A DNA stretch of 64,000 nt, taken from assembly GCF_050320075.1 (NCBI RefSeq), contig NZ_CP190018.1. One strand, written 5' to 3'. Positions 1 through 64,000 of the stretch are shown here, piece by piece. Every line of letters starts with the position of its first letter. Position 1 is the first letter of the stretch. The position numbers and the translations under genes are program-made. Source of the stretch: Escherichia coli. Lineage in GTDB: Bacteria; Pseudomonadota; Gammaproteobacteria; Enterobacterales; Enterobacteriaceae. The notes under the pieces are model-generated. The model was not told the origin of the DNA. It ran no database searches and was given only the letters and a program-made list of their open reading frames with translations.

Positions 1-1553
1 AACGCAACAACAGCCCCTGTTTGCCTGTCAACAACCTGTGCGCTCAGGACAGCGATATCATCACTTCCATCTTCGTTAACGATGCGCACTTCACGTTCTG
101 AACCGTACACTTCACGCGCCATTGACAGCCATACTTCACCAGCGCGTTTAAGACTTTTCGCCATATTGTCCAGATAGATAAACGAAGCCATATCTGCTCT
201 GTTCATCAAGTTGTTAACCGTTTCCTGAGCAATATTACTTGGCATCTGCTGCATGGCCTGACTGCCGCCTGTAACCTCCTGAATATCTGCACTGGTTTGC
301 TGTAGTAATGCAGCCAATGCCTGATTCATAACCGCAGGCTGTGTATATCCTGCCGGGGTAGCTCCAGCGATAATGTTGCCAGATTTATCTCTCACTTCGC
401 GCAACGGCAAGAACGCTGGGCGTTTCTTGTTGCGAGCCTCCCAGTGCTTCTCAAGTCCACGAATTTGCTCCATGCCAACTATAGGGATCTGACCGGGGTC
501 TTGCGCTGCAGTATCAGCCAGCATTGAAACCTGAAGGTTGTACAAACGCTGTGGATCCATTGCTTTTGCAATGTGCCCTTCGACACGCTCAATGTCATCA
601 ATGAACCAGCGTTTTCCATAAACCGGGATGAGGGGGATATGCTCACCAGGAATACGTCGAGGTTTCTCAAGGAAACCATCACCATCCACTACGGATACAT
701 ACACACGACGGCGCTTCACTGAGCGCCTTGCCACTTCCTGAAATCCAGATATTGCCAGTTCATCTTCAATATCTTCAACCTGATCACTGTCGTATGTTGC
801 AATCTCTCCAGTGATTGGATGTCGATAACTGATGACGTCAACAGACTCTTTACGAACTTCGTAATACTTCGCTATGTAAATAACATCTGCATCAAACCAG
901 TCATATTCCCAACTGGTCATAGACGTTACATCCAGAGAAGCAGGAGGTTTCTTTCCGTATTCAGCCTCATATTTTTCAGGTGACAACGAATACATGCAGA
1001 ACGCCCACAACGCGTCAGATTTGTCGTACTTCTTAGCGTCAGGGTCAAACCACACAGAGCGCGACGGGTCGTATATTGGTTCAATAGCAATGCGCTGACG
1101 ATCGTCCATGGGGTCGTATTCATTGACCAGCATCGACGTCAAACGGAAGCAACCGAAACCACCAGTAGCAGCGTCGTCAAATGCATTATCGCAAGCCTCA
1201 CCGCCATCAGTTTCTTCGTAGTCAGCACGGAACAGACCATTTAATTTATTGGCTAACTCTTCGCTTGCCTCTCTGTCACCAGGACGAAACTTAACGGTGA
1301 TTCTATTATTGCGGTATTCTGCAATGATGCGGTTAAGTTCAGTTGCTACCTTATTGATTTCAAACTTAGGATACTTCTCGAACTGCTCATCAAGCTTAGT
1401 TCCAGCCGCCGTTGCTCCTTCCCATTGACCTCCGGGGACACGAGCAAACCTCGTAGCTTCAATGCACTTTTCGCGCACTTCCTTCTGTGGAGAATAGGCG
1501 CGGTCAAACCTGAGCATGATCCGCTCATGTTTTTTCTCTAATGTCTCTGCCAT
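1..1553 (-). CDS. Phage portal protein, P22/Sf6-type (partial; C-terminus lies beyond the left edge)
   Basis: Open frame from ATG at 1553 to the window edge with no stop (absent from ORF track because it has no in-window stop); translation begins MAETLEKKHERIMLRFD and continues with portal-like sequence; start is 2 nt after the terL stop. Confidence 0.8.
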   Translation of the reverse strand, partial: MAETLEKKHERIMLRFDRAYSPQKEVREKCIEATRFARVPGGQWEGATAAGTKLDEQFEKYPKFEINKVATELNRIIAEYRNNRITVKFRPGDREASEELANKLNGLFRADYEETDGGEACDNAFDDAATGGFGCFRLTSMLVNEYDPMDDRQRIAIEPIYDPSRSVWFDPDAKKYDKSDALWAFCMYSLSPEKYEAEYGKKPPASLDVTSMTSWEYDWFDADVIYIAKYYEVRKESVDVISYRHPITGEIATYDSDQVEDIEDELAISGFQEVARRSVKRRRVYVSVVDGDGFLEKPRRIPGEHIPLIPVYGKRWFIDDIERVEGHIAKAMDPQRLYNLQVSMLADTAAQDPGQIPIVGMEQIRGLEKHWEARNKKRPAFLPLREVRDKSGNIIAGATPAGYTQPAVMNQALAALLQQTSADIQEVTGGSQAMQQMPSNIAQETVNNLMNRADMASFIYLDNMAKSLKRAGEVWLSMAREVYGSEREVRIVNEDGSDDIAVLSAQVVDRQTGAVVA

Positions 1554-1555
1554 GT

Positions 1556-2968
1556 TTACCAACCGGAGGATGAGGGAACGTATATTTCTGTTTCTTCGCG
1601 GACCAATGCCGGGCAATGCATACACATCATCAGCGCATCAGCCAGGTTAGGAGATGGAATACCGAGCTTCTGCTTCATTTCGACCTTAGTCATTAGCTCA
1701 AGCTTCCCGTTGTTATTGAATTTGCGCTGAATCTGCGTCAGTTCTGCAAACAGCTTCTCCAGCATCTTCTCGCCTATCGCTTCTTTGTCGAAGCTCAGCA
1801 TGTCGTCGGGGTCTGCATACTCACCGTGGACAACCGCCCGATATGTCAGATACAGCCTGTCAGCCAGCGCGTAATAGAATTGCGCTCGCTTATTGCGGAA
1901 TACATCGCCAATAGTGCGAACGTTGTCGCCCTGTACGACTTCATCAGCCCATGCTCCGGCCTGATAAGGCCCATCTTCATCGAATGGCGATTCGCTGCCC
2001 TTGAACATCGTGGCGGTAATTTTCTTGCCGGAGAATGCTTCCGTTGTCTGTCTGCGTAGCCCTGCACCGACACCATCGCCATCCCACAGGTAATGGTCAG
2101 CGCCGTCTTCAATCGCCAGCGAAGTAGCCCAGTCAGCACCCTCGTTGATGTCCATCAGCAGACCTTCGGCAATGCGCTTAACCACCGAACCGTGACGCGA
2201 TGCGTAACCTTTAGCATCTGGCCCTGTATCTGATGGATCATGTGCAGAGACAACAGCGCCTTTCGCTTTCCATCCGAGTTTCTTGTGCGCATCGGTTGCG
2301 GCTTCAAGCCATTCACGTTTGATGATTGCCATATCACTTGCGCTTACTGGCTCACCAAGCCAGATGTGACGATACAGTGTCGGGTTTCTGCGTTTACACT
2401 CTTCCATCTCCAGACGGAGAACTTCAGGAAAGTGCGGGTTGTCGGTGTAGTTCACCGTCAGCAGGCAAATATCATCTGGAGGATTTATGACGAATCGCTG
2501 ATAGGTATCGTCGAGAATGTTTTTCGGGTTAAAGCTCACCCATATTTCGGAAAACGGCTTGCGGATGGTTGGTATCAGGATATCCCATGATTCCTTCGTT
2601 ACCGCTTCCGCTTCCTCCACCCAGCAAATATCAATACCTTCTAGCGATTTAATCTTCGTCGGGTTGTTTTTGATGCCGTAGAACATGAATTCAGCATTCG
2701 TTCCGAGATGACGAATCATGGAACGCTGAATTTCAAACTCAGCCGAATAGCCTTCCCGCTCTATGGTGTCTTCAAGCAACCGGATTACCGAATCGCTGAT
2801 ACTGTTTTGCAGTTCACGAGCGCAGAGAATACGCACTGGCTGCCGACGCGCCGCTTCAACAAGCAGCCTCGCAATTGCCCATGACTTACCGCTACCTCGA
2901 CCGCCTTTGGCGACTTTGTAGCGATGCGCCTCAATGAACGGTTCAAAGATAGGATTAATCGAGGTCAT
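1556..2968 (-). CDS. Terminase large subunit (headful/pac type)
   Basis: 470 aa ORF with Walker A KGGRGSGKS near the N-terminus; matches Sf6/P22-family TerL from memory; sits between terS and portal. Confidence 0.9.
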   Translation of the reverse strand: MTSINPIFEPFIEAHRYKVAKGGRGSGKSWAIARLLVEAARRQPVRILCARELQNSISDSVIRLLEDTIEREGYSAEFEIQRSMIRHLGTNAEFMFYGIKNNPTKIKSLEGIDICWVEEAEAVTKESWDILIPTIRKPFSEIWVSFNPKNILDDTYQRFVINPPDDICLLTVNYTDNPHFPEVLRLEMEECKRRNPTLYRHIWLGEPVSASDMAIIKREWLEAATDAHKKLGWKAKGAVVSAHDPSDTGPDAKGYASRHGSVVKRIAEGLLMDINEGADWATSLAIEDGADHYLWDGDGVGAGLRRQTTEAFSGKKITATMFKGSESPFDEDGPYQAGAWADEVVQGDNVRTIGDVFRNKRAQFYYALADRLYLTYRAVVHGEYADPDDMLSFDKEAIGEKMLEKLFAELTQIQRKFNNNGKLELMTKVEMKQKLGIPSPNLADALMMCMHCPALVREETEIYVPSSSGW

Positions 2969-3405
2969 TTTCCGAATAGAGTGCTCATCGGTGATGTTTC
3001 AATCTGAATTGCGCCGCCGTCTTTGCCTGTTAGCTCGTGATCAACCTTGTCGCGCCATTTATCCTTCTGTCGGTTCTTAAGCCAGAAAATGGCAGCGGTT
3101 GTATCAGGCGGGTAATACTTCTCAAGCGGAGTTTCGACAATTCTGTTTTCAATAACACGAATATCGATATCTGGAGCCACGAAGCCCATAGCGCGTTGAT
3201 AAAGACGATCACTAACTTCTGCATCAGCGACGGCCTTACCCTTTTTTATGGACTCCGAAAACTTAGGATAATCAAGCTTCCACTTGTTAATAGTTGACTC
3301 ACTGACTTCAAAGAAATCAGCAAGTTCTGCATCGGTGTAGCCCAGCAAGCACAGTTTGCGTGCCTGTTCGGCATACGCCTCTTGATACTTTGTTGGGCGC
3401 GCCAT
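2965..3405 (-). CDS. Terminase small subunit
   Basis: 146 aa ORF overlapping the terL start by 4 nt; HTH-like N-terminus; position immediately upstream of terL. Confidence 0.7.
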   Translation of the reverse strand: MARPTKYQEAYAEQARKLCLLGYTDAELADFFEVSESTINKWKLDYPKFSESIKKGKAVADAEVSDRLYQRAMGFVAPDIDIRVIENRIVETPLEKYYPPDTTAAIFWLKNRQKDKWRDKVDHELTGKDGGAIQIETSPMSTLFGK

Positions 3406-3407
3406 GT

Positions 3408-3650
3408 TTATGCTCCGGTGGTGAACAGGTCTAACGCTTCCTTCGATTTACGCACCGCTTCGATAGTGCGGGTCGTGATATCCGAATTAGCGCCGCCTGA
3501 CTGGAAGTGAATTTTGAATAGCTCAAGCTTCAGCTCGTCAGTGCCAATGAACTGAAATGCTTCTTCTGCGGCTGCGTTCTGGTTCATGACCAGCTTGTAA
3601 ATCTCTAACTGGAATTTCTGTTCTTCAGTCATGGGAATAATCTCTGCCAT
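3408..3650 (-). CDS. Hypothetical phage protein upstream of terS
   Basis: 80 aa ORF, same strand, ends 3 nt before the terS start; no recognisable motif. Confidence 0.4.
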   Translation of the reverse strand: MAEIIPMTEEQKFQLEIYKLVMNQNAAAEEAFQFIGTDELKLELFKIHFQSGGANSDITTRTIEAVRKSKEALDLFTTGA

Positions 3651-3754
3651 TATTGGCTCCGTTTATCCGTTAAAAGGGATATCAGTTAAGTTATCCCGTG
3701 CAGGGTATAAGCCATTATCAAAGCCACTCTGTAGGGAATGGATTTTGTGATGGC

Positions 3755-3779
3755 AATAAAAAACCGCCCGTAGGCGGCA
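3755..3779 (-). terminator. Intrinsic terminator-like hairpin (GCCGCC-TACG-GGCGG followed by a U-run on the minus strand)
   Basis: Perfect GC-rich stem at 3764-3778 with an A-run on the plus strand (T-run on minus) at 3755-3762. Confidence 0.4.
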
Positions 3780-3890
3780 AAATTAATGTTTCGTAATTGC
3801 GTCAGATCATTAACCATAGTTATTGTGTAGCTGCTTTGTGTCGTTGGGGTGAACGACGAAAAAGCGAACAACATAATTAATGAGGTGACT

Positions 3891-4421
3891 ATGGAAGTCG
3901 AAAAAATGCTGGTCAAGGACCGGAAGTGTGGCTCTTGCTCAGTTTGCTGTGTTTCTTTGGCAATAGATGAGCCCGAATTGAAAAAAAAGCATGCGGTACC
4001 GTGTACCTATCTCAGGCCTCAGGGTGGTTGCTCGATCTATGCTGATCGACCGTCATTGTGCAAAACATGGCACTGCGGATGGCGGATGATGCCTTTCATG
4101 GGGCCTGCGTTAAGACCAGATCGGTCCAATCTCCTAGTGCGCTTCACGGGAGAATGTTGGATTTTCGGTGATGCTGACGACCAAAGGGAATCTGCATTAA
4201 TGAATAATGATACTTTAAACGCAATGAGCGCTCTGGTCTCGCGTAATATGAAAGTTTCAGTATCAGTTCCAACTAAGCCGGGTTATTGCGACGCTGAACA
4301 TGTCATCAATGATGATATTATGGAGGCGGTAAAAGAACGGTCTTTGTCAAAAGTTAAAGAAATAATTTGGACAGTAATTTGCCGGTGCAAAGTCTCCGCG
4401 ACCAACCCGCGAAAGCAATAA
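3891..4421 (+). CDS. YkgJ-like CxxCxxCC cysteine-cluster protein (putative Zn/Fe-binding), moron on the strand opposite the late genes
   Basis: ORF 3849-4421; preferred start is ATG 3891 preceded by GAGGTG; motif CGSCSVCC plus further Cys residues; opposite orientation to the flanking late operon. Confidence 0.6.
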   Translation: MEVEKMLVKDRKCGSCSVCCVSLAIDEPELKKKHAVPCTYLRPQGGCSIYADRPSLCKTWHCGWRMMPFMGPALRPDRSNLLVRFTGECWIFGDADDQRESALMNNDTLNAMSALVSRNMKVSVSVPTKPGYCDAEHVINDDIMEAVKERSLSKVKEIIWTVICRCKVSATNPRKQ

Positions 4422-4430
4422 ATTAAGCTG

Positions 4431-4460
4431 AACGCCAAATTTATCCGAAATTTGGCGTTA
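4431..4460. terminator. Bidirectional terminator-like hairpin between convergent genes
   Basis: Perfect 12-bp inverted repeat AACGCCAAATTT / AAATTTGGCGTT directly after the stop of 3891-4421 (+) and the stop of 4458-4646 (-). Confidence 0.4.
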
Positions 4461-4646
4461 CATTAATTCAAATGTCGGCATAGCCAACCAATCATCTGGT
4501 AAGCATGTGTTTTCGACAGACTGCATTAACCGCTCATCACTTCGACATGTGAAAGTTTCTTTGTGACCGAGCGAGCCCTGTGAAGAATTAGGGCAATCCA
4601 TATCTTCACCTGTTTTTTTCACTAGAGCGTTATTAATCTCAATCAT
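4458..4646 (-). CDS. Hypothetical small Cys-containing protein (62 aa)
   Basis: ORF ends at the convergent hairpin; no recognisable family. Confidence 0.3.
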   Translation of the reverse strand: MIEINNALVKKTGEDMDCPNSSQGSLGHKETFTCRSDERLMQSVENTCLPDDWLAMPTFELM

Positions 4647-4871
4647 TGTGAGTTCCAGACCTCAGACTAATTAATTTCAACCCCACTATTGCGAGGCTAA
4701 ATCCTGGTATTTGTAATGACTGGCTCTTATCTCAACGCAGCCCCTTACCGCGCGCAAGATGCTCAATATCAAGCATCAGCAATGAGATGTTTAATCTGGA
4801 TTCACTCCAGAAGTGATCACCACCCTGTCTACAGAGCCAGATGTGAAGGATGATGAGTAAAATTATCGCTA

Positions 4872-5309
4872 TCATCGAAGGCATTGCGTCCTGATGTACT
4901 CCTGCAGGTAGTTAACCTGCGCGGTTATCCTGTCGATTCCACTTCGGAGACGGTAATAATTGAGTTCAGCATCTGCTGTAAGTCTTGGGCTTTCTCCATC
5001 GCCCATGCTGCTGGCTCCGGTCGTTGACTTTGCACAGGTGGCGGCGACTTGCAGGCGTTTACGACCAGCAGAAACATCAGCACGGAGACTTTCGATAGTC
5101 GCGTTAGCATCAGCAAGCTCCTTTGTGTATCTGGCGTCGAGTTCTGCTACATCATGTTGCCGCTTCTGCATATCAGCGATAATAGATGTGGCTTTATCGC
5201 GCTGTTCTTTATAGGTAATGGCGTTATCACGGTAATGATTAACAGCCCATGACAGGCAGACGATGATGCAGATAACCAGAGCGGAGATAATCGCGGTTAC
5301 TCTGCTCAT
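4872..5309 (-). CDS. Rz: Rz i-spanin (lysis)
   Basis: 145 aa with N-terminal TM segment; lambda Rz-like; overlaps the R stop. Confidence 0.9.
4925..5116 (-). CDS. Rz1: Rz1 o-spanin lipoprotein embedded in the +1 frame of Rz
   Basis: 63 aa ORF nested inside Rz; lipobox-like VVNAC followed by a Pro-rich stretch, as in lambda Rz1. Confidence 0.7.
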
Positions 5310-5782
5310 ACCTCAATCTCTCTGACCGTTCCGCCAGCCTCTTTGAATTTTGCAATCAGGCTGTCAGCCTTATGCTCGAACTGACCATAACCAGCCCCCG
5401 GCAGTGAAGCCCAGATATTGCTGCAACGGTCGATAGCCTGACGGATATCACCGCGATCAATCATCGGCAAAGCGCCACGCTCCTTAATCTGCTGCAGCGC
5501 AACAGCGTCCTGGCTTTTGGGAGAGAAGTCTTTCAGTCCAAGCTGCTTGCGGTAAGCATCCCACCAACGGGAAAGAAGCTGGTAACGTCCGGCTGCTGTT
5601 GATTTGAGTTTTGGGTTTAGCGTGACAAGTTTGCGAGGGTGATCGGAGTAATCAGTGAATAGCTCTCCTCCTACAATGACGTCATAACCATGATTTCTGG
5701 TTTTCTGACGTCCGTTATCAGTTCCCTCTGACCACGCCAGCATATCGAGGAACGCCTTACGTTGATTATTGATTTCCACCAT
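5306..5782 (-). CDS. R: Endolysin, lambda R-type lytic transglycosylase
   Basis: 158 aa, [26 protein letters not shown]..., near-identical to lambda R from memory. Confidence 0.95.
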
Positions 5783-6089
5783 CTTCTACTCCGGCTTTTT
5801 TAGCAGCGAAGCGTTTGAGAAGCGAACCAATCGAGTCAGTACCGATGTAGCCGATGAACACGCTCGTTATATAAGCGAGATTGCTACTTAGTCCGGCGAA
5901 GTCGAGAAGGTCACGAATGAACCAGGCGATAATGGCGCACATCGTTGCGTCGATTACTGTTTTTGTAAACGCACCGCCATTATATCTGCCGCGAAGGTAC
6001 GCCATTGCAAACGCAAGGATTGCCCCGATGCCTTGTTCCTTTGCCGCGAGAATGGCGGCTAACAGGTCATGTTTTTCTGGCATCTTCAT
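5766..6089 (-). CDS. S: Holin, lambda S-type (dual-start MKMPEK)
   Basis: 107 aa, [35 protein letters not shown]..., lambda S-like. Confidence 0.95.
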
Positions 6090-6482
6090 GTCTTACCCCC
6101 AATAAGGGGATTTGCTCTATTTAATTAGGAATAAGGTCGATTACTGATAGAACAAATCCAGGCTACTGTGTTTAGTAATCAGATTTGTTCGTGACCGATA
6201 TGCACGGGCAAAACGGCAGGAGGTTGTTAGCGCGACCTCCTGCCACCCGCTTTCACGAAGATCATGTGTAGAAGGCCGCAGCGTAACTATCACTGATGAA
6301 TTCAGGATAGCCAGTGGCTACGGCTCAGTTTTGGTTGTGCTGTTGCTGGGCGGCGATGACGCCTGTACGCATTTGGTGATCCGGTTCTGCTTCCGGCATT
6401 CGCTTAATTCAGCACAACGATAAGAGCACTCGGTGCATTTAAGCCAAGCCCCATAAGGGAGAATGCTCTTACCTGTTGCACA

Positions 6483-6550
6483 GGTATAAAAAATCCCGAA
6501 ACCGTTATGCAGGCTCTAACTATTACCTGCGAACTGTTTCGGGATTGCAT
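6483..6550 (-). terminator. tR' late terminator (lambda-type)
   Basis: Minus-strand hairpin ATCCCGAAAC...GGTTTCGGGAT followed by TTTTTTATA; matches remembered lambda tR' sequence. Confidence 0.7.
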
Positions 6551-6679
6551 TTTGCAGACCTCTCAGCCTGCGATGGTTGGAGTTCCAGACGATACGTCGA
6601 AGTGACCAACTAGGCGGAATCGGTAGTAAGCGCCGCCTCTTTTTATCTCACTACCACAACGAGCGAATTAACCCATCGT
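6487..6679 (-). ncRNA. Lambda 6S-like short late transcript (pR' to tR')
   Basis: Interval between the pR' start region and tR'; ends are approximate. Confidence 0.45.
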
Positions 6680-6686
6680 TGGGTCA

Positions 6687-6715
6687 AATTTACCCAAGTT
6701 TATTCAAAAAGTCAA
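6687..6715 (-). promoter_or_regulatory. pR' late promoter (-35 TTGACT, 17-bp spacer, -10 TAAATT) with adjacent qut region
   Basis: Minus-strand TTGACT at 6715-6710 and TAAATT at 6692-6687; sequence tracks the lambda pR'/qut region. Confidence 0.65.
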
Positions 6716-6757
6716 TATTATGCCGTTAATATGTTGCCATCCGTGGCAATCATGCTG

Positions 6758-7381
6758 CTAACGTGTGACCGTATTCAAAATGTTGTCTGCGATTGACTCT
6801 TCTTTGTGGCATTGCACCACCAGAGCGTCATACAGCGGCTTAACAGTGCGTGACCAGGTGGGTTGAGTAAGGTTTGGGATTAGCATCGTTACAGCGCGAT
6901 ATGCGGCGCTTGCTGGCATTCTTGAATAGCCGACACCTTTGCATCTTCCGCATTCTTTCTCAACAACTATCCCCCACAGCTCTGTTTTTGATATATCAAC
7001 CGCACGGCCTGTACCGTGGCAATCTCTGCATCTTGCGCCCGGCGTCGCGGCACTACGGCAATAATCCGCATAAGCGAATGTTGCGAGCACTTGCAGTACC
7101 TTTGCCTTAGTATTTCCTTCAAGCTTTGCAACGCCACGGTATTTCCCCGATACCTTGTGTGCAAACTGCATCAGATAGTTGATAGCCTTTTGTTTGTCGT
7201 TCTGGCTGAGTTCGTGCTTACCGCAAAATGCAGCCATTCCGAATCCGGCTTGTGATTGCGCCATCCCCATAGCAGCCATCACATCAGTACCGGAAAGAGA
7301 GTCAGAAGCCGTAGCCCGTGGTGAGTCACTCATCATCGGGCTTTTTGGCGAATGAAATTTAGCTACGCTTTCGAGTCTCAT
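6758..7381 (-). CDS. Q: Late antiterminator Q (lambda type)
   Basis: 207 aa, MRLESVAKFHSPKSPMMSDSPRATASDSLSGTDVMAAMGMAQSQAGFG..., lambda Q-like including zinc-finger Cys residues. Confidence 0.95.
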   Translation of the reverse strand: MRLESVAKFHSPKSPMMSDSPRATASDSLSGTDVMAAMGMAQSQAGFGMAAFCGKHELSQNDKQKAINYLMQFAHKVSGKYRGVAKLEGNTKAKVLQVLATFAYADYCRSAATPGARCRDCHGTGRAVDISKTELWGIVVEKECGRCKGVGYSRMPASAAYRAVTMLIPNLTQPTWSRTVKPLYDALVVQCHKEESIADNILNTVTR

Positions 7382-7566
7382 GGCCTTCCCCTTTTGCCCT
7401 GCTTGACCATCAGGACGCCGTTAACTATTACGTGACGCTCGCCTTTGCTGTCTCGGTTGTACTTGAGCACTGTTCCTCTTGCGCAGGAAAGCATCCTTGC
7501 CACTTCGGTCTGATTGCCTCGTGTCTGGATAAGAAGCTCTGGTATCGTTTGAATTGTGGCGTTCAT
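7378..7566 (-). CDS. ninH: NinH-like small DNA-binding protein
   Basis: 62 aa; GNQTEVARMLSCARGTVLKY resembles lambda NinH; overlaps the Q start. Confidence 0.7.
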   Translation of the reverse strand: MNATIQTIPELLIQTRGNQTEVARMLSCARGTVLKYNRDSKGERHVIVNGVLMVKQGKRGRP

Positions 7567-7925
7567 GCGTTCTCCAGTTCGGTGATTTTTATTCCAAGCC
7601 TTCCGCCTGGTACTTTCACGCCACGAATTACGCGAATGTCATCGAATTGCTCGTCGTCTTCCGCAAATCCGGCGTGGATAAGGGAGTCGAGTAAACCTTT
7701 CAGGATGTTGTCGAGGTCGCGACGGCGGGAGTCCGGAACATCTACGATGACTTTGATGCGGAGTCGTGATTTGGTGAAAATGTCTAACTTAAGTTGGCGG
7801 ATGATTTGCTGAACGTCTTTTCGGTATTTCTGGCCTTTATCGCTGATGTAGTATTGGCTTCCCCGTCTTCGCCAGTAGGTGTTCAGCGACGGCGGGTATG
7901 GAAGCACAAACTGATATTCGTTCAT
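7563..7925 (-). CDS. rusA: Holliday junction resolvase RusA
   Basis: 120 aa; MNEYQFVLPYPPSLNTYW... with acidic catalytic residues; RusA family. Confidence 0.9.
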   Translation of the reverse strand: MNEYQFVLPYPPSLNTYWRRRGSQYYISDKGQKYRKDVQQIIRQLKLDIFTKSRLRIKVIVDVPDSRRRDLDNILKGLLDSLIHAGFAEDDEQFDDIRVIRGVKVPGGRLGIKITELENA

Positions 7926-8212
7926 GACTTAATCTTCCCCTCCTTCAGCAGTATCGCCTGCGTCCTGATAACGCCTTCGAGGTGGTAAAGTCTGGTGTCT
8001 TTGTTGTCGAGGTTATGGGTGCGTCGGTCGATTTCATCGTGACACGCGCTACAAGCCCATGCGCCGATCAGGTCGTCAGGCTTCATTCCCGTTCCGCAAA
8101 TTCCAGCCATCCGGTAATGTGCCAGAACTGTAGTTTCAGGATTGCCATTGCATATGCCGTAAATACGTACCTGGCATTCTCTGCCGCGCGCTTCTTTGCG
8201 TAGATTAGCCAT
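7922..8212 (-). CDS. YbcO-like DUF1364 protein (Cys-rich, putative nuclease)
   Basis: 96 aa; ARGRECQVRIYGICNGNPETTVLAHYR...CSACHDEIDRRTH resembles DLP12 YbcO. Confidence 0.7.
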   Translation of the reverse strand: MANLRKEARGRECQVRIYGICNGNPETTVLAHYRMAGICGTGMKPDDLIGAWACSACHDEIDRRTHNLDNKDTRLYHLEGVIRTQAILLKEGKIKS

Positions 8213-8934
8213 TAAGCAGCCTCACCTGTTACTTTCAGCATTCCGTTATCGAGCAGCTTTCTGGTCAGCCACTGTTGACCACGCCCGGTGATTTTTGTGG
8301 TGAACGATATCTGTATTCCGTGATTTGTGTTGACCGCTGTTTCTTTCACTGTGAAATAGCCGCGATCCATATATTCCTGCATTGGCACATTGCGCCGGGA
8401 ACCTGAAGCAATAAGGATTTTGTGATCGCGCATCCACGCAAACAGTTTGTTTGGACCAATACCGACAACTTTTGCAAAGTTTCCAATCAAAATTCCGCTG
8501 GCCTCGCCAACGCGATCGGCAAACTCAACTTTAGGTGCGGCAATTGCGAGCTGGTTTTCCAGTTGCATTTTCTGCTCAGCAAGATCAGCAGCAAGGCGCA
8601 ACGCTTCTGGTAGCGTTTTGGGGATATTAACCGCAGCTTCTTCAAGCTCTCGCCAACGGTCAACAAGGCGAGCGGTGAACTCTGGCGACAACTGGGCAAC
8701 AACGACAATACTATCTCGCTTACCTTGTTCGCCTTCGAAGACGTAATGCTCGTACTGAACATTGAACCCTAAGTTATTGATTCTTTCGAAAACCTCAATT
8801 TGAGGAAGCCGGATAACACCATTTTTAGCCAGCGTTTCGATGGTACGCTTCACATTGTCATGACGCTTACCAACCAACTCAGCGATTTCAATGCTTGTCA
8901 TTTTGATGGCATTGCCATTTATTAACTCATTCAT
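8212..8934 (-). CDS. Phage regulatory protein Rha / antirepressor-like (KilA-C type C-terminus)
   Basis: 240 aa; N-terminal Rha-like region and C-terminal antirepressor-like domain by motif recall. Confidence 0.65.
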   Translation of the reverse strand: MNELINGNAIKMTSIEIAELVGKRHDNVKRTIETLAKNGVIRLPQIEVFERINNLGFNVQYEHYVFEGEQGKRDSIVVVAQLSPEFTARLVDRWRELEEAAVNIPKTLPEALRLAADLAEQKMQLENQLAIAAPKVEFADRVGEASGILIGNFAKVVGIGPNKLFAWMRDHKILIASGSRRNVPMQEYMDRGYFTVKETAVNTNHGIQISFTTKITGRGQQWLTRKLLDNGMLKVTGEAA

Positions 8935-9097
8935 CGTCTTCTTCCTCGTACATTGAACTATTCGGATCGCTCATCAGTTCTGCGCAGCAATCGGAGCACA
9001 CGTGAACTTCCAGCACATGCAGCTTCTGACCGCAGTTAGCGCACGTTAAAGCCCGCTCGACGCTTTCTTGTTCGTAACTTCGATTTGGGTCAATCAC
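8927..9097 (-). CDS. ninF: NinF-like small Cys-rich protein (GTG start)
   Basis: 56 aa read from the sequence ([56 protein letters not shown]); GTG overlaps the ninE stop, stop overlaps the Rha start; not in ORF track. Confidence 0.6.
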
Positions 9098-9276
9098 CTT
9101 GTTTTCCTCGCACGTTCTCTAAGCCACCGGATATCCCACAGGTGAGCCGTGTAGTTGAAGGTTTTTACGTCAGATTCTTTTGGGATTGGCTTGCGTTTAT
9201 TTCTGGAGCGTTTCGTTGGAAGGTATTTGCAGTTTTCGCAGATTATGTCGGTGATGCTTCGTCGCTGTCGTCTCAT
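9094..9276 (-). CDS. ninE: NinE-like protein
   Basis: 60 aa [23 protein letters not shown]... resembling lambda NinE. Confidence 0.7.
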
Positions 9277-9683
9277 TCGTACCTCCTGTCGGTAAATCTG
9301 ACACCCTTACCAATAGCCCATGCTGTCGTGTACTCAATCAGACTTGCCATACGCTTCACGCTCATCTGTGCGCTGCTCTCACGAATGTTGACGTATTCGC
9401 CTTCAAGCCCGGGCAAAACATCAGCTTCCTGCTTTGTCGCCACTGCATGACCGCTTATCAACAAAACCTTCCATTGTTCTGGTTTTAACCATTTATCGCA
9501 CCATTGAACCTGACGTGCGATATCCGCCAGCATCGCGTGAAATTTTGCGTTCTGGTCAAGGTTGCGCTTGTAGTCAGTAATGCGGATGGTGACTGGCTTG
9601 TCTTTATCGAGTGGTGTTGCGAGGATGGCATTTATTGCAGCTTGCTGTTGTTGCTTAGTTCGGAGGAAGATTGTTTGCTTCAC
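9273..9683 (-). CDS. ninB: NinB recombination protein (lambda Orf family)
   Basis: 136 aa; lambda NinB-like including the [22 protein letters not shown] stretch. Confidence 0.85.
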
Positions 9684-9694
9684 TGAATACTCCT

Positions 9695-9886
9695 TTATTT
9701 TTTATGCCTGTAACCCCATTCTTCCAGCAACCTTGCGGCGTACCACCCAAGAAACAAAGGAAAGAACATTACAATGAGATATTCCCCGCCACGGTCAATG
9801 TTCGAAATTGACCAGATTACGATGTAACCAGTGCAGGACAGGAATATTACAAACCCCAAAAAGCTACTTCGTCGACTCATGCTCAC
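9695..9886 (-). CDS. Hypothetical small membrane protein
   Basis: 63 aa, hydrophobic core, in-operon position. Confidence 0.4.
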   Translation of the reverse strand: MSMSRRSSFLGFVIFLSCTGYIVIWSISNIDRGGEYLIVMFFPLFLGWYAARLLEEWGYRHKK

Positions 9887-10158
9887 TCCTTCACTTTTAT
9901 TCCAGCAGCGCGGATGTTTTCCTCATAAGCATCCATTGCATCACCGAAGCCATTGGAATAATCAACAGTAAACCCTTTGGCTAATGCTTCTCTGCTGTCG
10001 ATAAACTTTGGCGCGGTTATTTCAATAGCTGCGCGAGATGCCTGCCATGCCCTCCATGCCATTTCCGTGGATGAATAAACATACCCGCAATCACCATATG
10101 CAAGGCTTAAATTTTGCTTTTTCGCGAACTCCAAAAACTGCTTTCTTGATTCGTCCAT
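9883..10158 (-). CDS. Hypothetical phage protein
   Basis: 91 aa, 4-nt overlap with the downstream gene. Confidence 0.45.
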   Translation of the reverse strand: MDESRKQFLEFAKKQNLSLAYGDCGYVYSSTEMAWRAWQASRAAIEITAPKFIDSREALAKGFTVDYSNGFGDAMDAYEENIRAAGIKVKE

Positions 10159-10175
10159 CGATACTTACCCTCAGT

Positions 10176-10382
10176 TCAACTAACAAAACGCCACGCCATT
10201 TTTGCTACGACAACAGGCATAACACCGATAATCACCCAGACAAATGCAGCGCCAAACAACGTATACCATGGGTCTTTACCGTCATTCACAAGACGAATGT
10301 AGCTATGCAGAACAATAAAAAACGTCAGAAGAATCCATCCAACGCCAACGCATTTGCATGCGACGAGCATAAACTCAGCCAC
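10176..10382 (-). CDS. Hypothetical small membrane protein
   Basis: 68 aa with two hydrophobic segments. Confidence 0.4.
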   Translation of the reverse strand: MAEFMLVACKCVGVGWILLTFFIVLHSYIRLVNDGKDPWYTLFGAAFVWVIIGVMPVVVAKMAWRFVS

Positions 10383-10458
10383 GATTTACTCTCCCCCAAA
10401 TAAAAAGGCCTGCGATTACCAGCAGGCCTGTTATTAGCTCAGTGATGTAGATGGTCAT

Positions 10459-12339
10459 TTAATACTCCGTCACGTTTTCCTGTCGCCACGCCTCGTCATA
10501 TTCCGATTTCGGCATATTGGCGATGTAGCTATATGGCGATCCTGATTCAAGTTGCAGGAACTGGTGCGATTGCTCGTCAAGGAACAACGGGACACCACCT
10601 TCCCAACCTTCGCCGTTACGTTGCTTTTCAAGCATCAAAACAGATGCCGGAGATGCCAGTAGCTGTTCGTCCTTCTCTGACATCCTTTCACCACTCTGAA
10701 CTCTCTGTAACGCTCTCTCGCGAGCCTTGTTACGCCAGATGATGAAAAGGTTGTCTGTCAGGTCTGTTATCGCTCCAGAGCCTTTTACGTCCATTTTCCC
10801 GGTTGGTTTTTCTTCGCTGTCACCTTTTCGCGAGTGAGTAACGAGAATGACGTGGGAGTTTGTTTTGTTTTTGAAATCGCAAATCGAGTCAACAAACGCC
10901 TTCTGCCCGTTATAGTCATCGTCGCCTATGCCACATTTCATCAGGCTGTCGATGATGAATAACTGGATGCCGTATCGGCGGCGAGCGTAGTCGAATATTT
11001 CGATCAGCCTGTCGGCTTTCGCCGTTCCGGTCAGACCAAACACCCAAAGTCTTTCGTCATAAAATTTAAATGCAGAGTCAATTTCCAGCACTGGCGGCAT
11101 CTTGCAGCACGTCGCCTGACGGGTAAGTCGTTTAAGGAGAATGCCTGGCTTCAGCTCAAGTGACGCGATGCACGTCTTCACACCCTGACGCATTGCCTCA
11201 AGTGCCATATGCCCGACAACCTCCGTTTTTCCGTGACCGTTCACACCATTGACCAGCGTCAACTCGGCCTCACGGAACTGGAATTTATCTGCCAGAGATT
11301 CCCACGGTGGATTAAACAGATACTGCTGCTTGCCGTAGAAAGCGTTGATAGTGTCCTGGTAAAACTCTCGCGCGCTGTAGAGTTCTTCAGGATCGAAGTA
11401 GGATGCCGTGCCGATGTACTGCCAGATTTCATCCTCGGTAACACCGTTCATCAGGCATTCGTTGATGTCTTTGTACGGCAGAGTAACAAGACGGCAACGA
11501 TGTTCACCGAGTCGGCTTGCGATTTCCCTTGCGGCTTCACGACCAACATCATCAACGTCCATCGAGATGAATATTTCCTCAAACCTGTCGAGGTTGTGAT
11601 ACTCAAACTCAATCCACTGTTGCTTAGCGCCTTTCCCGCCACCAAACGGCACGGATAACGCCGAGATGCCGTATTGCGCATAGCTCATACAATCAATTTC
11701 GCCTTCGCAAAGTACAACCGCCCTCACGCCAGCGTCCAGAGCCTGCCATCCGAACAGACAAGGTTCGCAATCACCCTCTGCCATAATGACTTTCTTCCCG
11801 TCCGGGCGCTCAGTGCTGATTCGCTTGACCTGCAACAACTCACCATCGCGTTTGTACGGAAGCACCAGTGCATCAAGTTCTCGTTCTCCATTCCACACCT
11901 TGCCGCTGACAACCTCGTAGCGCTTTACGACTTCTGGCGATATGCCACGCGATTGCAGGTACTCAAGATGGGATTCTGTTCTGGTAACGTAGCGGGCGAT
12001 TTTCTTGCGGTCAGGTCTGGAGAATTTCTTCTCACGTTTGGCATCGAAATGGTGATCGTCATCCTTGATTCCGAGAAAGGCTTTCGCTTCCTGCATAGCC
12101 TGATGCAGGTTAATTCCACGACATGCCATCCACAAATCAAGCATGTCACCGCCGTCTCCCTCAGCGAAATCAGCCCATTTTTTCTTGCCGCTAAGGTTGA
12201 CCTTAAGGCTGTTTCCCTTGTCACCGTTGACGTTACCGGCAACCCACTCATGCCCCTCTTTCTTGCCGTTTGGCAACAGGTGCGGAGCCACCCTGTCAAC
12301 CTGCGCCCAAAGCAGGTCGCTAAGTTCACTTGGCGTCAT
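10459..12339 (-). CDS. Bifunctional DNA primase-helicase (Toprim primase + DnaB-family helicase)
   Basis: 626 aa; Toprim-like CEGEIDCMS, Walker A GVNGHGKTE, Walker B LFIIDSL. Confidence 0.8.
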   Translation of the reverse strand: MTPSELSDLLWAQVDRVAPHLLPNGKKEGHEWVAGNVNGDKGNSLKVNLSGKKKWADFAEGDGGDMLDLWMACRGINLHQAMQEAKAFLGIKDDDHHFDAKREKKFSRPDRKKIARYVTRTESHLEYLQSRGISPEVVKRYEVVSGKVWNGERELDALVLPYKRDGELLQVKRISTERPDGKKVIMAEGDCEPCLFGWQALDAGVRAVVLCEGEIDCMSYAQYGISALSVPFGGGKGAKQQWIEFEYHNLDRFEEIFISMDVDDVGREAAREIASRLGEHRCRLVTLPYKDINECLMNGVTEDEIWQYIGTASYFDPEELYSAREFYQDTINAFYGKQQYLFNPPWESLADKFQFREAELTLVNGVNGHGKTEVVGHMALEAMRQGVKTCIASLELKPGILLKRLTRQATCCKMPPVLEIDSAFKFYDERLWVFGLTGTAKADRLIEIFDYARRRYGIQLFIIDSLMKCGIGDDDYNGQKAFVDSICDFKNKTNSHVILVTHSRKGDSEEKPTGKMDVKGSGAITDLTDNLFIIWRNKARERALQRVQSGERMSEKDEQLLASPASVLMLEKQRNGEGWEGGVPLFLDEQSHQFLQLESGSPYSYIANMPKSEYDEAWRQENVTEY

Positions 12340-12446
12340 GATTCCCTCAGATTGAGATTTTTAAACCAGAAATCGACAAACGAAATACTTAACCAGCCGT
12401 GGTTATAACCAGCGACCAGTAGCGATTTGATTTTTGATTTCATGGT

Positions 12447-13307
12447 TCACCTGTCGAAAAACACGTAGCCAGTTTTCGATACGGTGATTGCGGATGGTGG
12501 TTTGGATTGTGGTTGAATGGTTTCTGGCTTTTCGTCGTTCCAGCGCTGACCGTTCAGGTAGCTCGATGGTAACAACCTGTCGAATCCGAACTGCTTACCA
12601 TTCCTGCATGCGATGTCTTCTGCCAGCATCGTGGCAAACTCGCTTGCCGTACCCCTTGTAGTTTTACGCCATTCCCTGAACTGTGTTCTGAATGCCGAAG
12701 CCGCGTTTTTCTTCCCGGCTTTCCGCATGCCTGCACACCAGAATATTTCCTCGAATGCCTTGTCGGTTTCTTCGTGACGGTCAGGTGATTTTTCACACTC
12801 CGTCCGAACACTTTCGGACATAGTGTTTTTATTATTTCTTTTTTCTTTTGTAATAGTTTCTTTTGTGTGTCCCTGTTTTGGTGACAGCGCTGTCACCGTT
12901 TTGGTGACACTTTTTGTCACCAATGCAGTGACATTATCACCAGAGTAGTGACACCCTTCGATTTGCCATTCCTCGATGTTCTTGTTAGGCCCGATTTGCT
13001 GGCCTTCGCGAAGGATTACCTTCATCGCGATAAGCTCATTCTTGGCCTTGTTTACCTTCTGTCTTGGCAGCCTGGTAATTTGAGCTAACTGACTATCAGA
13101 GATGCGATCCATCTTTTTACCGTAGCCGTATGTTTTACGGCATATGGCGTGGGCAACCTTGCTCTGATTTTTCGTTAAATCTGCGCCGATAAGCTCTTCA
13201 TACAGGGCATTTGCAAGACGGGTATAACCATCTTCAACTTCTGCCACACGACGCTCCACAGGCCGTTGTGAAGACCTTAAATGTGTTACGGTTGCAAGAT
13301 TACTCAT
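12447..13307 (-). CDS. Replication initiator with lambda O-like N-terminal DNA-binding domain
   Basis: 286 aa; position after cII; iteron-like repeats inside its coding region. Confidence 0.7.
12850..12960. repeat. Candidate replication origin: iteron cluster with flanking A+T-rich tract inside the O-like gene
   Basis: Repeated GGTGACAGCGCTGTCACC, GGTGACACTTTTTGTCACC, GTGACATTATCACC, GTGACACCC units; adjacent tract ttattatttcttttttcttttgtaatagtttcttttgtgtg. Confidence 0.5.
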
Positions 13308-13439
13308 GACCTTTCTCCTTCTGCATCAGCTTCACTTTTTCCAACTCAGCCCGGAATCGACCAGGCTGCTTGAAGCTGGACAGGAAGCGATCACGTAGTA
13401 TGTGTTTGTGAATTTTGTCCTGGTAAGGACTGAGTTGTT

Positions 13440-13521
13440 TTGTCATAATTACTTCTGTGGATTGATCCAGTCTTTCTACATCAGGCCTCGAAGAATTCGC
13501 CGTTCTTCGGGGCTTTTTCTT
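13440..13521 (+). ncRNA. OOP-like antisense RNA candidate overlapping the 3' end of cII
   Basis: Plus-strand hairpin CGAAGAA-TTCGCCG-TTCTTCG followed by GGGCTTTTTCTTTT inside the last codons of minus-strand cII; promoter not confidently placed. Confidence 0.3.
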
Positions 13522-13762
13522 TTGTCAGGTAATCGGCAAGCCGCTTAGTCAATTCAGCCATTTCATCGTCTTCGATTCCGTATTCCAGAACAGCAAGCAT
13601 CATGCTTACCTGCGAGAAGAAACCATTCTTCCATCGGCTTACCTGATATTCAGGAACCCCCATTGCTCGAGCGAATGTCTTCTGCCCCATCAGTGCCAGT
13701 TTGTTCAGCAAGGCTGACTCGATGCGAGCCGCTTTCTTGCTTTTAGTTGCAATAGTACCCAT
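13481..13762 (-). CDS. cII: CII transcriptional activator
   Basis: 93 aa; [14 protein letters not shown]...SRWK...FSMLLAVLEYG matches lambda CII from memory. Confidence 0.85.
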
Positions 13763-13839
13763 AGATAATTTCCTTAATGATTAGATAGAGTTGGCTTCGC
13801 AAAGAAACGCAAAACCATAGAGATTTGTTTCTGGTAATG

Positions 13840-13871
13840 CCCTTTTTCAGGGCTGTGATGTGTAAGAGCTA
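13840..13871 (-). promoter_or_regulatory. nutR (boxA GCTCTTACACA, boxB GCCCTGAAAAAGGGC)
   Basis: Minus-strand boxA/boxB downstream of cro. Confidence 0.7.
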
Positions 13872-13878
13872 GAATGTC

Positions 13879-14094
13879 TTAAGCGGCTTTGCGTTCCGGC
13901 GGGAACACGTCATCAAGACTGACTTTTGCGCCTAACTTGTTTAGGCACTCAACAAGAGCACGGCATGTTTTAAGGTCTGGGAAGCGACGACCAGATTCCC
14001 AATGTCCGATAGCTCCCTGTGTGCATCCAACTGCCTTAGCAAGTGTTGTTTGAGAGATATTCAGTGACTCTCGATATTTTCGTAGGTTGCTCAT
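13879..14094 (-). CDS. cro: Cro-like HTH repressor
   Basis: 71 aa from ATG 14094 (MSNLRKYRESLNISQTTLAKAVGCTQGAIGHWESG...); ORF track extends further upstream to 14265. Confidence 0.8.
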   Translation of the reverse strand: MSNLRKYRESLNISQTTLAKAVGCTQGAIGHWESGRRFPDLKTCRALVECLNKLGAKVSLDDVFPPERKAA

Positions 14095-14205
14095 ATGCCC
14101 TCCATAGTAACCATGAAACAATAATACGATATGTACTTTTAGAATGCAAACAAAAAATACATCTTGTGCGTGGATGATTTTAGTACAGAGCGTAATAATA
14201 AGGGT

Positions 14206-14865
14206 ATGAAAATGAAATGGTATGAACTGGCTAGATCCAGAATGAAAGAGCTCGGCATAACTCAAGAGAAGTTAGCTGAAGAGCTTGGTATGACGCAGGG
14301 TGGAATTGGTCACTGGTTGCGCGGATCTCGTCATCCATCTCTTGACGAGATTGGTGTGGTGTTTAAATACCTTGGTATTGATAACGTCTCATTCAACCAC
14401 GACGGTACATTTTCACCTGTTGGCGAATACTCATCTGCCCCCGTTAAAAAACAATATGAGTACCCTGTTTTTTCTCATGTTCAGGCCGGGATGTTCTCGC
14501 CTGAGCTTAGAACCTTTACCAAAGGTGATGCGGAGAGATGGGTCAGCACAACCAAAAAAGCCAGTGATTGTGCGTTCTGGCTTGAAGTTGAAGGTAATTC
14601 CATGACCGCGCCAACAGGATCCAAGCCAAGCTTTCCTGACGGGATGTTAATTCTCGTTGACCCTGAGCAGGCTGTTGAGCCAGGTGATTTCTGCATAGCC
14701 AGACTTGGTGGTGACGAGTTTACCTTCAAGAAGCTGATCAGGGATAGCGGGCAGGTGTTCCTACAGCCACTAAACCCGCAATATCCAATGATTCCATGCA
14801 ATGATAGCTGTTCCGTAGTAGGGAAAGTTATCGCCAGCCAGTGGCCTGAAGAGACATTTAGTTAA
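14206..14865 (+). CDS. cI: CI repressor (LexA-like S24 autocleaving); lambda-type C-terminal domain with a different N-terminal DNA-binding domain
   Basis: C-terminal [26 protein letters not shown]...[17 protein letters not shown]... near-identical to lambda CI; N-terminal HTH differs; divergent from cro. Confidence 0.9.
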
Positions 14866-14888
14866 CAGCCTCACAACTCTAAAACACA

Positions 14889-14920
14889 CATCAATAACCC
14901 GACCTTAGCGTCGGGTTTTC
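14889..14920 (+). terminator. Terminator-like hairpin after cI
   Basis: CCCGAC-CTTAGC-GTCGGG followed by TTTTCTTTTT. Confidence 0.5.
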
Positions 14921-14990
14921 TTTTTCCAAAATATAAACCCATTAAATACAAAGCGTTATAAAAAACTAATTATATTTAGAACATTTTGTA

Positions 14991-15019
14991 TTGACTCGAT
15001 AAAGTACAAATCGTACTAT
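14991..15019 (+). promoter_or_regulatory. pL-like promoter (-35 TTGACT, 17 bp, -10 TACTAT) overlapping a palindromic operator candidate AGTACAAATCGTACT
   Basis: Hexamers at 14991-14996 and 15014-15019; palindrome 15003-15017; upstream of nutL and N. Confidence 0.45.
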
Positions 15020-15058
15020 TTAGCCATCAGCAGGACGCACTAACCACCATGAAGGTGA

Positions 15059-15089
15059 TGCTCTTAAAAATTTAGCCCTGAAGAAGGGC
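15059..15089 (+). promoter_or_regulatory. nutL (boxA-like GCTCTTAAAAATT, boxB GCCCTGAAGAAGGGC)
   Basis: boxB at 15075-15089 is identical to the remembered lambda nutL boxB. Confidence 0.7.
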
Positions 15090-15199
15090 AGCATTCAAAG
15101 CAGAAAGCTTTGAGTAGCGCGAAATGCAGCTGCAAGACAGCAACCGTGGAGATAAGCATCACGGCGCGTTACTCAAAGCTAACTGACAGGAGAATCCAG

Positions 15200-15526
15200 A
15201 TGAATGCACAAACACGCCGCCGCGAACGTCGCGCAGAGAAACAGGCTCAATGGAAAGCAGCAAATCCCCTGTTGGTTGGGGTAAGCGCAAAACCAGTTAA
15301 CCGCCCAATTCTCTCGCTGAATCGCAAACCGAAATCACGAGTAGAAAGCGCACTGAATCCGATAGACCTTACGGTGCTGGCTGAATACCACGAACAGATT
15401 GAAAGCAACCTGCAACGTATTGAGCGCAAGAATCAGCGCACATGGTACAGCAAGCCACGCAGTGAAATGGGTGTGACTTGTGTTGGTCGCCAGAAAATGA
15501 AATTAGGCAGCAAACCACTTATTTGA
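15200..15526 (+). CDS. N: Antiterminator N (lambda type)
   Basis: From ATG 15200 preceded by AGGAG; arginine-rich motif MNAQTRRRERRAEKQAQWKAAN; ORF track start 15110 is upstream. Confidence 0.9.
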   Translation: MNAQTRRRERRAEKQAQWKAANPLLVGVSAKPVNRPILSLNRKPKSRVESALNPIDLTVLAEYHEQIESNLQRIERKNQRTWYSKPRSEMGVTCVGRQKMKLGSKPLI

Positions 15527-15534
15527 GGTGAGAT

Positions 15535-15786
15535 ATGGAGTTTCATGAAAGTGCGATTTGTGATTTTCGCGCTAACGCAAATTCAGTAAAACCACAGCCA
15601 ATTGCAGTTCTTTTTAAAACAATGGGGGCGTGGGCTGTTTTATGCTTCGCCGCTGACGACACTGACGCAAGAATGGCAATAGGCCAAGAGATGGAGATGG
15701 ACCCGACAAACGATGAATTCATAATTTATGGCGCTCCATCTAATTACTTACTTGATACCTGCAACATTTACAACAAGGCTGCCTGA
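15535..15786 (+). CDS. Small early protein, possibly Ral-like
   Basis: 83 aa with a good RBS (GAGGTGAG); C-terminal NKAA as in lambda Ral; weak similarity only. Confidence 0.4.
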   Translation: MEFHESAICDFRANANSVKPQPIAVLFKTMGAWAVLCFAADDTDARMAIGQEMEMDPTNDEFIIYGAPSNYLLDTCNIYNKAA

Positions 15787-16012
15787 TGGTGGCCTTTATT
15801 TTTGGCATAAACAACAGAATAAACACTGCACTGTGTATTCATTCCAACGAGTGAATACACGGAGCAATGTCGCTCGTAACTAAACAGGAGCCGACTTGTT
15901 CTGATTATTGGAAATCTTCTTTGCCCTCCAGTGTGGGGGCTTTTTTATATGCATACCAATAACGCTTCACTCGAGGCGTTTTCGTTATGCAATCAAACAG
16001 AAGGAGCATCCT

Positions 16013-16183
16013 ATGCAACAGTTCGCTATTGCAGGGGCGGCATCGGTTCGCCCTTTCAACCCGATTTTATCGGTACAGCATTCACGAAAAAATATTTTAA
16101 CCGGAGCAGACTTTAAACAACCAAGAATGAAAAGTTTGCTCGAAAAGCTTTGGGATATTTTGAAACAACAAGGCCGTCCATGA
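16013..16183 (+). CDS. cIII: CIII-like protein
   Basis: 56 aa from ATG 16013 after GGAG; AIAG...SLLEKLWDILKQQGRP resembles lambda CIII. Confidence 0.7.
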   Translation: MQQFAIAGAASVRPFNPILSVQHSRKNILTGADFKQPRMKSLLEKLWDILKQQGRP

Positions 16184-16338
16184 GTTTTACGGATAACTGG
16201 TCAGACGAAGAATTCATTCGTCAGATGAAAGAATTAATCGGTAACGAAGGAGATATTCATGTCACTTGCAACCACAGTGAAGGAGAGCAAGTTACAGAGA
16301 CGCATGTACACGCAGAAAGCTCTCTGGTATCGCCATAA
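16180..16338 (+). CDS. Hypothetical small protein, translationally coupled (ATGA overlap) to cIII
   Basis: 52 aa from the internal Met of ORF 16150-16338. Confidence 0.35.
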   Translation: MSFTDNWSDEEFIRQMKELIGNEGDIHVTCNHSEGEQVTETHVHAESSLVSP

Positions 16339-16439
16339 TGGCGACCGCGAAGGAATGCGGGTATGCCTTAATTTGTCCCGAGTCGAAGTATTAAATCAGC
16401 GTTATTTCCTTGGGCCATGTCCATTCTGAGAACAATCAT

Positions 16440-17045
16440 ATGAGCAAAGAATTTTACGCAAGACTGGCAGCTATTCAGGAGAATCTGAACGCGCCAAAGA
16501 ATCAGTACAACTCATTCGGTAAATATAAATACAGAAGCTGCGAAGACATTCTTGAAGGCGTTAAGCCGTTACTGAATGGCCTGTTTTTATCAATCAGCGA
16601 TGAAGTTGTGTTGATTGGTGATCGGTATTATGTGAAAGCCACGGCAACTATTACCGATGGCGAAAACAGTCATACGGCAACCGCACTAGCACGAGAGGAA
16701 GAAAGCAAGAAAGGAATGGATTCTGCACAAGTTACGGGGGCTACAAGCTCTTATGCACGCAAGTATTGCCTCAATGGTTTGTTCGGCATTGATGATGCGA
16801 AAGATGCAGATACCGACGAGCATAAACATCAGCAGAACGCAGCAGCAAAGCAATCAAAACCATCACCTACACCTGAACAGGTTCTAAAAGCATTCACTGA
16901 CGCAGCAATGCAGAAAAACACCGTAGAAGAGCTTAAACAGGCGTTCGCCAAAGCGTGGAAGATGCTCGAAGGGACGCCGGAGCAGCACAAAGCGCAGGAC
17001 GTTTACAACATCAGACGAGGCGAATTAGAAGGGGCAACTGCTTAA
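16440..17045 (+). CDS. erf: Erf single-strand annealing protein (P22 Erf family)
   Basis: MSKEFYARLAAIQENLNAPKNQYNSFGKYKYRSCEDILEGVKPLL... matches P22 Erf from memory. Confidence 0.9.
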   Translation: MSKEFYARLAAIQENLNAPKNQYNSFGKYKYRSCEDILEGVKPLLNGLFLSISDEVVLIGDRYYVKATATITDGENSHTATALAREEESKKGMDSAQVTGATSSYARKYCLNGLFGIDDAKDADTDEHKHQQNAAAKQSKPSPTPEQVLKAFTDAAMQKNTVEELKQAFAKAWKMLEGTPEQHKAQDVYNIRRGELEGATA

Positions 17046-17428
17046 TGGCACATTCGATTACAGTAAGACTAAACAAGCCCGCAAGAGAGTTTCAGGCCGG
17101 GGAAAATATCGGATTCAACATCCGTGCTGGCGTTCAGTATTACGATCGCCAGACAAAAAAGAAAGAATGGACAAACTACAGCGCCGTTGTATTTGCCAAG
17201 CCGGGGGCGCAAGCGGATTACTACCGTAGTGTTCTTGTTGAAGGTGGCATTGTTGAAGTTACCGGAGAAAACATCAGGGTTGATGTTTATCAGGGGCAAA
17301 ATGGTCAATCAATCACTCTTGAATTACTGAATGCAAAGATTGGATTTGCAGCTTCAGGAAACAGCCAACAGCAGCAAAGTAGCAATCATCAAAATAATCC
17401 TGAATACGACGATTCAATTCCCTTCTAA
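17045..17428 (+). CDS. SSB-like single-stranded DNA-binding protein
   Basis: 127 aa from ATG 17045 (TAATG overlap with erf stop); ends with the SSB-type acidic tail ...EYDDSIPF. Confidence 0.75.
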   Translation: MAHSITVRLNKPAREFQAGENIGFNIRAGVQYYDRQTKKKEWTNYSAVVFAKPGAQADYYRSVLVEGGIVEVTGENIRVDVYQGQNGQSITLELLNAKIGFAASGNSQQQQSSNHQNNPEYDDSIPF

Positions 17429-17451
17429 ATTAGCAAAATAAGGATTCCATT

Positions 17452-17748
17452 ATGCCAGCGCCTCTGTATGGTGCGGATGACCCGCGCCGCTGTTCCGGCA
17501 ATTCCGTATCGGAGGTGCTGGATAAATTCAGAAAAAACTACGATCGGATAATGTCGCTACCGCAGGAAACGAAAAAGGAAAAGGAATTTCGCCACTGTAT
17601 ATGGCTTGCAGAGAAAGAAGAACGCGAGCTAATTTACCAGACATCAATCCGACCATTCCGCAAAGCCACATATACCCACTTCCCTGAATATATCGACCCG
17701 CGCCTGCGTAATTACCGCTCACGCTATGGCGCTATCAGTAATGACTGA
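17452..17748 (+). CDS. Hypothetical early accessory protein
   Basis: 98 aa ORF in the early-left operon. Confidence 0.5.
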   Translation: MPAPLYGADDPRRCSGNSVSEVLDKFRKNYDRIMSLPQETKKEKEFRHCIWLAEKEERELIYQTSIRPFRKATYTHFPEYIDPRLRNYRSRYGAISND

Positions 17749-17758
17749 GGAATTAACA

Positions 17759-18049
17759 ATGAAAACAATGAAGATAAACATCGACCTCGGAAAATACGTT
17801 ATTACCGGAACCAAACACGATCTGATTCTTAGTGAAAGAGGAATTATCAAAGAAGGCGAGAATGCAGGGAAAGAAACACTAAGCCGTATCGGTTATTACA
17901 GCAAGTTTGAGCATCTGGTTAAAGAATTATGCAACCGTGAAATCCTGTTATCTCAGGCGCAGACGCTACAGGATATTCAGCAACATATCGAGAATTTAGG
18001 TGTGTCACTTAGCATGGCTATTGACCAGTTCGTGGAGAGTAAATCATGA
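17759..18049 (+). CDS. Hypothetical early accessory protein (start uncertain)
   Basis: Internal Met of ORF 17726-18049. Confidence 0.4.
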
Positions 18050-18206
18050 GAGGACTTGCATACAATCCCGGCATTCTTCCGGCAGAAATGATTATTCGCC
18101 AACGCGTAAAGCCAATGCCATCGAGAGAGGAATTGCTCAAGAGAAATTCTTTTCCGTCAGTAAATCAAAACAAATATCTGAATGCGATGTGGCGGAGTGG
18201 GAAGAA

Positions 18207-18647
18207 ATGAAACAAATGTCACTAATTGAGATGGATGGTTTTCTGAAAGGTAAATGCATCCCAAGTGATTTAAAGGTTAACGAAACAAACGCTGAATATC
18301 TTGTCCGTAAGTTCGGTGAACTTGAATCAAAACTCAACGAGCAGCGTGAGTATTACGAAGGTGTTATCTCGGATGGGAGTAAGCGTATTGCAGAACTGGA
18401 AAGCAACGAAGTCCATGAAGACGGAAATCAGTTTCTTGTTGTTCGCCACCCCGGGAAATCTCCGGTAATCAAGCACTGCACTGGTGACCTGGAAGAGTTT
18501 CTGCGGAAGTTAATCGAACAAGACCCGTTAGTAACTATCGACATCATTACGCATCGCTATTACGGGATTGGCGGTCAATGGGTTCAGGATGCAGTTGAGT
18601 ATCTGCATATGATGTCTGAAGCTGGCATTCGCATCAAAGGAGAGTGA
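18207..18647 (+). CDS. Hypothetical early accessory protein (start uncertain; ORF track gives 18000)
   Basis: In-frame Met after GGAG; shares a ...SPVI... stretch with the next gene. Confidence 0.4.
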
Positions 18648-18648
18648 T

Positions 18649-19728
18649 ATGAGCACTATCACTAAAGAACGTATCGAATTGTTCATTAAATCCCCGCTTG
18701 AAAACGGGCTTACCCGTGGCGAACAAATGGAACTGGCACGAATTGCACTGGCATCACTGGAACGCGAACAGATTCGCCACGAGCATGCCAAATGGTCTGA
18801 CTCCACATTTGGCTGCGTTGGCCCCATTGGTCCACTGAAACACCTCTCAAAAGAGGCACTGGAAGCCGCAGCCGAACCAGACGATCTTAGCGAGTGGGCT
18901 GATATGCAGTTTCTGTTGTGGGATGCACAGCGCCGTGCTGGCATCAGCGATGCTGAAATTACCGCTGCTATGGAAGATAAATTGAAGATCAACATGGAGC
19001 GCCAGTGGCCTGAACCAAAAGATGGTGAGCCTCGCTTGCACATTAAAGAACCCGGCAACTCTCCGGTAATTCCGGATGGTTTATCCACGGTATGCGCTGA
19101 GGCTTATCAGGTTGTAGGAGTTATGGCAGATGCGCTTGGTGTATTCGGTGATGCAGCAGTACAGAAAGTTCTGGATAACCTGTCACAGCAAAAACTTGTT
19201 CACAGAGATGTGCTGCCGTTCTCGCTTCCGGTGACTCCGGATGGTTGGATAAGCTGTAGTGAGCGAATGCCTGTAATTGGCGAGCTAAATTGGAGAACTA
19301 GTTTTCCTTTACTGGTTACGTGTGAGATCGGCGTTATACCTGCTTATTACGGCTTTGTGAGCGTTAATGGTGATAGGCATTATGGCTTTATGGAGAGTCT
19401 TAAATACGGAGACGATAACGGCAACCATCCTCAAACTAATGAATATGGTCTGATTAGCAATGTCACACACTGGATGCCACTACCAGAACGCCGCAGGAGT
19501 CGAACAGTGAATAATGCAGAGTTATTTCAGAAAATTTCGGCTCTCGCGACTGAATGCCACGCTATAGCATCTGAGCTTGATGTTGGCGATGAACGAACCG
19601 AGATGTTCGAAATATACAGTGTGCTGCGCAATCTCTGTCGGCGTGGCTACGCCACTCAAGTAGGGCGAATGACTAACCCACTACTCTCATTCTGTGATGA
19701 GGATGACTCGGATGAGGATGACGAATGA
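18649..19728 (+). CDS. Two-domain early accessory protein with DUF551-like C-terminal region
   Basis: 359 aa; W-x-S-x-S-E-R-x-P motif (WISCSERMP); acidic C-terminus. Confidence 0.55.
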   Translation: MSTITKERIELFIKSPLENGLTRGEQMELARIALASLEREQIRHEHAKWSDSTFGCVGPIGPLKHLSKEALEAAAEPDDLSEWADMQFLLWDAQRRAGISDAEITAAMEDKLKINMERQWPEPKDGEPRLHIKEPGNSPVIPDGLSTVCAEAYQVVGVMADALGVFGDAAVQKVLDNLSQQKLVHRDVLPFSLPVTPDGWISCSERMPVIGELNWRTSFPLLVTCEIGVIPAYYGFVSVNGDRHYGFMESLKYGDDNGNHPQTNEYGLISNVTHWMPLPERRRSRTVNNAELFQKISALATECHAIASELDVGDERTEMFEIYSVLRNLCRRGYATQVGRMTNPLLSFCDEDDSDEDDE

Positions 19729-20108
19729 TGCATAAATCAGTAGCCGGTGAGTTTCAGAAGGAAGTCGATAATACCACTGATCTATTGGACGATATTTTAA
19801 GCATTCTCGCGCTGCTTGAGGCTGGCGATTGGTCAGAACATTGCACTAAAACAGAGCTAGGCGGTCGGCTTGAAAGAGAGATTACACGACTGATTAGCGA
19901 TGCCCAAAATGATTTGTCACCTGAGCATCTCCCCTGCGATGTAGTTCTTGTGCCAGGGATGAGGATACACGAAGGCGTCAGAACGAAAACATTATTAACC
20001 GCATTACAGAGGAGAGCCGAACTAAGCTCGCGGATAAAGTTGATGCCATCCAAAATATTTGATGTCGTCAAATTTACGCCATCGCAACATACTGAGAGAG
20101 ATAAATGA
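19725..20108 (+). CDS. Hypothetical early accessory protein
   Basis: 127 aa; 4-nt overlaps with neighbours. Confidence 0.5.
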   Translation: MMHKSVAGEFQKEVDNTTDLLDDILSILALLEAGDWSEHCTKTELGGRLEREITRLISDAQNDLSPEHLPCDVVLVPGMRIHEGVRTKTLLTALQRRAELSSRIKLMPSKIFDVVKFTPSQHTERDK

Positions 20109-20731
20109 GCACGGTAGCGAACGATCTCACAGAAGATATTCTCAATGAAATTATTGCTGGTGCAAATACCTCGCTTGAGCAACTTCTTGCGTTAGCACTG
20201 AGAGCCGAACGTCGAGACAGAAATCGTTTTTATGAGCGATTACCAGGGAAGCGACCAGATAGATCGGATGAAGAAGGTTGCGATATAGACTACATGGAGC
20301 CTTCAGAGATTTATCAACTTGGTAAAGATGACGGCTGGAACGCTTATCACGATGCTGTGATGAAGTTGGATGAAAAAGTTAAACCTCTTTCTCGACCGGT
20401 AGATCACGGTTTCCGCGATAACTGCGAATGCTCTAGTTGCCAGACCACGACCCGTATTTGTTCCGAATTGACAGATAAGTCCAGCCTAATCTACGAAGTT
20501 AATGTAGGCGGTAATACATGGGTCGAATGCACAAGAGCTGCATACGTAAGAGCAAAAGACAAGGGTGAATTAACCAGAGTTGTTACCAATCACCCAAATA
20601 ATGAGCTTAAAGATCACCAGATTCGAGAACTGGTGAACGAGTTGAGAGATATTGCGGTTCAGTACCACGGAACGCAGCAATTGCGGGAGAAGATTGCCAG
20701 AGCAGTGAACAACTCAGTCCGTAAAAAATAA
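20105..20731 (+). CDS. Hypothetical early accessory protein (Cys cluster CECSSCQ)
   Basis: 208 aa ORF; last gene before the ORF-free gap. Confidence 0.55.
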   Translation: MSTVANDLTEDILNEIIAGANTSLEQLLALALRAERRDRNRFYERLPGKRPDRSDEEGCDIDYMEPSEIYQLGKDDGWNAYHDAVMKLDEKVKPLSRPVDHGFRDNCECSSCQTTTRICSELTDKSSLIYEVNVGGNTWVECTRAAYVRAKDKGELTRVVTNHPNNELKDHQIRELVNELRDIAVQYHGTQQLREKIARAVNNSVRKK

Positions 20732-20748
20732 GCAATAGTACGATAAAG

Positions 20749-20773
20749 AGGCCCCATGCTCTTGATGGGGCCT
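20749..20773 (-). terminator. Intrinsic terminator for the small peptide gene
   Basis: 9-bp stem AGGCCCCAT/ATGGGGCCT with 7-nt loop, 14 nt after the peptide stop; on the minus strand followed by CTCTTTATCG...TTATTTTTTAC. Confidence 0.45.
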
Positions 20774-20786
20774 GTAGCAACTAGCG

Positions 20787-20870
20787 TTATGGACGCTGGT
20801 TTACGTACTCAATGATCGCTTTGATAATCGCGAACATCGGCGGCACGATTTTGAACAGTAAGTTAACCAT
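20787..20870 (-). CDS. Candidate type I toxin: 27-aa hydrophobic peptide MVNLLFKIVPPMFAIIKAIIEYVNQRP
   Basis: ATG 20870 preceded by GAGG at -8; stop 20787-20789; terminator follows; not in ORF track (below size cutoff). Confidence 0.4.
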   Translation of the reverse strand: MVNLLFKIVPPMFAIIKAIIEYVNQRP

Positions 20871-21117
20871 AACAGGCCTCACTTAGTTTTATCGCGCCTA
20901 GCTGCAAATACCTTTGGGCTTGCCTTTGCAGTTGCAATATCTGTAGTCGCCAGATACTTACGGCACGATTTCGAGTTAAGGTAAGGTTTTAGAGTCACCA
21001 AAAACCTGGACTTAAATCTTCTTTGAGAACAACGATGTTTAGTAAATGGTCATTATTACCTGGTATGACCACTCAACGTTTCTTGATGAATCCAGTACAT
21101 TCGGTTAATCTTAATTC

Positions 21118-21201
21118 AGTCGCCAGATACTTATGGCTCAGGAACAGAGCCGCAAACTCTGTTTCCTTTTAAAAAGCCCAGCCTAGTCAACTGGGCTTTT
21201 T
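21118..21201 (+). ncRNA. Candidate antitoxin sRNA with 5' seed complementary to the peptide mRNA leader
   Basis: Promoter-like TTGATG (21083-21088), 17 bp, TAATCT (21106-21111); 5' AGUCGCCAGAUACUUAUGG pairs with the leader copy at 20945-20963; internal hairpin; intrinsic terminator AGCCCAG...CTGGGCT + T-run at 21171-21201. Confidence 0.4.
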
Positions 21202-21496
21202 AATGTCTATTTTTAACCCAATGAACCTTCAATACCGTAACATCAGTGTCTTGCGAATTAAGATAGTGTGTATAGGTTATGCATGCAAGTACATAACTCT
21301 GTGGATAACTCAGGAAGGAAAAAGTAGCTCCCGCGCAATTTAGGCCAGACAAGGCTTTCGCAAAAGTCAACAGAGAGAAAAAATTTGTTAAAAATAACGT
21401 TTGTTGGAATTGTATATATTTATGCCTTTCAATAGTTAGCATCTTATTAACATCTTTTTTAAGAGATAGAGTTCAAAAATATATAGCTTCAACATA

Positions 21497-21516
21497 TACT
21501 GTATGTGTATACAGTA
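21497..21516 (+). promoter_or_regulatory. LexA (SOS) box TACTGTATGTGTATACAGTA upstream of the humD-like gene
   Basis: Perfect CTGT-N8-ACAG palindrome about 17 bp upstream of ATG 21533. Confidence 0.75.
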
Positions 21517-21532
21517 TTAAGAGGCGAGTATT

Positions 21533-21922
21533 ATGGGCTTCCCTTCTCCTGCGGCGGATTATGCTGAGAGCCGTATTTCTCTTGATCAGCAGATAATTAG
21601 ACATCCTTCAGCGACCTACTTCATGAGGGCAGCTGATAGTCATCATCGTGAGGGAATATTACAGGGTGCATTGCTGGTGGTCGATTCCTCACTTACCCCG
21701 GTTGATGGTTCTCTGCTTGTATGCGCTCTGGATGGGGAATATCGCGTAAAAAGATACCGGAAGTATCCACGTCAGCATCTGGAGGATTTAAGAACCGGTA
21801 AGAAGGAAGCATTGCCAAAGGATGACGATGGATGCACGGGCAGCAATGCCGTGTTTGGTGTGATCACTCACATTATCAACGACGCAAGAAGTGGCGAGTT
21901 TGATGATTGTCCCGTGATGTAG
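21533..21922 (+). CDS. UmuD/HumD-like S24 peptidase (translesion synthesis accessory)
   Basis: 129 aa; UmuD-like sequence; SOS box upstream; no umuC partner in the window. Confidence 0.75.
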   Translation: MGFPSPAADYAESRISLDQQIIRHPSATYFMRAADSHHREGILQGALLVVDSSLTPVDGSLLVCALDGEYRVKRYRKYPRQHLEDLRTGKKEALPKDDDGCTGSNAVFGVITHIINDARSGEFDDCPVM

Positions 21923-22227
21923 GAGAACTGATTAGGCGGTGCAATGCACCGCCTTTTTATCACACTGCGCGGAATGCGATTTCGCCAGGTATTACTTCAC
22001 CTTGCCAATACATTTGGACAGCAGACTTTCGGCGATGCGTTGCACTTGTTGAGCAGATTCCAGAAATCAGAGATTCATTCGACAAGGTTGCAAAGCGCGT
22101 TCCGGCATTCAAAGGAATCCTCAACGAATGGGATTCCCTCGTTGATCTGTTGAAGTCTGAAATGAAGATACACGGAAACAAAGCACCAGAGACTTACAGA
22201 AGAATTAGCGAGTTACGCAAGGACTAA
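21907..22227 (+). CDS. Hypothetical protein downstream of the humD-like gene
   Basis: 106 aa ORF overlapping the humD end; no recognisable motif. Confidence 0.35.
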   Translation: MSRDVGELIRRCNAPPFYHTARNAISPGITSPCQYIWTADFRRCVALVEQIPEIRDSFDKVAKRVPAFKGILNEWDSLVDLLKSEMKIHGNKAPETYRRISELRKD

Positions 22228-22317
22228 CCACAGCCTCATACTCGATGAGGCCTGTTCATTGCTCAATGATATCCAGACCTACCGCAATAATACCAATCCA
22301 ATAAATGGAGATTCCAG

Positions 22318-22665
22318 GTGGAAGAAGAAATCTTCACTCGTGAAGAGGCAGCGTCGTATCTGAAGGTAGACAAAGGCACTATCACGCAGTGGATACGAAG
22401 TGGACGACTTCAGGCCGCAAAGATAAATCCAGATAAACCTAAAAGCCCATATCGCATTTGCAAGTCAGACTGCATTGCGGCGCTTAAGTCTGTGAGACAC
22501 AATAGCGCGGTGAATGCGGTTGATGTGCAGGAGGTTAAAGCATGTCAATCAAACTACGCGGTGGCACGTGGCACTGCGATTTCGTCGCGCCAGATGGATC
22601 AAGAGTTAGACGCTCTCTTGAAACATCGGACAAAAGGCAAGCGCAAGAACTTCACGATCGTCTGA
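22318..22665 (+). CDS. xis: Excisionase (Xis), P22-like; 3' end uncertain
   Basis: Immediately upstream of int; ORF overlaps the int start by about 120 nt. Confidence 0.55.
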   Translation: MEEEIFTREEAASYLKVDKGTITQWIRSGRLQAAKINPDKPKSPYRICKSDCIAALKSVRHNSAVNAVDVQEVKACQSNYAVARGTAISSRQMDQELDALLKHRTKGKRKNFTIV

Positions 22666-23702
22666 AAGCAGAAGCGTGGAGAGTAAAAAATCTCGGGGAA
22701 TCACCGAAAAAGCTATTCAAGGAAGCCTGCATACGGTGGCTGCGTGAGAAATCGGATAAGAAGTCCATTGATGATGACAAGAGCATTATATCGTTCTGGA
22801 TGTTGCACTTCAGAGAAGCCATTCTCTCTGACATAACAACAGAAAAAATAATGGAGGCGGTAGATGGGATGGAAAACCGCCGCCATCGCCTGAACTGGGA
22901 GATGAGCCGGGACAGGTGTTTGCGACTTGGCAATCCGGTGCCGGAGTATAAACCAAAGCTTGCAAGCAAAGGAACGAAGACGAGGCATCTGGCAATACTT
23001 CGCGCCATTCTCAATATGGCTGTTGAATGGGGATGGCTTGACAGGGCACCCAAAATATCAACACCACGCGTTAAGAATGGACGCATCAGATGGCTTACAG
23101 AGGAGGAATCGAAGCGCCTGTTTGCAGAAATTGCTCCTCACTTCTTCCCTGTGGTCATGTTTGCAATCACGACAGGCCTTCGCCGTTCCAACGTTACAGA
23201 CCTTGAGTGGTCACAGGTCGATCTGGATAAGAAAATGGCATGGATACACCCTGATGAAACAAAAGCTGGCAATGCGATCGGAGTTCCTCTTAACGAAACC
23301 GCATGCCAGATATTAAGAAAACAGCAGGGGCTCCATAAGAGATGGGTATTTGTCCACACCAAACCTGCCTACCGAAGCGACGGAACAAAAACAGCAGCGG
23401 TAAGGAAGATGAGAACCGACAGCAACAAGGCATGGAAGGGAGCGTTAAAGCGGGCAGGCATTAGTAACTTCCGCTTCCATGATCTGAGGCATACCTGGGC
23501 AAGCTGGCTGGTTCAGTCCGGTGTCTCTCTTCTTGCACTTAAAGAGATGGGAGGATGGGAAACTCTCGAAATGGTTCAAAGATACGCCCACCTTTCAGCC
23601 GGGCATCTCACCGAGCACGCAAGCAAAATCGATGCGATTATAAGTCGCAATGGCACAAATACGGCACAAGAGGAGAACGTGGTGTATTTAAATATGGGGT
23701 AA
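22542..23702 (+). CDS. int: Tyrosine integrase, P22-type, thrW-specific
   Basis: 386 aa; aligns from the N-terminus with remembered P22 Int; catalytic HDLRHTWASWLVQ...YAHL motif; adjacent to tRNA-Thr. Confidence 0.9.
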   Translation: MSIKLRGGTWHCDFVAPDGSRVRRSLETSDKRQAQELHDRLKAEAWRVKNLGESPKKLFKEACIRWLREKSDKKSIDDDKSIISFWMLHFREAILSDITTEKIMEAVDGMENRRHRLNWEMSRDRCLRLGNPVPEYKPKLASKGTKTRHLAILRAILNMAVEWGWLDRAPKISTPRVKNGRIRWLTEEESKRLFAEIAPHFFPVVMFAITTGLRRSNVTDLEWSQVDLDKKMAWIHPDETKAGNAIGVPLNETACQILRKQQGLHKRWVFVHTKPAYRSDGTKTAAVRKMRTDSNKAWKGALKRAGISNFRFHDLRHTWASWLVQSGVSLLALKEMGGWETLEMVQRYAHLSAGHLTEHASKIDAIISRNGTNTAQEENVVYLNMG

Positions 23703-23716
23703 CTACTTGATTTAAA

Positions 23717-23792
23717 TGGTGCCGATAATAGGAGTCGAACCTACGACCTTCGCATTACGAATGCGCTGCTCTACCAACTGAGCTATATCGGC
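23717..23792 (-). tRNA. thrW: tRNA-Thr (anticodon CGU)
   Basis: 76-nt minus-strand sequence GCCGATATAGCTCAGTTGGTAGAGCAGCGCATTCGTAATGCG...CGGCACCA with cloverleaf. Confidence 0.95.
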
Positions 23793-23906
23793 CCTGAAAG
23801 GACATGTTCACGAACGTGAATCACGGTGGACAAGGTTAAAACTAACCGGGCGATGCGTCAATGGCCTTGTGAATCAAATGGCTACTTTTGCATCACCCGG
23901 TTTTAT

Positions 23907-25160
23907 TTACGCACGAATGGTGTAATCACCAATGCCGATCCACTTGTAAGTGGTCAGTGCTTCCAGCCCCATTGGGCCACGCGCGTGGAGTTTTTGTGTG
24001 CTTACCGCCACTTCCGCACCCAGACCAAACTGGCCGCCATCGGTAAAACGCGTAGAGGCGTTAACGTAAACAGCGGACGAATCCACTTCGTTAACAAAAC
24101 GCTGGGCGTTGCGCATATCGCGGGTCAGGATCGCATCGGAGTGTTGTGTGCCGTGTTCACGAATATGGGCGATGGCATCGTCAAGATCGCTGACGATTTT
24201 AACGTTCAAATCTAATGACAGAAACTCATCGTCATACTCTTCGGCTTTAACAGCCACCACCTTCGCGGGGCCTGCCTGCAACTGCGCCAGCGCAGCTACA
24301 TCTGCGTGTAATGCCACGCTGCTTTCCGCCATTTGCTTGCTTAATGCGGGCAGGAAGCTATCGGCGATGTTTTTATTTACCAGCAACGTTTCTACCGTAT
24401 TACATGTGCTCGGACGCTGAGTTTTTGCGTTGACGATTACTTTCAGGGCTTCAGCGATCTCTGCACTTTCATCAACGTAAATATGGCATACGCCTATACC
24501 GCCTGTGATCACCGGGATTGTCGACTGTTCGCGGCACAGCTTATGCAGGCCAGCGCCTCCACGCGGGATCAGCATGTCGATGTATTTATCCATACGCAGC
24601 ATTTCACTGACCAGCGCACGGTCAGGATTATCAATCGCCTGCACGGCACCCGCCGGTAAGCCGCAGGATTTCAGGGCGTCCTGAATCACCGCTACCGTTG
24701 CAGCGTTAGTGCGACAGGTTTCTTTGCCACCACGCAGGATCACCGCGTTACCGGTTTTCAGGCACAGCGAAGCGACATCAACCGTCACGTTCGGGCGCGC
24801 TTCATAAATCACGCCAATAACCCCCAGCGGTACGCGACGACGCTCAAGACGCAGGCCGCTGTCCAGTACGCCGCCATCGATTACCTGCCCCACCGGATCG
24901 GCGAGATTACACACCTGACGCACATCGTCGGCGATGCCTTTCAGCCGTGCGGGCGTCAGTGCCAGACGGTCAAGCATCGCTTCGCTAAGGCCATTGGCAC
25001 GCGCGTCAGCAACATCCTGGGCGTTAGCGTTGAGGATGATTTCGCTTTGTGCTTCCAGTTCATCGGCGATTTTTTCCAGCACGCGATTTTTTTCGCGGCT
25101 GGAGAGTTGCGCTAATTTATACGAGGCTTGCTTCGCGGCAATGCCCATTTGTTCCAGCAT
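23907..25160 (-). CDS. proA: Gamma-glutamyl phosphate reductase
   Basis: 417 aa; [19 protein letters not shown]... Confidence 0.95.
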
Positions 25161-25171
25161 CAGCCTGCTCC

Positions 25172-26275
25172 TTAACGGGTAATCATGTCATCACGGTGAA
25201 CGGCAACCGGGCCATATTCATATCCCAGTATTGCATCAATTTCTTGCGAGTGGTGTCCGGCAATGCGGCGTAATGCATCGCTGTTGTAACGACTGACGCC
25301 GTGAGCGATATCGCGACCTTCGAGGTTGCAAATGCGGATGACTTCACCACGCGAGAAATTGCCAGTCACGCTTTTAATGCCTTTCGGCAACAGGGAACTG
25401 CCGCGTTCAAGAATGGCGGCAGTTGCCCCTTCATCTACCGTGATTTCACCCGCCGGCGGCGCACCGAAAATCCAGCGTTTACGGTTTTCAAGCGGAGTCG
25501 CCTGGGCATGGAACAGCGTACCGACGGAAATGCCTTCCATCACATCACCAATAACGCCCGGCTTGCTGCCCGCGGCAATAATGGTGTCGATACCCGCACG
25601 GCAAGCCACGTCCGCGGCCTGCAATTTGGTACTCATGCCGCCAGTTCCGAGGCCTGAAACGCTGTCACCGGCAATCGCGCGCAGTGCGTCATCAATGCCG
25701 TAAACATCTTTAATCAGTTCTGCCTGCGGATTGCTGCGCGGGTCAGCGGTATACAAACCTTTTTGATCGGTCAGCAGCAACAGTTTATCGGCACCCGCCA
25801 GAATCGCCGCCAGCGCAGAAAGGTTATCGTTATCGCCGACCTTAATCTCTGCCGTAGCGACAGCATCGTTCTCATTGATTACCGGAACGATATTGTTATC
25901 GAGCAACGCACGCAGGGTGTCGCGGGCGTTCAGGAAGCGTTCACGGTCTTCCATATCAGCACGAGTCAGCAGCATTTGCCCGACGTGAATGCCATAAATC
26001 GAAAACAGCTGTTCCCACAGTTGAATCAGTCGACTCTGCCCTACCGCCGCCAGCAGTTGTTTCGAGGCGATAGTCGCTGGCAGTTCCGGGTAACCCAGGT
26101 GCTCACGTCCGGCGGCGATCGCGCCCGACGTCACAATAACAATCCGATGCCCGGCGGCATGTAACTGCGCGCACTGGCGAACAAGTTCAACGATATGGGC
26201 ACGGTTCAGGCGGCGCGATCCGCCTGTTAGCACACTGGTGCCGAGTTTTACCACCAGCGTCTGGCTGTCACTCAT
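25172..26275 (-). CDS. proB: Glutamate 5-kinase
   Basis: 367 aa from ATG 26275 ([19 protein letters not shown]...); ORF track start 26362 is an upstream extension. Confidence 0.95.
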
Positions 26276-26463
26276 GATTCTCTGCCATTCAATTTTAGGA
26301 AAAATGATATCAAACGAACGTTTTAGCAGGACTGTCGTCGGTTGCCAACCATCTGCGAGCAAAGCATGGCGTTTTGTTGCGCGGGATCAGCAAGCGTAGC
26401 GGCAGTTGTTTACGCTTTTATTACAGATTTAATAAATTACCACATTTTAAGAATATTATTAAT

Positions 26464-26483
26464 CTGTAATATATCTTTAACAA
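26464..26483 (+). promoter_or_regulatory. Pho box (PhoB site) of the phoE promoter
   Basis: CTGTAATATATCTTTAACAA about 80 bp upstream of phoE. Confidence 0.65.
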
Positions 26484-26562
26484 TCTCAGGTTAAAAACTT
26501 TCCTGTTTTCAACGGGACTCTCCCGCTGAATATTCGCGCGTTAATTAAAATCAGGAATGAAA

Positions 26563-27618
26563 ATGAAAAAGAGCACTCTGGCATTAGTGGTGATGGGCAT
26601 TGTGGCATCTGCATCCGTACAGGCCGCAGAAATATATAACAAAGACGGTAATAAACTGGATGTCTATGGCAAAGTTAAAGCCATGCATTATATGAGTGAT
26701 AACGACAGTAAAGATGGCGACCAGAGTTATATCCGTTTTGGTTTTAAAGGCGAAACACAAATTAACGATCAACTGACGGGTTATGGTCGTTGGGAAGCAG
26801 AGTTTGCCGGTAATAAAGCGGAGAGTGATACTGCACAGCAAAAAACGCGTCTCGCTTTTGCCGGGTTGAAATATAAAGATTTGGGTTCTTTCGATTATGG
26901 TCGTAACCTGGGCGCGCTGTATGACGTGGAAGCCTGGACCGATATGTTCCCGGAATTTGGTGGCGACTCCTCGGCGCAGACCGACAACTTTATGACCAAA
27001 CGCGCCAGCGGTCTGGCGACGTATCGGAACACCGACTTCTTCGGCGTTATCGATGGCCTGAACTTAACCCTGCAATATCAAGGGAAAAACGAAAACCGCG
27101 ACGTTAAAAAGCAAAACGGCGATGGCTTCGGTACGTCATTGACATATGACTTTGGTGGCAGCGATTTCGCCATCAGTGGGGCCTATACCAACTCCGATCG
27201 CACTAACGAGCAGAACCTGCAAAGCCGTGGCACAGGCAAGCGTGCAGAAGCATGGGCAACAGGTCTGAAATACGATGCCAATAATATTTATCTGGCAACT
27301 TTCTATTCTGAAACACGCAAAATGACGCCAATAACTGGCGGCTTTGCCAATAAGACACAGAACTTTGAAGCGGTCGCCCAATACCAGTTTGACTTTGGTC
27401 TGCGTCCGTCGCTGGGTTATGTCTTATCGAAAGGGAAAGATATTGAAGGCATCGGTGATGAAGATCTGGTCAATTATATCGACGTCGGTGCTACATATTA
27501 TTTCAACAAAAATATGTCAGCGTTTGTTGATTATAAAATCAACCAACTGGATAGCGATAATAAGCTGAACATCAATAATGATGATATTGTCGCGGTTGGC
27601 ATGACCTATCAGTTTTAA
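26563..27618 (+). CDS. phoE: Outer membrane phosphoporin PhoE
   Basis: 351 aa from [21 protein letters not shown]; porin sequence ending ...VAVGMTYQF. Confidence 0.95.
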
Positions 27619-27656
27619 TGGATATTGCCGGATGTGATGCATCCGGCACATTTCAC

Positions 27657-28115
<459 letters not shown>

Positions 28116-29360
28116 TTAACACAATCGTTTTTCAATCCAGTCTGTTATTTCCTGAAGACCTTTGTCAAAATTCCGATACACCGGGTTAAATGGGATCTCT
28201 AACAATTTACCGTCAGCAGATGATGAGGTGATTAAGCGTGAGTCCTCTTCCGGGCTGAACGGATCGTTCTTCCAGTAGCCTGATAACATTGGCGTTGGGC
28301 AGCGACGTCCCAGCAATCCTTGCACTTTTAATGAATAGCGATTCAGCTCCACGCGCAACGCTTCGTCGGAAGCATCATGCATCCCCAAACGGCTCGCCAG
28401 AACGTCAAGATACATTTCCGGCACCTGTTGCTGGCACTTAAAATCACTCAACAGGGTATGAACTACCGGACCAAGACAGGCAACCGCTTTCAGACGCGGC
28501 GATTCAAGGTATGCCAGACGCACGGCAACGTTAGCGCCGAAACGGAAACCAAAGGCCGCGACGCGAGTGTGATCTACCCACGGTACGTTAGGCAGCGCCT
28601 TTAAGACGTGCTGATGCAACAGGCTGGAGTCCTGGGTGAGCTTCCATTTTGAAGAAAAGCCCACCGACGGCATATCAATAGTCAGCATCGCAATGCCGCG
28701 CGGCGCAAAATAACGTTCATACAGGCTGTAATAGTCCGTCTGCATCGCATCCAGACCACCACACATTAATACTGTCGGGAACGGGCCATCGCCTTTCGGC
28801 ATATGCAAAAAGCCGGTGATGGGCGCACCGCCGGGTACGGTAAACTCCATCTGCCGCATGGTGCCCGGCAGACGCTGAGCGGCCTCTTCATAGGCGCGGT
28901 TTGACAAAGCCTGCGCTTGCTCGGCCAGGTCATCTCCTTTCAGATGAGGATAGGCGGCAATGTTGTACAACGTAGCCGCATGCAGCCAGTGACGACCACT
29001 GAGTTGCGGATCTTCTTCCGCACAGGCTTTTTGTTGCCACACCATCGCCTGGGTGGCCCACTCATAAATCCAGTTGCCACCACGGTAGCCAATCACCGTA
29101 TCGTATAAATCATCGTCGGTACGTTCGGCATCGCTCATCACAATACGTGCCTGGACGTCGAGGATTTCACGTGGGTCAATGCCGCGCCAGATCCACATCA
29201 GACGGTTAATCATGCGATACCAGTGAGGGATGGTTTTACCATCAAGGGCCGACTGCACAGGCGGTTGTGCGCCGTGATTAAAGCGGCGGACTAGCGTCGA
29301 GGTTTCAGGATGTTTAAAGCGGGGTTTGAACAGGGTTTCGCTCAGGTTTGCCTGTGTCAT
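28116..29360 (-). CDS. frsA: Esterase FrsA
   Basis: 414 aa; alpha/beta hydrolase. Confidence 0.95.
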
Positions 29361-29451
29361 GGATGCAGCCTCCAGAATACTTACTGGAAACTATTGTAAC
29401 CCGCCTGAAGTTAAAAAGAACAACGCCCGGCAGTGCCAGGCGTTGAAAAGA

Positions 29452-29910
29452 TTAGCGACCGGAGATTGGCGGGACGAATACGACGCCCATATCCCACGGT
29501 TGTTCGATCCAGGTATCTTGCGGGATATCAACAACATAGTCATCAACCAGCGGACGACCAGCCGGTTTTGCGAAGATGGTGACAAAGTGCGCTTTTGGAT
29601 ACATTTCACGAATCGCAACCGCAGTGCCACCGGTATCCACCAGGTCATCAATAACGATGAAGCCTTCGCCATCGCCTTCTGCGCGTTTCAGCACTTTAAG
29701 CTCGCGCTGGTTGTCGTGATCGTAGCTGGAAATACAAACGGTATCGACATGACGAATACCCAGTTCACGCGCCAGTAACGCACCCGGTACCAGACCGCCA
29801 CGGCTTACGGCAATAATGCCTTTCCATTGTTCAGAAGGCATCAGTCGGCTTGCGAGTTTACGTGCATGGATCTGCAACATGTCCCAGGTGACGATGTATT
29901 TTTCGCTCAT
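29452..29910 (-). CDS. gpt: Xanthine-guanine phosphoribosyltransferase
   Basis: 152 aa; [23 protein letters not shown]... Confidence 0.95.
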
Positions 29911-30170
29911 GTGAAGTGTCCCAGCCTGTTTATCTACGGCTTAAAAAGTGTTCGAGGGGAAAATAGGTTGCGCGAGATTATAGAGATCTGGCGCACTAAA
30001 AACCAGTATTTCACATGAGTCCGCGTCTTTTTACGCACTGCCTCTCCCTGACGCGGGATAAAGTGGTATTCTCAAACATATCTCGCAAGCCTGTCTTGTG
30101 TTGACAACATTTTCTGCTAACCCTGTGACCTGCAATACTGTTTTGCGGGTGATCGACAAGGAGACTTAAC

Positions 30171-31628
30171 GTGTCTGAACTGTCTCAATTATCTCCACAG
30201 CCGCTGTGGGATATTTTTGCCAAAATCTGTTCTATTCCTCACCCGTCCTATCATGAAGAGCAACTCGCTGAATACATTGTTGGTTGGGCAAAAGAGAAAG
30301 GTTTCCATGTCGAACGCGATCAGGTAGGTAATATCCTGATTCGTAAACCTGCTACCGCAGGTATGGAAAATCGTAAACCGGTCGTCTTGCAGGCCCACCT
30401 CGATATGGTGCCACAGAAAAATAACGACACCGTGCATGACTTCACTAAAGATCCTATCCAGCCTTATATTGATGGCGAATGGGTTAAAGCGCGCGGCACC
30501 ACGCTGGGTGCGGATAACGGCATTGGTATGGCGTCTGCGCTGGCGGTTCTGGCTGACGAAAACGTGGTTCACGGCCCGCTGGAAGTGCTGCTGACCATGA
30601 CCGAAGAAGCCGGTATGGATGGTGCTTTTGGCTTACAGAGCAACTGGTTGCAGGCTGATATTCTGATTAACACCGACTCCGAAGAGGAAGGTGAAATCTA
30701 CATGGGTTGCGCGGGGGGTATCGACTTCACCTCCAACCTGCATTTAGATCGTGAAGCAGTTCCAGCTGGTTTTGAAACCTTCAAGTTAACCTTAAAAGGT
30801 CTAAAAGGCGGTCACTCCGGCGGTGAAATCCACGTTGGCCTGGGTAATGCCAACAAACTGCTGGTGCGCTTCCTGGCGGGTCATGCAGAAGAGCTGGACC
30901 TGCGCCTTATCGATTTCAACGGTGGCACACTGCGTAACGCCATCCCGCGTGAAGCCTTTGCGACCATTGCTGTCGCAGCTGATAAAGTCGACGCCCTGAA
31001 ATCTCTGGTGAATACCTATCAGGAAATCCTGAAAAACGAGCTGGCAGAGAAAGAGAAAAATCTGGCATTGCTGCTGGACTCTGTTGCGAACGATAAAGCT
31101 GCCCTGATTGCGAAATCTCGCGATACCTTTATTCGTCTGCTGAACGCCACCCCGAACGGTGTGATCCGCAACTCCGACGTGGCAAAAGGTGTGGTCGAAA
31201 CCTCCCTGAACGTCGGTGTGGTGACCATGACTGACAATAACGTAGAAATTCACTGCCTGATCCGTTCTCTGATCGACAGCGGTAAAGACTACGTGGTGAG
31301 CATGCTGGATTCGCTGGGTAAACTGGCTGGCGCGAAAACCGAAGCGAAAGGCGCATATCCTGGCTGGCAGCCGGACGCTAATTCTCCGGTGATGCATCTG
31401 GTACGTGAAACCTATCAGCGACTGTTCAACAAGACGCCGAACATCCAGATTATTCACGCGGGCCTGGAATGTGGTCTGTTTAAAAAACCGTATCCGGAAA
31501 TGGACATGGTTTCTATCGGGCCAACAATCACCGGTCCACACTCTCCGGATGAGCAAGTTCACATCGAAAGCGTAGGTCATTACTGGACACTGCTGACTGA
31601 ACTGCTGAAAGAAATTCCGGCGAAGTAA
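30171..31628 (+). CDS. pepD: Cytosol non-specific dipeptidase PepD
   Basis: 485 aa; M20 peptidase. Confidence 0.95.
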   Translation: MSELSQLSPQPLWDIFAKICSIPHPSYHEEQLAEYIVGWAKEKGFHVERDQVGNILIRKPATAGMENRKPVVLQAHLDMVPQKNNDTVHDFTKDPIQPYIDGEWVKARGTTLGADNGIGMASALAVLADENVVHGPLEVLLTMTEEAGMDGAFGLQSNWLQADILINTDSEEEGEIYMGCAGGIDFTSNLHLDREAVPAGFETFKLTLKGLKGGHSGGEIHVGLGNANKLLVRFLAGHAEELDLRLIDFNGGTLRNAIPREAFATIAVAADKVDALKSLVNTYQEILKNELAEKEKNLALLLDSVANDKAALIAKSRDTFIRLLNATPNGVIRNSDVAKGVVETSLNVGVVTMTDNNVEIHCLIRSLIDSGKDYVVSMLDSLGKLAGAKTEAKGAYPGWQPDANSPVMHLVRETYQRLFNKTPNIQIIHAGLECGLFKKPYPEMDMVSIGPTITGPHSPDEQVHIESVGHYWTLLTELLKEIPAK

Positions 31629-31684
31629 TTATTTGATTTGCTGCCGGATGGCGTTTAATCGCCTTCCGGCAGTTTCATCCTTCA

Positions 31685-32240
31685 TTATCCTTCGATAAAA
31701 GCCATCCCTGTAAATGTCCGTCTCGGGTTGCCACGTTCAATCTGGTGATGGAACATTCGCCGCTGCGATTTCAGCACCGCGCTATTTTCCTGTTGCTGTT
31801 GTTCCAGCTTCCAGGCAATCAGCAATCGCGCCAGCCGCTTGTTAGCATGCCCAGAAACAAGTTTTTGCGCCCATGATGAGGCCGATACGGACTCGGACAA
31901 ATCCACTGAATAGTGCCGCACCAACTTTCGCTTAATGCCCATGCGTTATCGCCATCCAGAGAAATCAGCGCCGAACGCAGCGTGTCAGAGCAGCGGCCCG
32001 TTTCTGTTTCCAGCACCGTTACCGCGACGTCTTGCCGGGTAAAAACGACCAACAGAGAATAACGCTGCGCCAATCGGGTAGCCGCGTCCGGGGTGTAAAT
32101 CTGGCATCCCTACTACGCGCTGCATGTTGGGTAAATTTGCCGTGGTGTGTAATTGTTGGATCGCTAAACTCTCGATCCACAGGTCATCAGATGCGATGGT
32201 AAATACCGCATCGGATAAGGGACGAATATATTTGCCCATG
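31685..32240 (-). pseudogene. prfH: Remnants of an rtcB-like / prfH ribosome-rescue pair (fragmented)
   Basis: Three overlapping ORF fragments in different frames: RtcB-like N-terminal fragment, PrfH-like middle and PrfH C-terminus. Confidence 0.7.
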
Positions 32241-32484
32241 TATCATTCCATTTATACTCGTCATACTTCAAGTTGCATGTACTGCGACTCGAATTATTTA
32301 GAGTATATAAATATAAAAATCAGGAAATGGCAGACGAATCCAGGGCAAGAAAAAAAGAATTAATCCTGGAAAGGTCTGCAAAGAGTCATTGATAAAGGAT
32401 TTGTCATGATTTACCTCCTTGCAGTTTGTGGAATAAGAAAACGCGCACATACTAGGCGGGCGTTATTTTCATTGCAAGCTGGAT

Positions 32485-32937
32485 TTAATGTTGCGGTTTA
32501 TATCGTATATAAAAATTAGTAAACCACGCTCCCCGGCATTCAACGCGCTGCTGCTTAACTGTCTGAAAACCATAACGTTCAAAAAAGGGTTTTGCGGTTA
32601 TGCTGGCATCTACCGTTAGTTCGGATTCAGACTTAATCAAAGGTTTTAACAAAGCGCTGGCAACCCCACGGCGGGTGTATTCAGGGTCAACAAATAACAT
32701 ATCGATATAATGTTCAACGCAGGTAATAAAGCCGACCAGTTTTGCATTAATGACTGCAACCCGCACTTGTGATTTCGCGAGTTTCTCCTTCCAGCGAGAT
32801 TCGTCAATCTGCGCCCAGGCGGCAATTTGTTGTGGTGAATAATGCTGACTGGCGGTCATCGTAACCGCTCTAATGAAAATAGCGCATAGTTGCTGAAAAT
32901 CGCCAGGCTGATAATCTCTTATTTGTATGTTATTCAT
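32485..32937 (-). CDS. yafP: GNAT acetyltransferase YafP
   Basis: 150 aa; last gene of the dinB operon. Confidence 0.9.
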   Translation of the reverse strand: MNNIQIRDYQPGDFQQLCAIFIRAVTMTASQHYSPQQIAAWAQIDESRWKEKLAKSQVRVAVINAKLVGFITCVEHYIDMLFVDPEYTRRGVASALLKPLIKSESELTVDASITAKPFFERYGFQTVKQQRVECRGAWFTNFYIRYKPQH

Positions 32938-32946
32938 AATATAAAT

Positions 32947-33345
32947 TCAAAAACGCATGCGAAACGCTTCTGCCATTTTTCCAATTTTATGCATTTGGTT
33001 GTTATCTCGAGCCAGTTTATGAGGTTCAGGCTTCAGAATGGCAATGAGCAACCATGCTTGCTCATCAAACGCACCCTGACAATATACCAAATGCGCTTCG
33101 TCATTCGTTCTGCTGAATTGGCGCAACTGTGGCGGAAATGGATTATTCACATTTGCCAGATGAATATGAGCAACTCGCTCAAATTTGATTAATGGCCAGG
33201 TAAACGAGTCGTCGTAGAGTGCATCGCGACCAAATATATCTGGCAAAACACCGTCACGCTTATAGGAAATAAAATCCGCCGTTAACGCATCAAGTTCCTC
33301 TGCTGTAAGTTGCAGGCGAATAAGTTTTGTTTTGAATACCCGCAT
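32947..33345 (-). CDS. yafO: YafO ribosome-dependent mRNA interferase toxin
   Basis: 132 aa; follows yafN. Confidence 0.9.
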   Translation of the reverse strand: MRVFKTKLIRLQLTAEELDALTADFISYKRDGVLPDIFGRDALYDDSFTWPLIKFERVAHIHLANVNNPFPPQLRQFSRTNDEAHLVYCQGAFDEQAWLLIAILKPEPHKLARDNNQMHKIGKMAEAFRMRF

Positions 33346-33347
33346 CC

Positions 33348-33641
33348 TTATTCCTTAAAGTCATTGAAATCATCATCCGTCATATCATTAAGATATTGTT
33401 CAGCGCGGCGTGTAATTTCCTCTAATCTTGCGGCACTCGGACGGAAGCGCGCCTTCACCAGTTTTTTCTCCTCTTGTTCTGCAAGCATGTCCATTAACGC
33501 TTCGAATGCGCTGGCACTTAAGAGATATCCTGCGGGGCGATTATTAGAAAGAACCGCAACCGGTTGATCAATAAAGTATTTTGCTGGATTTTTACGTAAC
33601 TCAGTGATATTGACCGATTTTTCAGCGAGAATTCGATGCAT
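33348..33641 (-). CDS. yafN: YafN antitoxin
   Basis: 97 aa; Phd/YefM-like. Confidence 0.9.
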   Translation of the reverse strand: MHRILAEKSVNITELRKNPAKYFIDQPVAVLSNNRPAGYLLSASAFEALMDMLAEQEEKKLVKARFRPSAARLEEITRRAEQYLNDMTDDDFNDFKE

Positions 33642-33692
33642 ACAGTGATACCCTCATAATAATGCACACCAGAATATACATAATAGTATACA

Positions 33693-34748
33693 TCATAATC
33701 CCAGCACCAGTTGTCTTTCCATTTGCGGGTCAAGCAACGTCACATGCAGCCCCACCAGCCGCACACCGCGCCCGCCGCGACGTTCATCCCAGGTTTTACG
33801 CGCGGTGGCAATTAAGTCAGCTTTATTCAGCCGCGGCCAGACGTGCTCCTGAGTGGTTTGCTGAAAATCATCAAACTTTAATTTCACCCCCTGGCGAGCA
33901 ATCAGTAAATCAGGTTTTACTTTTGCCAGACGGCGTTCAAGTTCCGGGTACAGCCGCTCGATAATCGCTTCACATTCAGACCAGTGATGAATATCTTCCG
34001 CCATCGTGCGTTCCACGCCGACGGATTTTCGCAACCGTTCGCTGTTAACGTCGCGCTCGTCAATCCCCTGACTACGCTCCCACAAAATGCGGCCAAATTT
34101 GCCAAAACGTTTGAGCAGAGTCACCAGATCACACTTTTGCACATCACCGCAGGTCCGCAGCCCCATCGCTTCCAGTTTTGCCGCCGAGACTTTGCCGACG
34201 CCGGGGATTTTTGCCAGCGGTAAGGTTTGTAAAAATGTCGGAACTTCTGCCGGCGTAATCACAAACTGGCCGTTGGGTTTATTCATGTCGGAGGCGATTT
34301 TGGCGAGAAACTTTACTGGTGCCACGCCCGCAGACGCCGTCAGTTGCAGCTCGCTGAAAATCGTCTGGCGGATTTCCTGGGCGATGAGGGTCGCAGAACC
34401 GTGGCAATGGACGCTATCGGTGACATCGAGATAGGCCTCATCCAGTGACAACGGTTCAATGCGCGAGGTGTAGCGCGAGAAGATTTCACGGATATGATTT
34501 GAGGCTTCTTTGTAGGCGTCAAAGCGCCCCGGAAGCAAGGTGAGATGTGGGCATAATTTGAGCGCCATCCCAGTAGGCATAGCGCTACGTACGCCAAATT
34601 TACGCGCGGGATAATTGGCGGTGCTGATCACCCCCCGACGTTCGCGGCTGCCGCCAATAGCAATAGGGATATCGCGCAGGGCGGGATTGTCGCGCATCTC
34701 CACTGCGGCGAAAAAGCAGTCCATATCCACATGAATGATTTTACGCAT
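33693..34748 (-). CDS. dinB: DNA polymerase IV
   Basis: 351 aa; [33 protein letters not shown]... Confidence 0.95.
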
Positions 34749-34762
34749 TGCTCACCTCTCAA

Positions 34763-34782
34763 CACTGGTAAAGTATACAGTG
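34763..34782 (-). promoter_or_regulatory. LexA box of dinB (CACTGTATACTTTACCAGTG)
   Basis: Minus-strand SOS box about 15 bp upstream of the dinB ATG. Confidence 0.85.
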
Positions 34783-34818
34783 ATTTCAGGGTTTGAGAAA
34801 TGCGTAAAGATTCAGCAT

Positions 34819-35515
34819 CTAGCGCGTTCGCTGCGAAAGCACCTGCTGCTTATCCAGCTTTTGCACCAGCGGCTGCACCACTTTATCCCCATGCTGACCA
34901 AAGTATTGATACAGCGTATCGGACGCACTTTTGGTCAGCACCATAATCTCAATGCGTCGGTTGCCCGCGCTTTGCGGATTTTTCGCGTCCAGCAGCATCT
35001 GGTCCGCCATCGCGCTCACCTGCATCACTTTATCTTCCGGCATTCCGGCCTCTTCCAGCACCCGACGAGCCGAAAGCGCGCGATCGCCCGAAAGGTTCCA
35101 GTTGTTGTAGATATTGTTTTTGTAGGCCATCGCATCGGTATGCCCGGTAATAATAATTTTGTTATCGAGCGAGTCGAACACTGGCGCGAGCTCCACCAGC
35201 AAAGTTTTAAAGAACGGCATAATCTGTGCGCTGCCGCGTTCAAACATATTGCGGTTCTGGTCATCTTTAATCAGCACGCGCAGTCCCTGGGGAACAATCT
35301 CCATCTCCAGATTCGCTTCCATATGTGCATCACGGGCAATGGTGTTGATACTGGTCGCCAGCTCGCCAAGCTCAGTAGCGGATTTCTTCTTCAGCAGCGC
35401 CGTTTTCTCATTGACGTCACGCGCTTTTTTCTCCGTCTCTTCCGGCACCGCCACGGTGGCAGGTTTTGGCGGATGAGACAGGCTGATTTTATTTAACGGC
35501 GACAACCCGCCGCCA
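34819..35515 (-). pseudogene. lafU: lafU (mbhA) remnant, MotB-like, N-terminally truncated (Flag-2 remnant)
   Basis: OmpA-like peptidoglycan-binding C-terminal region; upstream part of the ORF is not protein-like and overlaps lfhA. Confidence 0.7.
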
Positions 35516-37288
35516 TTGAAAATCGACTGCCCGTGCAGCGCGGCGATAATGCTTTCACGCTCGGATTTACTGACGCTGTTGACAATCAACTTTATCGTCG
35601 TCACCAAAGGGGCCGAGCGTATTTCCGAGGTTTCTGCCCGCTTTACCCTGGACGCGATGCCCGGCAAACAGATGGCGATTGACGCCGATCTTAACGCCGG
35701 GTTGATCAACCAGGCGCAGGCGCAAACCCGGCGTAAAGATGTTGCCAGCGAGGCCGATTTCTACGGCGCAATGGACGGGGCATCGAAGTTTGTGCGCGGG
35801 GATGCCATCGCCGGGATGATGATTCTGGCGATCAACCTGATCGGCGGCGTCTGTATCGGGATCTTCAAATACAACCTGAGCGCCGATGCCGCCTTCCAGC
35901 AATATGTGCTGATGACCATCGGCGACGGCCTGGTGGCGCAGATCCCGTCCCTGCTGCTTTCCACCGCGGCGGCGATTATCGTCACCCGCGTCAGCGACAA
36001 CGGCGATATTGCCCATGACGTGCGTAACCAGTTGCTGGCAAGCCCGTCGGTGCTCTACACCGCCACCGGGATCATGTTTGTGCTGGCGGTTGTGCCGGGG
36101 ATGCCGCATCTGCCGTTTTTGCTGTTCAGCGCCCTGCTTGGTTTTACCGGCTGGCGGATGAGCAAACGCCCGCAGGCGGCGGAGGCGGAGGAGAAAAGCC
36201 TCGAAACGCTGACCCGCACCATCACCGAAACCAGCGAGCAACAGGTCAGTTGGGAGACTATTCCGCTGATCGAACCCATCAGTTTAAGCCTCGGTTACAA
36301 ACTGGTGGCGCTGGTCGATAAAGCGCAGGGTAACCCACTCACCCAGCGTATTCGCGGCGTGCGGCAAGTGATATCCGACGGCAACGGCGTGCTGCTGCCG
36401 GAGATCCGTATTCGGGAAAACTTCCGCCTCAAGCCCAGCCAGTACGCCATATTCATCAACGGCATTAAGGCCGATGAAGCGGATATTCCGGCGGATAAAC
36501 TGATGGCCCTGCCCTCCAGCGAAACCTACGGCGAGATTGACGGCGTGCTGGGGAACGACCCGGCGTACGGGATGCCGGTGACCTGGATCCAGCCCGCGCA
36601 GAAAGCGAAAGCGCTGAATATGGGGTATCAGGTGATCGACAGCGCCAGCGTGATCGCTACCCATGTGAACAAGATTGTGCGCAGCTATATTCCTGATTTG
36701 TTTAACTATGATGACATCACGCAGTTGCATAACCGTTTGTCGTCGATGGCACCGCGCCTGGCGGAAGATTTGAGCGCGGCGCTCAATTACAGCCAATTGC
36801 TGAAAGTGTACCGGGCGCTGCTGACCGAAGGCGTTTCCCTGCGCGATATTGTCACCATCGCCACCGTGCTGGTCGCCAGTAGCACAGTGACCAAAGATCA
36901 TATCCTGCTGGCGGCCGATGTGCGCCTGGCATTGCGGCGCAGCATTACCCATCCGTTCGTTCGCAAGCAGGAGCTGACGGTGTATACGCTGAATAATGAG
37001 CTGGAAAATCTGCTCACCAACGTGGTGAATCAGGCGCAACAGGGCGGGAAAGTGATGCTCGACAGCGTGCCGGTCGATCCGAATATGCTCAACCAGTTCC
37101 AGAGTACGATGCCGCAGGTAAAAGAGCAGATGAAAGCGGCGGGGAAAGACCCGGTGCTGCTGGTGCCGCCGCAGTTGCGTCCTTTGCTGGCGCGTTATGC
37201 AAGGTTGTTTGCGCCGGGGCTGCATGTGCTGTCGTATAACGAAGTGCCGGACGAGCTGGAGTTGAAGATTATGGGGGCGTTGAGTTGA
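35516..37288 (+). pseudogene. lfhA: lfhA remnant, FlhA-family export-gate protein lacking its N-terminus (Flag-2 remnant)
   Basis: FHIPEP-family sequence from about residue 45 of the ORF; garbled N-terminal 40 aa. Confidence 0.75.
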
Positions 37289-37371
37289 TTGAGGAATCTT
37301 TTCCATGCTTTGCAGCACCTGACACCATTAATTGACGTCACACTGCAAAGAGACTACGATGACACCATACA

Positions 37372-37671
37372 ATGACGTCATGGATTGATAGTATGATTAA
37401 GGTCAGCGCGCTAGGCTCTCGTCATAGAAAAACATTCGACGATGTAATGACGGAGCCGCCAAAATCTGGAATTAAATGGGATGATGTTGTTGCACTCATT
37501 AAAGCTGTGGGTGGAACAATAAAAAATAACAACGGCTCCAGACGAAAATTTCAGATTGGAACGACCAAATTCAGCACACATGAGCCACATCCAAAGAATG
37601 TGATGGATAAAGGCGCAGTAGCAGGTCTTAAGGAGTGGTTTGTTAACTGTGTAGGGGTAGATTATGAATAA
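37372..37671 (+). CDS. HicA/YcfA-family toxin-like protein (start uncertain)
   Basis: GSRRKFQIG...THEPHPKNVMDKGAVAGLKEW resembles the HicA G-S-H...PHPKKD core; followed by a HicB-like gene. Confidence 0.55.
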   Translation: MTSWIDSMIKVSALGSRHRKTFDDVMTEPPKSGIKWDDVVALIKAVGGTIKNNNGSRRKFQIGTTKFSTHEPHPKNVMDKGAVAGLKEWFVNCVGVDYE

Positions 37672-38020
37672 AGCATCGAACATTATCACAATTAAAGGTC
37701 AACCAGCCGCAGTGACATTTGAAGCCGATATCAACGCATTTCGCGGCAAGTTCCTCAATGTAAACGGTTATTGTGACTTTGTAGCCACAAGTATTGAGGC
37801 ATTATATCGTGAAGGCGAAAGCGCGCTGGATGAGTGGATGGCGGATTGTGAAGAGGACGGTATTGCCCCTTTTCGTGAAGAAGAAGAGCAAAAACGCCTG
37901 ACGCTTCGTGTTCCTCATCACATTGATTCGCGGCTGACCATCGTCGCCAGACAACATTCCATTTCAAAAAACCAGCTCATTGTTGATGTCTTAGAACGTG
38001 AGTTTTCAGCCCAGATGTAA
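37664..38020 (+). CDS. HicB-family antitoxin-like protein with C-terminal RHH-type region
   Basis: 118 aa; ATG after AGGGGTAG; overlaps the upstream stop; C-terminus RLTLRVPHHIDSRLTIVARQHSISKNQLIVDVLEREF. Confidence 0.55.
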   Translation: MNKASNIITIKGQPAAVTFEADINAFRGKFLNVNGYCDFVATSIEALYREGESALDEWMADCEEDGIAPFREEEEQKRLTLRVPHHIDSRLTIVARQHSISKNQLIVDVLEREFSAQM

Positions 38021-38076
38021 ACAGGTCGGATGCCGCGTGGCATCCGACCTTTTGCCAGTTCGTCAATATTACCCAT

Positions 38077-38835
38077 TTACAAAATCGTCTCTTCCGTCAA
38101 AATCCGGCGCGCGCCTAAAAAATGGTCCTGCCAGAAAGGTTCAGCTAACCGACTTACCCGTATGGTTTCCCCGGTGCGCGGCGACTCAATAAACTGTCCA
38201 TCGCCCAGATACACGCCCATATGGTCGGCAATCTCGCGGCTGTGGATATGAAAAAACAGCAAATCTCCCCGGCGCAGGTCGTTATTCGCCACAATGGTTG
38301 CCCGGCGATAGTGATACATCTCATTAGCCGTGCGTGGGAGCTTCGCCTCGAGGATCTTGTTGTAGGCATAAAAAACCAACCCGCTACAGTCGAAGCCTTG
38401 ATCGGGCCGCGTGCCGCCCCAGACGTAAGGCTTGCCAAGCTGCTGCTCCAGGCGGTGAATCGCCACTTCGGTGATGTTGTGTAGATGGTCGCTGCTTAAG
38501 AAATGGTTGTTCTCCGCCAGCGCCTGCCAGCGTCTGTCACTTGCCTTGAGCGGCGCAGGAAACCATTCTGGATGCTGTTTTATCTGTTCGCGGTTGTGCT
38601 GGCGCAGCGCCTTTCTGCTTTCGGCATTGCCTTCCACAATATAGCTGGCCTGTTTTTTCAGATGGGTTTGGTACTGTTTTAATAAACGCGCACGGTTTTG
38701 CATCCGCTGGCGGGCGGCGTAGCTGAAAGAGATATGTGATGTGGTGGCGCTGGCGAGTAAAGGGAGCAAAACGCATAACGAAAACACGCCTGGATGCAGA
38801 AATCTGCCGAGCAAGAACGAAGACATGAAGGACAT
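38077..38835 (-). CDS. yafL: NlpC/P60-family lipoprotein peptidase YafL
   Basis: Signal peptide; catalytic region DCSGLVFYAY. Confidence 0.85.
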   Translation of the reverse strand: MSFMSSFLLGRFLHPGVFSLCVLLPLLASATTSHISFSYAARQRMQNRARLLKQYQTHLKKQASYIVEGNAESRKALRQHNREQIKQHPEWFPAPLKASDRRWQALAENNHFLSSDHLHNITEVAIHRLEQQLGKPYVWGGTRPDQGFDCSGLVFYAYNKILEAKLPRTANEMYHYRRATIVANNDLRRGDLLFFHIHSREIADHMGVYLGDGQFIESPRTGETIRVSRLAEPFWQDHFLGARRILTEETIL

Positions 38836-39126
38836 AAACCGGCTGAATGAAGGTGAGAATTTTAAAAGACCAGAGGAGTAAACGGGATTATTAATTGCTT
38901 ATTTGCATATTACTATTGAGGTTTCATAATCTTAGGAAATAAATGATACATGCGCTTTTCGGACTATTGAAAACTGCCCCTGTGCTAAATTTGTAAACCC
39001 TGCGCCGACAGGCTTGCGTAAAACTCTTTTGGTGATAATGTGAGCCTTCCCAATCCAGACTATTCCGATTTGGGATCCATTTTGCCGTCCTGGCGTGTGT
39101 AACCGTTTTATCAAGGAATAAGCAGT

Positions 39127-39867
39127 ATGCGTAAAATCGCATTAATTCTTGCGATGTTGTTGATCCCGTGCGTTTCGTTTGCCGGTTTGCTGGGCAGCAG
39201 TAGCTCGACCACGCCAGTGAGCAAAGAGTATAAGCAGCAGTTGATGGGATCCCCTGTCTACATCCAGATCTTCAAGGAAGAACGTACACTCGATCTCTAC
39301 GTCAAAATGGGCGAGCAATATCAACTGCTCGACAGCTATAAAATCTGTAAATATTCCGGCGGCTTAGGGCCAAAACAGCGTCAGGGCGATTTCAAAAGCC
39401 CGGAAGGGTTTTATAGCGTCCAGCGTAATCAGTTAAAACCAGACAGCCGTTACTACAAAGCGATTAATATTGGATTCCCCAATGCCTATGACCGTGCGCA
39501 TGGTTATGAAGGGAAATATCTGATGATCCACGGCGATTGTGTTTCCATCGGCTGCTACGCGATGACCAATCAGGGTATTGATGAGATCTTCCAGTTCGTT
39601 ACTGGTGCGCTGGTTTTTGGTCAGCCGAGCGTGCAAGTGAGTATTTACCCGTTCCGCATGACCGACGCCAATATGAAGCGCCATAAATATTCCAACTTTA
39701 AGGACTTCTGGGAGCAACTGAAGCCGGGCTACGACTACTTTGAGCAAACCCGTAAGCCACCGACCGTTTCTGTGGTCAATGGCCGTTACGTGGTCAGCAA
39801 GCCGTTAAGCCACGAAGTTGTGCAACCACAGCTGGCATCAAACTACACGCTCCCCGAGGCAAAATAA
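39127..39867 (+). CDS. yafK: L,D-transpeptidase-domain protein YafK
   Basis: 246 aa with signal peptide and YkuD-like region. Confidence 0.9.
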
Positions 39868-40605
39868 GCGCCATTCGCCTGGCATAATCTTTTGCCAGGT
39901 TTCATTGCCCGTCAGCGGCTGTGTCGCAATCACCGTGACCACATCATTCGGTGTGGTCTGCGAGCTGAAGTCGATTTCCACATCCTGATCCAGCAACGTT
40001 GCCACGCCAAACGGCGCGCGGCGGGTGATCCAGTGTAAATTAGTCGAGCAATACGCCATTACATAGCGCCCGTCAGAAAGCAGCATGTTGAAAACGCCCT
40101 TCTGCCGCAGTTCATCCGCCAGTGAGGCGATATATTTAAACACTGCCGCCATGTTGCCCGGTGTGCGCGGGTAACGCTGCGTTAATTTATGCAGGAGCCA
40201 GCAGAAGGCTTTTTCGCTGTCGGTTTCACCGACCGGGCGGAAGTTGCCGGTTTCCAGTGATTTGTATCCCGTCAGTTGTCCGTTATGGGCATAAGTCCAG
40301 TTACGCCCCCATAACTCGCGGGTAAACGGGTGAGTATTTTCCAGCGCCACCTCGCCCCGATTCGCCTGGCGAATATGAGCCACCACCGAACAGGATTTTA
40401 TCGGGTAGTCCTGGACAAGTTTGGCGATGGGGGAATTAAAGCTGGGTTGCGGATCTTTAAATGTGCGACAGCCTTTACCTTCGTAAAAGGTAATGCCCCA
40501 GCCATCTTTATGTGGCCCGGTTCCACCACCACGCTGTACAAGTCCGGTGAAACTAAAGCAGATATCGGTAGGGACGTTGGCGCTCATCCCGAGCAATTCG
40601 CACAT
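39838..40605 (-). CDS. yafJ: Class II glutamine amidotransferase YafJ
   Basis: Starts [12 protein letters not shown] (N-terminal nucleophile Cys) from ATG 40605. Confidence 0.9.
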
Positions 40606-40709
40606 AGGTAACCCCCACAACAGCGGGAGCGCATGGCCCCCGGCGAAGATTGATTTAAGTATTTTCAGGTCGGATGCGGCGTAAACGCATTATTCGGCCT
40701 ACGCCAGAC

Positions 40710-41288
40710 TTACTTAACCATCTCTTTTTCAATTAACTGGATCAGGATATGGATCACTTTAATGTGGATCTCCTGAATGCGGTCGGCATAACCAAAGTGC
40801 GGTACGCGAATTTCGATATCCGCTGTGCCAGCCATTTTACCGCCGTCTTTACCGGTCAGGGTGATCACTTTCATCCCCTTCTCACGCGCCGCCGCGATCG
40901 CTTTGATCACGTTTGCAGAGTTACCGGAGGTGGAGATCCCCAGTAGTACATCGCCTTCGCGACCTACCGCTTCAACGTAACGGGAGAAAATATCGTTGAA
41001 ACCAAAATCGTTACCGACGCAGGAAATATGACTAACGTCAGAAATGGCAATCGCCGGATAGCCCGGACGGTTTTCACGGTAGCGCCCCGTCAACTCTTCG
41101 GCAAAGTGCATAGCGTCGCAATGGGAGCCGCCGTTGCCACAGGAAAGCACTTTGCCACCAGCTTTAAAACTGTCTGCTAACAGGACCGCCGCGCGCTGAA
41201 TGGCGTGAATATTGGCGTCATCTTTTAAAAAGTTAGCCAGCGTTTCCGCCGCTTCGTTCAGTTCGTTACGAATAAGATCCTGGTACAT
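40710..41288 (-). CDS. gmhA: Phosphoheptose isomerase
   Basis: 192 aa from ATG 41288 ([21 protein letters not shown]...). Confidence 0.95.
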
Positions 41289-41527
41289 GAGGATATCCTT
41301 CAGCATAAATGTAATAGACAAAATGCAGTGTACCGGATACCGCCAAAAGCGAGAAGTACGGGCAGGTGCTATGACCAGGACTTTTTGACCTGAAGTGCGG
41401 ATAAAAACAGCAACAATGTGAGCTTTGTTGTAATTATATTGTAAACACATTGCTAAATATTTTTACATCCACTACAACCATATCATCACAAGTGGTCAGA
41501 CCTCCTACAAGTAAGGGGCTTTTCGTT

Positions 41528-43972
41528 ATGATGATTTTGAGTATTCTCGCTACGGTTGTCCTGCTCGGCGCGTTGTTCTATCACCGCGTGAGCTTATTTA
41601 TCAGCAGTCTGATTTTGCTCGCCTGGACAGCCGCCCTCGGCGTTGCTGGTCTGTGGTCGGCGTGGGTACTGGTGCCGCTGGCCATTATCCTCGTGCCGTT
41701 TAACTTTGCACCTATGCGTAAGTCGATGATTTCCGCGCCGGTATTTCGCGGTTTCCGTAAGGTGATGCCGCCGATGTCGCGCACTGAGAAAGAAGCGATT
41801 GATGCGGGCACCACCTGGTGGGAGGGCGACTTGTTCCAGGGCAAGCCGGACTGGAAAAAGCTGCATAACTATCCGCAGCCGCGCCTGACCGCCGAAGAGC
41901 AAGCGTTTCTCGACGGCCCGGTAGAAGAAGCCTGCCGGATGGCGAATGATTTCCAGATCACCCATGAGCTGGCGGATCTGCCGCCGGAGTTGTGGGCGTA
42001 CCTTAAAGAGCATCGTTTCTTCGCGATGATTATCAAAAAAGAGTACGGCGGGCTGGAGTTCTCGGCTTATGCCCAGTCTCGCGTGCTGCAAAAACTCTCC
42101 GGCGTGAGCGGGATCCTGGCGATTACCGTCGGCGTGCCAAACTCATTAGGCCCGGGCGAGCTGCTGCAACATTACGGCACTGACGAGCAGAAAAATCACT
42201 ATCTGCCGCGTCTGGCGCGTGGTCAGGAGATCCCTTGCTTTGCACTGACAAGCCCCGAAGCGGGTTCCGATGCGGGCGCGATTCCGGACACCGGGATTGT
42301 CTGCATGGGCGAATGGCAGGGCCAGCAGGTGCTGGGCATGCGTCTGACCTGGAACAAGCGTTACATTACGCTGGCACCGATTGCGACTGTGCTTGGCCTG
42401 GCGTTTAAACTCTCCGACCCGGAAAAACTGCTGGGTGGCGCAGAAGATTTAGGTATTACCTGTGCGCTGATCCCGACCACCACGCCGGGCGTGGAAATTG
42501 GTCGTCGCCATTTCCCGCTGAACGTACCGTTCCAGAACGGACCGACGCGCGGTAAAGATGTCTTCGTACCGATCGATTACATTATCGGCGGACCAAAAAT
42601 GGCCGGGCAAGGCTGGCGGATGCTGGTGGAGTGCCTCTCGGTAGGCCGCGGCATCACCCTGCCTTCCAACTCAACCGGCGGTGTGAAATCGGTAGCGCTG
42701 GCAACGGGCGCGTATGCGCACATTCGCCGTCAGTTCAAAATTTCTATTGGTAAGATGGAAGGGATTGAAGAGCCGCTGGCGCGTATTGCCGGTAATGCCT
42801 ATGTGATGGATGCTGCGGCATCGCTGATTACCTACGGCATTATGCTCGGTGAAAAACCTGCCGTGCTGTCGGCTATCGTTAAGTATCACTGTACCCACCG
42901 CGGGCAGCAGTCGATTATTGATGCGATGGATATTACCGGCGGTAAAGGCATTATGCTCGGGCAAAGCAACTTCCTGGCGCGTGCTTACCAGGGCGCACCG
43001 ATTGCCATCACCGTTGAAGGGGCTAACATTCTGACCCGCAGCATGATGATCTTCGGACAAGGAGCGATTCGTTGCCATCCGTACGTGCTGGAAGAGATGG
43101 AAGCGGCGAAGAACAATGACGTTAACGCGTTCGATAAACTGCTGTTCAAACATATCGGTCACGTCGGCAGTAACAAAGTTCGCAGCTTCTGGCTGGGCCT
43201 GACGCGCGGTTTAACCAGCAGCACGCCAACCGGCGATGCCACTAAACGCTACTATCAGCACCTGAACCGCCTGAGCGCCAACCTCGCCCTGCTTTCTGAT
43301 GTCTCGATGGCTGTGCTGGGCGGCAGCCTGAAACGTCGTGAGCGTATCTCGGCCCGCCTGGGGGATATTTTAAGCCAGCTTTACCTCGCCTCTGCCGTTC
43401 TGAAGCGTTATGACGACGAAGGCCGTAATGAAGCCGATCTGCCGCTGGTGCACTGGGGCGTACAGGATGCGCTGTATAAGGCTGAACAGGCGATGGACGA
43501 TTTACTGCAAAACTTCCCGAACCGCGTGGTTGCCGGGCTGCTGAATGTAGTGATCTTCCCGACCGGACGTCATTATCTGGCACCGTCTGACAAGCTGGAT
43601 CATAAAGTGGCGAAGATTTTACAAGTGCCGAACGCCACCCGTTCCCGCATTGGTCGCGGTCAGTACCTGACGCCGAGCGAGCATAATCCGGTTGGCTTGC
43701 TGGAAGAGGCGCTGGTGGATGTGATTGCCGCCGACCCAATTCATCAGCGGATCTGTAAAGAGCTGGGTAAAAACCTGCCGTTTACCCGTCTGGATGAACT
43801 GGCGCATAACGCGCTGGCGAAGGGGCTGATTGATAAAGATGAAGCCGCTATTCTGGTGAAAGCTGAAGAAAGCCGTCTGCGCAGTATTAACGTTGATGAC
43901 TTTGATCCGGAAGAGCTGGCGACGAAGCCGGTAAAGTTGCCGGATAAAGTGCGGAAAGTTGAAGCCGCGTAA
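41528..43972 (+). CDS. fadE: Acyl-CoA dehydrogenase FadE
   Basis: 814 aa from [11 protein letters not shown]; ORF track start 41450 is upstream. Confidence 0.95.
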
Positions 43973-43978
43973 TTGAAT

Positions 43979-44005
43979 AACGGAGCCGAAAGGCTCCGTT
44001 TCTTT
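43979..44005. terminator. Bidirectional terminator between fadE and ivy
   Basis: CGGAGCC-GAAA-GGCTCCG followed by TTTCTTT. Confidence 0.5.
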
Positions 44006-44014
44006 ATCCGCTAA

Positions 44015-44488
44015 TTATTTAAAATTAAAGCCATCCGGATGGTTTTCCAGGCTGCCGGTCAACGCCGCGAACAGCACCGTTTTACCATCAATCGAAAGCG
44101 CATCGTTCACATTCAGCCAGGTGAGTTTCTCTTGCGACGTTTTCTCATCAATAGTCGAGAACAGCCCCGTCATCTGATTAGATTTCTCGGACCACATCAC
44201 AGCGATACGTTGCGAGCCACAGTCATGCGGTTTGCACGCGCTCATCACCTGATACGTCTCATCTCCCAACGTTACGGTTTGTGCGGGAGTATAAGTACCG
44301 CCTTTCATCACCCATGCAGGTAGCTTATGCCCTTGCACCATCTGATTAAACGCAGCTTTGGTGGTTTCGCCCTTTGCAAGGCTGCTAATGGTTAAATCAT
44401 CCTGCGCCATTGCACTGGTGGCGATGACCAGAGCGGCGACTGTCGTTATTGCCTTAAACATCATTCCTCCCGAGCTTATCCTGCCCAT
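44015..44488 (-). CDS. ivy: Inhibitor of vertebrate lysozyme Ivy
   Basis: 157 aa with signal peptide; MKGGTYTPAQT...CKPHDCGSQRIAVMW. Confidence 0.9.
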   Translation of the reverse strand: MGRISSGGMMFKAITTVAALVIATSAMAQDDLTISSLAKGETTKAAFNQMVQGHKLPAWVMKGGTYTPAQTVTLGDETYQVMSACKPHDCGSQRIAVMWSEKSNQMTGLFSTIDEKTSQEKLTWLNVNDALSIDGKTVLFAALTGSLENHPDGFNFK

Positions 44489-44641
44489 GTTATTAACCTC
44501 CTAAAGCCTGGCGATAACACGATAATTTGCAAATCAGATATTTCCAATATCAGCATTTGTTATCAATTTATTCTGCGCTAAGGCAACTGCCTGATAAGGT
44601 GTTAGAGTTATAAAACCCTTCGCATAAAGGAGTTGTACACC

Positions 44642-45412
44642 GTGTCTGGTTTGAAGATTACGCTTTTACAGCAACCACTGGTGTGGATGGATGGTCCTGC
44701 CAACCTGCGTCATTTTGATCGTCAACTGGAAGGTATTACCGGACGCGATGTGATCGTTCTACCGGAGATGTTTACCAGCGGCTTTGCCATGGAAGCGGCA
44801 GCTTCGTCGCTAGCACAAGATGACGTAGTGAACTGGATGACAGCCAAAGCGCAGCAGTGCAATGCGCTGATTGCAGGCAGTGTTGCATTACAAACGGAGT
44901 CTGGTTCGGTTAACCGCTTTTTGCTGGTTGAGCCGGGCGGCACGGTACATTTTTATGATAAGCGTCATCTGTTCCGCATGGCAGATGAGCATCTACATTA
45001 TAAAGCGGGCAATGCGCGAGTGATTGTGGAATGGCGCGGCTGGCGTATTTTGCCGCTGGTGTGCTACGACTTACGTTTTCCTGTGTGGTCGCGCAATCTC
45101 AACGATTATGACCTCGCCCTATACGTCGCCAACTGGCCTGCTCCGCGCTCTCTGCACTGGCAGGCATTGCTGACGGCCCGCGCGATTGAGAATCAGGCGT
45201 ATGTGGCGGGATGCAATCGCGTCGGCAGCGATGGCAACGGCTGCCATTATCGCGGTGACAGCCGGGTGATTAATCCACAGGGCGAGATTATCGCTACTGC
45301 CGACGCGCATCAGGCAACGCGCATTGATGCGGAGCTGTCGATGGTGGCGTTGCGGGAATATAGAGAAAAGTTTCCGGCATGGCGGGATGCGGATGAGTTT
45401 AGGTTGTGGTGA
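44642..45412 (+). CDS. yafV: Carbon-nitrogen hydrolase (omega-amidase) YafV
   Basis: Preferred GTG start 44642 after AGGAG; 256 aa. Confidence 0.9.
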   Translation: MSGLKITLLQQPLVWMDGPANLRHFDRQLEGITGRDVIVLPEMFTSGFAMEAAASSLAQDDVVNWMTAKAQQCNALIAGSVALQTESGSVNRFLLVEPGGTVHFYDKRHLFRMADEHLHYKAGNARVIVEWRGWRILPLVCYDLRFPVWSRNLNDYDLALYVANWPAPRSLHWQALLTARAIENQAYVAGCNRVGSDGNGCHYRGDSRVINPQGEIIATADAHQATRIDAELSMVALREYREKFPAWRDADEFRLW

Positions 45413-45463
45413 GTGGGTGTTGTGTTTAGGGGCGGGGTAAGACTACGGGTCAGGGCAAGATTA

Positions 45464-45831
45464 CGAAAGCCCGGAGCCTGTCCATCATTCTGTGTAAATG
45501 CCTTTCTCAGAAGTGACCGTCAAGGCGGTCACCGAACTCGATAATAAAGCGACTCATCCCTATCCGCCAGTCCTGAAGTGGCATCGTCCATTTTTGCGAC
45601 GCTGACTGGAAAGCCAGCCACACCACTTTTTTCACCGACTCATCTGTCGGGAACACTTTCCGTTTCTTTATCGCATGTGTGATGATGCTATTCAGCGATT
45701 CGATTGCGTTAGTGGTGTAGATAACCTTGCGGATCGCCTCCGGGTACACGAAGAATGTGGCAACATTCGGCCAGTTTGCCCGCCAGCTGCGACTTATCTG
45801 CGGGTACCGTGCATCCCATTCCTTCCCAGGG
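45464..45831 (-). mobile_element. IS256-family transposase remnant (C-terminal fragment only)
   Basis: ORF 45507-45749 resembles the C-terminal end of mutator/IS256-type transposases; bracketed by a 15-bp direct repeat AGATTACGAAAGCCC at 45449-45463 and 45832-45846. Confidence 0.55.
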
Positions 45832-45836
45832 AAAGA

Positions 45837-46958
45837 TTACGAAAGCCCGCTCCCCGCAAGGACTGACGCCAGATAGTTTCTGTCCATGGCTGCTTTTCGC
45901 ATCTTACGTCTTAACCCTGCCTTGAATACCTTATCATTCGTCAAAATATTAATAGCGATGTGCCGTATCCCTGAAAATAATTCTGCTGCGTTTCCTCTTC
46001 TTATTTTGCAGTCGTCTTCATTCATTACCACGTCCAGACGCCAGTGCAGCTTATTCTCCACGTGCCAGTGGTTTCGGATTGCTGTGGCGAACTTCTCTGC
46101 GGTTAAATCAGCAGAACTAATATAATATCTGACCGTCATTTCTGGCTCTTTCTTTTGTTCTGCTATTATTGACCGAAAGGAGACTGCCACGCATAATTTC
46201 TTCAGACCTTTCCATTCAAACGTGAAATCAATAAGTTCATCAGGGACATCGCAAACAATGTGAAGACGGATTTCTTCTCTGCCGTGACTCTTTTCACTCA
46301 TTGCGTAACTGTCATGCTCTGGATTATTTAATTCTTTCAGCGGAAATTTTTCCTCGAAGGCTTTATTTAGCCGCCCCTGGTTTCCTTTTACAGCGAATAA
46401 ATAATCACCTCCCTGTTTTTGTATCTTCTCTGCAATATCTTTCTGGCAACCCATCGCATCAGTTGTGATGATTTTTCCTTTAATATCCAGCATGTTAAGA
46501 AGTTCTGGGATAGCTATAATTTCATTGGATTTCTCATCCGTCCTGATCTGTCCGATGACCAGACTGTGCATTGTTGAGAACGCACTAATGACATGAATCG
46601 CTCCCTTGCGGCGACTCTTGTCATAAGAATGCCGGAGTGTTTTTCCATCAATTGCGATGACGTCTTTATCATCTGAAGTATGGCAATCTCGCATCCAGTT
46701 AATAAAGCACTCGTGAAATTTTGCAGGACTGATACAGGATACAACTCTGGCGATGGTATCGTGAACAGGAATACCATTTTCAAAATCACCGTATTGTTTT
46801 AAAAAATCGAGATGTGTTTCCCCAAAATCCTCTATATCTTCCCAACCTTCCGCACCCGAAATAACGGCACAAATAGTCAACAGTAGAATATCCGATAATT
46901 TATGTTCCACTTTCCAGGCTTGTCTGTAATCGGGGATAATAGAAATATGCCCCATCAA
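45837..46958 (-). CDS. ISAs1-family (H-repeat) transposase
   Basis: 373 aa; H-rpt/ISAs1-type transposase; directly downstream of an Rhs toxin-immunity pair. Confidence 0.85.
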
Positions 46959-47193
46959 TTTTTTAAGTTCTATTTTGTTCTCCTTAATTATGTAAGGAGT
47001 ATTTGATCATGTATAAGCAATAAAAAACAGCTTTAGGTAATGAGGAATATCTCAATTTTTAAACATAAAATGCGAATTATTTAGTACAAAAAAGCAGCGT
47101 TACGTGATCTTTCCCTGCACTTCACCCTAACTTTAATTTAACTTCAAGAAGTATTAAGGCCTCAATAGCGAACTTAATACTTCTTAAAGAATA

Positions 47194-47571
47194 TCACTCC
47201 TGACCAAAATCTTTCCACACTAATGCATGAGACTTTGATTTATCACCCAAAAATTTACTTACATCTTTCCAAAGTAAAGAATTGCTATCGGTCGCAGTGA
47301 CTATTGCCTCTATAAGCCCTGTAGCTACAACTGTGGCCAATTCATCATCAATCGAGACCATACCATCTTCGACATGTTTAAATATTTTTTCTCTTTCAAT
47401 ATCACCCATTTCATAAAAATTTTTTACAATCGTTTTTCCAATCTGAGAGAACAACATAACCACCGGTGGAGTTTCTGGATGCCAGTATTCATTAGCTAAT
47501 GAGACTGTCTCAGACAAAACAGTGGAAAACGATGCCATTTTTTCTATATAATTAGCAATATATTGGTTCAT
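47194..47571 (-). CDS. Putative immunity protein for the Rhs C-terminal toxin
   Basis: 125 aa, low-GC ORF starting at the Rhs stop; position is the only evidence. Confidence 0.5.
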   Translation of the reverse strand: MNQYIANYIEKMASFSTVLSETVSLANEYWHPETPPVVMLFSQIGKTIVKNFYEMGDIEREKIFKHVEDGMVSIDDELATVVATGLIEAIVTATDSNSLLWKDVSKFLGDKSKSHALVWKDFGQE

Positions 47572-50500
47572 TACTTGCCTCCCAAAGCATTCTGTAAATC
47601 CTGAAGAACGTTTTCTGCTGCTGCTCGATCCCCTGGAGATGCTGTTGGATTCTTATCCAACCAATCCTGTAAAGCCCTTGTATAATCCTGTGCTTTCAAT
47701 ACATGTCCTCTACCACCAACTTTTTCACCTGTGGCCAATTCATAACGAACAGCATCTGCTGTGCTTCCACTTCCTACTTTTGCATTTGGCCGATAAAGAT
47801 CGTCTATAATATTTTTCAAATTTGAATCTGTAACGTCAGGTTTTCCCATCTTCTGTCGCAATTCATCTTTATACCGTTCATGCTGCATACGATCTCTTGC
47901 GCTATTCTCATCTTCTGGTCCCCATCCTCCCGGGCTTCCCGTACTGCCACCACCCAGGCAGTTCTTCTCTTCCTCCGTCAAATCCTTCCCGACATTTGGA
48001 TTCTCTTTTGATGAATCATCATTTCCAAACACGCTGGAAAAAGCACCATAGGGATCTCGCCAGAATTCCATTTGACTTTGTGCATTTAATAATTCGGCTT
48101 CACCCTGCATCTCCATACTTTTCTCAATCGCGTCCCCAACAGCCTCGCGATTGTTGTATATTATTATACCACCACCAATAACCACCGTACCGACTGCCGC
48201 ACCGACTAACATCCCCGGAGGGCCTCCTACCGAACCGATCTCTGTACCTACTTCAGAACCAGTTCCCATGGCAGTTAATGCTCCTGCGCCCAACGCCGCA
48301 CTTAATCCCAGCGGATCCAGCCGTTGCACCGGGTTCAGTGGATACGCATACAGGTTCCATCCCCCCTTCAGCCCAATCGGATCCTGGGTGATATACCTCC
48401 CCTGTAGCGGGTCATAGTACCGGTGACGGTTGTAGTACAGCCCCGACTCCTCATCATACTGCTGCCCCGGCAGACGGAGTGACTGTTGAAGGTGCTGCGT
48501 GCTTTCCTCTCCCAGCAGGTTTCCCCACTCGTCATACTCCCCGCGCCACGCCGTTTCCCCTTCCGGGCTGATAAGCGCCTGCGGCAGCCCACGGTGGTCA
48601 CAGTGGTAAAGATGAAGTTTCCTCTCCGGGATGTATTCCGCCTCCAGTTGCGCCGCCATCTGTTCCGCCGTCAACCCACACTGTGCAAGCCACTGCTGGC
48701 TTTCTTCACTCACGCTGCCCTGCCGCAGTTCCCGCTCCAGCCTCCCCAGCATCACCGCCAGCTCCGCCGGTAGCGTCACACCCGTGTCCTCCTGCAACAC
48801 CTCCGCCAGGCTACGGTGCCGCGCCTTCGCCTGTTCGCCATTCTCTGTTTCGATTCTCAGGAGCGGCGTGAAGCTCCCCGGCTGGTATACCGTCTGGATA
48901 CGCGTGGTGTCGGTCTGTACCGTCGTCAGCCTGTCGCCGTCCCACCCGTACCAGGTCACCTCCGGTTTACGCGACAGCGACATCCACCCCGTCAGGTCAC
49001 GCTCCCGCCGCCACACCCGTTTTCCCGTCCGGCGGCCCAGCGGGTCATAGAGGTAGCGGCTCTCCACCTGTGGCTCGCCGTGCTGTATCCGCGTGTAGAA
49101 CACCAGGCGGTGCTGGCTGTCGTAATGGTAGTGGTGCGTCCGCTCGTCGTGCATCCGTATCACCCCTTCCGGGATACGGTCCGTCTTCTCCGCCAGCCTG
49201 CCGTATTCATCGTAGCGGTAGACATAGTGCGCATCTTCCGTGATGCGGTTATCCGGCCATGCCGTGAGGGTGCTGTCCGGGTGCAGTTCCGGGTCCGGCA
49301 GCCGGTTTCCTGCCGGGTCCGTCGCATACGGGATATCAATGTCCAGGTTCGCTGCCGTGGTGTGGACGCCCGTCAGCCTTCCCGTGTCGCTGTAACGGTA
49401 CTCCCGGCTCTCCTGCGGGCCGCTGATGCGAATTAGCTGTCCGTTGTCGTTCCAGTCGTAGTCACGGTCAAGCTGCGGAAGGTTCAGGTGCCTGCTCCGG
49501 AGCTGGCCGCTGGTATTCCAGGCGGTGGCAAGCTCATATGCCTCCCCGCCGAAGCTGCGGGCCGTCTCACGGTGCAGCCGGTCCCGCGTGTACTCGACCA
49601 GTGGCGTACCACCCAGCTTCATTCCCGCAAGATAACCGCTGCCATACGTCAGCCACTCCACCGGCGGCAGACCGTCCGGCTCCTGACGGGTCGCCAGCCC
49701 CTGTTCGCTGTACGCGTGCTTCGTCTCATGCTCCCACAGCATCTCCCCCGTCTCCGGGTTCTCCACCGTCTGCCGTTCGCCCGTCAGGCGGCCTTTATCG
49801 TCGTGGCCGTAGTGGACCGCCACACGGTGGCCTTCGCTGATATGGCTGATTTCTGTCAGCCAGCCGTGCTCATCATACTGCCACTGCTCCGCCGGGTCGC
49901 CGTTCACCGTCCGGTGCGTGATGCGGTCCGACGCATCGTAATGCCAGAGGGTGATAAGTCCCTCGTCTTCACTGTGGACAAGCTGCCCTGTGGCGCTGTA
50001 CCGGTAACGCTGCGTCCTGCCGTCAAAGCCGCGCTGCTCCGTCAGCCTGTCCACCGGGTCATACCGGAACGTGGACTGGCTGCCGTTCTCGTTGGTCAGC
50101 ACGGTGATGCGCCCGGCAGCGTCATACCCCATGCTGCGCGTCAGACCGCCTTCCGTCACACTCACCGGACGCCCGCGTTTATCATATTCGATGGTGCTGC
50201 GTTTACCGTCCGGTGATATCGTTGCTGTCAGGTCGCCTGCGGCGCTGTACTCATAACGGGTTTCACGCCCCTGCGCATCCTTCTGACTGACCAGTTGGCC
50301 TCGCGGGTTATAACTGCTGTAAGTGCTGATGCCTTCCTCCCGGTGAACGGCGATTTGTTGACCGTACCGGTCATACTCATACCGCGTCATGTACCCCGAG
50401 CAGTCCGTGAAGGCCCGAAGCTGACCGTACCGGTTTCGCGTTATTCTCCGCGTCACCCCGATTCCGTCTTCCACCGCGCCGGGCAGGCTACTGCGGGGGG

Positions 50501-50792
50501 AGTCATAAAACCAGCGCGTAATGTTACCGTTGCGCGAGATCTCTTCTGCCAGTCGGCCCTGACGGTCATATTTCCGGCTGCTGCGTAAACCATCCGGATA
50601 TGTCACTGAAGTCAGTTGCAACTGGCTGTTGTAACCATACCGTACCGTCCTGCCGTCCGGCAGTATCACTGAAGTCAGCTTTCCAGACGCCATATGCAGC
50701 CGGTACTCCGTCCGCCGTCCTGCCGCATCCGTCTGCGCCTTCAGCCTCCCCCGCCTCATCATACTCGCTGCGGGTGATGCTCCCGTCGGCAT
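47571..50792 (-). CDS. Rhs polymorphic toxin, core YD-repeat region and variable C-terminal toxin domain (downstream part of a frameshifted gene)
   Basis: 1073 aa; YD repeats; DPxGL boundary (RLDPLGL) then Gly-zipper segment and about 150 aa unassigned C-terminal domain. Confidence 0.85.
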
Positions 50793-52071
50793 GCTCCTTC
50801 TTCACCACACGCTTCAGGCCACCCCCGCCTTCCGTGTACAGCACCTCCCGCCGGTTCAGGCTGTCCGTGATGGTCACACGGTCCTGCCCGTACTCAAAGC
50901 GGTAGTCCAGCCCCTCCGGGTTGACCTGCTCCGTCACCCGCCCGGTATCATCATACCGGTAGCGGCTCTCCGGCCTCCCTGCATAATGGTGCGCCACCAT
51001 CCGCCCGGCGTGCTCCGCATCATAAGTAAACCCGCGCACCTGCGTCCCGCTGCGGTCATACACCGCCCGCAGTTCTCCGCTGGCCGTGTACGTATAGCGC
51101 GCCAGCGGCGCAGTCGGCTGTTCATCCGGGTATGCCGGGTCGTGTGTCAGCCACACCGCCTCCAGCCGGATACCGTTATCGGCACCGTATTCTGTACCGG
51201 CGGGCAGCGTATCGGGGAAAACCTGAGAAGAGGAAACAGAACGGGGACCGGCTGGAGAAGATAAAGAAGAGGCGCGCTGTTTACGGAAGGCTTCCGCCCG
51301 CTGCGCCTGCGTGCTCAGCGCCAGGTGAAAACAGCGGCCCGCGCCGTCCGTCACCCCCGTCACCGCACCCGCCACGTCACCCTCTGCCGCCCGGTGGAAG
51401 GCCAGCGTCCGCCCGAAGCCGTCCACCACGCCCGTCAGCACCCGGTATGCGGGCGGCTCCGGCGGCAGCACCTCGTCCGCCCCCGGCACCCGCTCCGGCC
51501 AGCCGAGCACCAGCCACTGCCCGGTTGTGCTGGCAGCCATCATATAGATGTGTGGACTCAGACGGACCGCTTCCGGCAACGCCCGCCAGAGCCGCGCAAG
51601 CGGGTGGCCTTTGTGCTGTTTCAGCACCCCGCACCGCGCCAGCCAGAACGACTCGCTGCGGCTGTAGCTTATCTCGCCGGGAAACAGGGGTTCAAAGTGA
51701 ATGCTCCTGCCGCCGCTGTCGTTGAGTATCAGGCCTTCATCGCGTATCTGTAAGCGGATATCGAAGGGGGCTTTCCAGCCGGGACCAAACCCCCCCACCG
51801 GCGCGGGCGTCCTGGTCCGGTAGCTGCTGTAGGCGCGGAAAAGAACAAACGGCAGCGGGCCGGACAGTGCCAGGTCGGTTTCAGCAGGCAGCACCTTCGC
51901 TCCCAGCAGCGGGTTTACCGGATTGCCATATTTCGGCGTGGCTTCCCCTGTGGGACACACCGAGCAGGCCACACCGGTTGGCGCACCTATCAGCACCCCT
52001 GCTGAACCCTGCACAATATCCAGTCCCTTGCGGGTCATGTCACCCTGCCGCGCCGCCGGTTTTCCACCCAT
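50566..52071 (-). CDS. PAAR-domain N-terminal part of the Rhs effector (upstream part of the frameshifted gene)
   Basis: 501 aa starting [13 protein letters not shown] (PAAR-like); overlaps the downstream ORF at 50566-50792 in another frame. Confidence 0.8.
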
Positions 52072-52146
52072 GAATCAATTCCTTCTGCTTTTAATATGGT
52101 TTATCTGGTCACTGCACCAGTTCCGTTTTAATTTTTTGCACCTGAC

Positions 52147-54288
52147 TCAAAATTGCCGCATATCCGGCATTCCGGGGGGTAAATCTTTCGGCACAGGCGC
52201 ATCCGGTACAGGTTGTGTGGCACCACAGTTCCAGTTAATCACCGGCGCATCACCGTTCACATCCGACTCTCCTTCCAGATGAATGTGCGTACCATTGAGA
52301 AATATGCTTCCGTCCTTCGTCAGCACCAACCTTGCCTTACCGCAGCAGAGTTCCAGATGCTCACCGGCAGAATAAACTGCTGTTTGTCCGGTGTTTTCCT
52401 TCATCGTCTTGCCCACCGAGAAGGTGACGTTATTCCCTACATTGACGCTGTAGCCCATTCCCACCATCAGTGATTTATGCAGCCCTACCTGTGAGGACTG
52501 CAACAACGCCACCGAGGTATTCATGATGCCGCCTACCGTCGTCTGGTAAGCCACGCCCACCGTCAGCGCACGAATGATCCCCACCTTTTCAACCTGGTTT
52601 GAACCCACTTTGACAATCTGGTTGCTGCCTACCGTTTCCACCTGGTTGACACCAACCGTCTGTATCTGATTAACGCCAATGTTCTGGATCTGGTTATTGG
52701 TAACGGTGATCGCCTGGTTGTTACCTATTTTTTCGGCATGGTTGTTTATCACATCAGTGGTGCGGTTATTCAGCACCTCGGTGTTCATGTTCTTCTGCGC
52801 GTGGATGTAGACCTGTTCTTTCCCTGTCGCATCGTCAAACTTCAGTTCATTAAACCCGCTGCCCTTATAGGTTTTTGAACGAATGGTCATCTGCGTCTTT
52901 GTTCCCGGCAGGCTGCCGGGGGTGCGGTTTTCCTGGTGGTAGGTGCGCCCCATAATAATCGGCTGGTCCGGATCGCCGTTGAGGAAGTCCACAATGACTT
53001 CCTGACCCACACGCGGTATCGCCAGGTTGCCAAAGCCGGTGCCTGCCCACGCCTGTGCCACACGGATCCAGCATGAACTGTCCTGGTTTGACGGGTTATA
53101 GCGGTCCCAGTTAAATTTCACCCGCACGCGGCCATGTTCATCACAGAAGATTTCTTCTCCTGCCGGTCCCGTCACGACGGCGCTCTGCGGGCCGTCCACC
53201 AGCGGTTTCAGCAACGGCTGTGGCCGCCATGTTCTGTCTGCCGGTATTACCGCAAAGTGGTTATTCAGCGTGGTACCTGAACCCCTGCGTCCCGGCACCG
53301 CCTGCGGCTGCTCGCCGTGCAGTTCACTTGCCACCACCTGCCATTCCCGGTTCAGGTTCGCCTGCGGATGCCCCGTCAGCGCAATTCGCCGTCCCGGCCA
53401 TATCTCCGGCGAACGGCTTGTTCCGCGCGCCACTTCTGCGTTGTTTCGCCAGCCATCCATCTGCCAGCAGGCAAAGTTCTGCCCGTGGGCACCCTTGAAA
53501 CGTCCGGGGTAGTCATACACTTCATACTGTGTGCGCTGGTAATCCTGGTGCTGGCCTTCCTGATCAAAACGCCCTGCCCAGCCGGGTCGTTTAAAGGTGT
53601 AGTCTTTGGTCACCACGGAAGATGGGCGGATTTGTGCGCTGTAGAGGAACTGGCTGATGCATAGGGTGCTCACCTCGGTACGGGTGTTCGGATTCCAGGG
53701 GATCTCAAAGGACTCCGGCAGATAACGCACGGTGTCGCACAGGACCAGGCTCTGGTCGGTACTTTTTTGCGCGTGCTCCTCATAAAAGAAGATGCCTTCC
53801 TCCGCCGCCATCCGGCACAGGAAATCGTAATCGGTTTCGCCGTACTGGACACAAAACTCACGGGAAGGATGCGGCTCGCTGAACAGCGGACTCCACTCGG
53901 TCACCCCGTTTTCTTTCAGGATCGTCGCGAGTATGCTTTCGATGTCCTCATTCTGGAAGATACGGAAGTTCTGGCGCAGCCCTGTGCGCCACAGCGGTGG
54001 GCACACCTTCATGCTGTACAGCATCTGGTTTTTGTCGTTCTCCCCCAGTTCAAACCAGGTCACCACACCTTTCACCCGGCGCTGTACGTCATCGCCCTGC
54101 CATACCGTCAGGTAGGCCATTTTGTCCAGCACCTGCGCAAATTCAAGGGAGAGAAACTGCTGGCTGACCAGAGAGAGATCGAGGGAAAAGAGCGAAGAGA
54201 GTGACTGGTTCAGATGAAAGGAGACCACCGCAAACGCGTCCGGTGGCAGGCCGTCCACTTCCAGCGTGAAACGTAATCCGGTTGACAT
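52147..54288 (-). CDS. vgrG: Type VI secretion spike protein VgrG
   Basis: 713 aa; gp27/gp5-like with C-terminal beta-helix repeats. Confidence 0.9.
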   Translation of the reverse strand: MSTGLRFTLEVDGLPPDAFAVVSFHLNQSLSSLFSLDLSLVSQQFLSLEFAQVLDKMAYLTVWQGDDVQRRVKGVVTWFELGENDKNQMLYSMKVCPPLWRTGLRQNFRIFQNEDIESILATILKENGVTEWSPLFSEPHPSREFCVQYGETDYDFLCRMAAEEGIFFYEEHAQKSTDQSLVLCDTVRYLPESFEIPWNPNTRTEVSTLCISQFLYSAQIRPSSVVTKDYTFKRPGWAGRFDQEGQHQDYQRTQYEVYDYPGRFKGAHGQNFACWQMDGWRNNAEVARGTSRSPEIWPGRRIALTGHPQANLNREWQVVASELHGEQPQAVPGRRGSGTTLNNHFAVIPADRTWRPQPLLKPLVDGPQSAVVTGPAGEEIFCDEHGRVRVKFNWDRYNPSNQDSSCWIRVAQAWAGTGFGNLAIPRVGQEVIVDFLNGDPDQPIIMGRTYHQENRTPGSLPGTKTQMTIRSKTYKGSGFNELKFDDATGKEQVYIHAQKNMNTEVLNNRTTDVINNHAEKIGNNQAITVTNNQIQNIGVNQIQTVGVNQVETVGSNQIVKVGSNQVEKVGIIRALTVGVAYQTTVGGIMNTSVALLQSSQVGLHKSLMVGMGYSVNVGNNVTFSVGKTMKENTGQTAVYSAGEHLELCCGKARLVLTKDGSIFLNGTHIHLEGESDVNGDAPVINWNCGATQPVPDAPVPKDLPPGMPDMRQF

Positions 54289-54497
54289 AGCAACCTCCGG
54301 GTTTAAGGAAAAACAGACAGTTCGCTGTTAAAGCGGCTGTAACAGTACAGTGTTACGCTTGCGTTCAGGCACGCTACCGCCGAAGTTTCCGGCATCCGCC
54401 ATCTCCCGTGAACGTAACCCCTTACTGACAACCTTTCTTTTTACGGCGTAATACAAAAACAGCATCCGGCCTAATAGCCGGATGCTGTTGGCTTAAC

Positions 54498-55016
54498 TTA
54501 TGCTTCCAGCGGTGCGCGCCAGTCGTCGGCACCGGAGGTGCCAGACTTGACGTGTTCCCACTCTATTTTGCGGTAGGCCAGTGAAACTTCGAGCAACTGG
54601 GTGAACTCGCGTTTCGCCGGATCCTGGCAATGCGGCATATGCAGTTTCATATCGACAATCGTCGAATCGGTCAGGCGGGTGGTGAAATAATGCTCCTGTT
54701 TGCCTTCCACAGAGGTACGCCACCAGTGAAGTTCAGTGGTTGGCAGCATTTCGCCGGAGGCCAGTGCGTTGTACATCAGCGGAACAGCTTTGTTCAGCGC
54801 CACGGTAAAAATGAACGGCTTGTGAGCACGCTGACCCGCAGGCTGGCCGGACTGAGGATCGGTCGGGACAGTAACGTTATGCAGGAATTCCTGCACCAGC
54901 ATCTCGTCTTCGTGCCCCTGCACATAGATGTTGCCGACAGAATCAGCGGTAAATGCACCTGCAGTAATATTTCCCTGGGTCTGACCAGTGATGGAGATAT
55001 AACACGGTGTTGGCAT
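54498..55016 (-). CDS. hcp: Type VI secretion tube protein Hcp
   Basis: 172 aa; Hcp-family sequence upstream of vgrG. Confidence 0.9.
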   Translation of the reverse strand: MPTPCYISITGQTQGNITAGAFTADSVGNIYVQGHEDEMLVQEFLHNVTVPTDPQSGQPAGQRAHKPFIFTVALNKAVPLMYNALASGEMLPTTELHWWRTSVEGKQEHYFTTRLTDSTIVDMKLHMPHCQDPAKREFTQLLEVSLAYRKIEWEHVKSGTSGADDWRAPLEA

Positions 55017-55712
55017 TTGTAAACTCCTTGTTAACGTGGTTAATTACTACTTACAATGACCTGCCGTTAATCCCAGACAGGCAGATGCAACTCACTTCAC
55101 GGAACCGCATCATTTTTCAGTATTTTTTACATACAAACCGAGCTAGAATTTACGGTTGTCGTAAAAACTATTTTTAAAATCATTAAATCTCTTATTCAGC
55201 AATAAGTTAATAATATATATCTGGATAACCATACCCAACTGTTCAAAGTCCGTATTGCCTCCATAAAATGGCCAAAGCTGAATCATGAATAAATATTGTA
55301 TTTATCCTTTCTGAATTATCATTTTGATAATTTTTGAGATATTCCTTAAAAATACCCACTTAATCAATCACAAAACAAATATATAAACAAGCAATCATCA
55401 GATTAGCTTATGTTTAATGAAATTATTATATAATTCAATAAGTTACATAAAAACTCTATATTTAAATTATTGCCATAATACACCTGACGCGAATTTCGCA
55501 GGTTCACACAATCTATTTAACGCTTGCAGAATACCTCTCTTTACGATCGATAAAAAGTCCTTTTCTTATTTATTTTGAAGCGTAGAATGCGGGGTGATGA
55601 AGGAGTGGTGATTTTATTTTCACCGCCATTAGGGCGGCATTGCCGATATTTTTTTGCGGTACAAATATGCCGTGTTCATGGCCTGTACGAGATAACATGA
55701 CGGATCACTTTT

Positions 55713-56213
55713 ATGAGCAAAAAATTTGAAGGCAGCGTCGCGCCTCGCGAGCGTATAAATATATCCTATGTCCCGAAGACGGACGGCCAGACGGCTGAAG
55801 TGGAGCTTCCGCTTAACATGCTCGTTGTCGGCGATACCGGAAATACGCAGGAGACATCCCCACTGGATGAACGTCAGGCAGTTTCCGTTAACAAGCACAA
55901 TTTCGGTGCGGTGATGGCTGAAGCAGCCATTGGCCTCAATTTTACCGTCCCCGCCACGCTGAAGGGAAGCACAACGGACGATGAACTGAATGTGGCGCTG
56001 AATATCAAGTCACTGGATGATTTTTCACCGGACAGCGTGGCCCGGCAGGTTCCGGAAGTTAATAAATTGCTGGAATTGCGTGAAGCACTGACTGCGCTGA
56101 AGGGGCCGATGGGCAACCTTCCGGCATTCCGTACCCAGCTCCAGGCATTGCTGGAAAATGAGGAGTCCCGCGAGCAGTTGCTCAAAGAAATCGGCCAAGT
56201 GAGTGGGAAATAA
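55713..56213 (+). CDS. tssB: T6SS sheath small subunit TssB (VipA)
   Basis: 166 aa; MSKKFEGSVAPRERINISY... Confidence 0.9.
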   Translation: MSKKFEGSVAPRERINISYVPKTDGQTAEVELPLNMLVVGDTGNTQETSPLDERQAVSVNKHNFGAVMAEAAIGLNFTVPATLKGSTTDDELNVALNIKSLDDFSPDSVARQVPEVNKLLELREALTALKGPMGNLPAFRTQLQALLENEESREQLLKEIGQVSGK

Positions 56214-56247
56214 CCACCACTATTTCATTAAACAGGGTTATCCAGAC

Positions 56248-56472
56248 ATGGCGGCACACAAAAATATCTCCGGGAAACACCCCCTCTCTGACGAAGACAT
56301 TTTGCAGGCGGTTTACCGGGTATGTTTCAGCCCGTCCGGTGAAATCAACCGGGATGGCGTGGATGCGCTGATTACAACACTGGATCGCCGTATCAGTGAT
56401 CTATTGGATGAGATTATCCATCTTTGTGAGTTTCAGCAGAGCGCGCCGTACTGGCGGCGCGTACTTCACTGA
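56248..56472 (+). CDS. Small hypothetical ORF between tssB and tssC
   Basis: 74 aa from the internal ATG of ORF 56203-56472; no recognisable family. Confidence 0.3.
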   Translation: MAAHKNISGKHPLSDEDILQAVYRVCFSPSGEINRDGVDALITTLDRRISDLLDEIIHLCEFQQSAPYWRRVLH

Positions 56473-56522
56473 CGGCGAAAACCCGGTTTCAGAAACACAG
56501 CTAAAACAGAAGGATTTTCAGT

Positions 56523-57998
56523 ATGTCTTTACAGGAAGAGGAACTCGTTTCCAGTCATGCCGGGCAGACTGATCAGGCATCGTCGCTGCTTGATCAAATC
56601 ATGGCTCAGACCCGTATTCAGCCCGGTTCAGAAGGTTATGACGTTGCCCGCCAGGGTGTGACAGCCTTTATTGCCAGCATCCTGCAATCCACTGCATCTG
56701 CCGAACCGGTCAATAAACTGGCCGTGGACAGCATGATTGCAGATATTGATGAACGCATCAGCCGCCAGATGGATGTCATCATCCATGCGCCTGCCTTTCA
56801 GCAGGTCGAGTCGTTCTGGCGCTCACTGAAAACCATGGTGGATCGCGTTGATTTCCGTGAAAACATCAAGGTCAACGTGCTTCATGTCACCAAGCAGGAA
56901 CTTCTGGAAGACTTTGAGTTTGCGCCAGAAATTATTCAGTCCGGATTTTATAAGCACGTTTATTCGTCCGGTTTCGGACAGTTTGGCGGTGAACCCATCG
57001 CTGCCGTGCTGGGCGCTTATGAGTTCAAAAATACCGCGCCTGACATGAAACTGCTGCAATACGTCAGTGCCGTGGGCGCAATGGCGCACGCACCGTTCCT
57101 GTCCTCCGTTTCCCCGGAGTTTATGGGGCTGAACTCGTGGACCGAACTGCCTAATATCAAAGATCTTTATGCCATCTTTGAAGGTCCGGCCTACACCAAA
57201 TGGCGCGCCCTGCGTGACTCGGAAGATTCGCGCTATTTAGGGCTTACGGCACCCCGCTTCCTGCTTCGCCAGCCCTATTCACCAACAGATAACCCTGTTA
57301 AGAACTTTAACTATTACGAAGATGTCAGCCAGAACCACGAAGATTATCTGTGGGGTAATACGGCCTGGATGCTGGCATGCAATATCGCAGACAGTTTTGC
57401 CAAATACCGCTGGTGTCCAAACATTATCGGTCCGCAAAGCGGCGGCGCAGTGAAAGATCTGCCGGTGCATCTGTTCGAAACGATGGGGCAGATTCAGGCC
57501 AAAATCCCAACCGAGGTGCTGGTCACCGATCGCCGCGAATTTGAACTGGCTGAAGAGGGTTTTATCACCCTTACCATGCGTAAAGACTCTGATAATGCAG
57601 CCTTTTTCTCTGCAAACTCGGTACAAAAACCGAAGCACTTTCCGGGAAAAGACGCAGAAACCAACTATAAGCTGGGTACGCAGCTTCCTTATCTCTTCAT
57701 CATCAATCGGTTAGCGCACTACATCAAGGTGTTGCAGCGTGAACAACTGGGGTCATGGAAAGAAAGGAGCGACTTAGAAAGAGAGCTTAATACCTGGATC
57801 CGTCAGTATGTTGCCGACCAGGAAAACCCGCCTGCAGACGTGCGCAGCCGCAAACCTCTGCGCGCTGCCAAAGTTGAGGTTATGGATGTAGAAGGCGAAC
57901 CCGGCTGGTACCAGGTTGCGCTAAGCGTGAGGCCTCATTTTAAATTTATGGGGGCAAATTTTGAGCTTTCCCTGGTTGGCCGGTTAGACAGGGAGTAA
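56523..57998 (+). CDS. tssC: T6SS sheath large subunit TssC (VipB)
   Basis: 491 aa. Confidence 0.95.
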   Translation: MSLQEEELVSSHAGQTDQASSLLDQIMAQTRIQPGSEGYDVARQGVTAFIASILQSTASAEPVNKLAVDSMIADIDERISRQMDVIIHAPAFQQVESFWRSLKTMVDRVDFRENIKVNVLHVTKQELLEDFEFAPEIIQSGFYKHVYSSGFGQFGGEPIAAVLGAYEFKNTAPDMKLLQYVSAVGAMAHAPFLSSVSPEFMGLNSWTELPNIKDLYAIFEGPAYTKWRALRDSEDSRYLGLTAPRFLLRQPYSPTDNPVKNFNYYEDVSQNHEDYLWGNTAWMLACNIADSFAKYRWCPNIIGPQSGGAVKDLPVHLFETMGQIQAKIPTEVLVTDRREFELAEEGFITLTMRKDSDNAAFFSANSVQKPKHFPGKDAETNYKLGTQLPYLFIINRLAHYIKVLQREQLGSWKERSDLERELNTWIRQYVADQENPPADVRSRKPLRAAKVEVMDVEGEPGWYQVALSVRPHFKFMGANFELSLVGRLDRE

Positions 57999-58004
57999 CA
58001 CACC

Positions 58005-58418
58005 ATGATACCGGATCGGGAAAGAACCACAGGTTCTCTTTTTGAGCGTATGGAAGCCTCTTCAGCCAGAAACCGGCAGGGAGGCAGTATTCATTCGCTC
58101 AGGCAATCCATTCGCCAGAACCTACGAAACATTCTTAATACCCGGTCCGGTAGTTGCCGGGGTGCGCCTGAGCTGGGCATTGATGAACCGGAAGGGGCTG
58201 AAAACTTCCGCGAATCAATGAGTCGGGCCATCGCGCAATGTATAGAACGCTATGAACCCCGGATCTCACGCGCTGAAGTGCAGGCAGTGGTTTCATCCGC
58301 CTCCAGCCCGCTGGATATGACGTTTCATATTACAGCCTGGGTGACATTTAACGAAACGCATGAGGTGCTTGAATTTGATATGGCACCGAATGGCAGCCAG
58401 CATTACCGGGTGGACTGA
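58005..58418 (+). CDS. tssE: T6SS baseplate protein TssE (gp25-like)
   Basis: 137 aa. Confidence 0.85.
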   Translation: MIPDRERTTGSLFERMEASSARNRQGGSIHSLRQSIRQNLRNILNTRSGSCRGAPELGIDEPEGAENFRESMSRAIAQCIERYEPRISRAEVQAVVSSASSPLDMTFHITAWVTFNETHEVLEFDMAPNGSQHYRVD

Positions 58419-58421
58419 CAA

Positions 58422-60272
58422 ATGGAATTTGAAGAACGCTATTTCCGGGAAGAACTCGATTACCTGCGCCAGCTTAGCAAGCTGCTGGCAACGGAAAAAC
58501 CCCATCTGGCCCGCTTCCTGGCCGAAAAAGATGCAGATCCGGATATTGAACGCCTGCTGGAAGGGGTGGCTTTTCTTACCGGCAATCTCCGCCAGAAAAT
58601 TGAGGATGAATTCCCAGAACTGACGCACGGGCTTATTAAGATGCTATGGCCTAATTACCTGCGTCCGGTTCCGGCAATGACCCTTATTGAATATACGCCG
58701 GATATGGATAAGTCTTCTGTGCCGGTGTTAATCCCCCGTAATGAGCAGTTTACAACCAACGCCGGGGAAATTAGAGTCGATGAAGTGCTGCCCTCCGATG
58801 CTAAAAAGGAGGAGCCGCCTCCCTGTACCTTCACCCTCTGCCGGGATATCTGGCTGCTGCCCGTTCGCCTGGAGCAGATTGAAAACCGCAGTACGACCCG
58901 TAATGGTGTTATCAACATCACCTTTTCGGTCGCACCGGGAACGGACTTCCGCACGCTGGATCTGAACAAACTTCGCTTCTGGCTCGGCAATGACGACAAC
59001 TATACCCGTGACCAGCTTTATTTATGGTTCTGTGAATACTTGCAGGGTGCCGACCTGACTGTGGGTGAACAGCATATTCGCCTGCCTGAGTTTATGCTGA
59101 AAGCTGTCGGTTTTGAGCCACAGGATGCCATGCTGCCCTGGCCGAAAAACGTCCACAGCGGCTACCGGATCCTTCAGGAGTATTTCTGTTACCCGGATGC
59201 GTTTCTCTTTTTTGATCTTTGTGGTTGTCCGGCGTTGCCTGACGGATTGCAGGCTGAATCCTTTACCCTGCAACTGCGTTTTTCGCGCCCATTGCCCGTG
59301 GACATCCGGTTGCGCCGCGACTCCCTGCGCCTGTATTGCGCACCTGCCATTAATTTATTTATCCACCATGCAGAAGCCATCACGCTGGACAACCGGCGGG
59401 CAGACTATCCGCTGGTTCCCAGCCGCCATTATCCGGAACATTACGATGTCTTTTCCGTTAACGGCGTGATAAGCCAGGTGCAGGATATGTTCAGGAAAAA
59501 AGATCTGGGGCGTCCTGTTTCGACGCAGGCCGCGCGCCAGTGGCCTGCCTTTGAAAGTTTCAGCCATCAGATGGAATACAGCCGGAAGCGGGAAGTGGTG
59601 TACTGGCATCACCGGACCAAAACATCCCTGTTCCATCGCGGCTTTGATCATACCCTTGCTTTTATACATGCTGATGGCAGTTATCCGTCAGACGAATCGC
59701 TGCTCAGTAATGAAGTGGTTTCGGTATCGCTGACCTGTACCAACCGTGAGCTTCCGTCACAAATTCGTTCCGGCGATATCACCGGCACAACCGGTAAAAA
59801 TGCGGCTGTTGCTTCATTTCGCAACATTACCCGCCCGACGCAACCGCTCTGGCCGGTCATTGATGGCAGCCTGCACTGGTCCCTGCTCTCCGCCATGAAC
59901 CTGAATTATCTGTCATTACTGGATACGGACGCGCTGAAGCAGGTCATCGCCAACTTTGATCGCCACGCAATCCATCATCCGCAGACGGCGCGGCTGTCAC
60001 AACAAAAGCTGGATGCCATTGAGCGTCTGGAGACTCGCCCTGTCGACCGCCTGTTTACGGGCATTCCCGTCCGGGGGCTGGCCTCCACGCTGTATCTGCA
60101 CCCGGAGCCGTTTGTCTGTGAAGGGGAAATGTATCTGCTCGGTACGGTGCTTTCGCATTTTCTGTCGCTGTACGCCAGCGTTAACTCATTCCACATGCTG
60201 ACCGTTGTGAACACAGAAAGCCAGGAGACATGGAAATGGACGGAAAGAACCGGGCAGCATCCTCTTATCTGA
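58422..60272 (+). CDS. tssF: T6SS baseplate protein TssF
   Basis: 616 aa. Confidence 0.9.
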   Translation: MEFEERYFREELDYLRQLSKLLATEKPHLARFLAEKDADPDIERLLEGVAFLTGNLRQKIEDEFPELTHGLIKMLWPNYLRPVPAMTLIEYTPDMDKSSVPVLIPRNEQFTTNAGEIRVDEVLPSDAKKEEPPPCTFTLCRDIWLLPVRLEQIENRSTTRNGVINITFSVAPGTDFRTLDLNKLRFWLGNDDNYTRDQLYLWFCEYLQGADLTVGEQHIRLPEFMLKAVGFEPQDAMLPWPKNVHSGYRILQEYFCYPDAFLFFDLCGCPALPDGLQAESFTLQLRFSRPLPVDIRLRRDSLRLYCAPAINLFIHHAEAITLDNRRADYPLVPSRHYPEHYDVFSVNGVISQVQDMFRKKDLGRPVSTQAARQWPAFESFSHQMEYSRKREVVYWHHRTKTSLFHRGFDHTLAFIHADGSYPSDESLLSNEVVSVSLTCTNRELPSQIRSGDITGTTGKNAAVASFRNITRPTQPLWPVIDGSLHWSLLSAMNLNYLSLLDTDALKQVIANFDRHAIHHPQTARLSQQKLDAIERLETRPVDRLFTGIPVRGLASTLYLHPEPFVCEGEMYLLGTVLSHFLSLYASVNSFHMLTVVNTESQETWKWTERTGQHPLI

Positions 60273-61318
60273 GTCCGGGAAATCCCCCGGCAGATAAAGA
60301 GCAGAATGATCCGCTGGCACAGGTTTTTCATAACGCCTGCTCTTACAATTTTTTTGCGATGGCGGAGCTGTTGCACCGCCTGGCACAGGGTGAAAAGGGG
60401 ACGCCGGAATTATCCCTGCGCGACGATCCGGCACAGGAAACCCTGCGTTTCAGCGCCGATGCCAGCCTTGCGTTTCCCCTGAGTGATATCAGTGCGCTGA
60501 AACGGGATACGTCAGGGGCATTCAGGATGACCACTACCTTTATGGGGTTACAGGGGAGCCAGTCGCCTCTCCCCGGTTATTACCTCGATCACCTGGCCTG
60601 GAAAGCGGTACATGAACAAAGTCCGGTAGGTGATTTTCTGGATATGTTCAGCCACCGCCTGACCCAGTTTGTCTGGCATATCTGGCGTAAGTACCGCTAT
60701 CACATCAGTTTTCGTAACGGCGGTGTGGATGCGTTCTCGCAGCGCATGTACTCCCTTGTTGGGCTGGGCCACCGCCAGCTTCGCGATAAGCTGGCGATTA
60801 ATCACAGCAAAATGCTGGCGTATTCCGGGATCCTGGCAAATCCGGGACGATCCCCGGAAATAATCTGCGGTCTGGTGTCCCACTGTTTTGATTTGTCAGA
60901 CGTGACGCTGCAAAACTGGCAACGTCGCAAGGTGGATATTGAACCGGATCAGCAAAATAGCCTGGGGAGTTATTCACTTAAAAATGGCGAAAAACTGGCA
61001 GGAAGATCGGTACTGGGCAACTTTGTTCTGGGTACACGGGTGCCCGATCTCAGCGGAAAATTCCAGCTCAGTATTACCAGCCTGACCCGAAAACAGTTCC
61101 TCTCTTTTCTGCCGTCCGGCGAAAACTTCCTGCCACTGACGATGTTTGTGTCCTTCATCCTGCGCGATCAGCTTGCCTGGGACTTACATCTGGGGCTGGC
61201 GCCGGAGCAGGTGGGCGCAATGCGCCTGGGCGATAACAAAAGTGCGCTGCTGGGCTGGACCAGCTTCCTCGGCACACCGGAAGAACGACCTTCAGTCACC
61301 ATCAGGGTACGGTCGTAA
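60236..61318 (+). CDS. tssG: T6SS baseplate protein TssG
   Basis: Start at second ATG after AGGAG; overlaps the tssF end. Confidence 0.85.
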   Translation: MDGKNRAASSYLSPGNPPADKEQNDPLAQVFHNACSYNFFAMAELLHRLAQGEKGTPELSLRDDPAQETLRFSADASLAFPLSDISALKRDTSGAFRMTTTFMGLQGSQSPLPGYYLDHLAWKAVHEQSPVGDFLDMFSHRLTQFVWHIWRKYRYHISFRNGGVDAFSQRMYSLVGLGHRQLRDKLAINHSKMLAYSGILANPGRSPEIICGLVSHCFDLSDVTLQNWQRRKVDIEPDQQNSLGSYSLKNGEKLAGRSVLGNFVLGTRVPDLSGKFQLSITSLTRKQFLSFLPSGENFLPLTMFVSFILRDQLAWDLHLGLAPEQVGAMRLGDNKSALLGWTSFLGTPEERPSVTIRVRS

Positions 61319-61342
61319 ATTATGATAATCACGGAGCAGAAT

Positions 61343-62623
61343 ATGCCGGAAGAGAAACTACAGACGCTTTCATTGCAGGTCATTAACGGCAGTGAGCTGG
61401 AAAGCGGGCGGGCGGCGCGCTGTCTGTTCACACAGCAGGGAAATGTCGGCCATGGCCCCGAATGCCACTGGTCGGTACAGGATCGTCAGCAGAGCATTCC
61501 GGCTCAGGCTTTTACCGTTATCCTGCACGATGGCACATTTTGTCTGCGCCCGCAGACGGCACAACTGTGGCTGAACCAGGCAAAAGTCACAGCAACATCA
61601 GACCTGATACAGCTGCGCCAGGGCGATGAGATCCAGATAGGGCGTCTGATGGTGAGGGTTCATCTGAACCGGGGAGATATCCCCCATTACGATGAGGAAA
61701 TGGCCACTCCCGAAACCATCGTCACCAATCGCGATATGCTCACGGATACCCTGCTGTCAACGGAGGGTGCGCCACACTATCCGGGAATGACTCACCGGCA
61801 TCAGCTTGCAGACACCGTGGTAAACGGTTTTTCTACCGATCCACTCCAGGCACTTCAGTCCGAAAGCCTGATTACCACGGGCGATCCGCTTTCAGGCATT
61901 GCGGCTGTCCGGCCATCGGCACCGCTGTCCGATCCGGCAAGTAATGGTGGGATCAATACTCCGTTTATGGATCTACCGCCCATTTATGCCAGCCCCGGCG
62001 ATCGTAATGATGACTTCCCTGTGGCAGAAATGGCGCAACGCCACCTTGCGGTCACCCCCTTACTGCGCGGTCTCGGCGGCTCGCTTACCGTGAGCAATTC
62101 TGACGATGCGGATGATTTTCTGGAAGAGGCCGGACGCACGTTACAGGCCGCAATAAAAGGTCTGCTCGATTTGCAGCAACAGCGTAACAGCCTCTCAGAC
62201 AAACATTTGCGCCCGCTGGAAGATAACCCGCTGCGCCTGAACATGGATTACGCCACCGCGCTCGACGTGATGTTTGCCGAAGGTAAAAGTCCGGTACATC
62301 TGGCGGCTCCCGCCGCTGTCAGTGAAAGCCTGCGTAATGTCCGCCACCACGAAGAAGCTAACCGGGCAGCGATTGTGGAGTCACTTCGTGTCCTGCTTGA
62401 CGCTTTCTCACCACAAAATCTGCTGCGCCGCTTTGTGCAGTACCGCCGCAGCCATGAACTGCGCCAGCCGCTGGATGATGCCGGAGCATGGCAAATGTAC
62501 AGCCATTATTACGAAGAACTGGCCTCCGATCGCCAGCAGGGGTTTGAGATGCTGTTTAACGAGGTCTACGCCCAGATCTATGACCGGGTGCTTCGTGAAA
62601 AACAGCGGGAGCCGGAAGCATGA
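61343..62623 (+). CDS. tagH: T6SS FHA-domain protein TagH
   Basis: N-terminal FHA-like region; start at ATG 61343 after GGAG (ORF track 61322). Confidence 0.8.
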   Translation: MPEEKLQTLSLQVINGSELESGRAARCLFTQQGNVGHGPECHWSVQDRQQSIPAQAFTVILHDGTFCLRPQTAQLWLNQAKVTATSDLIQLRQGDEIQIGRLMVRVHLNRGDIPHYDEEMATPETIVTNRDMLTDTLLSTEGAPHYPGMTHRHQLADTVVNGFSTDPLQALQSESLITTGDPLSGIAAVRPSAPLSDPASNGGINTPFMDLPPIYASPGDRNDDFPVAEMAQRHLAVTPLLRGLGGSLTVSNSDDADDFLEEAGRTLQAAIKGLLDLQQQRNSLSDKHLRPLEDNPLRLNMDYATALDVMFAEGKSPVHLAAPAAVSESLRNVRHHEEANRAAIVESLRVLLDAFSPQNLLRRFVQYRRSHELRQPLDDAGAWQMYSHYYEELASDRQQGFEMLFNEVYAQIYDRVLREKQREPEA

Positions 62624-63144
62624 ACAGGAAGGCGTTTCTGGCCTGCGTGCTGATGTGCGTCATATTAACCGGCTGCGAAACGGCGAAAAAAATCAGCGAG
62701 GTGATCAAAAACCCGGATATCCAGGTCGGGAGCCTGAAGGAGCAACCTTCGGAAATAACCGTCACCCTGCTGACCGAACCGGACACCAATACCAATGCGG
62801 AGGGTGAATCAGCCGCCGTGGATGTGCAACTGGTGTACCTGACTGACGACTCAAAATTGCTGGCAGCCGACTATGACCAGATAGCCAGTACGCCGCTACC
62901 GGATGTGTTGGGTAAAAACTATATCGACCACCAGGATTTCAACCTGTTGCCGGACACCATCAAAACCCTGCCGCCGGTAAAGCTGGATGAGAAAACGCAG
63001 TTTATTGGTGTCGTGGCCTATTTCTCCGATGACCAGGCCACTGAATGGAAACAAATCGAGACGGTGGAAGGAACCGGCCACCATTACCGCCTGCTGGTGC
63101 ATGTACGTCAAAGCAGCATCGAAATGAAAAAAGAGGATGAATAA
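62620..63144 (+). CDS. tssJ: T6SS outer-membrane lipoprotein TssJ
   Basis: 174 aa with lipobox LTGC. Confidence 0.8.
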   Translation: MNRKAFLACVLMCVILTGCETAKKISEVIKNPDIQVGSLKEQPSEITVTLLTEPDTNTNAEGESAAVDVQLVYLTDDSKLLAADYDQIASTPLPDVLGKNYIDHQDFNLLPDTIKTLPPVKLDEKTQFIGVVAYFSDDQATEWKQIETVEGTGHHYRLLVHVRQSSIEMKKEDE

Positions 63145-63146
63145 TT

Positions 63147-64000
63147 ATGGCAACCACCCGCAACAAGGTGATGTGGCAGGAAGGGATGCTGATGCGCCCA
63201 CACCATTTCCAGCAACAGCAGCGTTACAACGACTACCTGGATAACCAGCGTTTCCGGGCCATGAATGATTTATCCTGGGGATTTACCGAACTCACCCTCA
63301 ACAATGAACTGCTGGCGCAGGGTAAGATCATGATTGACAGCGCGTCAGGCACACTGCCCGACGGCACCGTCTTTTCTATCCCCGACCAGGACGCACTGCC
63401 CGATCCGCTGCACCCGCAACATTTTCCGGACGAAAGAAGCCGCAATATTTACCTCGCTCTGCCGGTCGCCAGTGATGTGAGAAATGAAATCAGCGACGGG
63501 CGGCGAATCGGGCGTTACCGGCTGAATTATGCCGATGTCCGGGATCTGCATTCAGAAGAAGGTGACGCGCGAACACTGACGCTGGGTCAACTGACGCCGC
63601 GCATTATGAGCGGTGCAGAAGATATGAGCGCCTATATTACGCTCCCGCTTTGCCGTATCAGCGATCGCCATGCCGACGGCTCCCTGACGCTGGATGACGA
63701 TTTTATCCCCTCCTGCCAGAATATTCAGGTCAGTAAGAAACTGCGTGTTTATCTCAAAGAGGTACAGGGGGCCATTGGCGGACGGGCAAGCGATCTGGCA
63801 AACCGCATTGGCTCTCCGGCGCAGAGCGGCATCGCGGATGTGGCGGAATTTATGATGTTGCAGTTACTTAACCGTAACCAGACCCGGTTTACCCATCGCG
63901 CTCGTCGATCCCAGCTCCACCCGGAAGATTTCTACCTTGATCTTGCCGGGTTGCTGGGTGAACTGATGACCTTTACCGAGCCGTCGCGCCTGCCCTGCCC
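63147..64000 (+). CDS. tssK: T6SS baseplate protein TssK (partial; continues past the right edge)
   Basis: ATG 63147; MATTRNKVMWQEGMLMRPHHFQQQQRY...; open to the window end (not in ORF track). Confidence 0.85.
   Translation, partial: MATTRNKVMWQEGMLMRPHHFQQQQRYNDYLDNQRFRAMNDLSWGFTELTLNNELLAQGKIMIDSASGTLPDGTVFSIPDQDALPDPLHPQHFPDERSRNIYLALPVASDVRNEISDGRRIGRYRLNYADVRDLHSEEGDARTLTLGQLTPRIMSGAEDMSAYITLPLCRISDRHADGSLTLDDDFIPSCQNIQVSKKLRVYLKEVQGAIGGRASDLANRIGSPAQSGIADVAEFMMLQLLNRNQTRFTHRARRSQLHPEDFYLDLAGLLGELMTFTEPSRLPC

Follow-up and report, generated by a model that had tools for sequence, protein, structure and literature searches.

The hcp-tssB intergenic region of the T6SS-2 island

The window analyzed here is a 64-kb stretch of the Escherichia coli chromosome with a mean GC content of 50.4%, and within it two divergent genes of a T6SS island are found. 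The hcp gene, encoding the Hcp tube protein, occupies 54498-55016 on the minus strand, and tssB (VipA), encoding the small subunit of the sheath, occupies 55713-56213 on the plus strand. Both are open reading frames with strong Pfam matches (T6SS_HCP PF05638, E = 5e-31, and PF05591, E = 1e-51, respectively), and both carry the corresponding RefSeq annotation, that of hcp being taken from a record of 100% identity. hcp opens a leftward operon, and is followed by VgrG and then by a frameshifted Rhs gene. tssB opens the rightward structural operon, and is followed by tssC, tssE, tssF, tssG, tagH, tssJ, tssK, dotU and tssH. In the RefSeq annotation of the identical record the island adjoins fadE-ivy-yafV.

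Between the two genes lies an AT-rich divergent control region of 696 bp at 55017-55712, recognized by its composition, its presence in E. coli genomes and the published derepression in hns mutants. These limits, set by the flanking reading frames and their Pfam matches, are exactly those given in a preliminary description of this DNA. The spacer is 100% identical to that of strain 266917_2, and of 5426 complete E. coli genomes 2235 (about 41%) carry it as a single copy at no less than 95% identity, O157:H7 (96.8-97%) among them. The island is the T6SS-2 island of the EHEC literature, and the spacer is the bidirectional promoter termed t6sP in the EHEC papers (PMC13141884). In EHEC O157:H7 EDL933, t6sP lies between z0264 (tssB) and hcp3; locus and allele are the same, the 696 bp being 96.8-97% identical, the neighboring genes shared and the palindrome discussed below unchanged. 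It has been described by Wan 2017 (PMC5363993) and Vazquez-Lopez 2026 (PMC13141884), among others; in vitro it is silent, and deletion of hns derepresses it. The two versions differ by sequence polymorphism, with no functional difference apparent.

The tssB side has been described as one polycistronic operon, and the hcp side as interrupted by a terminator or regulatory spacer after hcp (PMC13141884). Just past the hcp stop codon in the window there is a strong hairpin resembling an intrinsic terminator, with a 14-bp stem and then a T run (54458-54489, minus strand); its counterpart in the 'h3R' hcp3-vgrG3 regulatory spacer is region I (PMC13141884). The Rhs/PAAR core gene downstream of vgrG (47571-52071, minus strand) is split into two overlapping reading frames, 47571-50792 and 50566-52071, is annotated as frameshifted in the identical RefSeq record, and is adjoined by an ISEc1-family transposase and a transposase fragment. 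On the other side, a hypothetical-protein gene of 74 codons (56248-56472, plus strand) lies between tssB and tssC in T6SS-2 loci of the window type; loci of the 21AR0303 and APEC types lack it, their tssC coming directly after tssB. Two small reading frames within the spacer, 55143-55286 (minus strand) and 55417-55578 (plus strand), were rejected as genes, with indels among E. coli alleles and an E. albertii deletion falling inside them. An Rfam scan of 54400-56300 at E ≤ 1 revealed no RNA family.

AT content and silencing by H-NS

The GC content of the spacer is 33% over its 696 bp and 25-28% in its core, compared with 50.4% for the window. In 200-bp windows across the spacer the GC fraction ranges from 0.235 to 0.36, and that of the flanking genes is about 0.52-0.55. 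The five 300-bp windows of lowest GC in the entire 64 kb all lie within the spacer (0.25-0.28, against a mean of 0.504). The AT content is therefore far above average across several hundred base pairs, the property by which H-NS-silenced xenogeneic promoters are recognized. The high-affinity H-NS motif TCGATAAATT occurs four times in the spacer where 2.4 occurrences are expected (P = 0.23), which is not a significant enrichment.

Silencing of the T6SS-2 divergent promoter by H-NS has already been published for the 97%-identical EHEC sequence. Deletion of hns in EDL933 raises z0264 (tssB) expression about 60-fold, and complementation reverses the effect (PMC5363993). Reporter fusions to t6sP and the corresponding mRNAs increase in an hns deletion, and in the same paper binding of H-NS to the hcp3-tssB region is stated with two earlier citations (PMC13141884). 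By RNA-seq and dRNA-seq the locus is almost wholly silent (PMC7618764). The preliminary description called the region a typical AT-rich promoter silenced by H-NS, and this half of its reading is correct, because the EHEC locus at 97% identity is derepressed in hns mutants; the AT-richness is nevertheless limited to the spacer, and the T6SS genes themselves have 50-55% GC. Kim, Lee and Yoon (2022, J Microbiol 60:928) reportedly mapped the transcription starts of EHEC t6sP and presented H-NS binding data.

Two further systems can be compared. The T6SS-2 hcp2B-vipA2 promoter of APEC/B2 strains occupies the same chromosomal site, separates divergent hcp and tssB genes, is about 705 bp long with 31% GC, and is repressed by H-NS (PMC5874247, PMC6534853), inactivation of hns there derepressing clpV2, hcp2A and hcp2B (PMC5874247). 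Unlike the window, this allele has a center that is largely unalignable and has no palindrome. The APEC hcp2B promoter is bound by CpxR-P (PMC6534853). The segment carrying its box (1672-1717 in our APEC-type locus) is an insertion that is missing from the window allele, and reading through 55017-55300 for a tandem GTAAA pair with 4-8 bp spacing revealed none. In the Salmonella SPI-6 T6SS an enterobacterial island is likewise silenced by H-NS at AT-rich promoter DNA, but the Fur site there lies at an internal clpV promoter rather than in a divergent hcp/tssB spacer (PMC10482370); this likeness is one of description.

The inverted repeat and the Fur consensus

Within the spacer there is a perfect inverted repeat at 55314-55332, with two 8-bp arms about a 3-bp spacer, AATTATCA-TTT-TGATAATT. 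Two -35-like hexamers fall on its arms, TTGATA on the plus strand and ATGATA on the minus strand. The preliminary description had proposed a Fur-box-like 20-mer at 55315-55334, and from it iron control of the T6SS. The sequence does exist, with its start at 55314, one base earlier. Its resemblance to a Fur box does not survive scoring: the match is 12/19 and 8.8 bits, no better than in shuffled spacer, the half-sites are everted and the left arm is unconserved.

We scored the region with a symmetric weight matrix constructed from 14 Fur-regulated promoter regions of K-12 (fepA-fes, fepD-entS, fepB-entC, fhuA, fecI, fecA, tonB, exbB, cirA, fiu, fur, ryhB, fhuE and fhuF), which gives the consensus GATAATGATAATCATTATC. 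Consensus matching was set against 1000 dinucleotide-preserving shuffles of the spacer. In a leave-one-out check of power, 12 of the 14 true Fur promoters exceed their own shuffles at P ≤ 0.05; this check replaced a diverged tssB locus taken as a Fur-regulated T6SS-1 positive control, which proved to be another T6SS-2-like allele.

No match to the consensus with three or fewer mismatches occurs anywhere in the 64-kb window. The palindrome matches at 12/19, and at least 12/19 is reached in 90% of spacer shuffles and at least 13/19 in 41%. Its matrix score of 8.8 bits ranks fourth within the spacer and is reached in 73% of shuffles. The highest score in the spacer is at 55288 (13/19, 10.1 bits), and shuffles reach this in 52% of cases (P = 0.49 in the promoter-versus-shuffle test). 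In the same test the spacer and five orthologous spacers give P values of 0.31-0.49 (0.31-0.47 for the orthologues). When local base composition is taken as background the palindrome scores 2.8 bits, compared with 7.2-19.6 bits for the known training sites. Scores of at least 8 bits occur at 24 positions in the 64 kb, mostly in coding sequence; in the spacer there are five such scores where 2.1 are expected, a mild enrichment (P = 0.07). The sole borderline measure is a register-free model of three NATWAT hexamers, which is matched at 14/15 (P about 0.095). After the spacer, the next highest AT content in the window is found at 46850-47300 (about 31-33% GC). Matrix matches of 8.9-10.3 bits occur in its vicinity (at 46763, 46769 and 47066), equal to those of the T6SS spacer, which shows that scores of this size follow AT content. 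Of the shuffles, 17% themselves contain a perfect inverted repeat having 8-bp arms and a spacer of 0-6 bp (9-17% for perfect repeats with 8-bp arms), and there is no second copy of the palindrome in the window or the island.

The arrangement of the arms also differs from that of a Fur box. They are Fur 7-mers in everted order, ATTATCA-N3-TGATAAT instead of the 7-1-7 order TGATAAT-N-ATTATCA, and each 7-1-7 reading of the palindrome therefore contains one perfect half-site with a partner that matches at only 1/7 or 3/7, which accounts for the score of 12/19. Thus neither a score above local composition, nor a head-to-head arrangement, nor conservation among orthologues is found. Rather than a canonical Fur box, the palindrome is an inverted repeat of AT-rich sequence such as arises fairly often at this composition, and its resemblance to Fur sites is of the degree that AT-rich DNA yields by chance.

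The sci1 (T6SS-1) promoter of EAEC provides a useful contrast. Like the hcp-tssB spacer it has weak matches to the Fur consensus, 11/19 and 13/19 compared with 12-13/19 (PMC3145626). However, its T6SS is of a different family, its promoter is unidirectional, and its Fur boxes overlap the -10 element and carry GATC sites, three in 53 nt (PMC3145626). No GATC occurs in or beside the palindrome, in contrast to the Fur/Dam switch of sci1. The nearest, at 55545-55548, is 210 bp from the palindrome, is the only GATC upstream of the tssB leader and is not conserved in E. albertii. Binding of Fur at sci1 was proven by titration assay and gel shift (PMC3145626).

We compared the spacer with those of E. 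albertii, Yokenella regensburgei, Citrobacter youngae, an E. coli allele of the 21AR0303 type and an allele of the APEC/B2 type, the latter recognized by exact match of published APEC primers. All five retain the divergent hcp/tssB order, with spacers of 635-705 bp and 29-34% GC. In E. albertii the left arm of the palindrome is AATCTCA, in the 21AR0303 allele it is ATTGTCA, and in strain MMC-J-0085 it is ATTATCG; it is not alignable in Yokenella, C. youngae or the APEC allele. Only the right half, TTTGATAA, is invariant among the alignable versions, which comprise three diverged alleles. The best Fur-matrix matches of the orthologous spacers lie at non-homologous positions with equal or higher scores, reaching 11.3 bits in the APEC allele. 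Of 2228 E. coli carriers, 1998 share an identical 40-bp stretch around the palindrome. The hcp-proximal half of the spacer as a whole is just as conserved, six sampled E. coli alleles varying at only 6 columns in 350 bp, and the identity is thus not peculiar to the palindrome. These six have 36 polymorphic columns in all, clustered at 55417-55516 and 55617-55666.

More broadly, the hcp/tssB spacers of E. coli fall into three strongly diverged alleles. The window/EHEC type is found in 2228 genomes, the APEC/B2 type occupies the same aspV-side site, and a third type, present in about 29 genomes, lies elsewhere in the chromosome and has about 70% identity over no more than the 170 bp nearest hcp.

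Constrained sequence and the working of the region

The comparison across genera places the constrained sequence in the blocks at 55272-55306 and 55527-55589 and in the two leaders, rather than in the palindrome. The central block, GCTGAATCATGAATAAATATTGTATTTATC (55272-55306), is 100% identical in E. albertii and 87-93% identical in the 21AR0303 allele, and its flanks diverge. It contains the Fur-matrix match at 55288 and, on the minus strand, a -10-like TACAAT (55300-55295) that reads TATAAT in the 21AR0303 allele. The tssB-proximal block at 55527-55589 (plus strand), GAATACCTCT ... AAAAAGTCCTTTTC ... GCGTAGAATG, has the deepest conservation of any non-coding block in the spacer, being common to the three E. 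coli alleles, E. albertii, Yokenella and Citrobacter. Within it TAGAAT (55583-55588, plus strand) follows the pattern T-A-[G/A]-A-A-T in all seven sequences, which makes it a candidate -10 element of a proximal tssB promoter. Its depth of conservation suggests that 55527-55589 is a better place than the palindrome to seek an activator site. The heptamer TACCTCT within GAATACCTCT fits the NarL/NarP heptamer TACYYMT, and AAAAAGTCCTTTTC is a near-palindrome. Inspection of 55480-55600 by eye for a sigma-54 promoter (GG-N10-GC) revealed none. Matches to promoter consensus sequences across the spacer are at shuffle level, 5 compared with 3.7 ± 1.8, and the promoter and leader roles that we suggest for the conserved blocks are putative ones, read from sequence and its conservation.

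The whole of the evidence is most probably explained by an H-NS-silenced bidirectional promoter and leader region of T6SS-2 in which the palindrome is not a canonical Fur box. The spacer, on the aspV/yafV side of the island, would drive hcp-vgrG-rhs leftward and tssBCEFG and the following genes rightward. Its extreme AT-richness would favor H-NS filaments that occlude both promoters, and this occlusion would keep T6SS-2 silent in laboratory culture. The parts under constraint would be the hcp ribosome-binding site and leader hairpin, 55272-55306, 55527-55589 with its TAGAAT, and the tssB leader. In the simplest reading the symmetry of the palindrome is incidental and only the TTTGATAA half, if anything, is functional; this constant half might most simply be core-promoter DNA or DNA bound by a nucleoid protein. 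As it stands the region is thus an ordinary and already described H-NS-silenced bidirectional T6SS-2 promoter. It is a widespread one.

Other roles for the palindrome can be envisaged. It could be the operator of another dimeric regulator or an architectural protein placed between the two promoters. Candidates by resemblance of motif, rather than by matrix score, are a LysR-type T-N11-A site (TATC-N5-GATA, as for LeuO or ArgP) or an IHF-like site (TATCAA, minus strand). The perfect 8-3-8 symmetry, present in just 9-17% of shuffles, the identity of the 40-bp stretch in most E. coli carriers and the constancy of TTTGATAA in three diverged alleles are in accord with such an operator, as are the LeuO and ArgP sites predicted in t6sP (PMC13141884) and the need for an activating signal. 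However, it is the symmetry that is not conserved, only one half being kept; the hcp-proximal half of the spacer is as invariant within E. coli as the repeat; and a second copy is lacking in the island. We regard an operator of this kind as unlikely. Alternatively, the arms could be back-to-back -35 hexamers of divergent sigma-70 promoters, TTGATA serving tssB and ATGATA, with the -10 TACAAT at 55300-55295, serving hcp. A promoter scan does place both -35-like hexamers on the arms, and the minus-strand -10 falls in the best-conserved central block and improves to TATAAT in the 21AR0303 allele. Yet promoter-like matches in the spacer are no more frequent than in shuffles, the plus-strand -10 of the arm-based promoter is unconserved, and a 4-bp insertion in E. 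albertii moves the left arm out of -35 register. This arrangement would also imply leaders of about 270 and 350 nt, and a 220-bp fragment proximal to hcp in the APEC allele is by itself active as a promoter (PMC6534853). We consider such a pair of promoters quite improbable.

Iron control, which had been suggested for this spacer, is unsupported by score, architecture, conservation or the experiments on related alleles. On this hypothesis a weak operator would lie at the palindrome or among the Fur-like hexamers clustered at 55288-55344, and Fe-Fur acting there would add iron-dependent repression of one or both promoters, visible only without H-NS. Consensus matches of 12/19 and 13/19 do occur at 55288 and 55308-55338, spaced in multiples of 3-6 bp, the hexamer model gives its borderline value, and the match at 55288 overlaps the conserved -10-like TACAAT. 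Since the proven sci1 Fur boxes are merely 11/19 and 13/19 (PMC3145626), scoring of sequence is by itself insufficient to dismiss weak binding of Fur. In EHEC lacking hns, TssB, ClpV and Hcp3 proteins are seen only in low-iron DMEM or M9-based medium (PMC13141884), from which it follows that a second signal exists, although DMEM and M9 differ from LB in many respects besides iron. Against this, the Fur scores of the spacer are indistinguishable from those of shuffles, the everted half-sites leave one poor half in each 7-1-7 reading, the left arm varies between alleles, and orthologous spacers score equally or better at non-homologous positions, including the unresponsive APEC allele. In APEC, neither clpV2 nor hcp2B responds to deletion of fur or to iron limitation (PMC5874247). 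DMEM fails to induce the system in wild-type EHEC (PMC5363993, S3 Fig; PMC13141884), and a published scan of t6sP lists sites for ArgP, CysB, CytR, Fis, LeuO and NarL/P, with Fur absent (PMC13141884). Documented Fur control of an E. coli T6SS concerns T6SS-1 only (PMC3145626, PMC5874247; reviewed in PMC10482370). Fur control of the spacer is therefore not supported, as opposed to refuted, because the APEC experiments concerned a diverged allele in hns+ cells, in which silencing would hide a second repressor. We judge weak repression by Fe-Fur to be very unlikely, and it is more doubtful still that the 55288-55344 cluster, palindrome included, is a low-affinity Fur operator masked by H-NS that supplies the second signal of hns-negative EHEC in DMEM or M9. 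If that were true, E. coli T6SS-2 would gain in iron limitation its first defined natural cue.

Returning to the H-NS-silenced promoter and leader region, the two leaders have features of their own. The tssB leader (55590-55712, plus strand) is predicted to be structured, 55590-55725 folding at -40.3 kcal/mol (z = -2.4). Within it, pairing between the invariant UGUUCAUGG (55673-55681) and UUUAUGAGCA (55710-55719), the latter spanning the tssB start codon, is possible in all seven orthologues and shows no covariation. This pairing might relate to the reported rise of tssB mRNA without TssB protein in hns mutants. Since none of the leader pairings in the spacer shows a compensatory change, we treat them as hypothetical. 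On the hcp side, the Shine-Dalgarno sequence AAGGAG (55024-55029, minus strand), read from the sequence, is invariant in six taxa. About 45-65 nt upstream of the AUG, the 5' leader can form a hairpin, CCUGUC-UGGGAUUAAC-GGCAGG (55060-55084, minus strand), with GGA in its loop, and a stem of different sequence is present at the hcp leader in the APEC-type allele, Yokenella and C. youngae. The hairpin may be a CsrA-type site or a stabilizer of the mRNA 5' end, and an action of CsrA on the hcp leader has also been speculated upon elsewhere (PMC13141884). The layout of the leader resembles a two-site CsrA target, with the Shine-Dalgarno AAGGAG providing the second GGA.

Follow-up and report, generated by a model that had tools for sequence, protein, structure and literature searches.

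The small open reading frame (ORF) that lies between the sheath genes tssB and tssC in the type VI secretion system 2 (T6SS-2) cluster of Escherichia coli is most probably a non-functional relic of a partial duplication of the 5' end of tssC, co-transcribed with its neighbors, possibly translated, and not maintained by selection; we give this reading a probability of roughly 0.8. The ORF is homologous to residues 58-102 of TssC, is restricted to one sub-lineage of T6SS clusters, shows a neutral pattern of substitution and has been disrupted independently in different lineages. It is best supported as a further example of a familiar kind, a partial-duplication pseudogene that is called as a small gene, and not as a new sheath-associated protein.

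The tssB-tssC region

The stretch of DNA analyzed here, referred to as the window, comprises 64,000 nucleotides, and its segment 55600-56700 is 100% identical to E. coli strain 7/2. A 74-89 aa ORF between tssB and tssC had been described in an earlier note on this DNA; the ORF is indeed present, and the names given to the flanking genes are borne out by family profile matches. The features of the region, in window coordinates, are the following.

52147-54288, divergently transcribed, upstream of tssB: vgrG
54498-55016, divergently transcribed, upstream of tssB: hcp
55713-56213, + strand: tssB (Z0264 in EDL933), sheath small subunit, 166 aa (PF05591, 1.1e-51; TIGR03358, 1.1e-50; RefSeq annotation in strain 7/2)
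56214-56247, + strand: spacer between tssB and the ORF, with a decayed Shine-Dalgarno relic, cAGGGtt, at 56233-56239; read as the ancestral tssB-tssC spacer
56248-56472, + strand: small ORF in its RefSeq form, 74 aa (WP_001521869; Z0263 by position); read as a relic of the tssC 5' end
56329-56463, + strand: relic core homologous to TssC residues 58-102 (BLASTP, hhalign, nhmmer)
56473-56522, + strand: second copy of the spacer, with the tssC ribosome-binding site AAGGA at 56510-56514 (alignment of eight lineages)
56523-57998, + strand: tssC (Z0262 in EDL933), sheath large subunit, 491 aa (TIGR03355, 1.4e-211; PF05943 and PF18945); read as the parent gene of the relic
58005-58418, + strand: tssE
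58422-60272, + strand: tssF

The gap between tssB and tssC measures 309 nt. Two versions of the ORF can be read in it, an 89-aa form that runs on the + strand from a GTG at 56203 to 56472, its start overlapping the last 11 nt of tssB, and the 74-aa form that begins at the ATG at 56248, which RefSeq labels "hypothetical protein" (WP_001521869 here; WP_000123970 in O157:H7). As tssB of EDL933 has been assigned to Z0264 (PMC7216683) and vipB/tssC to Z0262 (PMC12981562), the ORF between them must be Z0263. No publication on the expression or function of Z0263 was found, its sole mention in the literature being as a presence/absence marker in a virulence-gene screen; Z0263 is among the genes that separate stx-negative from stx-positive strains in a genomic survey (PMC10657854). 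A literature search returned no paper that names the RefSeq accessions of the ORF, and none that describes a tssC relic.

Similarity to the N-terminal region of TssC

The earlier note had recognized no similarity for this ORF, a statement that does not hold once the ORF is compared with the adjacent gene product. Residues 48-87 (89-aa numbering) match residues 63-102 of the adjacent TssC with 43% identity (BLASTP, E 1e-9), and a profile-profile comparison by hhalign, in which ten frame-repaired members of the ORF family were set against fifteen TssC N-termini, pairs ORF residues 28-72 with TssC 58-102 at 97.9% probability (E 5.4e-13). Sub-threshold matches of the family profiles fall in the same place: PF05943 (VipB) scores 16.5 bits, below its cut-off of 27, over profile positions 1-34 of 301, and TIGR03355 scores 17.4 bits against a cut-off of 271.5, likewise over its first positions. 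At the DNA level, an nhmmer profile built from 16 insertion-less clusters only matches the gap colinearly at tssC nt ~+198 to +293 in seven of the eight lineages, with scores of 1.8-10.1, the best of 400 shuffles reaching -0.4. The relic is truncated, lies on the same strand as the intact tssC, 51 nt upstream of it, and spans at most ~codons 1-118 of 491. Its best-kept part across lineages is the core LIxxLDxRIxxLMDEIIH.

The TssC of the window is close to Vibrio cholerae VipB (5mxn, E 8e-247). The model of the contracted VipA/VipB sheath (3J9G) starts at the equivalent of TssC residue 64, and according to Douzi et al. (2016; PMC5048182) the visible part begins at residue 61, after a flexible ClpV-docking helix. 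Together with the homology to TssC 58-102, these structures indicate that the ORF reproduces the stretch of ~40 residues with which the ordered part of the sheath subunit begins. The resemblance to TssC/VipB (PF05943, TIGR03355) is thus one to the first positions of the PF05943 profile; the ORF differs from these proteins in that it covers only ~45 of the 491 residues, has no middle domain, shows no coding constraint and is broken in several lineages. A Pfam search gave no PF18945 match for the ORF, which accordingly has neither the gpW/gp25-like C-terminal domain nor a complete sheath fold.

Upstream of the core, ORF residues 1-27 have no significant similarity to TssC 1-57 (hhalign E 0.21). 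To judge from the residues themselves, LSDEDILQAV in the relic could be what remains of LLDQIMAQTR in TssC; an alternative register of low confidence, obtained in both greedy and global hhalign runs, places Met1 of the ORF on Met27 of TssC. Local alignment of the gap DNA to E. coli tssC recovered only a marginal 52-nt in-register match, with a score of 29 against a shuffle maximum of 28. The ORF residues VYRVCFSPSG (56314-56343) resemble a WD40 repeat motif, and the multi-stretch matches to long WD40 proteins seen in exhaustive protein searches were discarded as spurious, arising via this motif.

Distribution of the insertion

Scanning one genome per species with TssC yielded 73 loci. A tssB-tssC gap of ~290-315 nt is found only in clusters whose TssC is at least 87% identical, and these belong to Escherichia (including E. 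albertii), Citrobacter youngae, Atlantibacter subterranea, Yokenella regensburgei and two metagenomic lineages, L077 and L078, which came from protein searches. Some 50 more distant clusters from other genera, among them Rahnella, Buttiauxella, Yersinia, Serratia, Trabulsiella, Lonsdalea, the Halomonas group, Photobacterium, Helicobacter and Campylobacter, have the two genes ~0-70 nt apart, with one outlier at ~163 nt, in agreement with the earlier note's view that tssB and tssC are usually adjacent; a wide gap is unusual. In the narrow-gap clusters the best tblastn match of the ORF falls inside tssC itself. An exhaustive phmmer search of 1.84e9 representative proteins located the ORF family nowhere beyond this locus, and neither that search nor a word-indexed protein search revealed a TssC nearer to the relic than the resident one.

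Within E. coli, the gap sequence occurs in 2,257 of 5,426 complete genomes and exists as essentially two haplotypes, one at least 99% identical to the window (272 genomes) and the other 90-95% identical to it (1,967 genomes); the ORF is called as a "hypothetical protein" in ~2,240 of the 5,426 complete genomes of the collection searched. A metagenome-assembled genome labeled Citrobacter sp. HRGM_Genome_0066 carries TssB and TssC 99% identical to those of E. coli together with an O157-type relic, and its contig is probably Escherichia DNA, either mis-binned or recently transferred. A separate event at the same gene junction is seen in Yersinia pestis NCTC5923 (locus L018, ~2931-3000), where the 67-nt tssB-tssC spacer holds two short tandem copies of tagctcttcatcaaaa[g/a]taa, the 3' end of tssB; this is an independent small duplication.

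State of the reading frame and substitution pattern

The earlier note had proposed to look for conservation of the ORF in related clusters and had named stops or frameshifts there as a refuting result; such lesions were indeed uncovered in three of the lineages compared. In the type strain of E. albertii (NBRC 107761, L026) the ATG has become GCG, 18 nt have been deleted, and the ORF is interrupted by frameshifts and an in-frame stop; a TGA stands at codon 21 in C. youngae, and Yokenella shows a +1 frameshift and a TAG. The ORF of L078 ends early, before the conserved Trp, and that of L077 has lost its stop and reads into tssC out of frame. Open versions are found in E. coli, in Atlantibacter and in the types P0004 and P0030, and the Escherichia protein clusters of the ORF also include frameshifted, deleted and read-through variants. 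In genomes with a broken relic both tssB and tssC are intact, with w = 0.03-0.13; since the ORF is broken where its neighbors are under strong purifying selection, it must be dispensable there. E. albertii harbors two states of the relic, an intact one (P0004, 86% identical to the E. coli window type) and the heavily decayed one of the type strain, and their sequences suggest that an allele was replaced by recombination with E. coli.

Between the two E. coli haplotypes the ORF shows 15 non-synonymous and 3 synonymous differences (dN/dS ~1.5), against dN/dS values, in the same genomes, of 0.04-0.07 for tssB and 0.08-0.29 for tssC. Constraint at w = 0.1 was rejected (P = 5e-7), as was w = 0.3 (P = 5e-3); neutrality was not, the 18 differences behind the ratio of 1.5 giving P = 0.80. 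The frame is open in 59 of 59 full-length sampled E. coli genomes. This was considered as a sign of selection and set aside, as these genomes amount effectively to two haplotypes and in neutral simulations the frame stayed open in 55% of trials at 18 substitutions (9-18% at 60-90 substitutions). We infer from this pattern that the ORF is without function in E. coli as well.

The distribution of differences over codon positions is also that of a sequence free of coding constraint. In the pairwise comparisons of the Citrobacter/Atlantibacter/Yokenella trio the relic differs evenly at first, second and third positions (8/8/7, 6/9/11 and 8/10/8), in contrast to tssC (10/2/71, 13/2/59 and 15/4/58); the counts are 6/10/2 between the E. 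coli haplotypes and 24/13/21 between E. coli and E. albertii. Deep comparisons of the relic have a weak third-position excess (29/22/40, p = 0.07; 35/26/47, p = 0.05), which could reflect either early constraint or an inherited codon-position composition. Overall, the nucleotide divergence of the relic is ~0.5-1 times that of four-fold degenerate sites of the neighboring genes; in the Citrobacter/Atlantibacter/Yokenella trio it is somewhat slower, 0.11-0.12 against 0.14-0.27 at four-fold sites, and pN/pS in that trio is 0.4-0.6, not 1. These deviations, like the preservation of the core, count against the relic reading.

The two haplotypes differ unequally along the locus. Between the window and O157:H7 strain 2149 the tssB dS is 0.18, the relic K is 0.08 and the tssC dS is 0.01, values which suggest that the haplotypes form a recombination mosaic with a breakpoint near the relic/tssC boundary, at ~56470-56520.

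A probable origin by tandem duplication

The sub-lineage that carries the insertion comprises the E. coli T6SS-2 and its closest relatives in Citrobacter, Atlantibacter and Yokenella and in two uncultured lineages. In an ancestor of this group a tandem duplication most likely copied a segment of ~370 bp, from ~-18 to ~+354 of tssC, that is, from the tssB-tssC spacer to ~codon 105-118 of tssC. The downstream copy, with a ribosome-binding site of its own, would have stayed the working tssC; the upstream copy would have kept the old spacer and start position, lost ~80-90 nt and drifted ever since. The relic would be transcribed within the tssB operon, and a short peptide may be made from it, more probably where the old Shine-Dalgarno sequence survives. 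We infer a tandem duplication, and do not state it as an observation, because ORF residues 1-27 show no significant match, a second register (Met1 on Met27) exists and the DNA self-similarity is marginal; since two colinear alignments can be drawn, the boundaries given here are approximate.

Several features of the gap can be set beside this scheme. In insertion-less clusters a spacer of 20-31 nt that includes aGAGGGAaTTTT separates the tssB stop from the start of tssC, ATG TCx TTA CAx GAA GAA, and the ATG of the relic is as far from the tssB stop as the tssC ATG is in those clusters. The Shine-Dalgarno duplex of the relic has an energy of -8.2 to -8.4 kcal/mol in Atlantibacter, Yokenella and L078 (-5.1 to -8.4 across the non-E. 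coli lineages); it reaches only -3.3 kcal/mol in E. coli, a value equaled by 39% of random ATGs. The first codons of the relic can resemble those of tssC, as in Atlantibacter (MSL...) and in L078 (ATG tgc acg CAG AAA GAA GAA ... GTT TCC), and the nhmmer match of L078 aligns the relic ATG on the tssC ATG, at an E of only 0.06. The working tssC is preceded by a second copy of the spacer motif (AGAAGGATTTTCAGT ATG), nearly invariant across lineages, which resembles the Buttiauxella/Rahnella spacer "agaaggatttt"; the tssC Shine-Dalgarno duplex is at -5.5 kcal/mol. As a separate observation, the Shine-Dalgarno sequence of tssB itself (upstream segment 55693-55712) is weak (-3.3 kcal/mol, a value that 39% of random ATGs match), unlike those of tssC, tssE and tssF, which range from -5.5 to -7.7; the poor TssB yield reported for EHEC (PMC13141884) may be related to this weakness.

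Alternative explanations

The same relic could also be the scar of a gene replacement, in which recombination would have brought in a foreign tssC, complete with its ribosome-binding site, along with the genes downstream of it, and what remained of an earlier and different tssC would be its 5' end. The identity of only ~38-43% between the relic and the resident TssC N-terminus would fit such a history, as would the recombinogenic character of the locus, where tssB dS is 0.18 and tssC dS 0.01 between the E. coli haplotypes. We regard it as quite unlikely: among the 1.84e9 representative proteins no other TssC is closer to the relic, the spacer copy in front of tssC looks like that of sister clusters, which is what a tandem duplication would predict, and neutral decay over more than 1.3 substitutions per synonymous site suffices to account for the low identity. 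Such a replacement would change the origin only, the ORF being a non-functional relic in either case. The main rival to the relic reading, which we consider improbable all the same, holds that the inserted DNA acts in cis and that the ORF is incidental, the ~260-nt relic and a 45-nt leader uncoupling the translation of tssC from that of tssB and serving as a regulatory 5' leader of tssC. What acts there might be an internal promoter, a CsrA site or an element that governs the processing or stability of the mRNA, and the TssB:TssC ratio or the timing of expression would be tuned in this way. The length of the insertion is near-constant, with an ATG-to-ATG distance of 259-283 nt in eight of eight lineages at a synonymous divergence of the flanking genes above 1.3; because only deletions wholly within the relic would be tolerated, this persistence is weak evidence. 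In the alignment of the eight lineages hardly any change is seen in the ~45 nt that immediately precede tssC, a conservation simply explained by the ribosome-binding region of tssC, and in one clade the divergence of the relic is slightly below that of four-fold sites. A recent study of EHEC (PMC13141884, 2026) described an AGGA motif of CsrA type 8 nt 5' of tssC and cited CsrA repression of tssC; tssB and tssC belong to different operons according to Kim et al. (2022), as that study cites them, and the study itself found the EHEC tssB operon to be a single polycistronic transcript, which speaks against a separate one. Our searches of the gap lent no support to a leader: a consensus scan of 56214-56522 detected no sigma-70-like promoter or intrinsic-terminator motif, Rfam gave no match at E <= 1, the folding z-score of the gap was -1.48, with 8 of 100 shuffles equally good, and RNAalifold indicated no conserved RNA structure, its covariation term being ~0 (-0.3 kcal/mol).

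The remaining readings give the ORF a product with a role. The earlier note had offered an accessory sheath-associated protein, a regulatory peptide or a spurious ORF; the broken frames, the dN/dS of ~1.5 and the flat codon positions count against the two functional options and leave the spurious ORF as the closest, except that the sequence is not random intergenic DNA, being a relic of the 5' part of tssC. As a real small Escherichia protein, young and fast-evolving under relaxed or positive selection, the ORF product would mimic the TssC N-terminus, bind TssB, the sheath or ClpV and modulate sheath assembly or recycling, which we judge very unlikely. In favor of such a protein are an open frame, annotated in ~2,240 E. 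coli genomes, an origin in the segment of TssC that adjoins the ClpV-docking helix and includes the first ordered residues, a core motif preserved from lineage to lineage, and an AlphaFold model of two helices (mean pLDDT 79); a dN/dS above 1 would also be expected under positive selection. Against this, a ratio drawn from 18 differences is indistinguishable from neutrality, codon-position use is flat, the frame has been lost in C. youngae, Yokenella and the type strain of E. albertii, the E. coli Shine-Dalgarno sequence is weak, residues 1-27 show no significant match to the ClpV-binding helix, and the literature that was searched holds no account of Z0263 expression or function; a Foldseek search of the AlphaFold model against the PDB returned only generic helical hairpins (E > 4) and is uninformative. 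A narrower version, in which the relic was recruited in Escherichia as a newborn two-helix micro-protein that mimics the TssC N-terminus, is made from the tssB operon, binds TssB or the N-domain of ClpV and damps or times sheath assembly and recycling, appears to us highly improbable; were it true, the dN/dS above 1 would mean positive selection and not drift. The peptides to compare it with are the ClpV-binding N-terminal helices of TssC/VipB (PMC5048182): the relic comes from the same N-terminal ~100 residues of TssC, but the correspondence of LSDEDILQAV with LLDQIMAQTR is without statistical support, and the other register puts the Met of the relic after most of that helix.

Known parallels and implications

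The reading of the ORF as a decayed copy of the tssC 5' end has parallels in the same EHEC island. Remnants such as the split tssA of EHEC (Z0251/Z0252) and the TssA C-terminal fragment Z0249 (PMC7216683) are likewise truncated copies of a core gene that are called as small ORFs, and partial-duplication pseudogenes in operons share with the relic neutral substitutions and lineage-specific stops and frameshifts. The lesion in EHEC tssA differs in being a recent single-nucleotide deletion; the tssC relic is older and common to at least four genera. Other lesions were encountered in the genomes compared. The tssC of O157:H7 (L002, 2423-3814) is cut to 463 aa by a nonsense codon, a mutation that has been reported as part of T6SS degeneration in O157 (PMC12981562), and in strain CAVP766 (L003, 399-917) hcp is a pseudogene with an internal stop.

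Taken together, these data indicate that the ORF is best regarded as a remnant derived from tssC and not as a component of the T6SS, and the main value of this result is for annotation. Because of the relic, tssB and tssC of the E. coli T6SS-2 are not adjacent but ~310 nt apart, a distance that matters for engineering or modeling the expression of this tightly repressed system. The insertion is, in addition, a shared derived marker, by which the T6SS-2 clusters of Escherichia, Citrobacter youngae, Atlantibacter and Yokenella are traced back to one common ancestor.

What the first reader, a model, noticed from the sequence alone, without database searches (positions are those of the whole stretch)
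55713..64000. Type VI secretion core operon tssB-tssC-tssE-tssF-tssG-tagH-tssJ-tssK continuing beyond the window
All listed core components are present with conserved N-termini and tight spacing. The membrane complex (tssL, tssM), tssA and clpV are not in the window and presumably follow. The cluster lies in the region between yafV and the aspV tRNA, where T6SS islands occur in some E. coli lineages.
Basis: partly seen in the sequence, partly recalled or inferred. Interest (0 to 1): 0.35.

Follow-up and report, generated by a model that had tools for sequence, protein, structure and literature searches.

The report
Known E. coli T6SS-2 gene cluster
This is the first half of the well-known "T6SS-2" type VI secretion island that about 40% of E. 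coli strains carry next to the aspV tRNA gene; the call is correct but ordinary.

Summary
Window 55713-64000 (+) encodes tssB, tssC, tssE, tssF, tssG, tagH, tssJ and the first 284 codons of tssK. Each matches its NCBIfam equivalog and Pfam model far above the curated cut-off.

The window is base-for-base identical to E. coli YZLc1-3 (NZ_CP123240.1, 3991582-4055581) in every stretch compared (1-31419 and 30999-64000). In that record the operon continues tssK-tssL-tssH(clpV)-vasI-tssA-tssM-vasL-hcp, then tRNA-Asp (aspV) and dnaQ.

This is the published E. coli T6SS-2 island at tRNA-Asp (PMC8715443, PMC10711316, PMC5363993). Its gene order matches the Vibrio cholerae large cluster, minus vasH (PMC4441509).

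Corrections:
- The cluster also runs leftwards, as a divergent hcp-vgrG-rhs-immunity operon (47194-55016, - strand).
- That Rhs effector is split by one extra G in a G-run.
- The tssB-tssC spacing is not tight. It is 309 bp and holds a 74-codon ORF that looks like a neutrally evolving relic of a tssC 5' end.

Nothing here is new, and interest is low.

The parts
55713..56213 (+). tssB (VipA-type small sheath subunit), 166 aa
   Evidence: TIGR03358, 171.5 bits (cut-off 97.25); PF05591
56248..56472 (+). 74-codon ORF between tssB and tssC, probably a relic of a tssC 5' end; RefSeq annotates it as a hypothetical protein
   Evidence: Residues 33-72 are 43% identical to TssC 63-102. Weak hit to Pfam VipB positions 1-34, below cut-off. 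Same position in diverged clusters. 15 nonsynonymous versus 3 synonymous changes between E. coli alleles.
56523..57998 (+). tssC (VipB-type large sheath subunit), 491 aa
   Evidence: TIGR03355, 703 bits; PF05943 plus PF18945. Best solved relative is V. cholerae VipB, 5mxn/3j9g.
58005..58418 (+). tssE (gp25-like baseplate subunit), 137 aa
   Evidence: TIGR03357, 115.8 bits; PF04965
58422..60272 (+). tssF (baseplate), 616 aa
   Evidence: TIGR03359, 560 bits; PF05947
60236..61318 (+). tssG (baseplate), 360 aa; overlaps the tssF end by 37 nt
   Evidence: TIGR03347, 349.5 bits; PF06996. Start as in RefSeq.
61343..62623 (+). tagH (FHA-domain accessory protein), 426 aa
   Evidence: TIGR03354, 340 bits; PF20232, plus a marginal PF00498 FHA hit
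62620..63144 (+). tssJ (outer-membrane lipoprotein of the membrane complex), 174 aa; lipobox L-T-G-C at residues 16-19
   Evidence: TIGR03352, 133.7 bits; PF12790. Lipobox read from the translation.
63147..64000 (+). tssK (baseplate), first 284 of 443 codons; cut by the window end
   Evidence: TIGR03353, 263.5 bits, profile positions 1-269 of 429. Full gene in L001.
55017..55712 (.). 696-bp AT-rich (33% GC) divergent control region between hcp and tssB
   Evidence: Composition. Sigma-70-like hexamer matches are no more frequent than in shuffled sequence. No sigma-54 consensus. H-NS repression of the homologous EHEC cluster is reported in PMC5363993.
54498..55016 (-). hcp (tssD tube protein), 172 aa
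   Evidence: TIGR03344, 207 bits; PF05638
54458..54489 (-). Terminator-like hairpin (14 pairs plus a T run) between hcp and vgrG
52147..54288 (-). vgrG (tssI spike), 713 aa
   Evidence: TIGR03361, 626 bits; PF05954, PF04717, PF22178
47571..52071 (-). Rhs effector (rhsG-type) split into 501-aa and 1073-aa ORFs by one extra G in a G-run (C5 on the + strand at 50748-50752). The C-terminal toxin of about 243 aa has no known family.
   Evidence: NF041261 RHS_core positions 1-451 and 435-1261 fall on the two pieces. The intact W150 allele has G4 where the window has G5. RefSeq flags it 'frameshifted' in three genomes.
47194..47571 (-). 125-aa ORF directly after rhs; candidate immunity protein
   Evidence: Position only, plus a weak DUF7674 hit below cut-off. 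Assignment is inferred.
45837..46973 (-). ISAs1/ISEc1-family transposase at the left edge of the island, next to an IS fragment at 45507-45818
   Evidence: PF13808 plus PF01609; RefSeq annotation

Best explanation
Window 55713-64000 is the 5' half of the structural operon of the E. coli type VI secretion system known as T6SS-2. This is a chromosomal island of about 31 kb between yafV and tRNA-Asp (aspV).

The mechanism below is established for T6SS in general and is inferred here from homology:
- TssJ, with TssL and TssM encoded just past the window, forms the envelope-spanning membrane complex.
- TssK, TssE, TssF, TssG and the VgrG spike form the baseplate that docks on it.
- TssA primes polymerisation of the Hcp tube inside the TssB/TssC sheath.
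- Sheath contraction fires Hcp/VgrG and the attached toxins into a neighbouring cell.
- ClpV (TssH) recycles the contracted sheath.
- TagH is an FHA-domain accessory scaffold. No partner kinase or phosphatase is encoded in the cluster.

The operon is transcribed divergently from hcp-vgrG-rhs-immunity, across a 696-bp AT-rich region of the kind H-NS silences in the homologous EHEC cluster. In this strain every structural gene is intact. The Rhs toxin encoded beside vgrG, however, is broken by a 1-nt insertion. The machine is therefore probably assembly-competent but must rely on effectors encoded elsewhere.
For: Shown:
- All eight + strand genes, plus hcp and vgrG, match their family models above curated cut-offs at full length.
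- The window is identical to NZ_CP123240.1 wherever compared.
- The downstream tssK, tssL, tssH, vasI, tssA, tssM, vasL and hcp genes there are full length and above cut-off, except VasL, which matches only part of the TssA model below cut-off. The same layout is found in SB0258h1.
- tssB and tssC are under purifying selection, with omega 0.06 and 0.14-0.29.
- 1949 of 5426 complete E. coli genomes hold at least 80% of the 17-kb stretch, and 2227 hold tssB-orf-tssC.

From the literature:
- T6SS-2 variants integrate at tRNA-Asp (PMC8715443).
- The T6SS-2 locus carries all 13 tss genes, an FHA gene, rhsG after vgrG, and a second tssA and tssD (PMC10711316).
- The EHEC aspV cluster is functional and repressed by H-NS (PMC5363993).

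Gene order equals V. cholerae VCA0107-VCA0121 without vasH (PMC4441509, Table 1). TssC is closest to VipB among solved structures.
Against: - No expression or secretion data exist for this strain.
- The cis-encoded Rhs effector is a pseudogene.
- Related lineages are documented to have degenerate T6SS-2 (PMC10711316, PMC12981562). The O157:H7 tssC seen is truncated.
- The half containing tssL, tssM, tssA and clpV lies outside the window. It is known only through the identical public genome.
- Point mutations that inactivate a protein without truncating it cannot be excluded.
Confidence: 0.92

Rival explanations
1. The cluster is a silent or decaying relic in this strain. It is structurally complete on paper, but it is no longer used because its own Rhs effector is dead and the locus is H-NS-silenced.
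For: Rhs is frameshifted, and the frameshift is shared by the three closest genomes. ISAs1 copies abut the island. An ISCro1 insertion between tssB and tssC occurs in the sister strain Ec-U3. Expression of the EHEC homologue is very low in vitro (PMC5363993). Loss or degeneration is documented in other lineages (PMC10711316, PMC12981562).
Against: All 13 core genes are full length with end-to-end model coverage. tssB and tssC show strong purifying selection. E. coli genomes usually carry further orphan vgrG/rhs/hcp effector loci that can use the same machine. That last point is general knowledge and was not tested for this strain.
Confidence: 0.25
2. The genes belong to a different contractile injection system (an extracellular phage-tail-like particle or tailocin) or to another E. 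coli T6SS class (T6SS-1 or T6SS-3), not to T6SS-2.
For: Sheath, gp25-like and baseplate proteins are shared by all contractile injection systems (PF04965 hit).
Against: - T6SS-specific membrane-complex and recycling genes are present: tssJ in the window, and tssL, tssM and clpV just after it.
- The matches are to T6SS equivalog models, not phage models.
- Insertion at tRNA-Asp, rhs after vgrG, the FHA gene and a second hcp/tssA-like pair are the published T6SS-2 signature (PMC8715443, PMC10711316).
- T6SS-1 sits at tRNA-Met (PMC8715443).
Confidence: 0.01

Closest known systems
E. coli T6SS-2 at tRNA-Asp/aspV (EHEC EDL933 z0243-z0275 cluster; ST410-A/H53 and ECC-1470-type loci)
   Same: Same insertion site, same gene content and order, rhsG-type effector after vgrG, an FHA gene, and a second hcp and tssA-like gene at the distal end. 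The O157:H7 and ETEC alleles are 94-95% identical over tssB to the start of tssC, and tssC itself is 99.5% identical. Literature: PMC5363993, PMC10711316, PMC8715443.
   Different: Only allelic details differ. This strain's Rhs has a 1-nt frameshift and its own C-terminal toxin/immunity pair. The tssB and 74-codon-ORF alleles belong to the minority type: 234 records at 99% identity or more, against 1855 at 90-95%.
Vibrio cholerae large T6SS cluster (VCA0107-VCA0121: vipA vipB tssE vasA vasB fha vasD vasE vasF clpV vasH vasI vasJ vasK vasL)
   Same: Identical gene order from tssB to vasL (versus PMC4441509, Table 1). TssC scores 823 bits against VipB structure 5mxn.
   Different: No vasH (sigma-54 activator), and no sigma-54 promoter motif in the control region. 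There is a 309-bp insert with a TssC-like ORF between tssB and tssC. Here hcp, vgrG and rhs lie directly upstream and divergent, rather than in auxiliary clusters.
Pseudomonas aeruginosa H1-T6SS threonine-phosphorylation pathway (Fha1/PpkA/PppA)
   Same: A TagH/Fha-type FHA protein is encoded directly before tssJ-tssK-tssL.
   Different: No PpkA-like kinase or PppA-like phosphatase gene is annotated anywhere in the island. Post-translational control by this route is therefore unsupported here.

Membership tests
Type VI secretion system (canonical, 13 core genes tssA-tssM) | Contractile sheath TssB plus TssC | tested here: met
   TIGR03358 and TIGR03355 above cut-off, full length
Type VI secretion system (canonical, 13 core genes tssA-tssM) | Baseplate TssE, TssF, TssG and TssK | tested here: met
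   TIGR03357, TIGR03359, TIGR03347 and TIGR03353 above cut-off. tssK is cut by the window end but complete in the identical genome.
Type VI secretion system (canonical, 13 core genes tssA-tssM) | Tube Hcp (TssD) and spike VgrG (TssI) | tested here: met
   TIGR03344 and TIGR03361 above cut-off, window 54498-55016 and 52147-54288 (- strand)
Type VI secretion system (canonical, 13 core genes tssA-tssM) | Membrane complex TssJ, TssL and TssM | tested here: met
   TssJ is in the window (TIGR03352). TssL (TIGR03349) and TssM (TIGR03348, 936 bits, positions 2-1167 of 1168) were tested only in the identical genome L001, beyond the window.
Type VI secretion system (canonical, 13 core genes tssA-tssM) | TssA cap protein and ClpV/TssH ATPase | tested here: met
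   TIGR03362 (500 bits) and TIGR03345 (1119 bits) in L001, beyond the window
Type VI secretion system (canonical, 13 core genes tssA-tssM) | Actual Hcp secretion or contact-dependent killing | not testable with these tools
   Needs a wet-lab assay. Function was shown only for the homologous EHEC cluster (PMC5363993).
E. coli T6SS-2 subtype | Integrated at tRNA-Asp (aspV), between yafV and dnaQ | tested here: met
   yafV is at window 44642-45412. tRNA-Asp and dnaQ follow the cluster in L001 and L002. Criterion from PMC8715443.
E. coli T6SS-2 subtype | T6SS-2 gene organisation: rhs after vgrG, an FHA gene, and a second tssA-like and hcp gene | tested here: met
   Criterion from PMC10711316.
V. 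cholerae VAS-type regulation | VasH sigma-54 enhancer-binding protein in the cluster, and a sigma-54 promoter | tested here: not met
   There is no vasH between tssH and vasI. No TGGCAC-N5-TTGCW match with 2 or fewer mismatches in 55017-55712.
Threonine-phosphorylation pathway (Fha/PpkA/PppA) | Ser/Thr kinase and phosphatase genes alongside the FHA gene | tested here: not met
   None is annotated in the island. The rest of the genome was not examined.

The most novel reading that the evidence does not exclude
The 74-codon ORF kept between tssB and tssC (56248-56472) might be a real small protein that mimics the TssC N-terminal segment (residues 63-102). As such it could modulate sheath assembly or ClpV recycling in the T6SS-2 lineage.

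An ORF of 66-74 codons, with the conserved core ALIxxLDxRIxxLxDxIIH, sits at the same position in clusters whose TssB and TssC are only 75-88% identical.

Against this, the substitution pattern between E. coli alleles is neutral (15 nonsynonymous to 3 synonymous, omega about 1.5). The interval diverges as fast as non-coding DNA. Frameshifted variants occur, and there is no clear ribosome-binding site.
Probability: 0.05. Interest if true: 0.4.

Novelty: already known. Interest (0 to 1): 0.08.

Why it matters
It matters little beyond correct annotation. T6SS-2 at aspV is a described, common E. coli island involved in interbacterial competition and, in EHEC and NMEC, in host interaction.

For this strain the useful practical point is that the apparatus looks intact while its adjacent Rhs toxin is frameshifted. 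Any T6SS-2 phenotype would therefore depend on effectors encoded elsewhere.

Tried and rejected
- **Frameshifted tssC.** I asked whether the 309-bp tssB-tssC gap hides a frameshifted tssC. It does not: tssC is full length (profile positions 2-473 of 473). The gap holds a separate 74-codon ORF with local similarity to TssC 63-102.
- **The ORF as a conserved gene.** A word-based search found only Escherichia hits of 50-107 aa, including frameshifted forms. The exhaustive HMMER search added three small homologues and some spurious repeat-protein hits, but no full-length TssC. The dN/dS test gave omega of about 1.5, so I treat the ORF as a relic.
- **Sigma-54 promoter in the control region.** None was found.
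- **Rfam families over 44000-64000.** None matched.
- **Repeat search over 45000-64000.** It found only Rhs-internal and IS-end repeats.
- **The Rhs C-terminal toxin.** It has no Pfam or NCBIfam family. The only match to solved structures is to the linker of CdiA-CT tRNases, not to their nuclease domain, so no activity is assigned.
- **Sequencing error as the cause of the Rhs frameshift.** Rejected, because three independently assembled genomes share it.
Full report
**1. Observation**

The + strand from 55713 to the window end carries a run of ORFs:

| Gene | Coordinates |
|---|---|
| tssB | 55713-56213 |
| tssC | 56523-57998 |
| tssE | 58005-58418 |
| tssF | 58422-60272 |
| tssG | 60236-61318 |
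| tagH | 61343-62623 |
| tssJ | 62620-63144 |
| tssK | 63147 to 64000, still open at the window end |

Against NCBIfam, each protein hits exactly one T6SS model, far above the curated cut-off and over the whole profile.

| Protein | NCBIfam model | Bits |
|---|---|---|
| TssB | TIGR03358 | 171 |
| TssC | TIGR03355 | 703 |
| TssE | TIGR03357 | 116 |
| TssF | TIGR03359 | 560 |
| TssG | TIGR03347 | 349 |
| TagH | TIGR03354 | 340 |
| TssJ | TIGR03352 | 134 |
| TssK | TIGR03353 | 263 |

For TssK the match covers profile positions 1-269 of 429, because the window cuts the gene. Pfam agrees for all eight. TssJ has a lipobox, L-T-G-C at residues 16-19, read directly from the translation.

Junctions run from a 37-nt overlap to a 24-nt gap, with one exception. 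tssB and tssC are 309 bp apart. The one qualification is that 'tight spacing' fails at that junction.

**2. What surrounds it**

On the - strand, diverging from tssB across a 696-bp region of 33% GC, lie:

- hcp (54498-55016)
- a strong terminator-like hairpin (54489-54458)
- vgrG (52147-54288)
- an Rhs gene (47571-52071)
- a 125-codon ORF in the position of an immunity gene (47194-47571)
- an ISAs1-family element (45837-46973)
- yafV (44642-45412)

The island therefore starts near 47.2 kb, not at 55713.

The two Rhs ORFs cover RHS_core profile positions 1-451 and 435-1261. Alignment with the intact allele of strain W150 shows a single extra G in a G-run: GAGGCGGGGGAGG in the window against GAGGCGGGGAGG in W150. 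On the + strand this is the C5 run at 50748-50752. RefSeq flags the gene as frameshifted in all three closest genomes, so it is not a read error of one assembly.

**3. Extension to the right**

Every stretch of the window that I compared (1-31419 and 30999-64000) is base-for-base identical to E. coli YZLc1-3, NZ_CP123240.1 3991582-4055581. Only three of 5426 complete genomes share the thrW prophage at the left end of the window.

In YZLc1-3 the operon continues as follows: tssK (443 aa), tssL/dotU (253 aa), tssH/clpV (939 aa), vasI, tssA (470 aa), tssM (1144 aa), a VasL-domain protein, a second hcp, two hypothetical genes flanking a frameshifted ykfM, then tRNA-Asp and dnaQ.

I re-tested these proteins myself. 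TssK, TssL, TssH, VasI, TssA, TssM and Hcp all exceed their cut-offs at full length. VasL matches only the N-terminal part of the TssA model.

Strain SB0258h1 has the same layout. Sister strain Ec-U3 has an ISCro1 insertion between tssB and the small ORF, which the window lacks.

Strictly, this rests on the identity of the window with a public genome, not on the window itself.

**4. What it is and how it works**

This is the E. coli T6SS-2 island.

- The two T6SS-2 variants integrate at tRNA-Asp, whereas T6SS-1 sits at tRNA-Met (PMC8715443).
- The T6SS-2 locus has all 13 tss genes, an FHA gene, rhsG after vgrG, and a second tssA and tssD (PMC10711316).
- The aspV-associated EHEC cluster secretes Hcp, is repressed by H-NS and is barely expressed in vitro (PMC5363993).

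The gene order from tssB to vasL is the same as V. cholerae VCA0107-VCA0121 (PMC4441509, Table 1), except that vasH is absent. TssC is closest to VipB among solved structures (5mxn, 823 bits).

The mechanism is inferred from homology to these studied systems and was not tested here:

- A TssJLM membrane complex spans the envelope.
- A TssEFGK-VgrG baseplate docks on it.
- TssA primes growth of the Hcp tube inside the TssBC sheath.
- The sheath contracts and fires the tube and spike.
- ClpV recycles the contracted sheath.

On regulation, no sigma-54 motif lies in the control region, and no kinase or phosphatase partner for TagH is encoded in the island. The AT-rich divergent promoter region fits H-NS silencing, but that is an inference.

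Because the adjacent Rhs is frameshifted, this strain's T6SS-2 probably has to use effectors encoded elsewhere. Whether it is active at all is open, and I give the 'silent relic' rival about 0.25.

**5. How common it is**

- 1949 of 5426 complete E. coli genomes hold at least 80% of the stretch 47000-64000.
- 2227 hold tssB-ORF-tssC.

The locus is ordinary in E. coli.

**6. The one odd detail**

The 309-bp tssB-tssC interval contains a 74-codon ORF (56248-56472), which RefSeq calls a hypothetical protein.

Evidence that it derives from tssC:

- Its residues 33-72 are 43% identical to TssC residues 63-102 (pairwise E = 5e-10).
- It weakly matches the first 34 positions of Pfam VipB, below cut-off.

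Evidence that it is positionally conserved:

- Homologues are confined to Escherichia and a few unnamed relatives.
- In two diverged clusters an ORF of 66-70 codons sits at the same place.

Evidence that it is not under protein-level constraint:

- Its identity in those clusters is only about 40%, while TssB, TssC and TssF are 75-88% identical.
- The interval diverges at the nucleotide level as fast as the non-coding hcp-tssB region (58% against 56%).
- Between the two main E. coli alleles there are 15 nonsynonymous and 3 synonymous changes. This gives omega of about 1.5, against 0.06 for tssB and 0.14-0.29 for tssC.
- Frameshifted variants exist.
- No clear Shine-Dalgarno sequence precedes it.

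I conclude it is most likely a neutrally drifting relic of a tssC 5' end. A functional small protein is kept as a 5% possibility.

**7. Verdict**

The system is already known, and interest is low.

Noticed in passing
window 56248-56472 (+): A 74-codon ORF between tssB and tssC has a segment 43% identical to TssC residues 63-102. It is positionally conserved in diverged T6SS-2-type clusters but evolves neutrally (omega about 1.5). It is probably a relic of a tssC 5' end.
   Followed up: yes
window 47571-52071 (-), frameshift at 50748-50752: The Rhs effector next to vgrG is split by one extra G in a G4 run, relative to the intact allele of strain W150. The frameshift is shared by the three closest genomes.
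   Followed up: yes
window 47571-48302 (-) and 47194-47571 (-): The Rhs C-terminal region of about 243 aa has no Pfam or NCBIfam family. It begins with a glycine-rich hydrophobic stretch. Its linker resembles that of CdiA-CT tRNases (5j43, 5j5v). Its last 149 aa recur at the ends of Rhs, PAAR and haemagglutinin-type toxins in many genera. The toxin activity and the 125-aa putative immunity protein are uncharacterised.
   Followed up: partly
window 1-23792: A lambdoid/P22-like prophage carries portal, terminase, lysis, nin, replication, cII, repressor, N, ERF, anti-RecBCD and integrase genes. It is integrated at tRNA-Thr (thrW, 23717-23792, - strand). The whole prophage is found in only 3 of 5426 complete E. 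coli genomes.
   Followed up: partly
window about 31685-38020 (from L001 686-7021): Backbone decay and small modules lie between pepD and yafL: prfH and rtcB fragments, yafNOP-dinB, lafU plus a truncated flhA (scar of the Flag-2 lateral flagellar cluster), and a hicAB toxin-antitoxin pair.
   Followed up: no
window 45451-46973: An ISAs1/ISEc1 element and a fragment of a second transposase gene sit between yafV and the Rhs immunity gene. A 23-nt direct repeat occurs at 45451-45473 and 45827-45849.
   Followed up: no
L003 (E. coli Ec-U3) 9783-12398; L008 (O157:H7 ATCC 35150) 2311-3702: Relatives show ongoing T6SS-2 erosion. ISCro1 is inserted between tssB and the small ORF in Ec-U3. tssC is shortened in O157:H7 (1392 nt against 1476 nt).
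   Followed up: no
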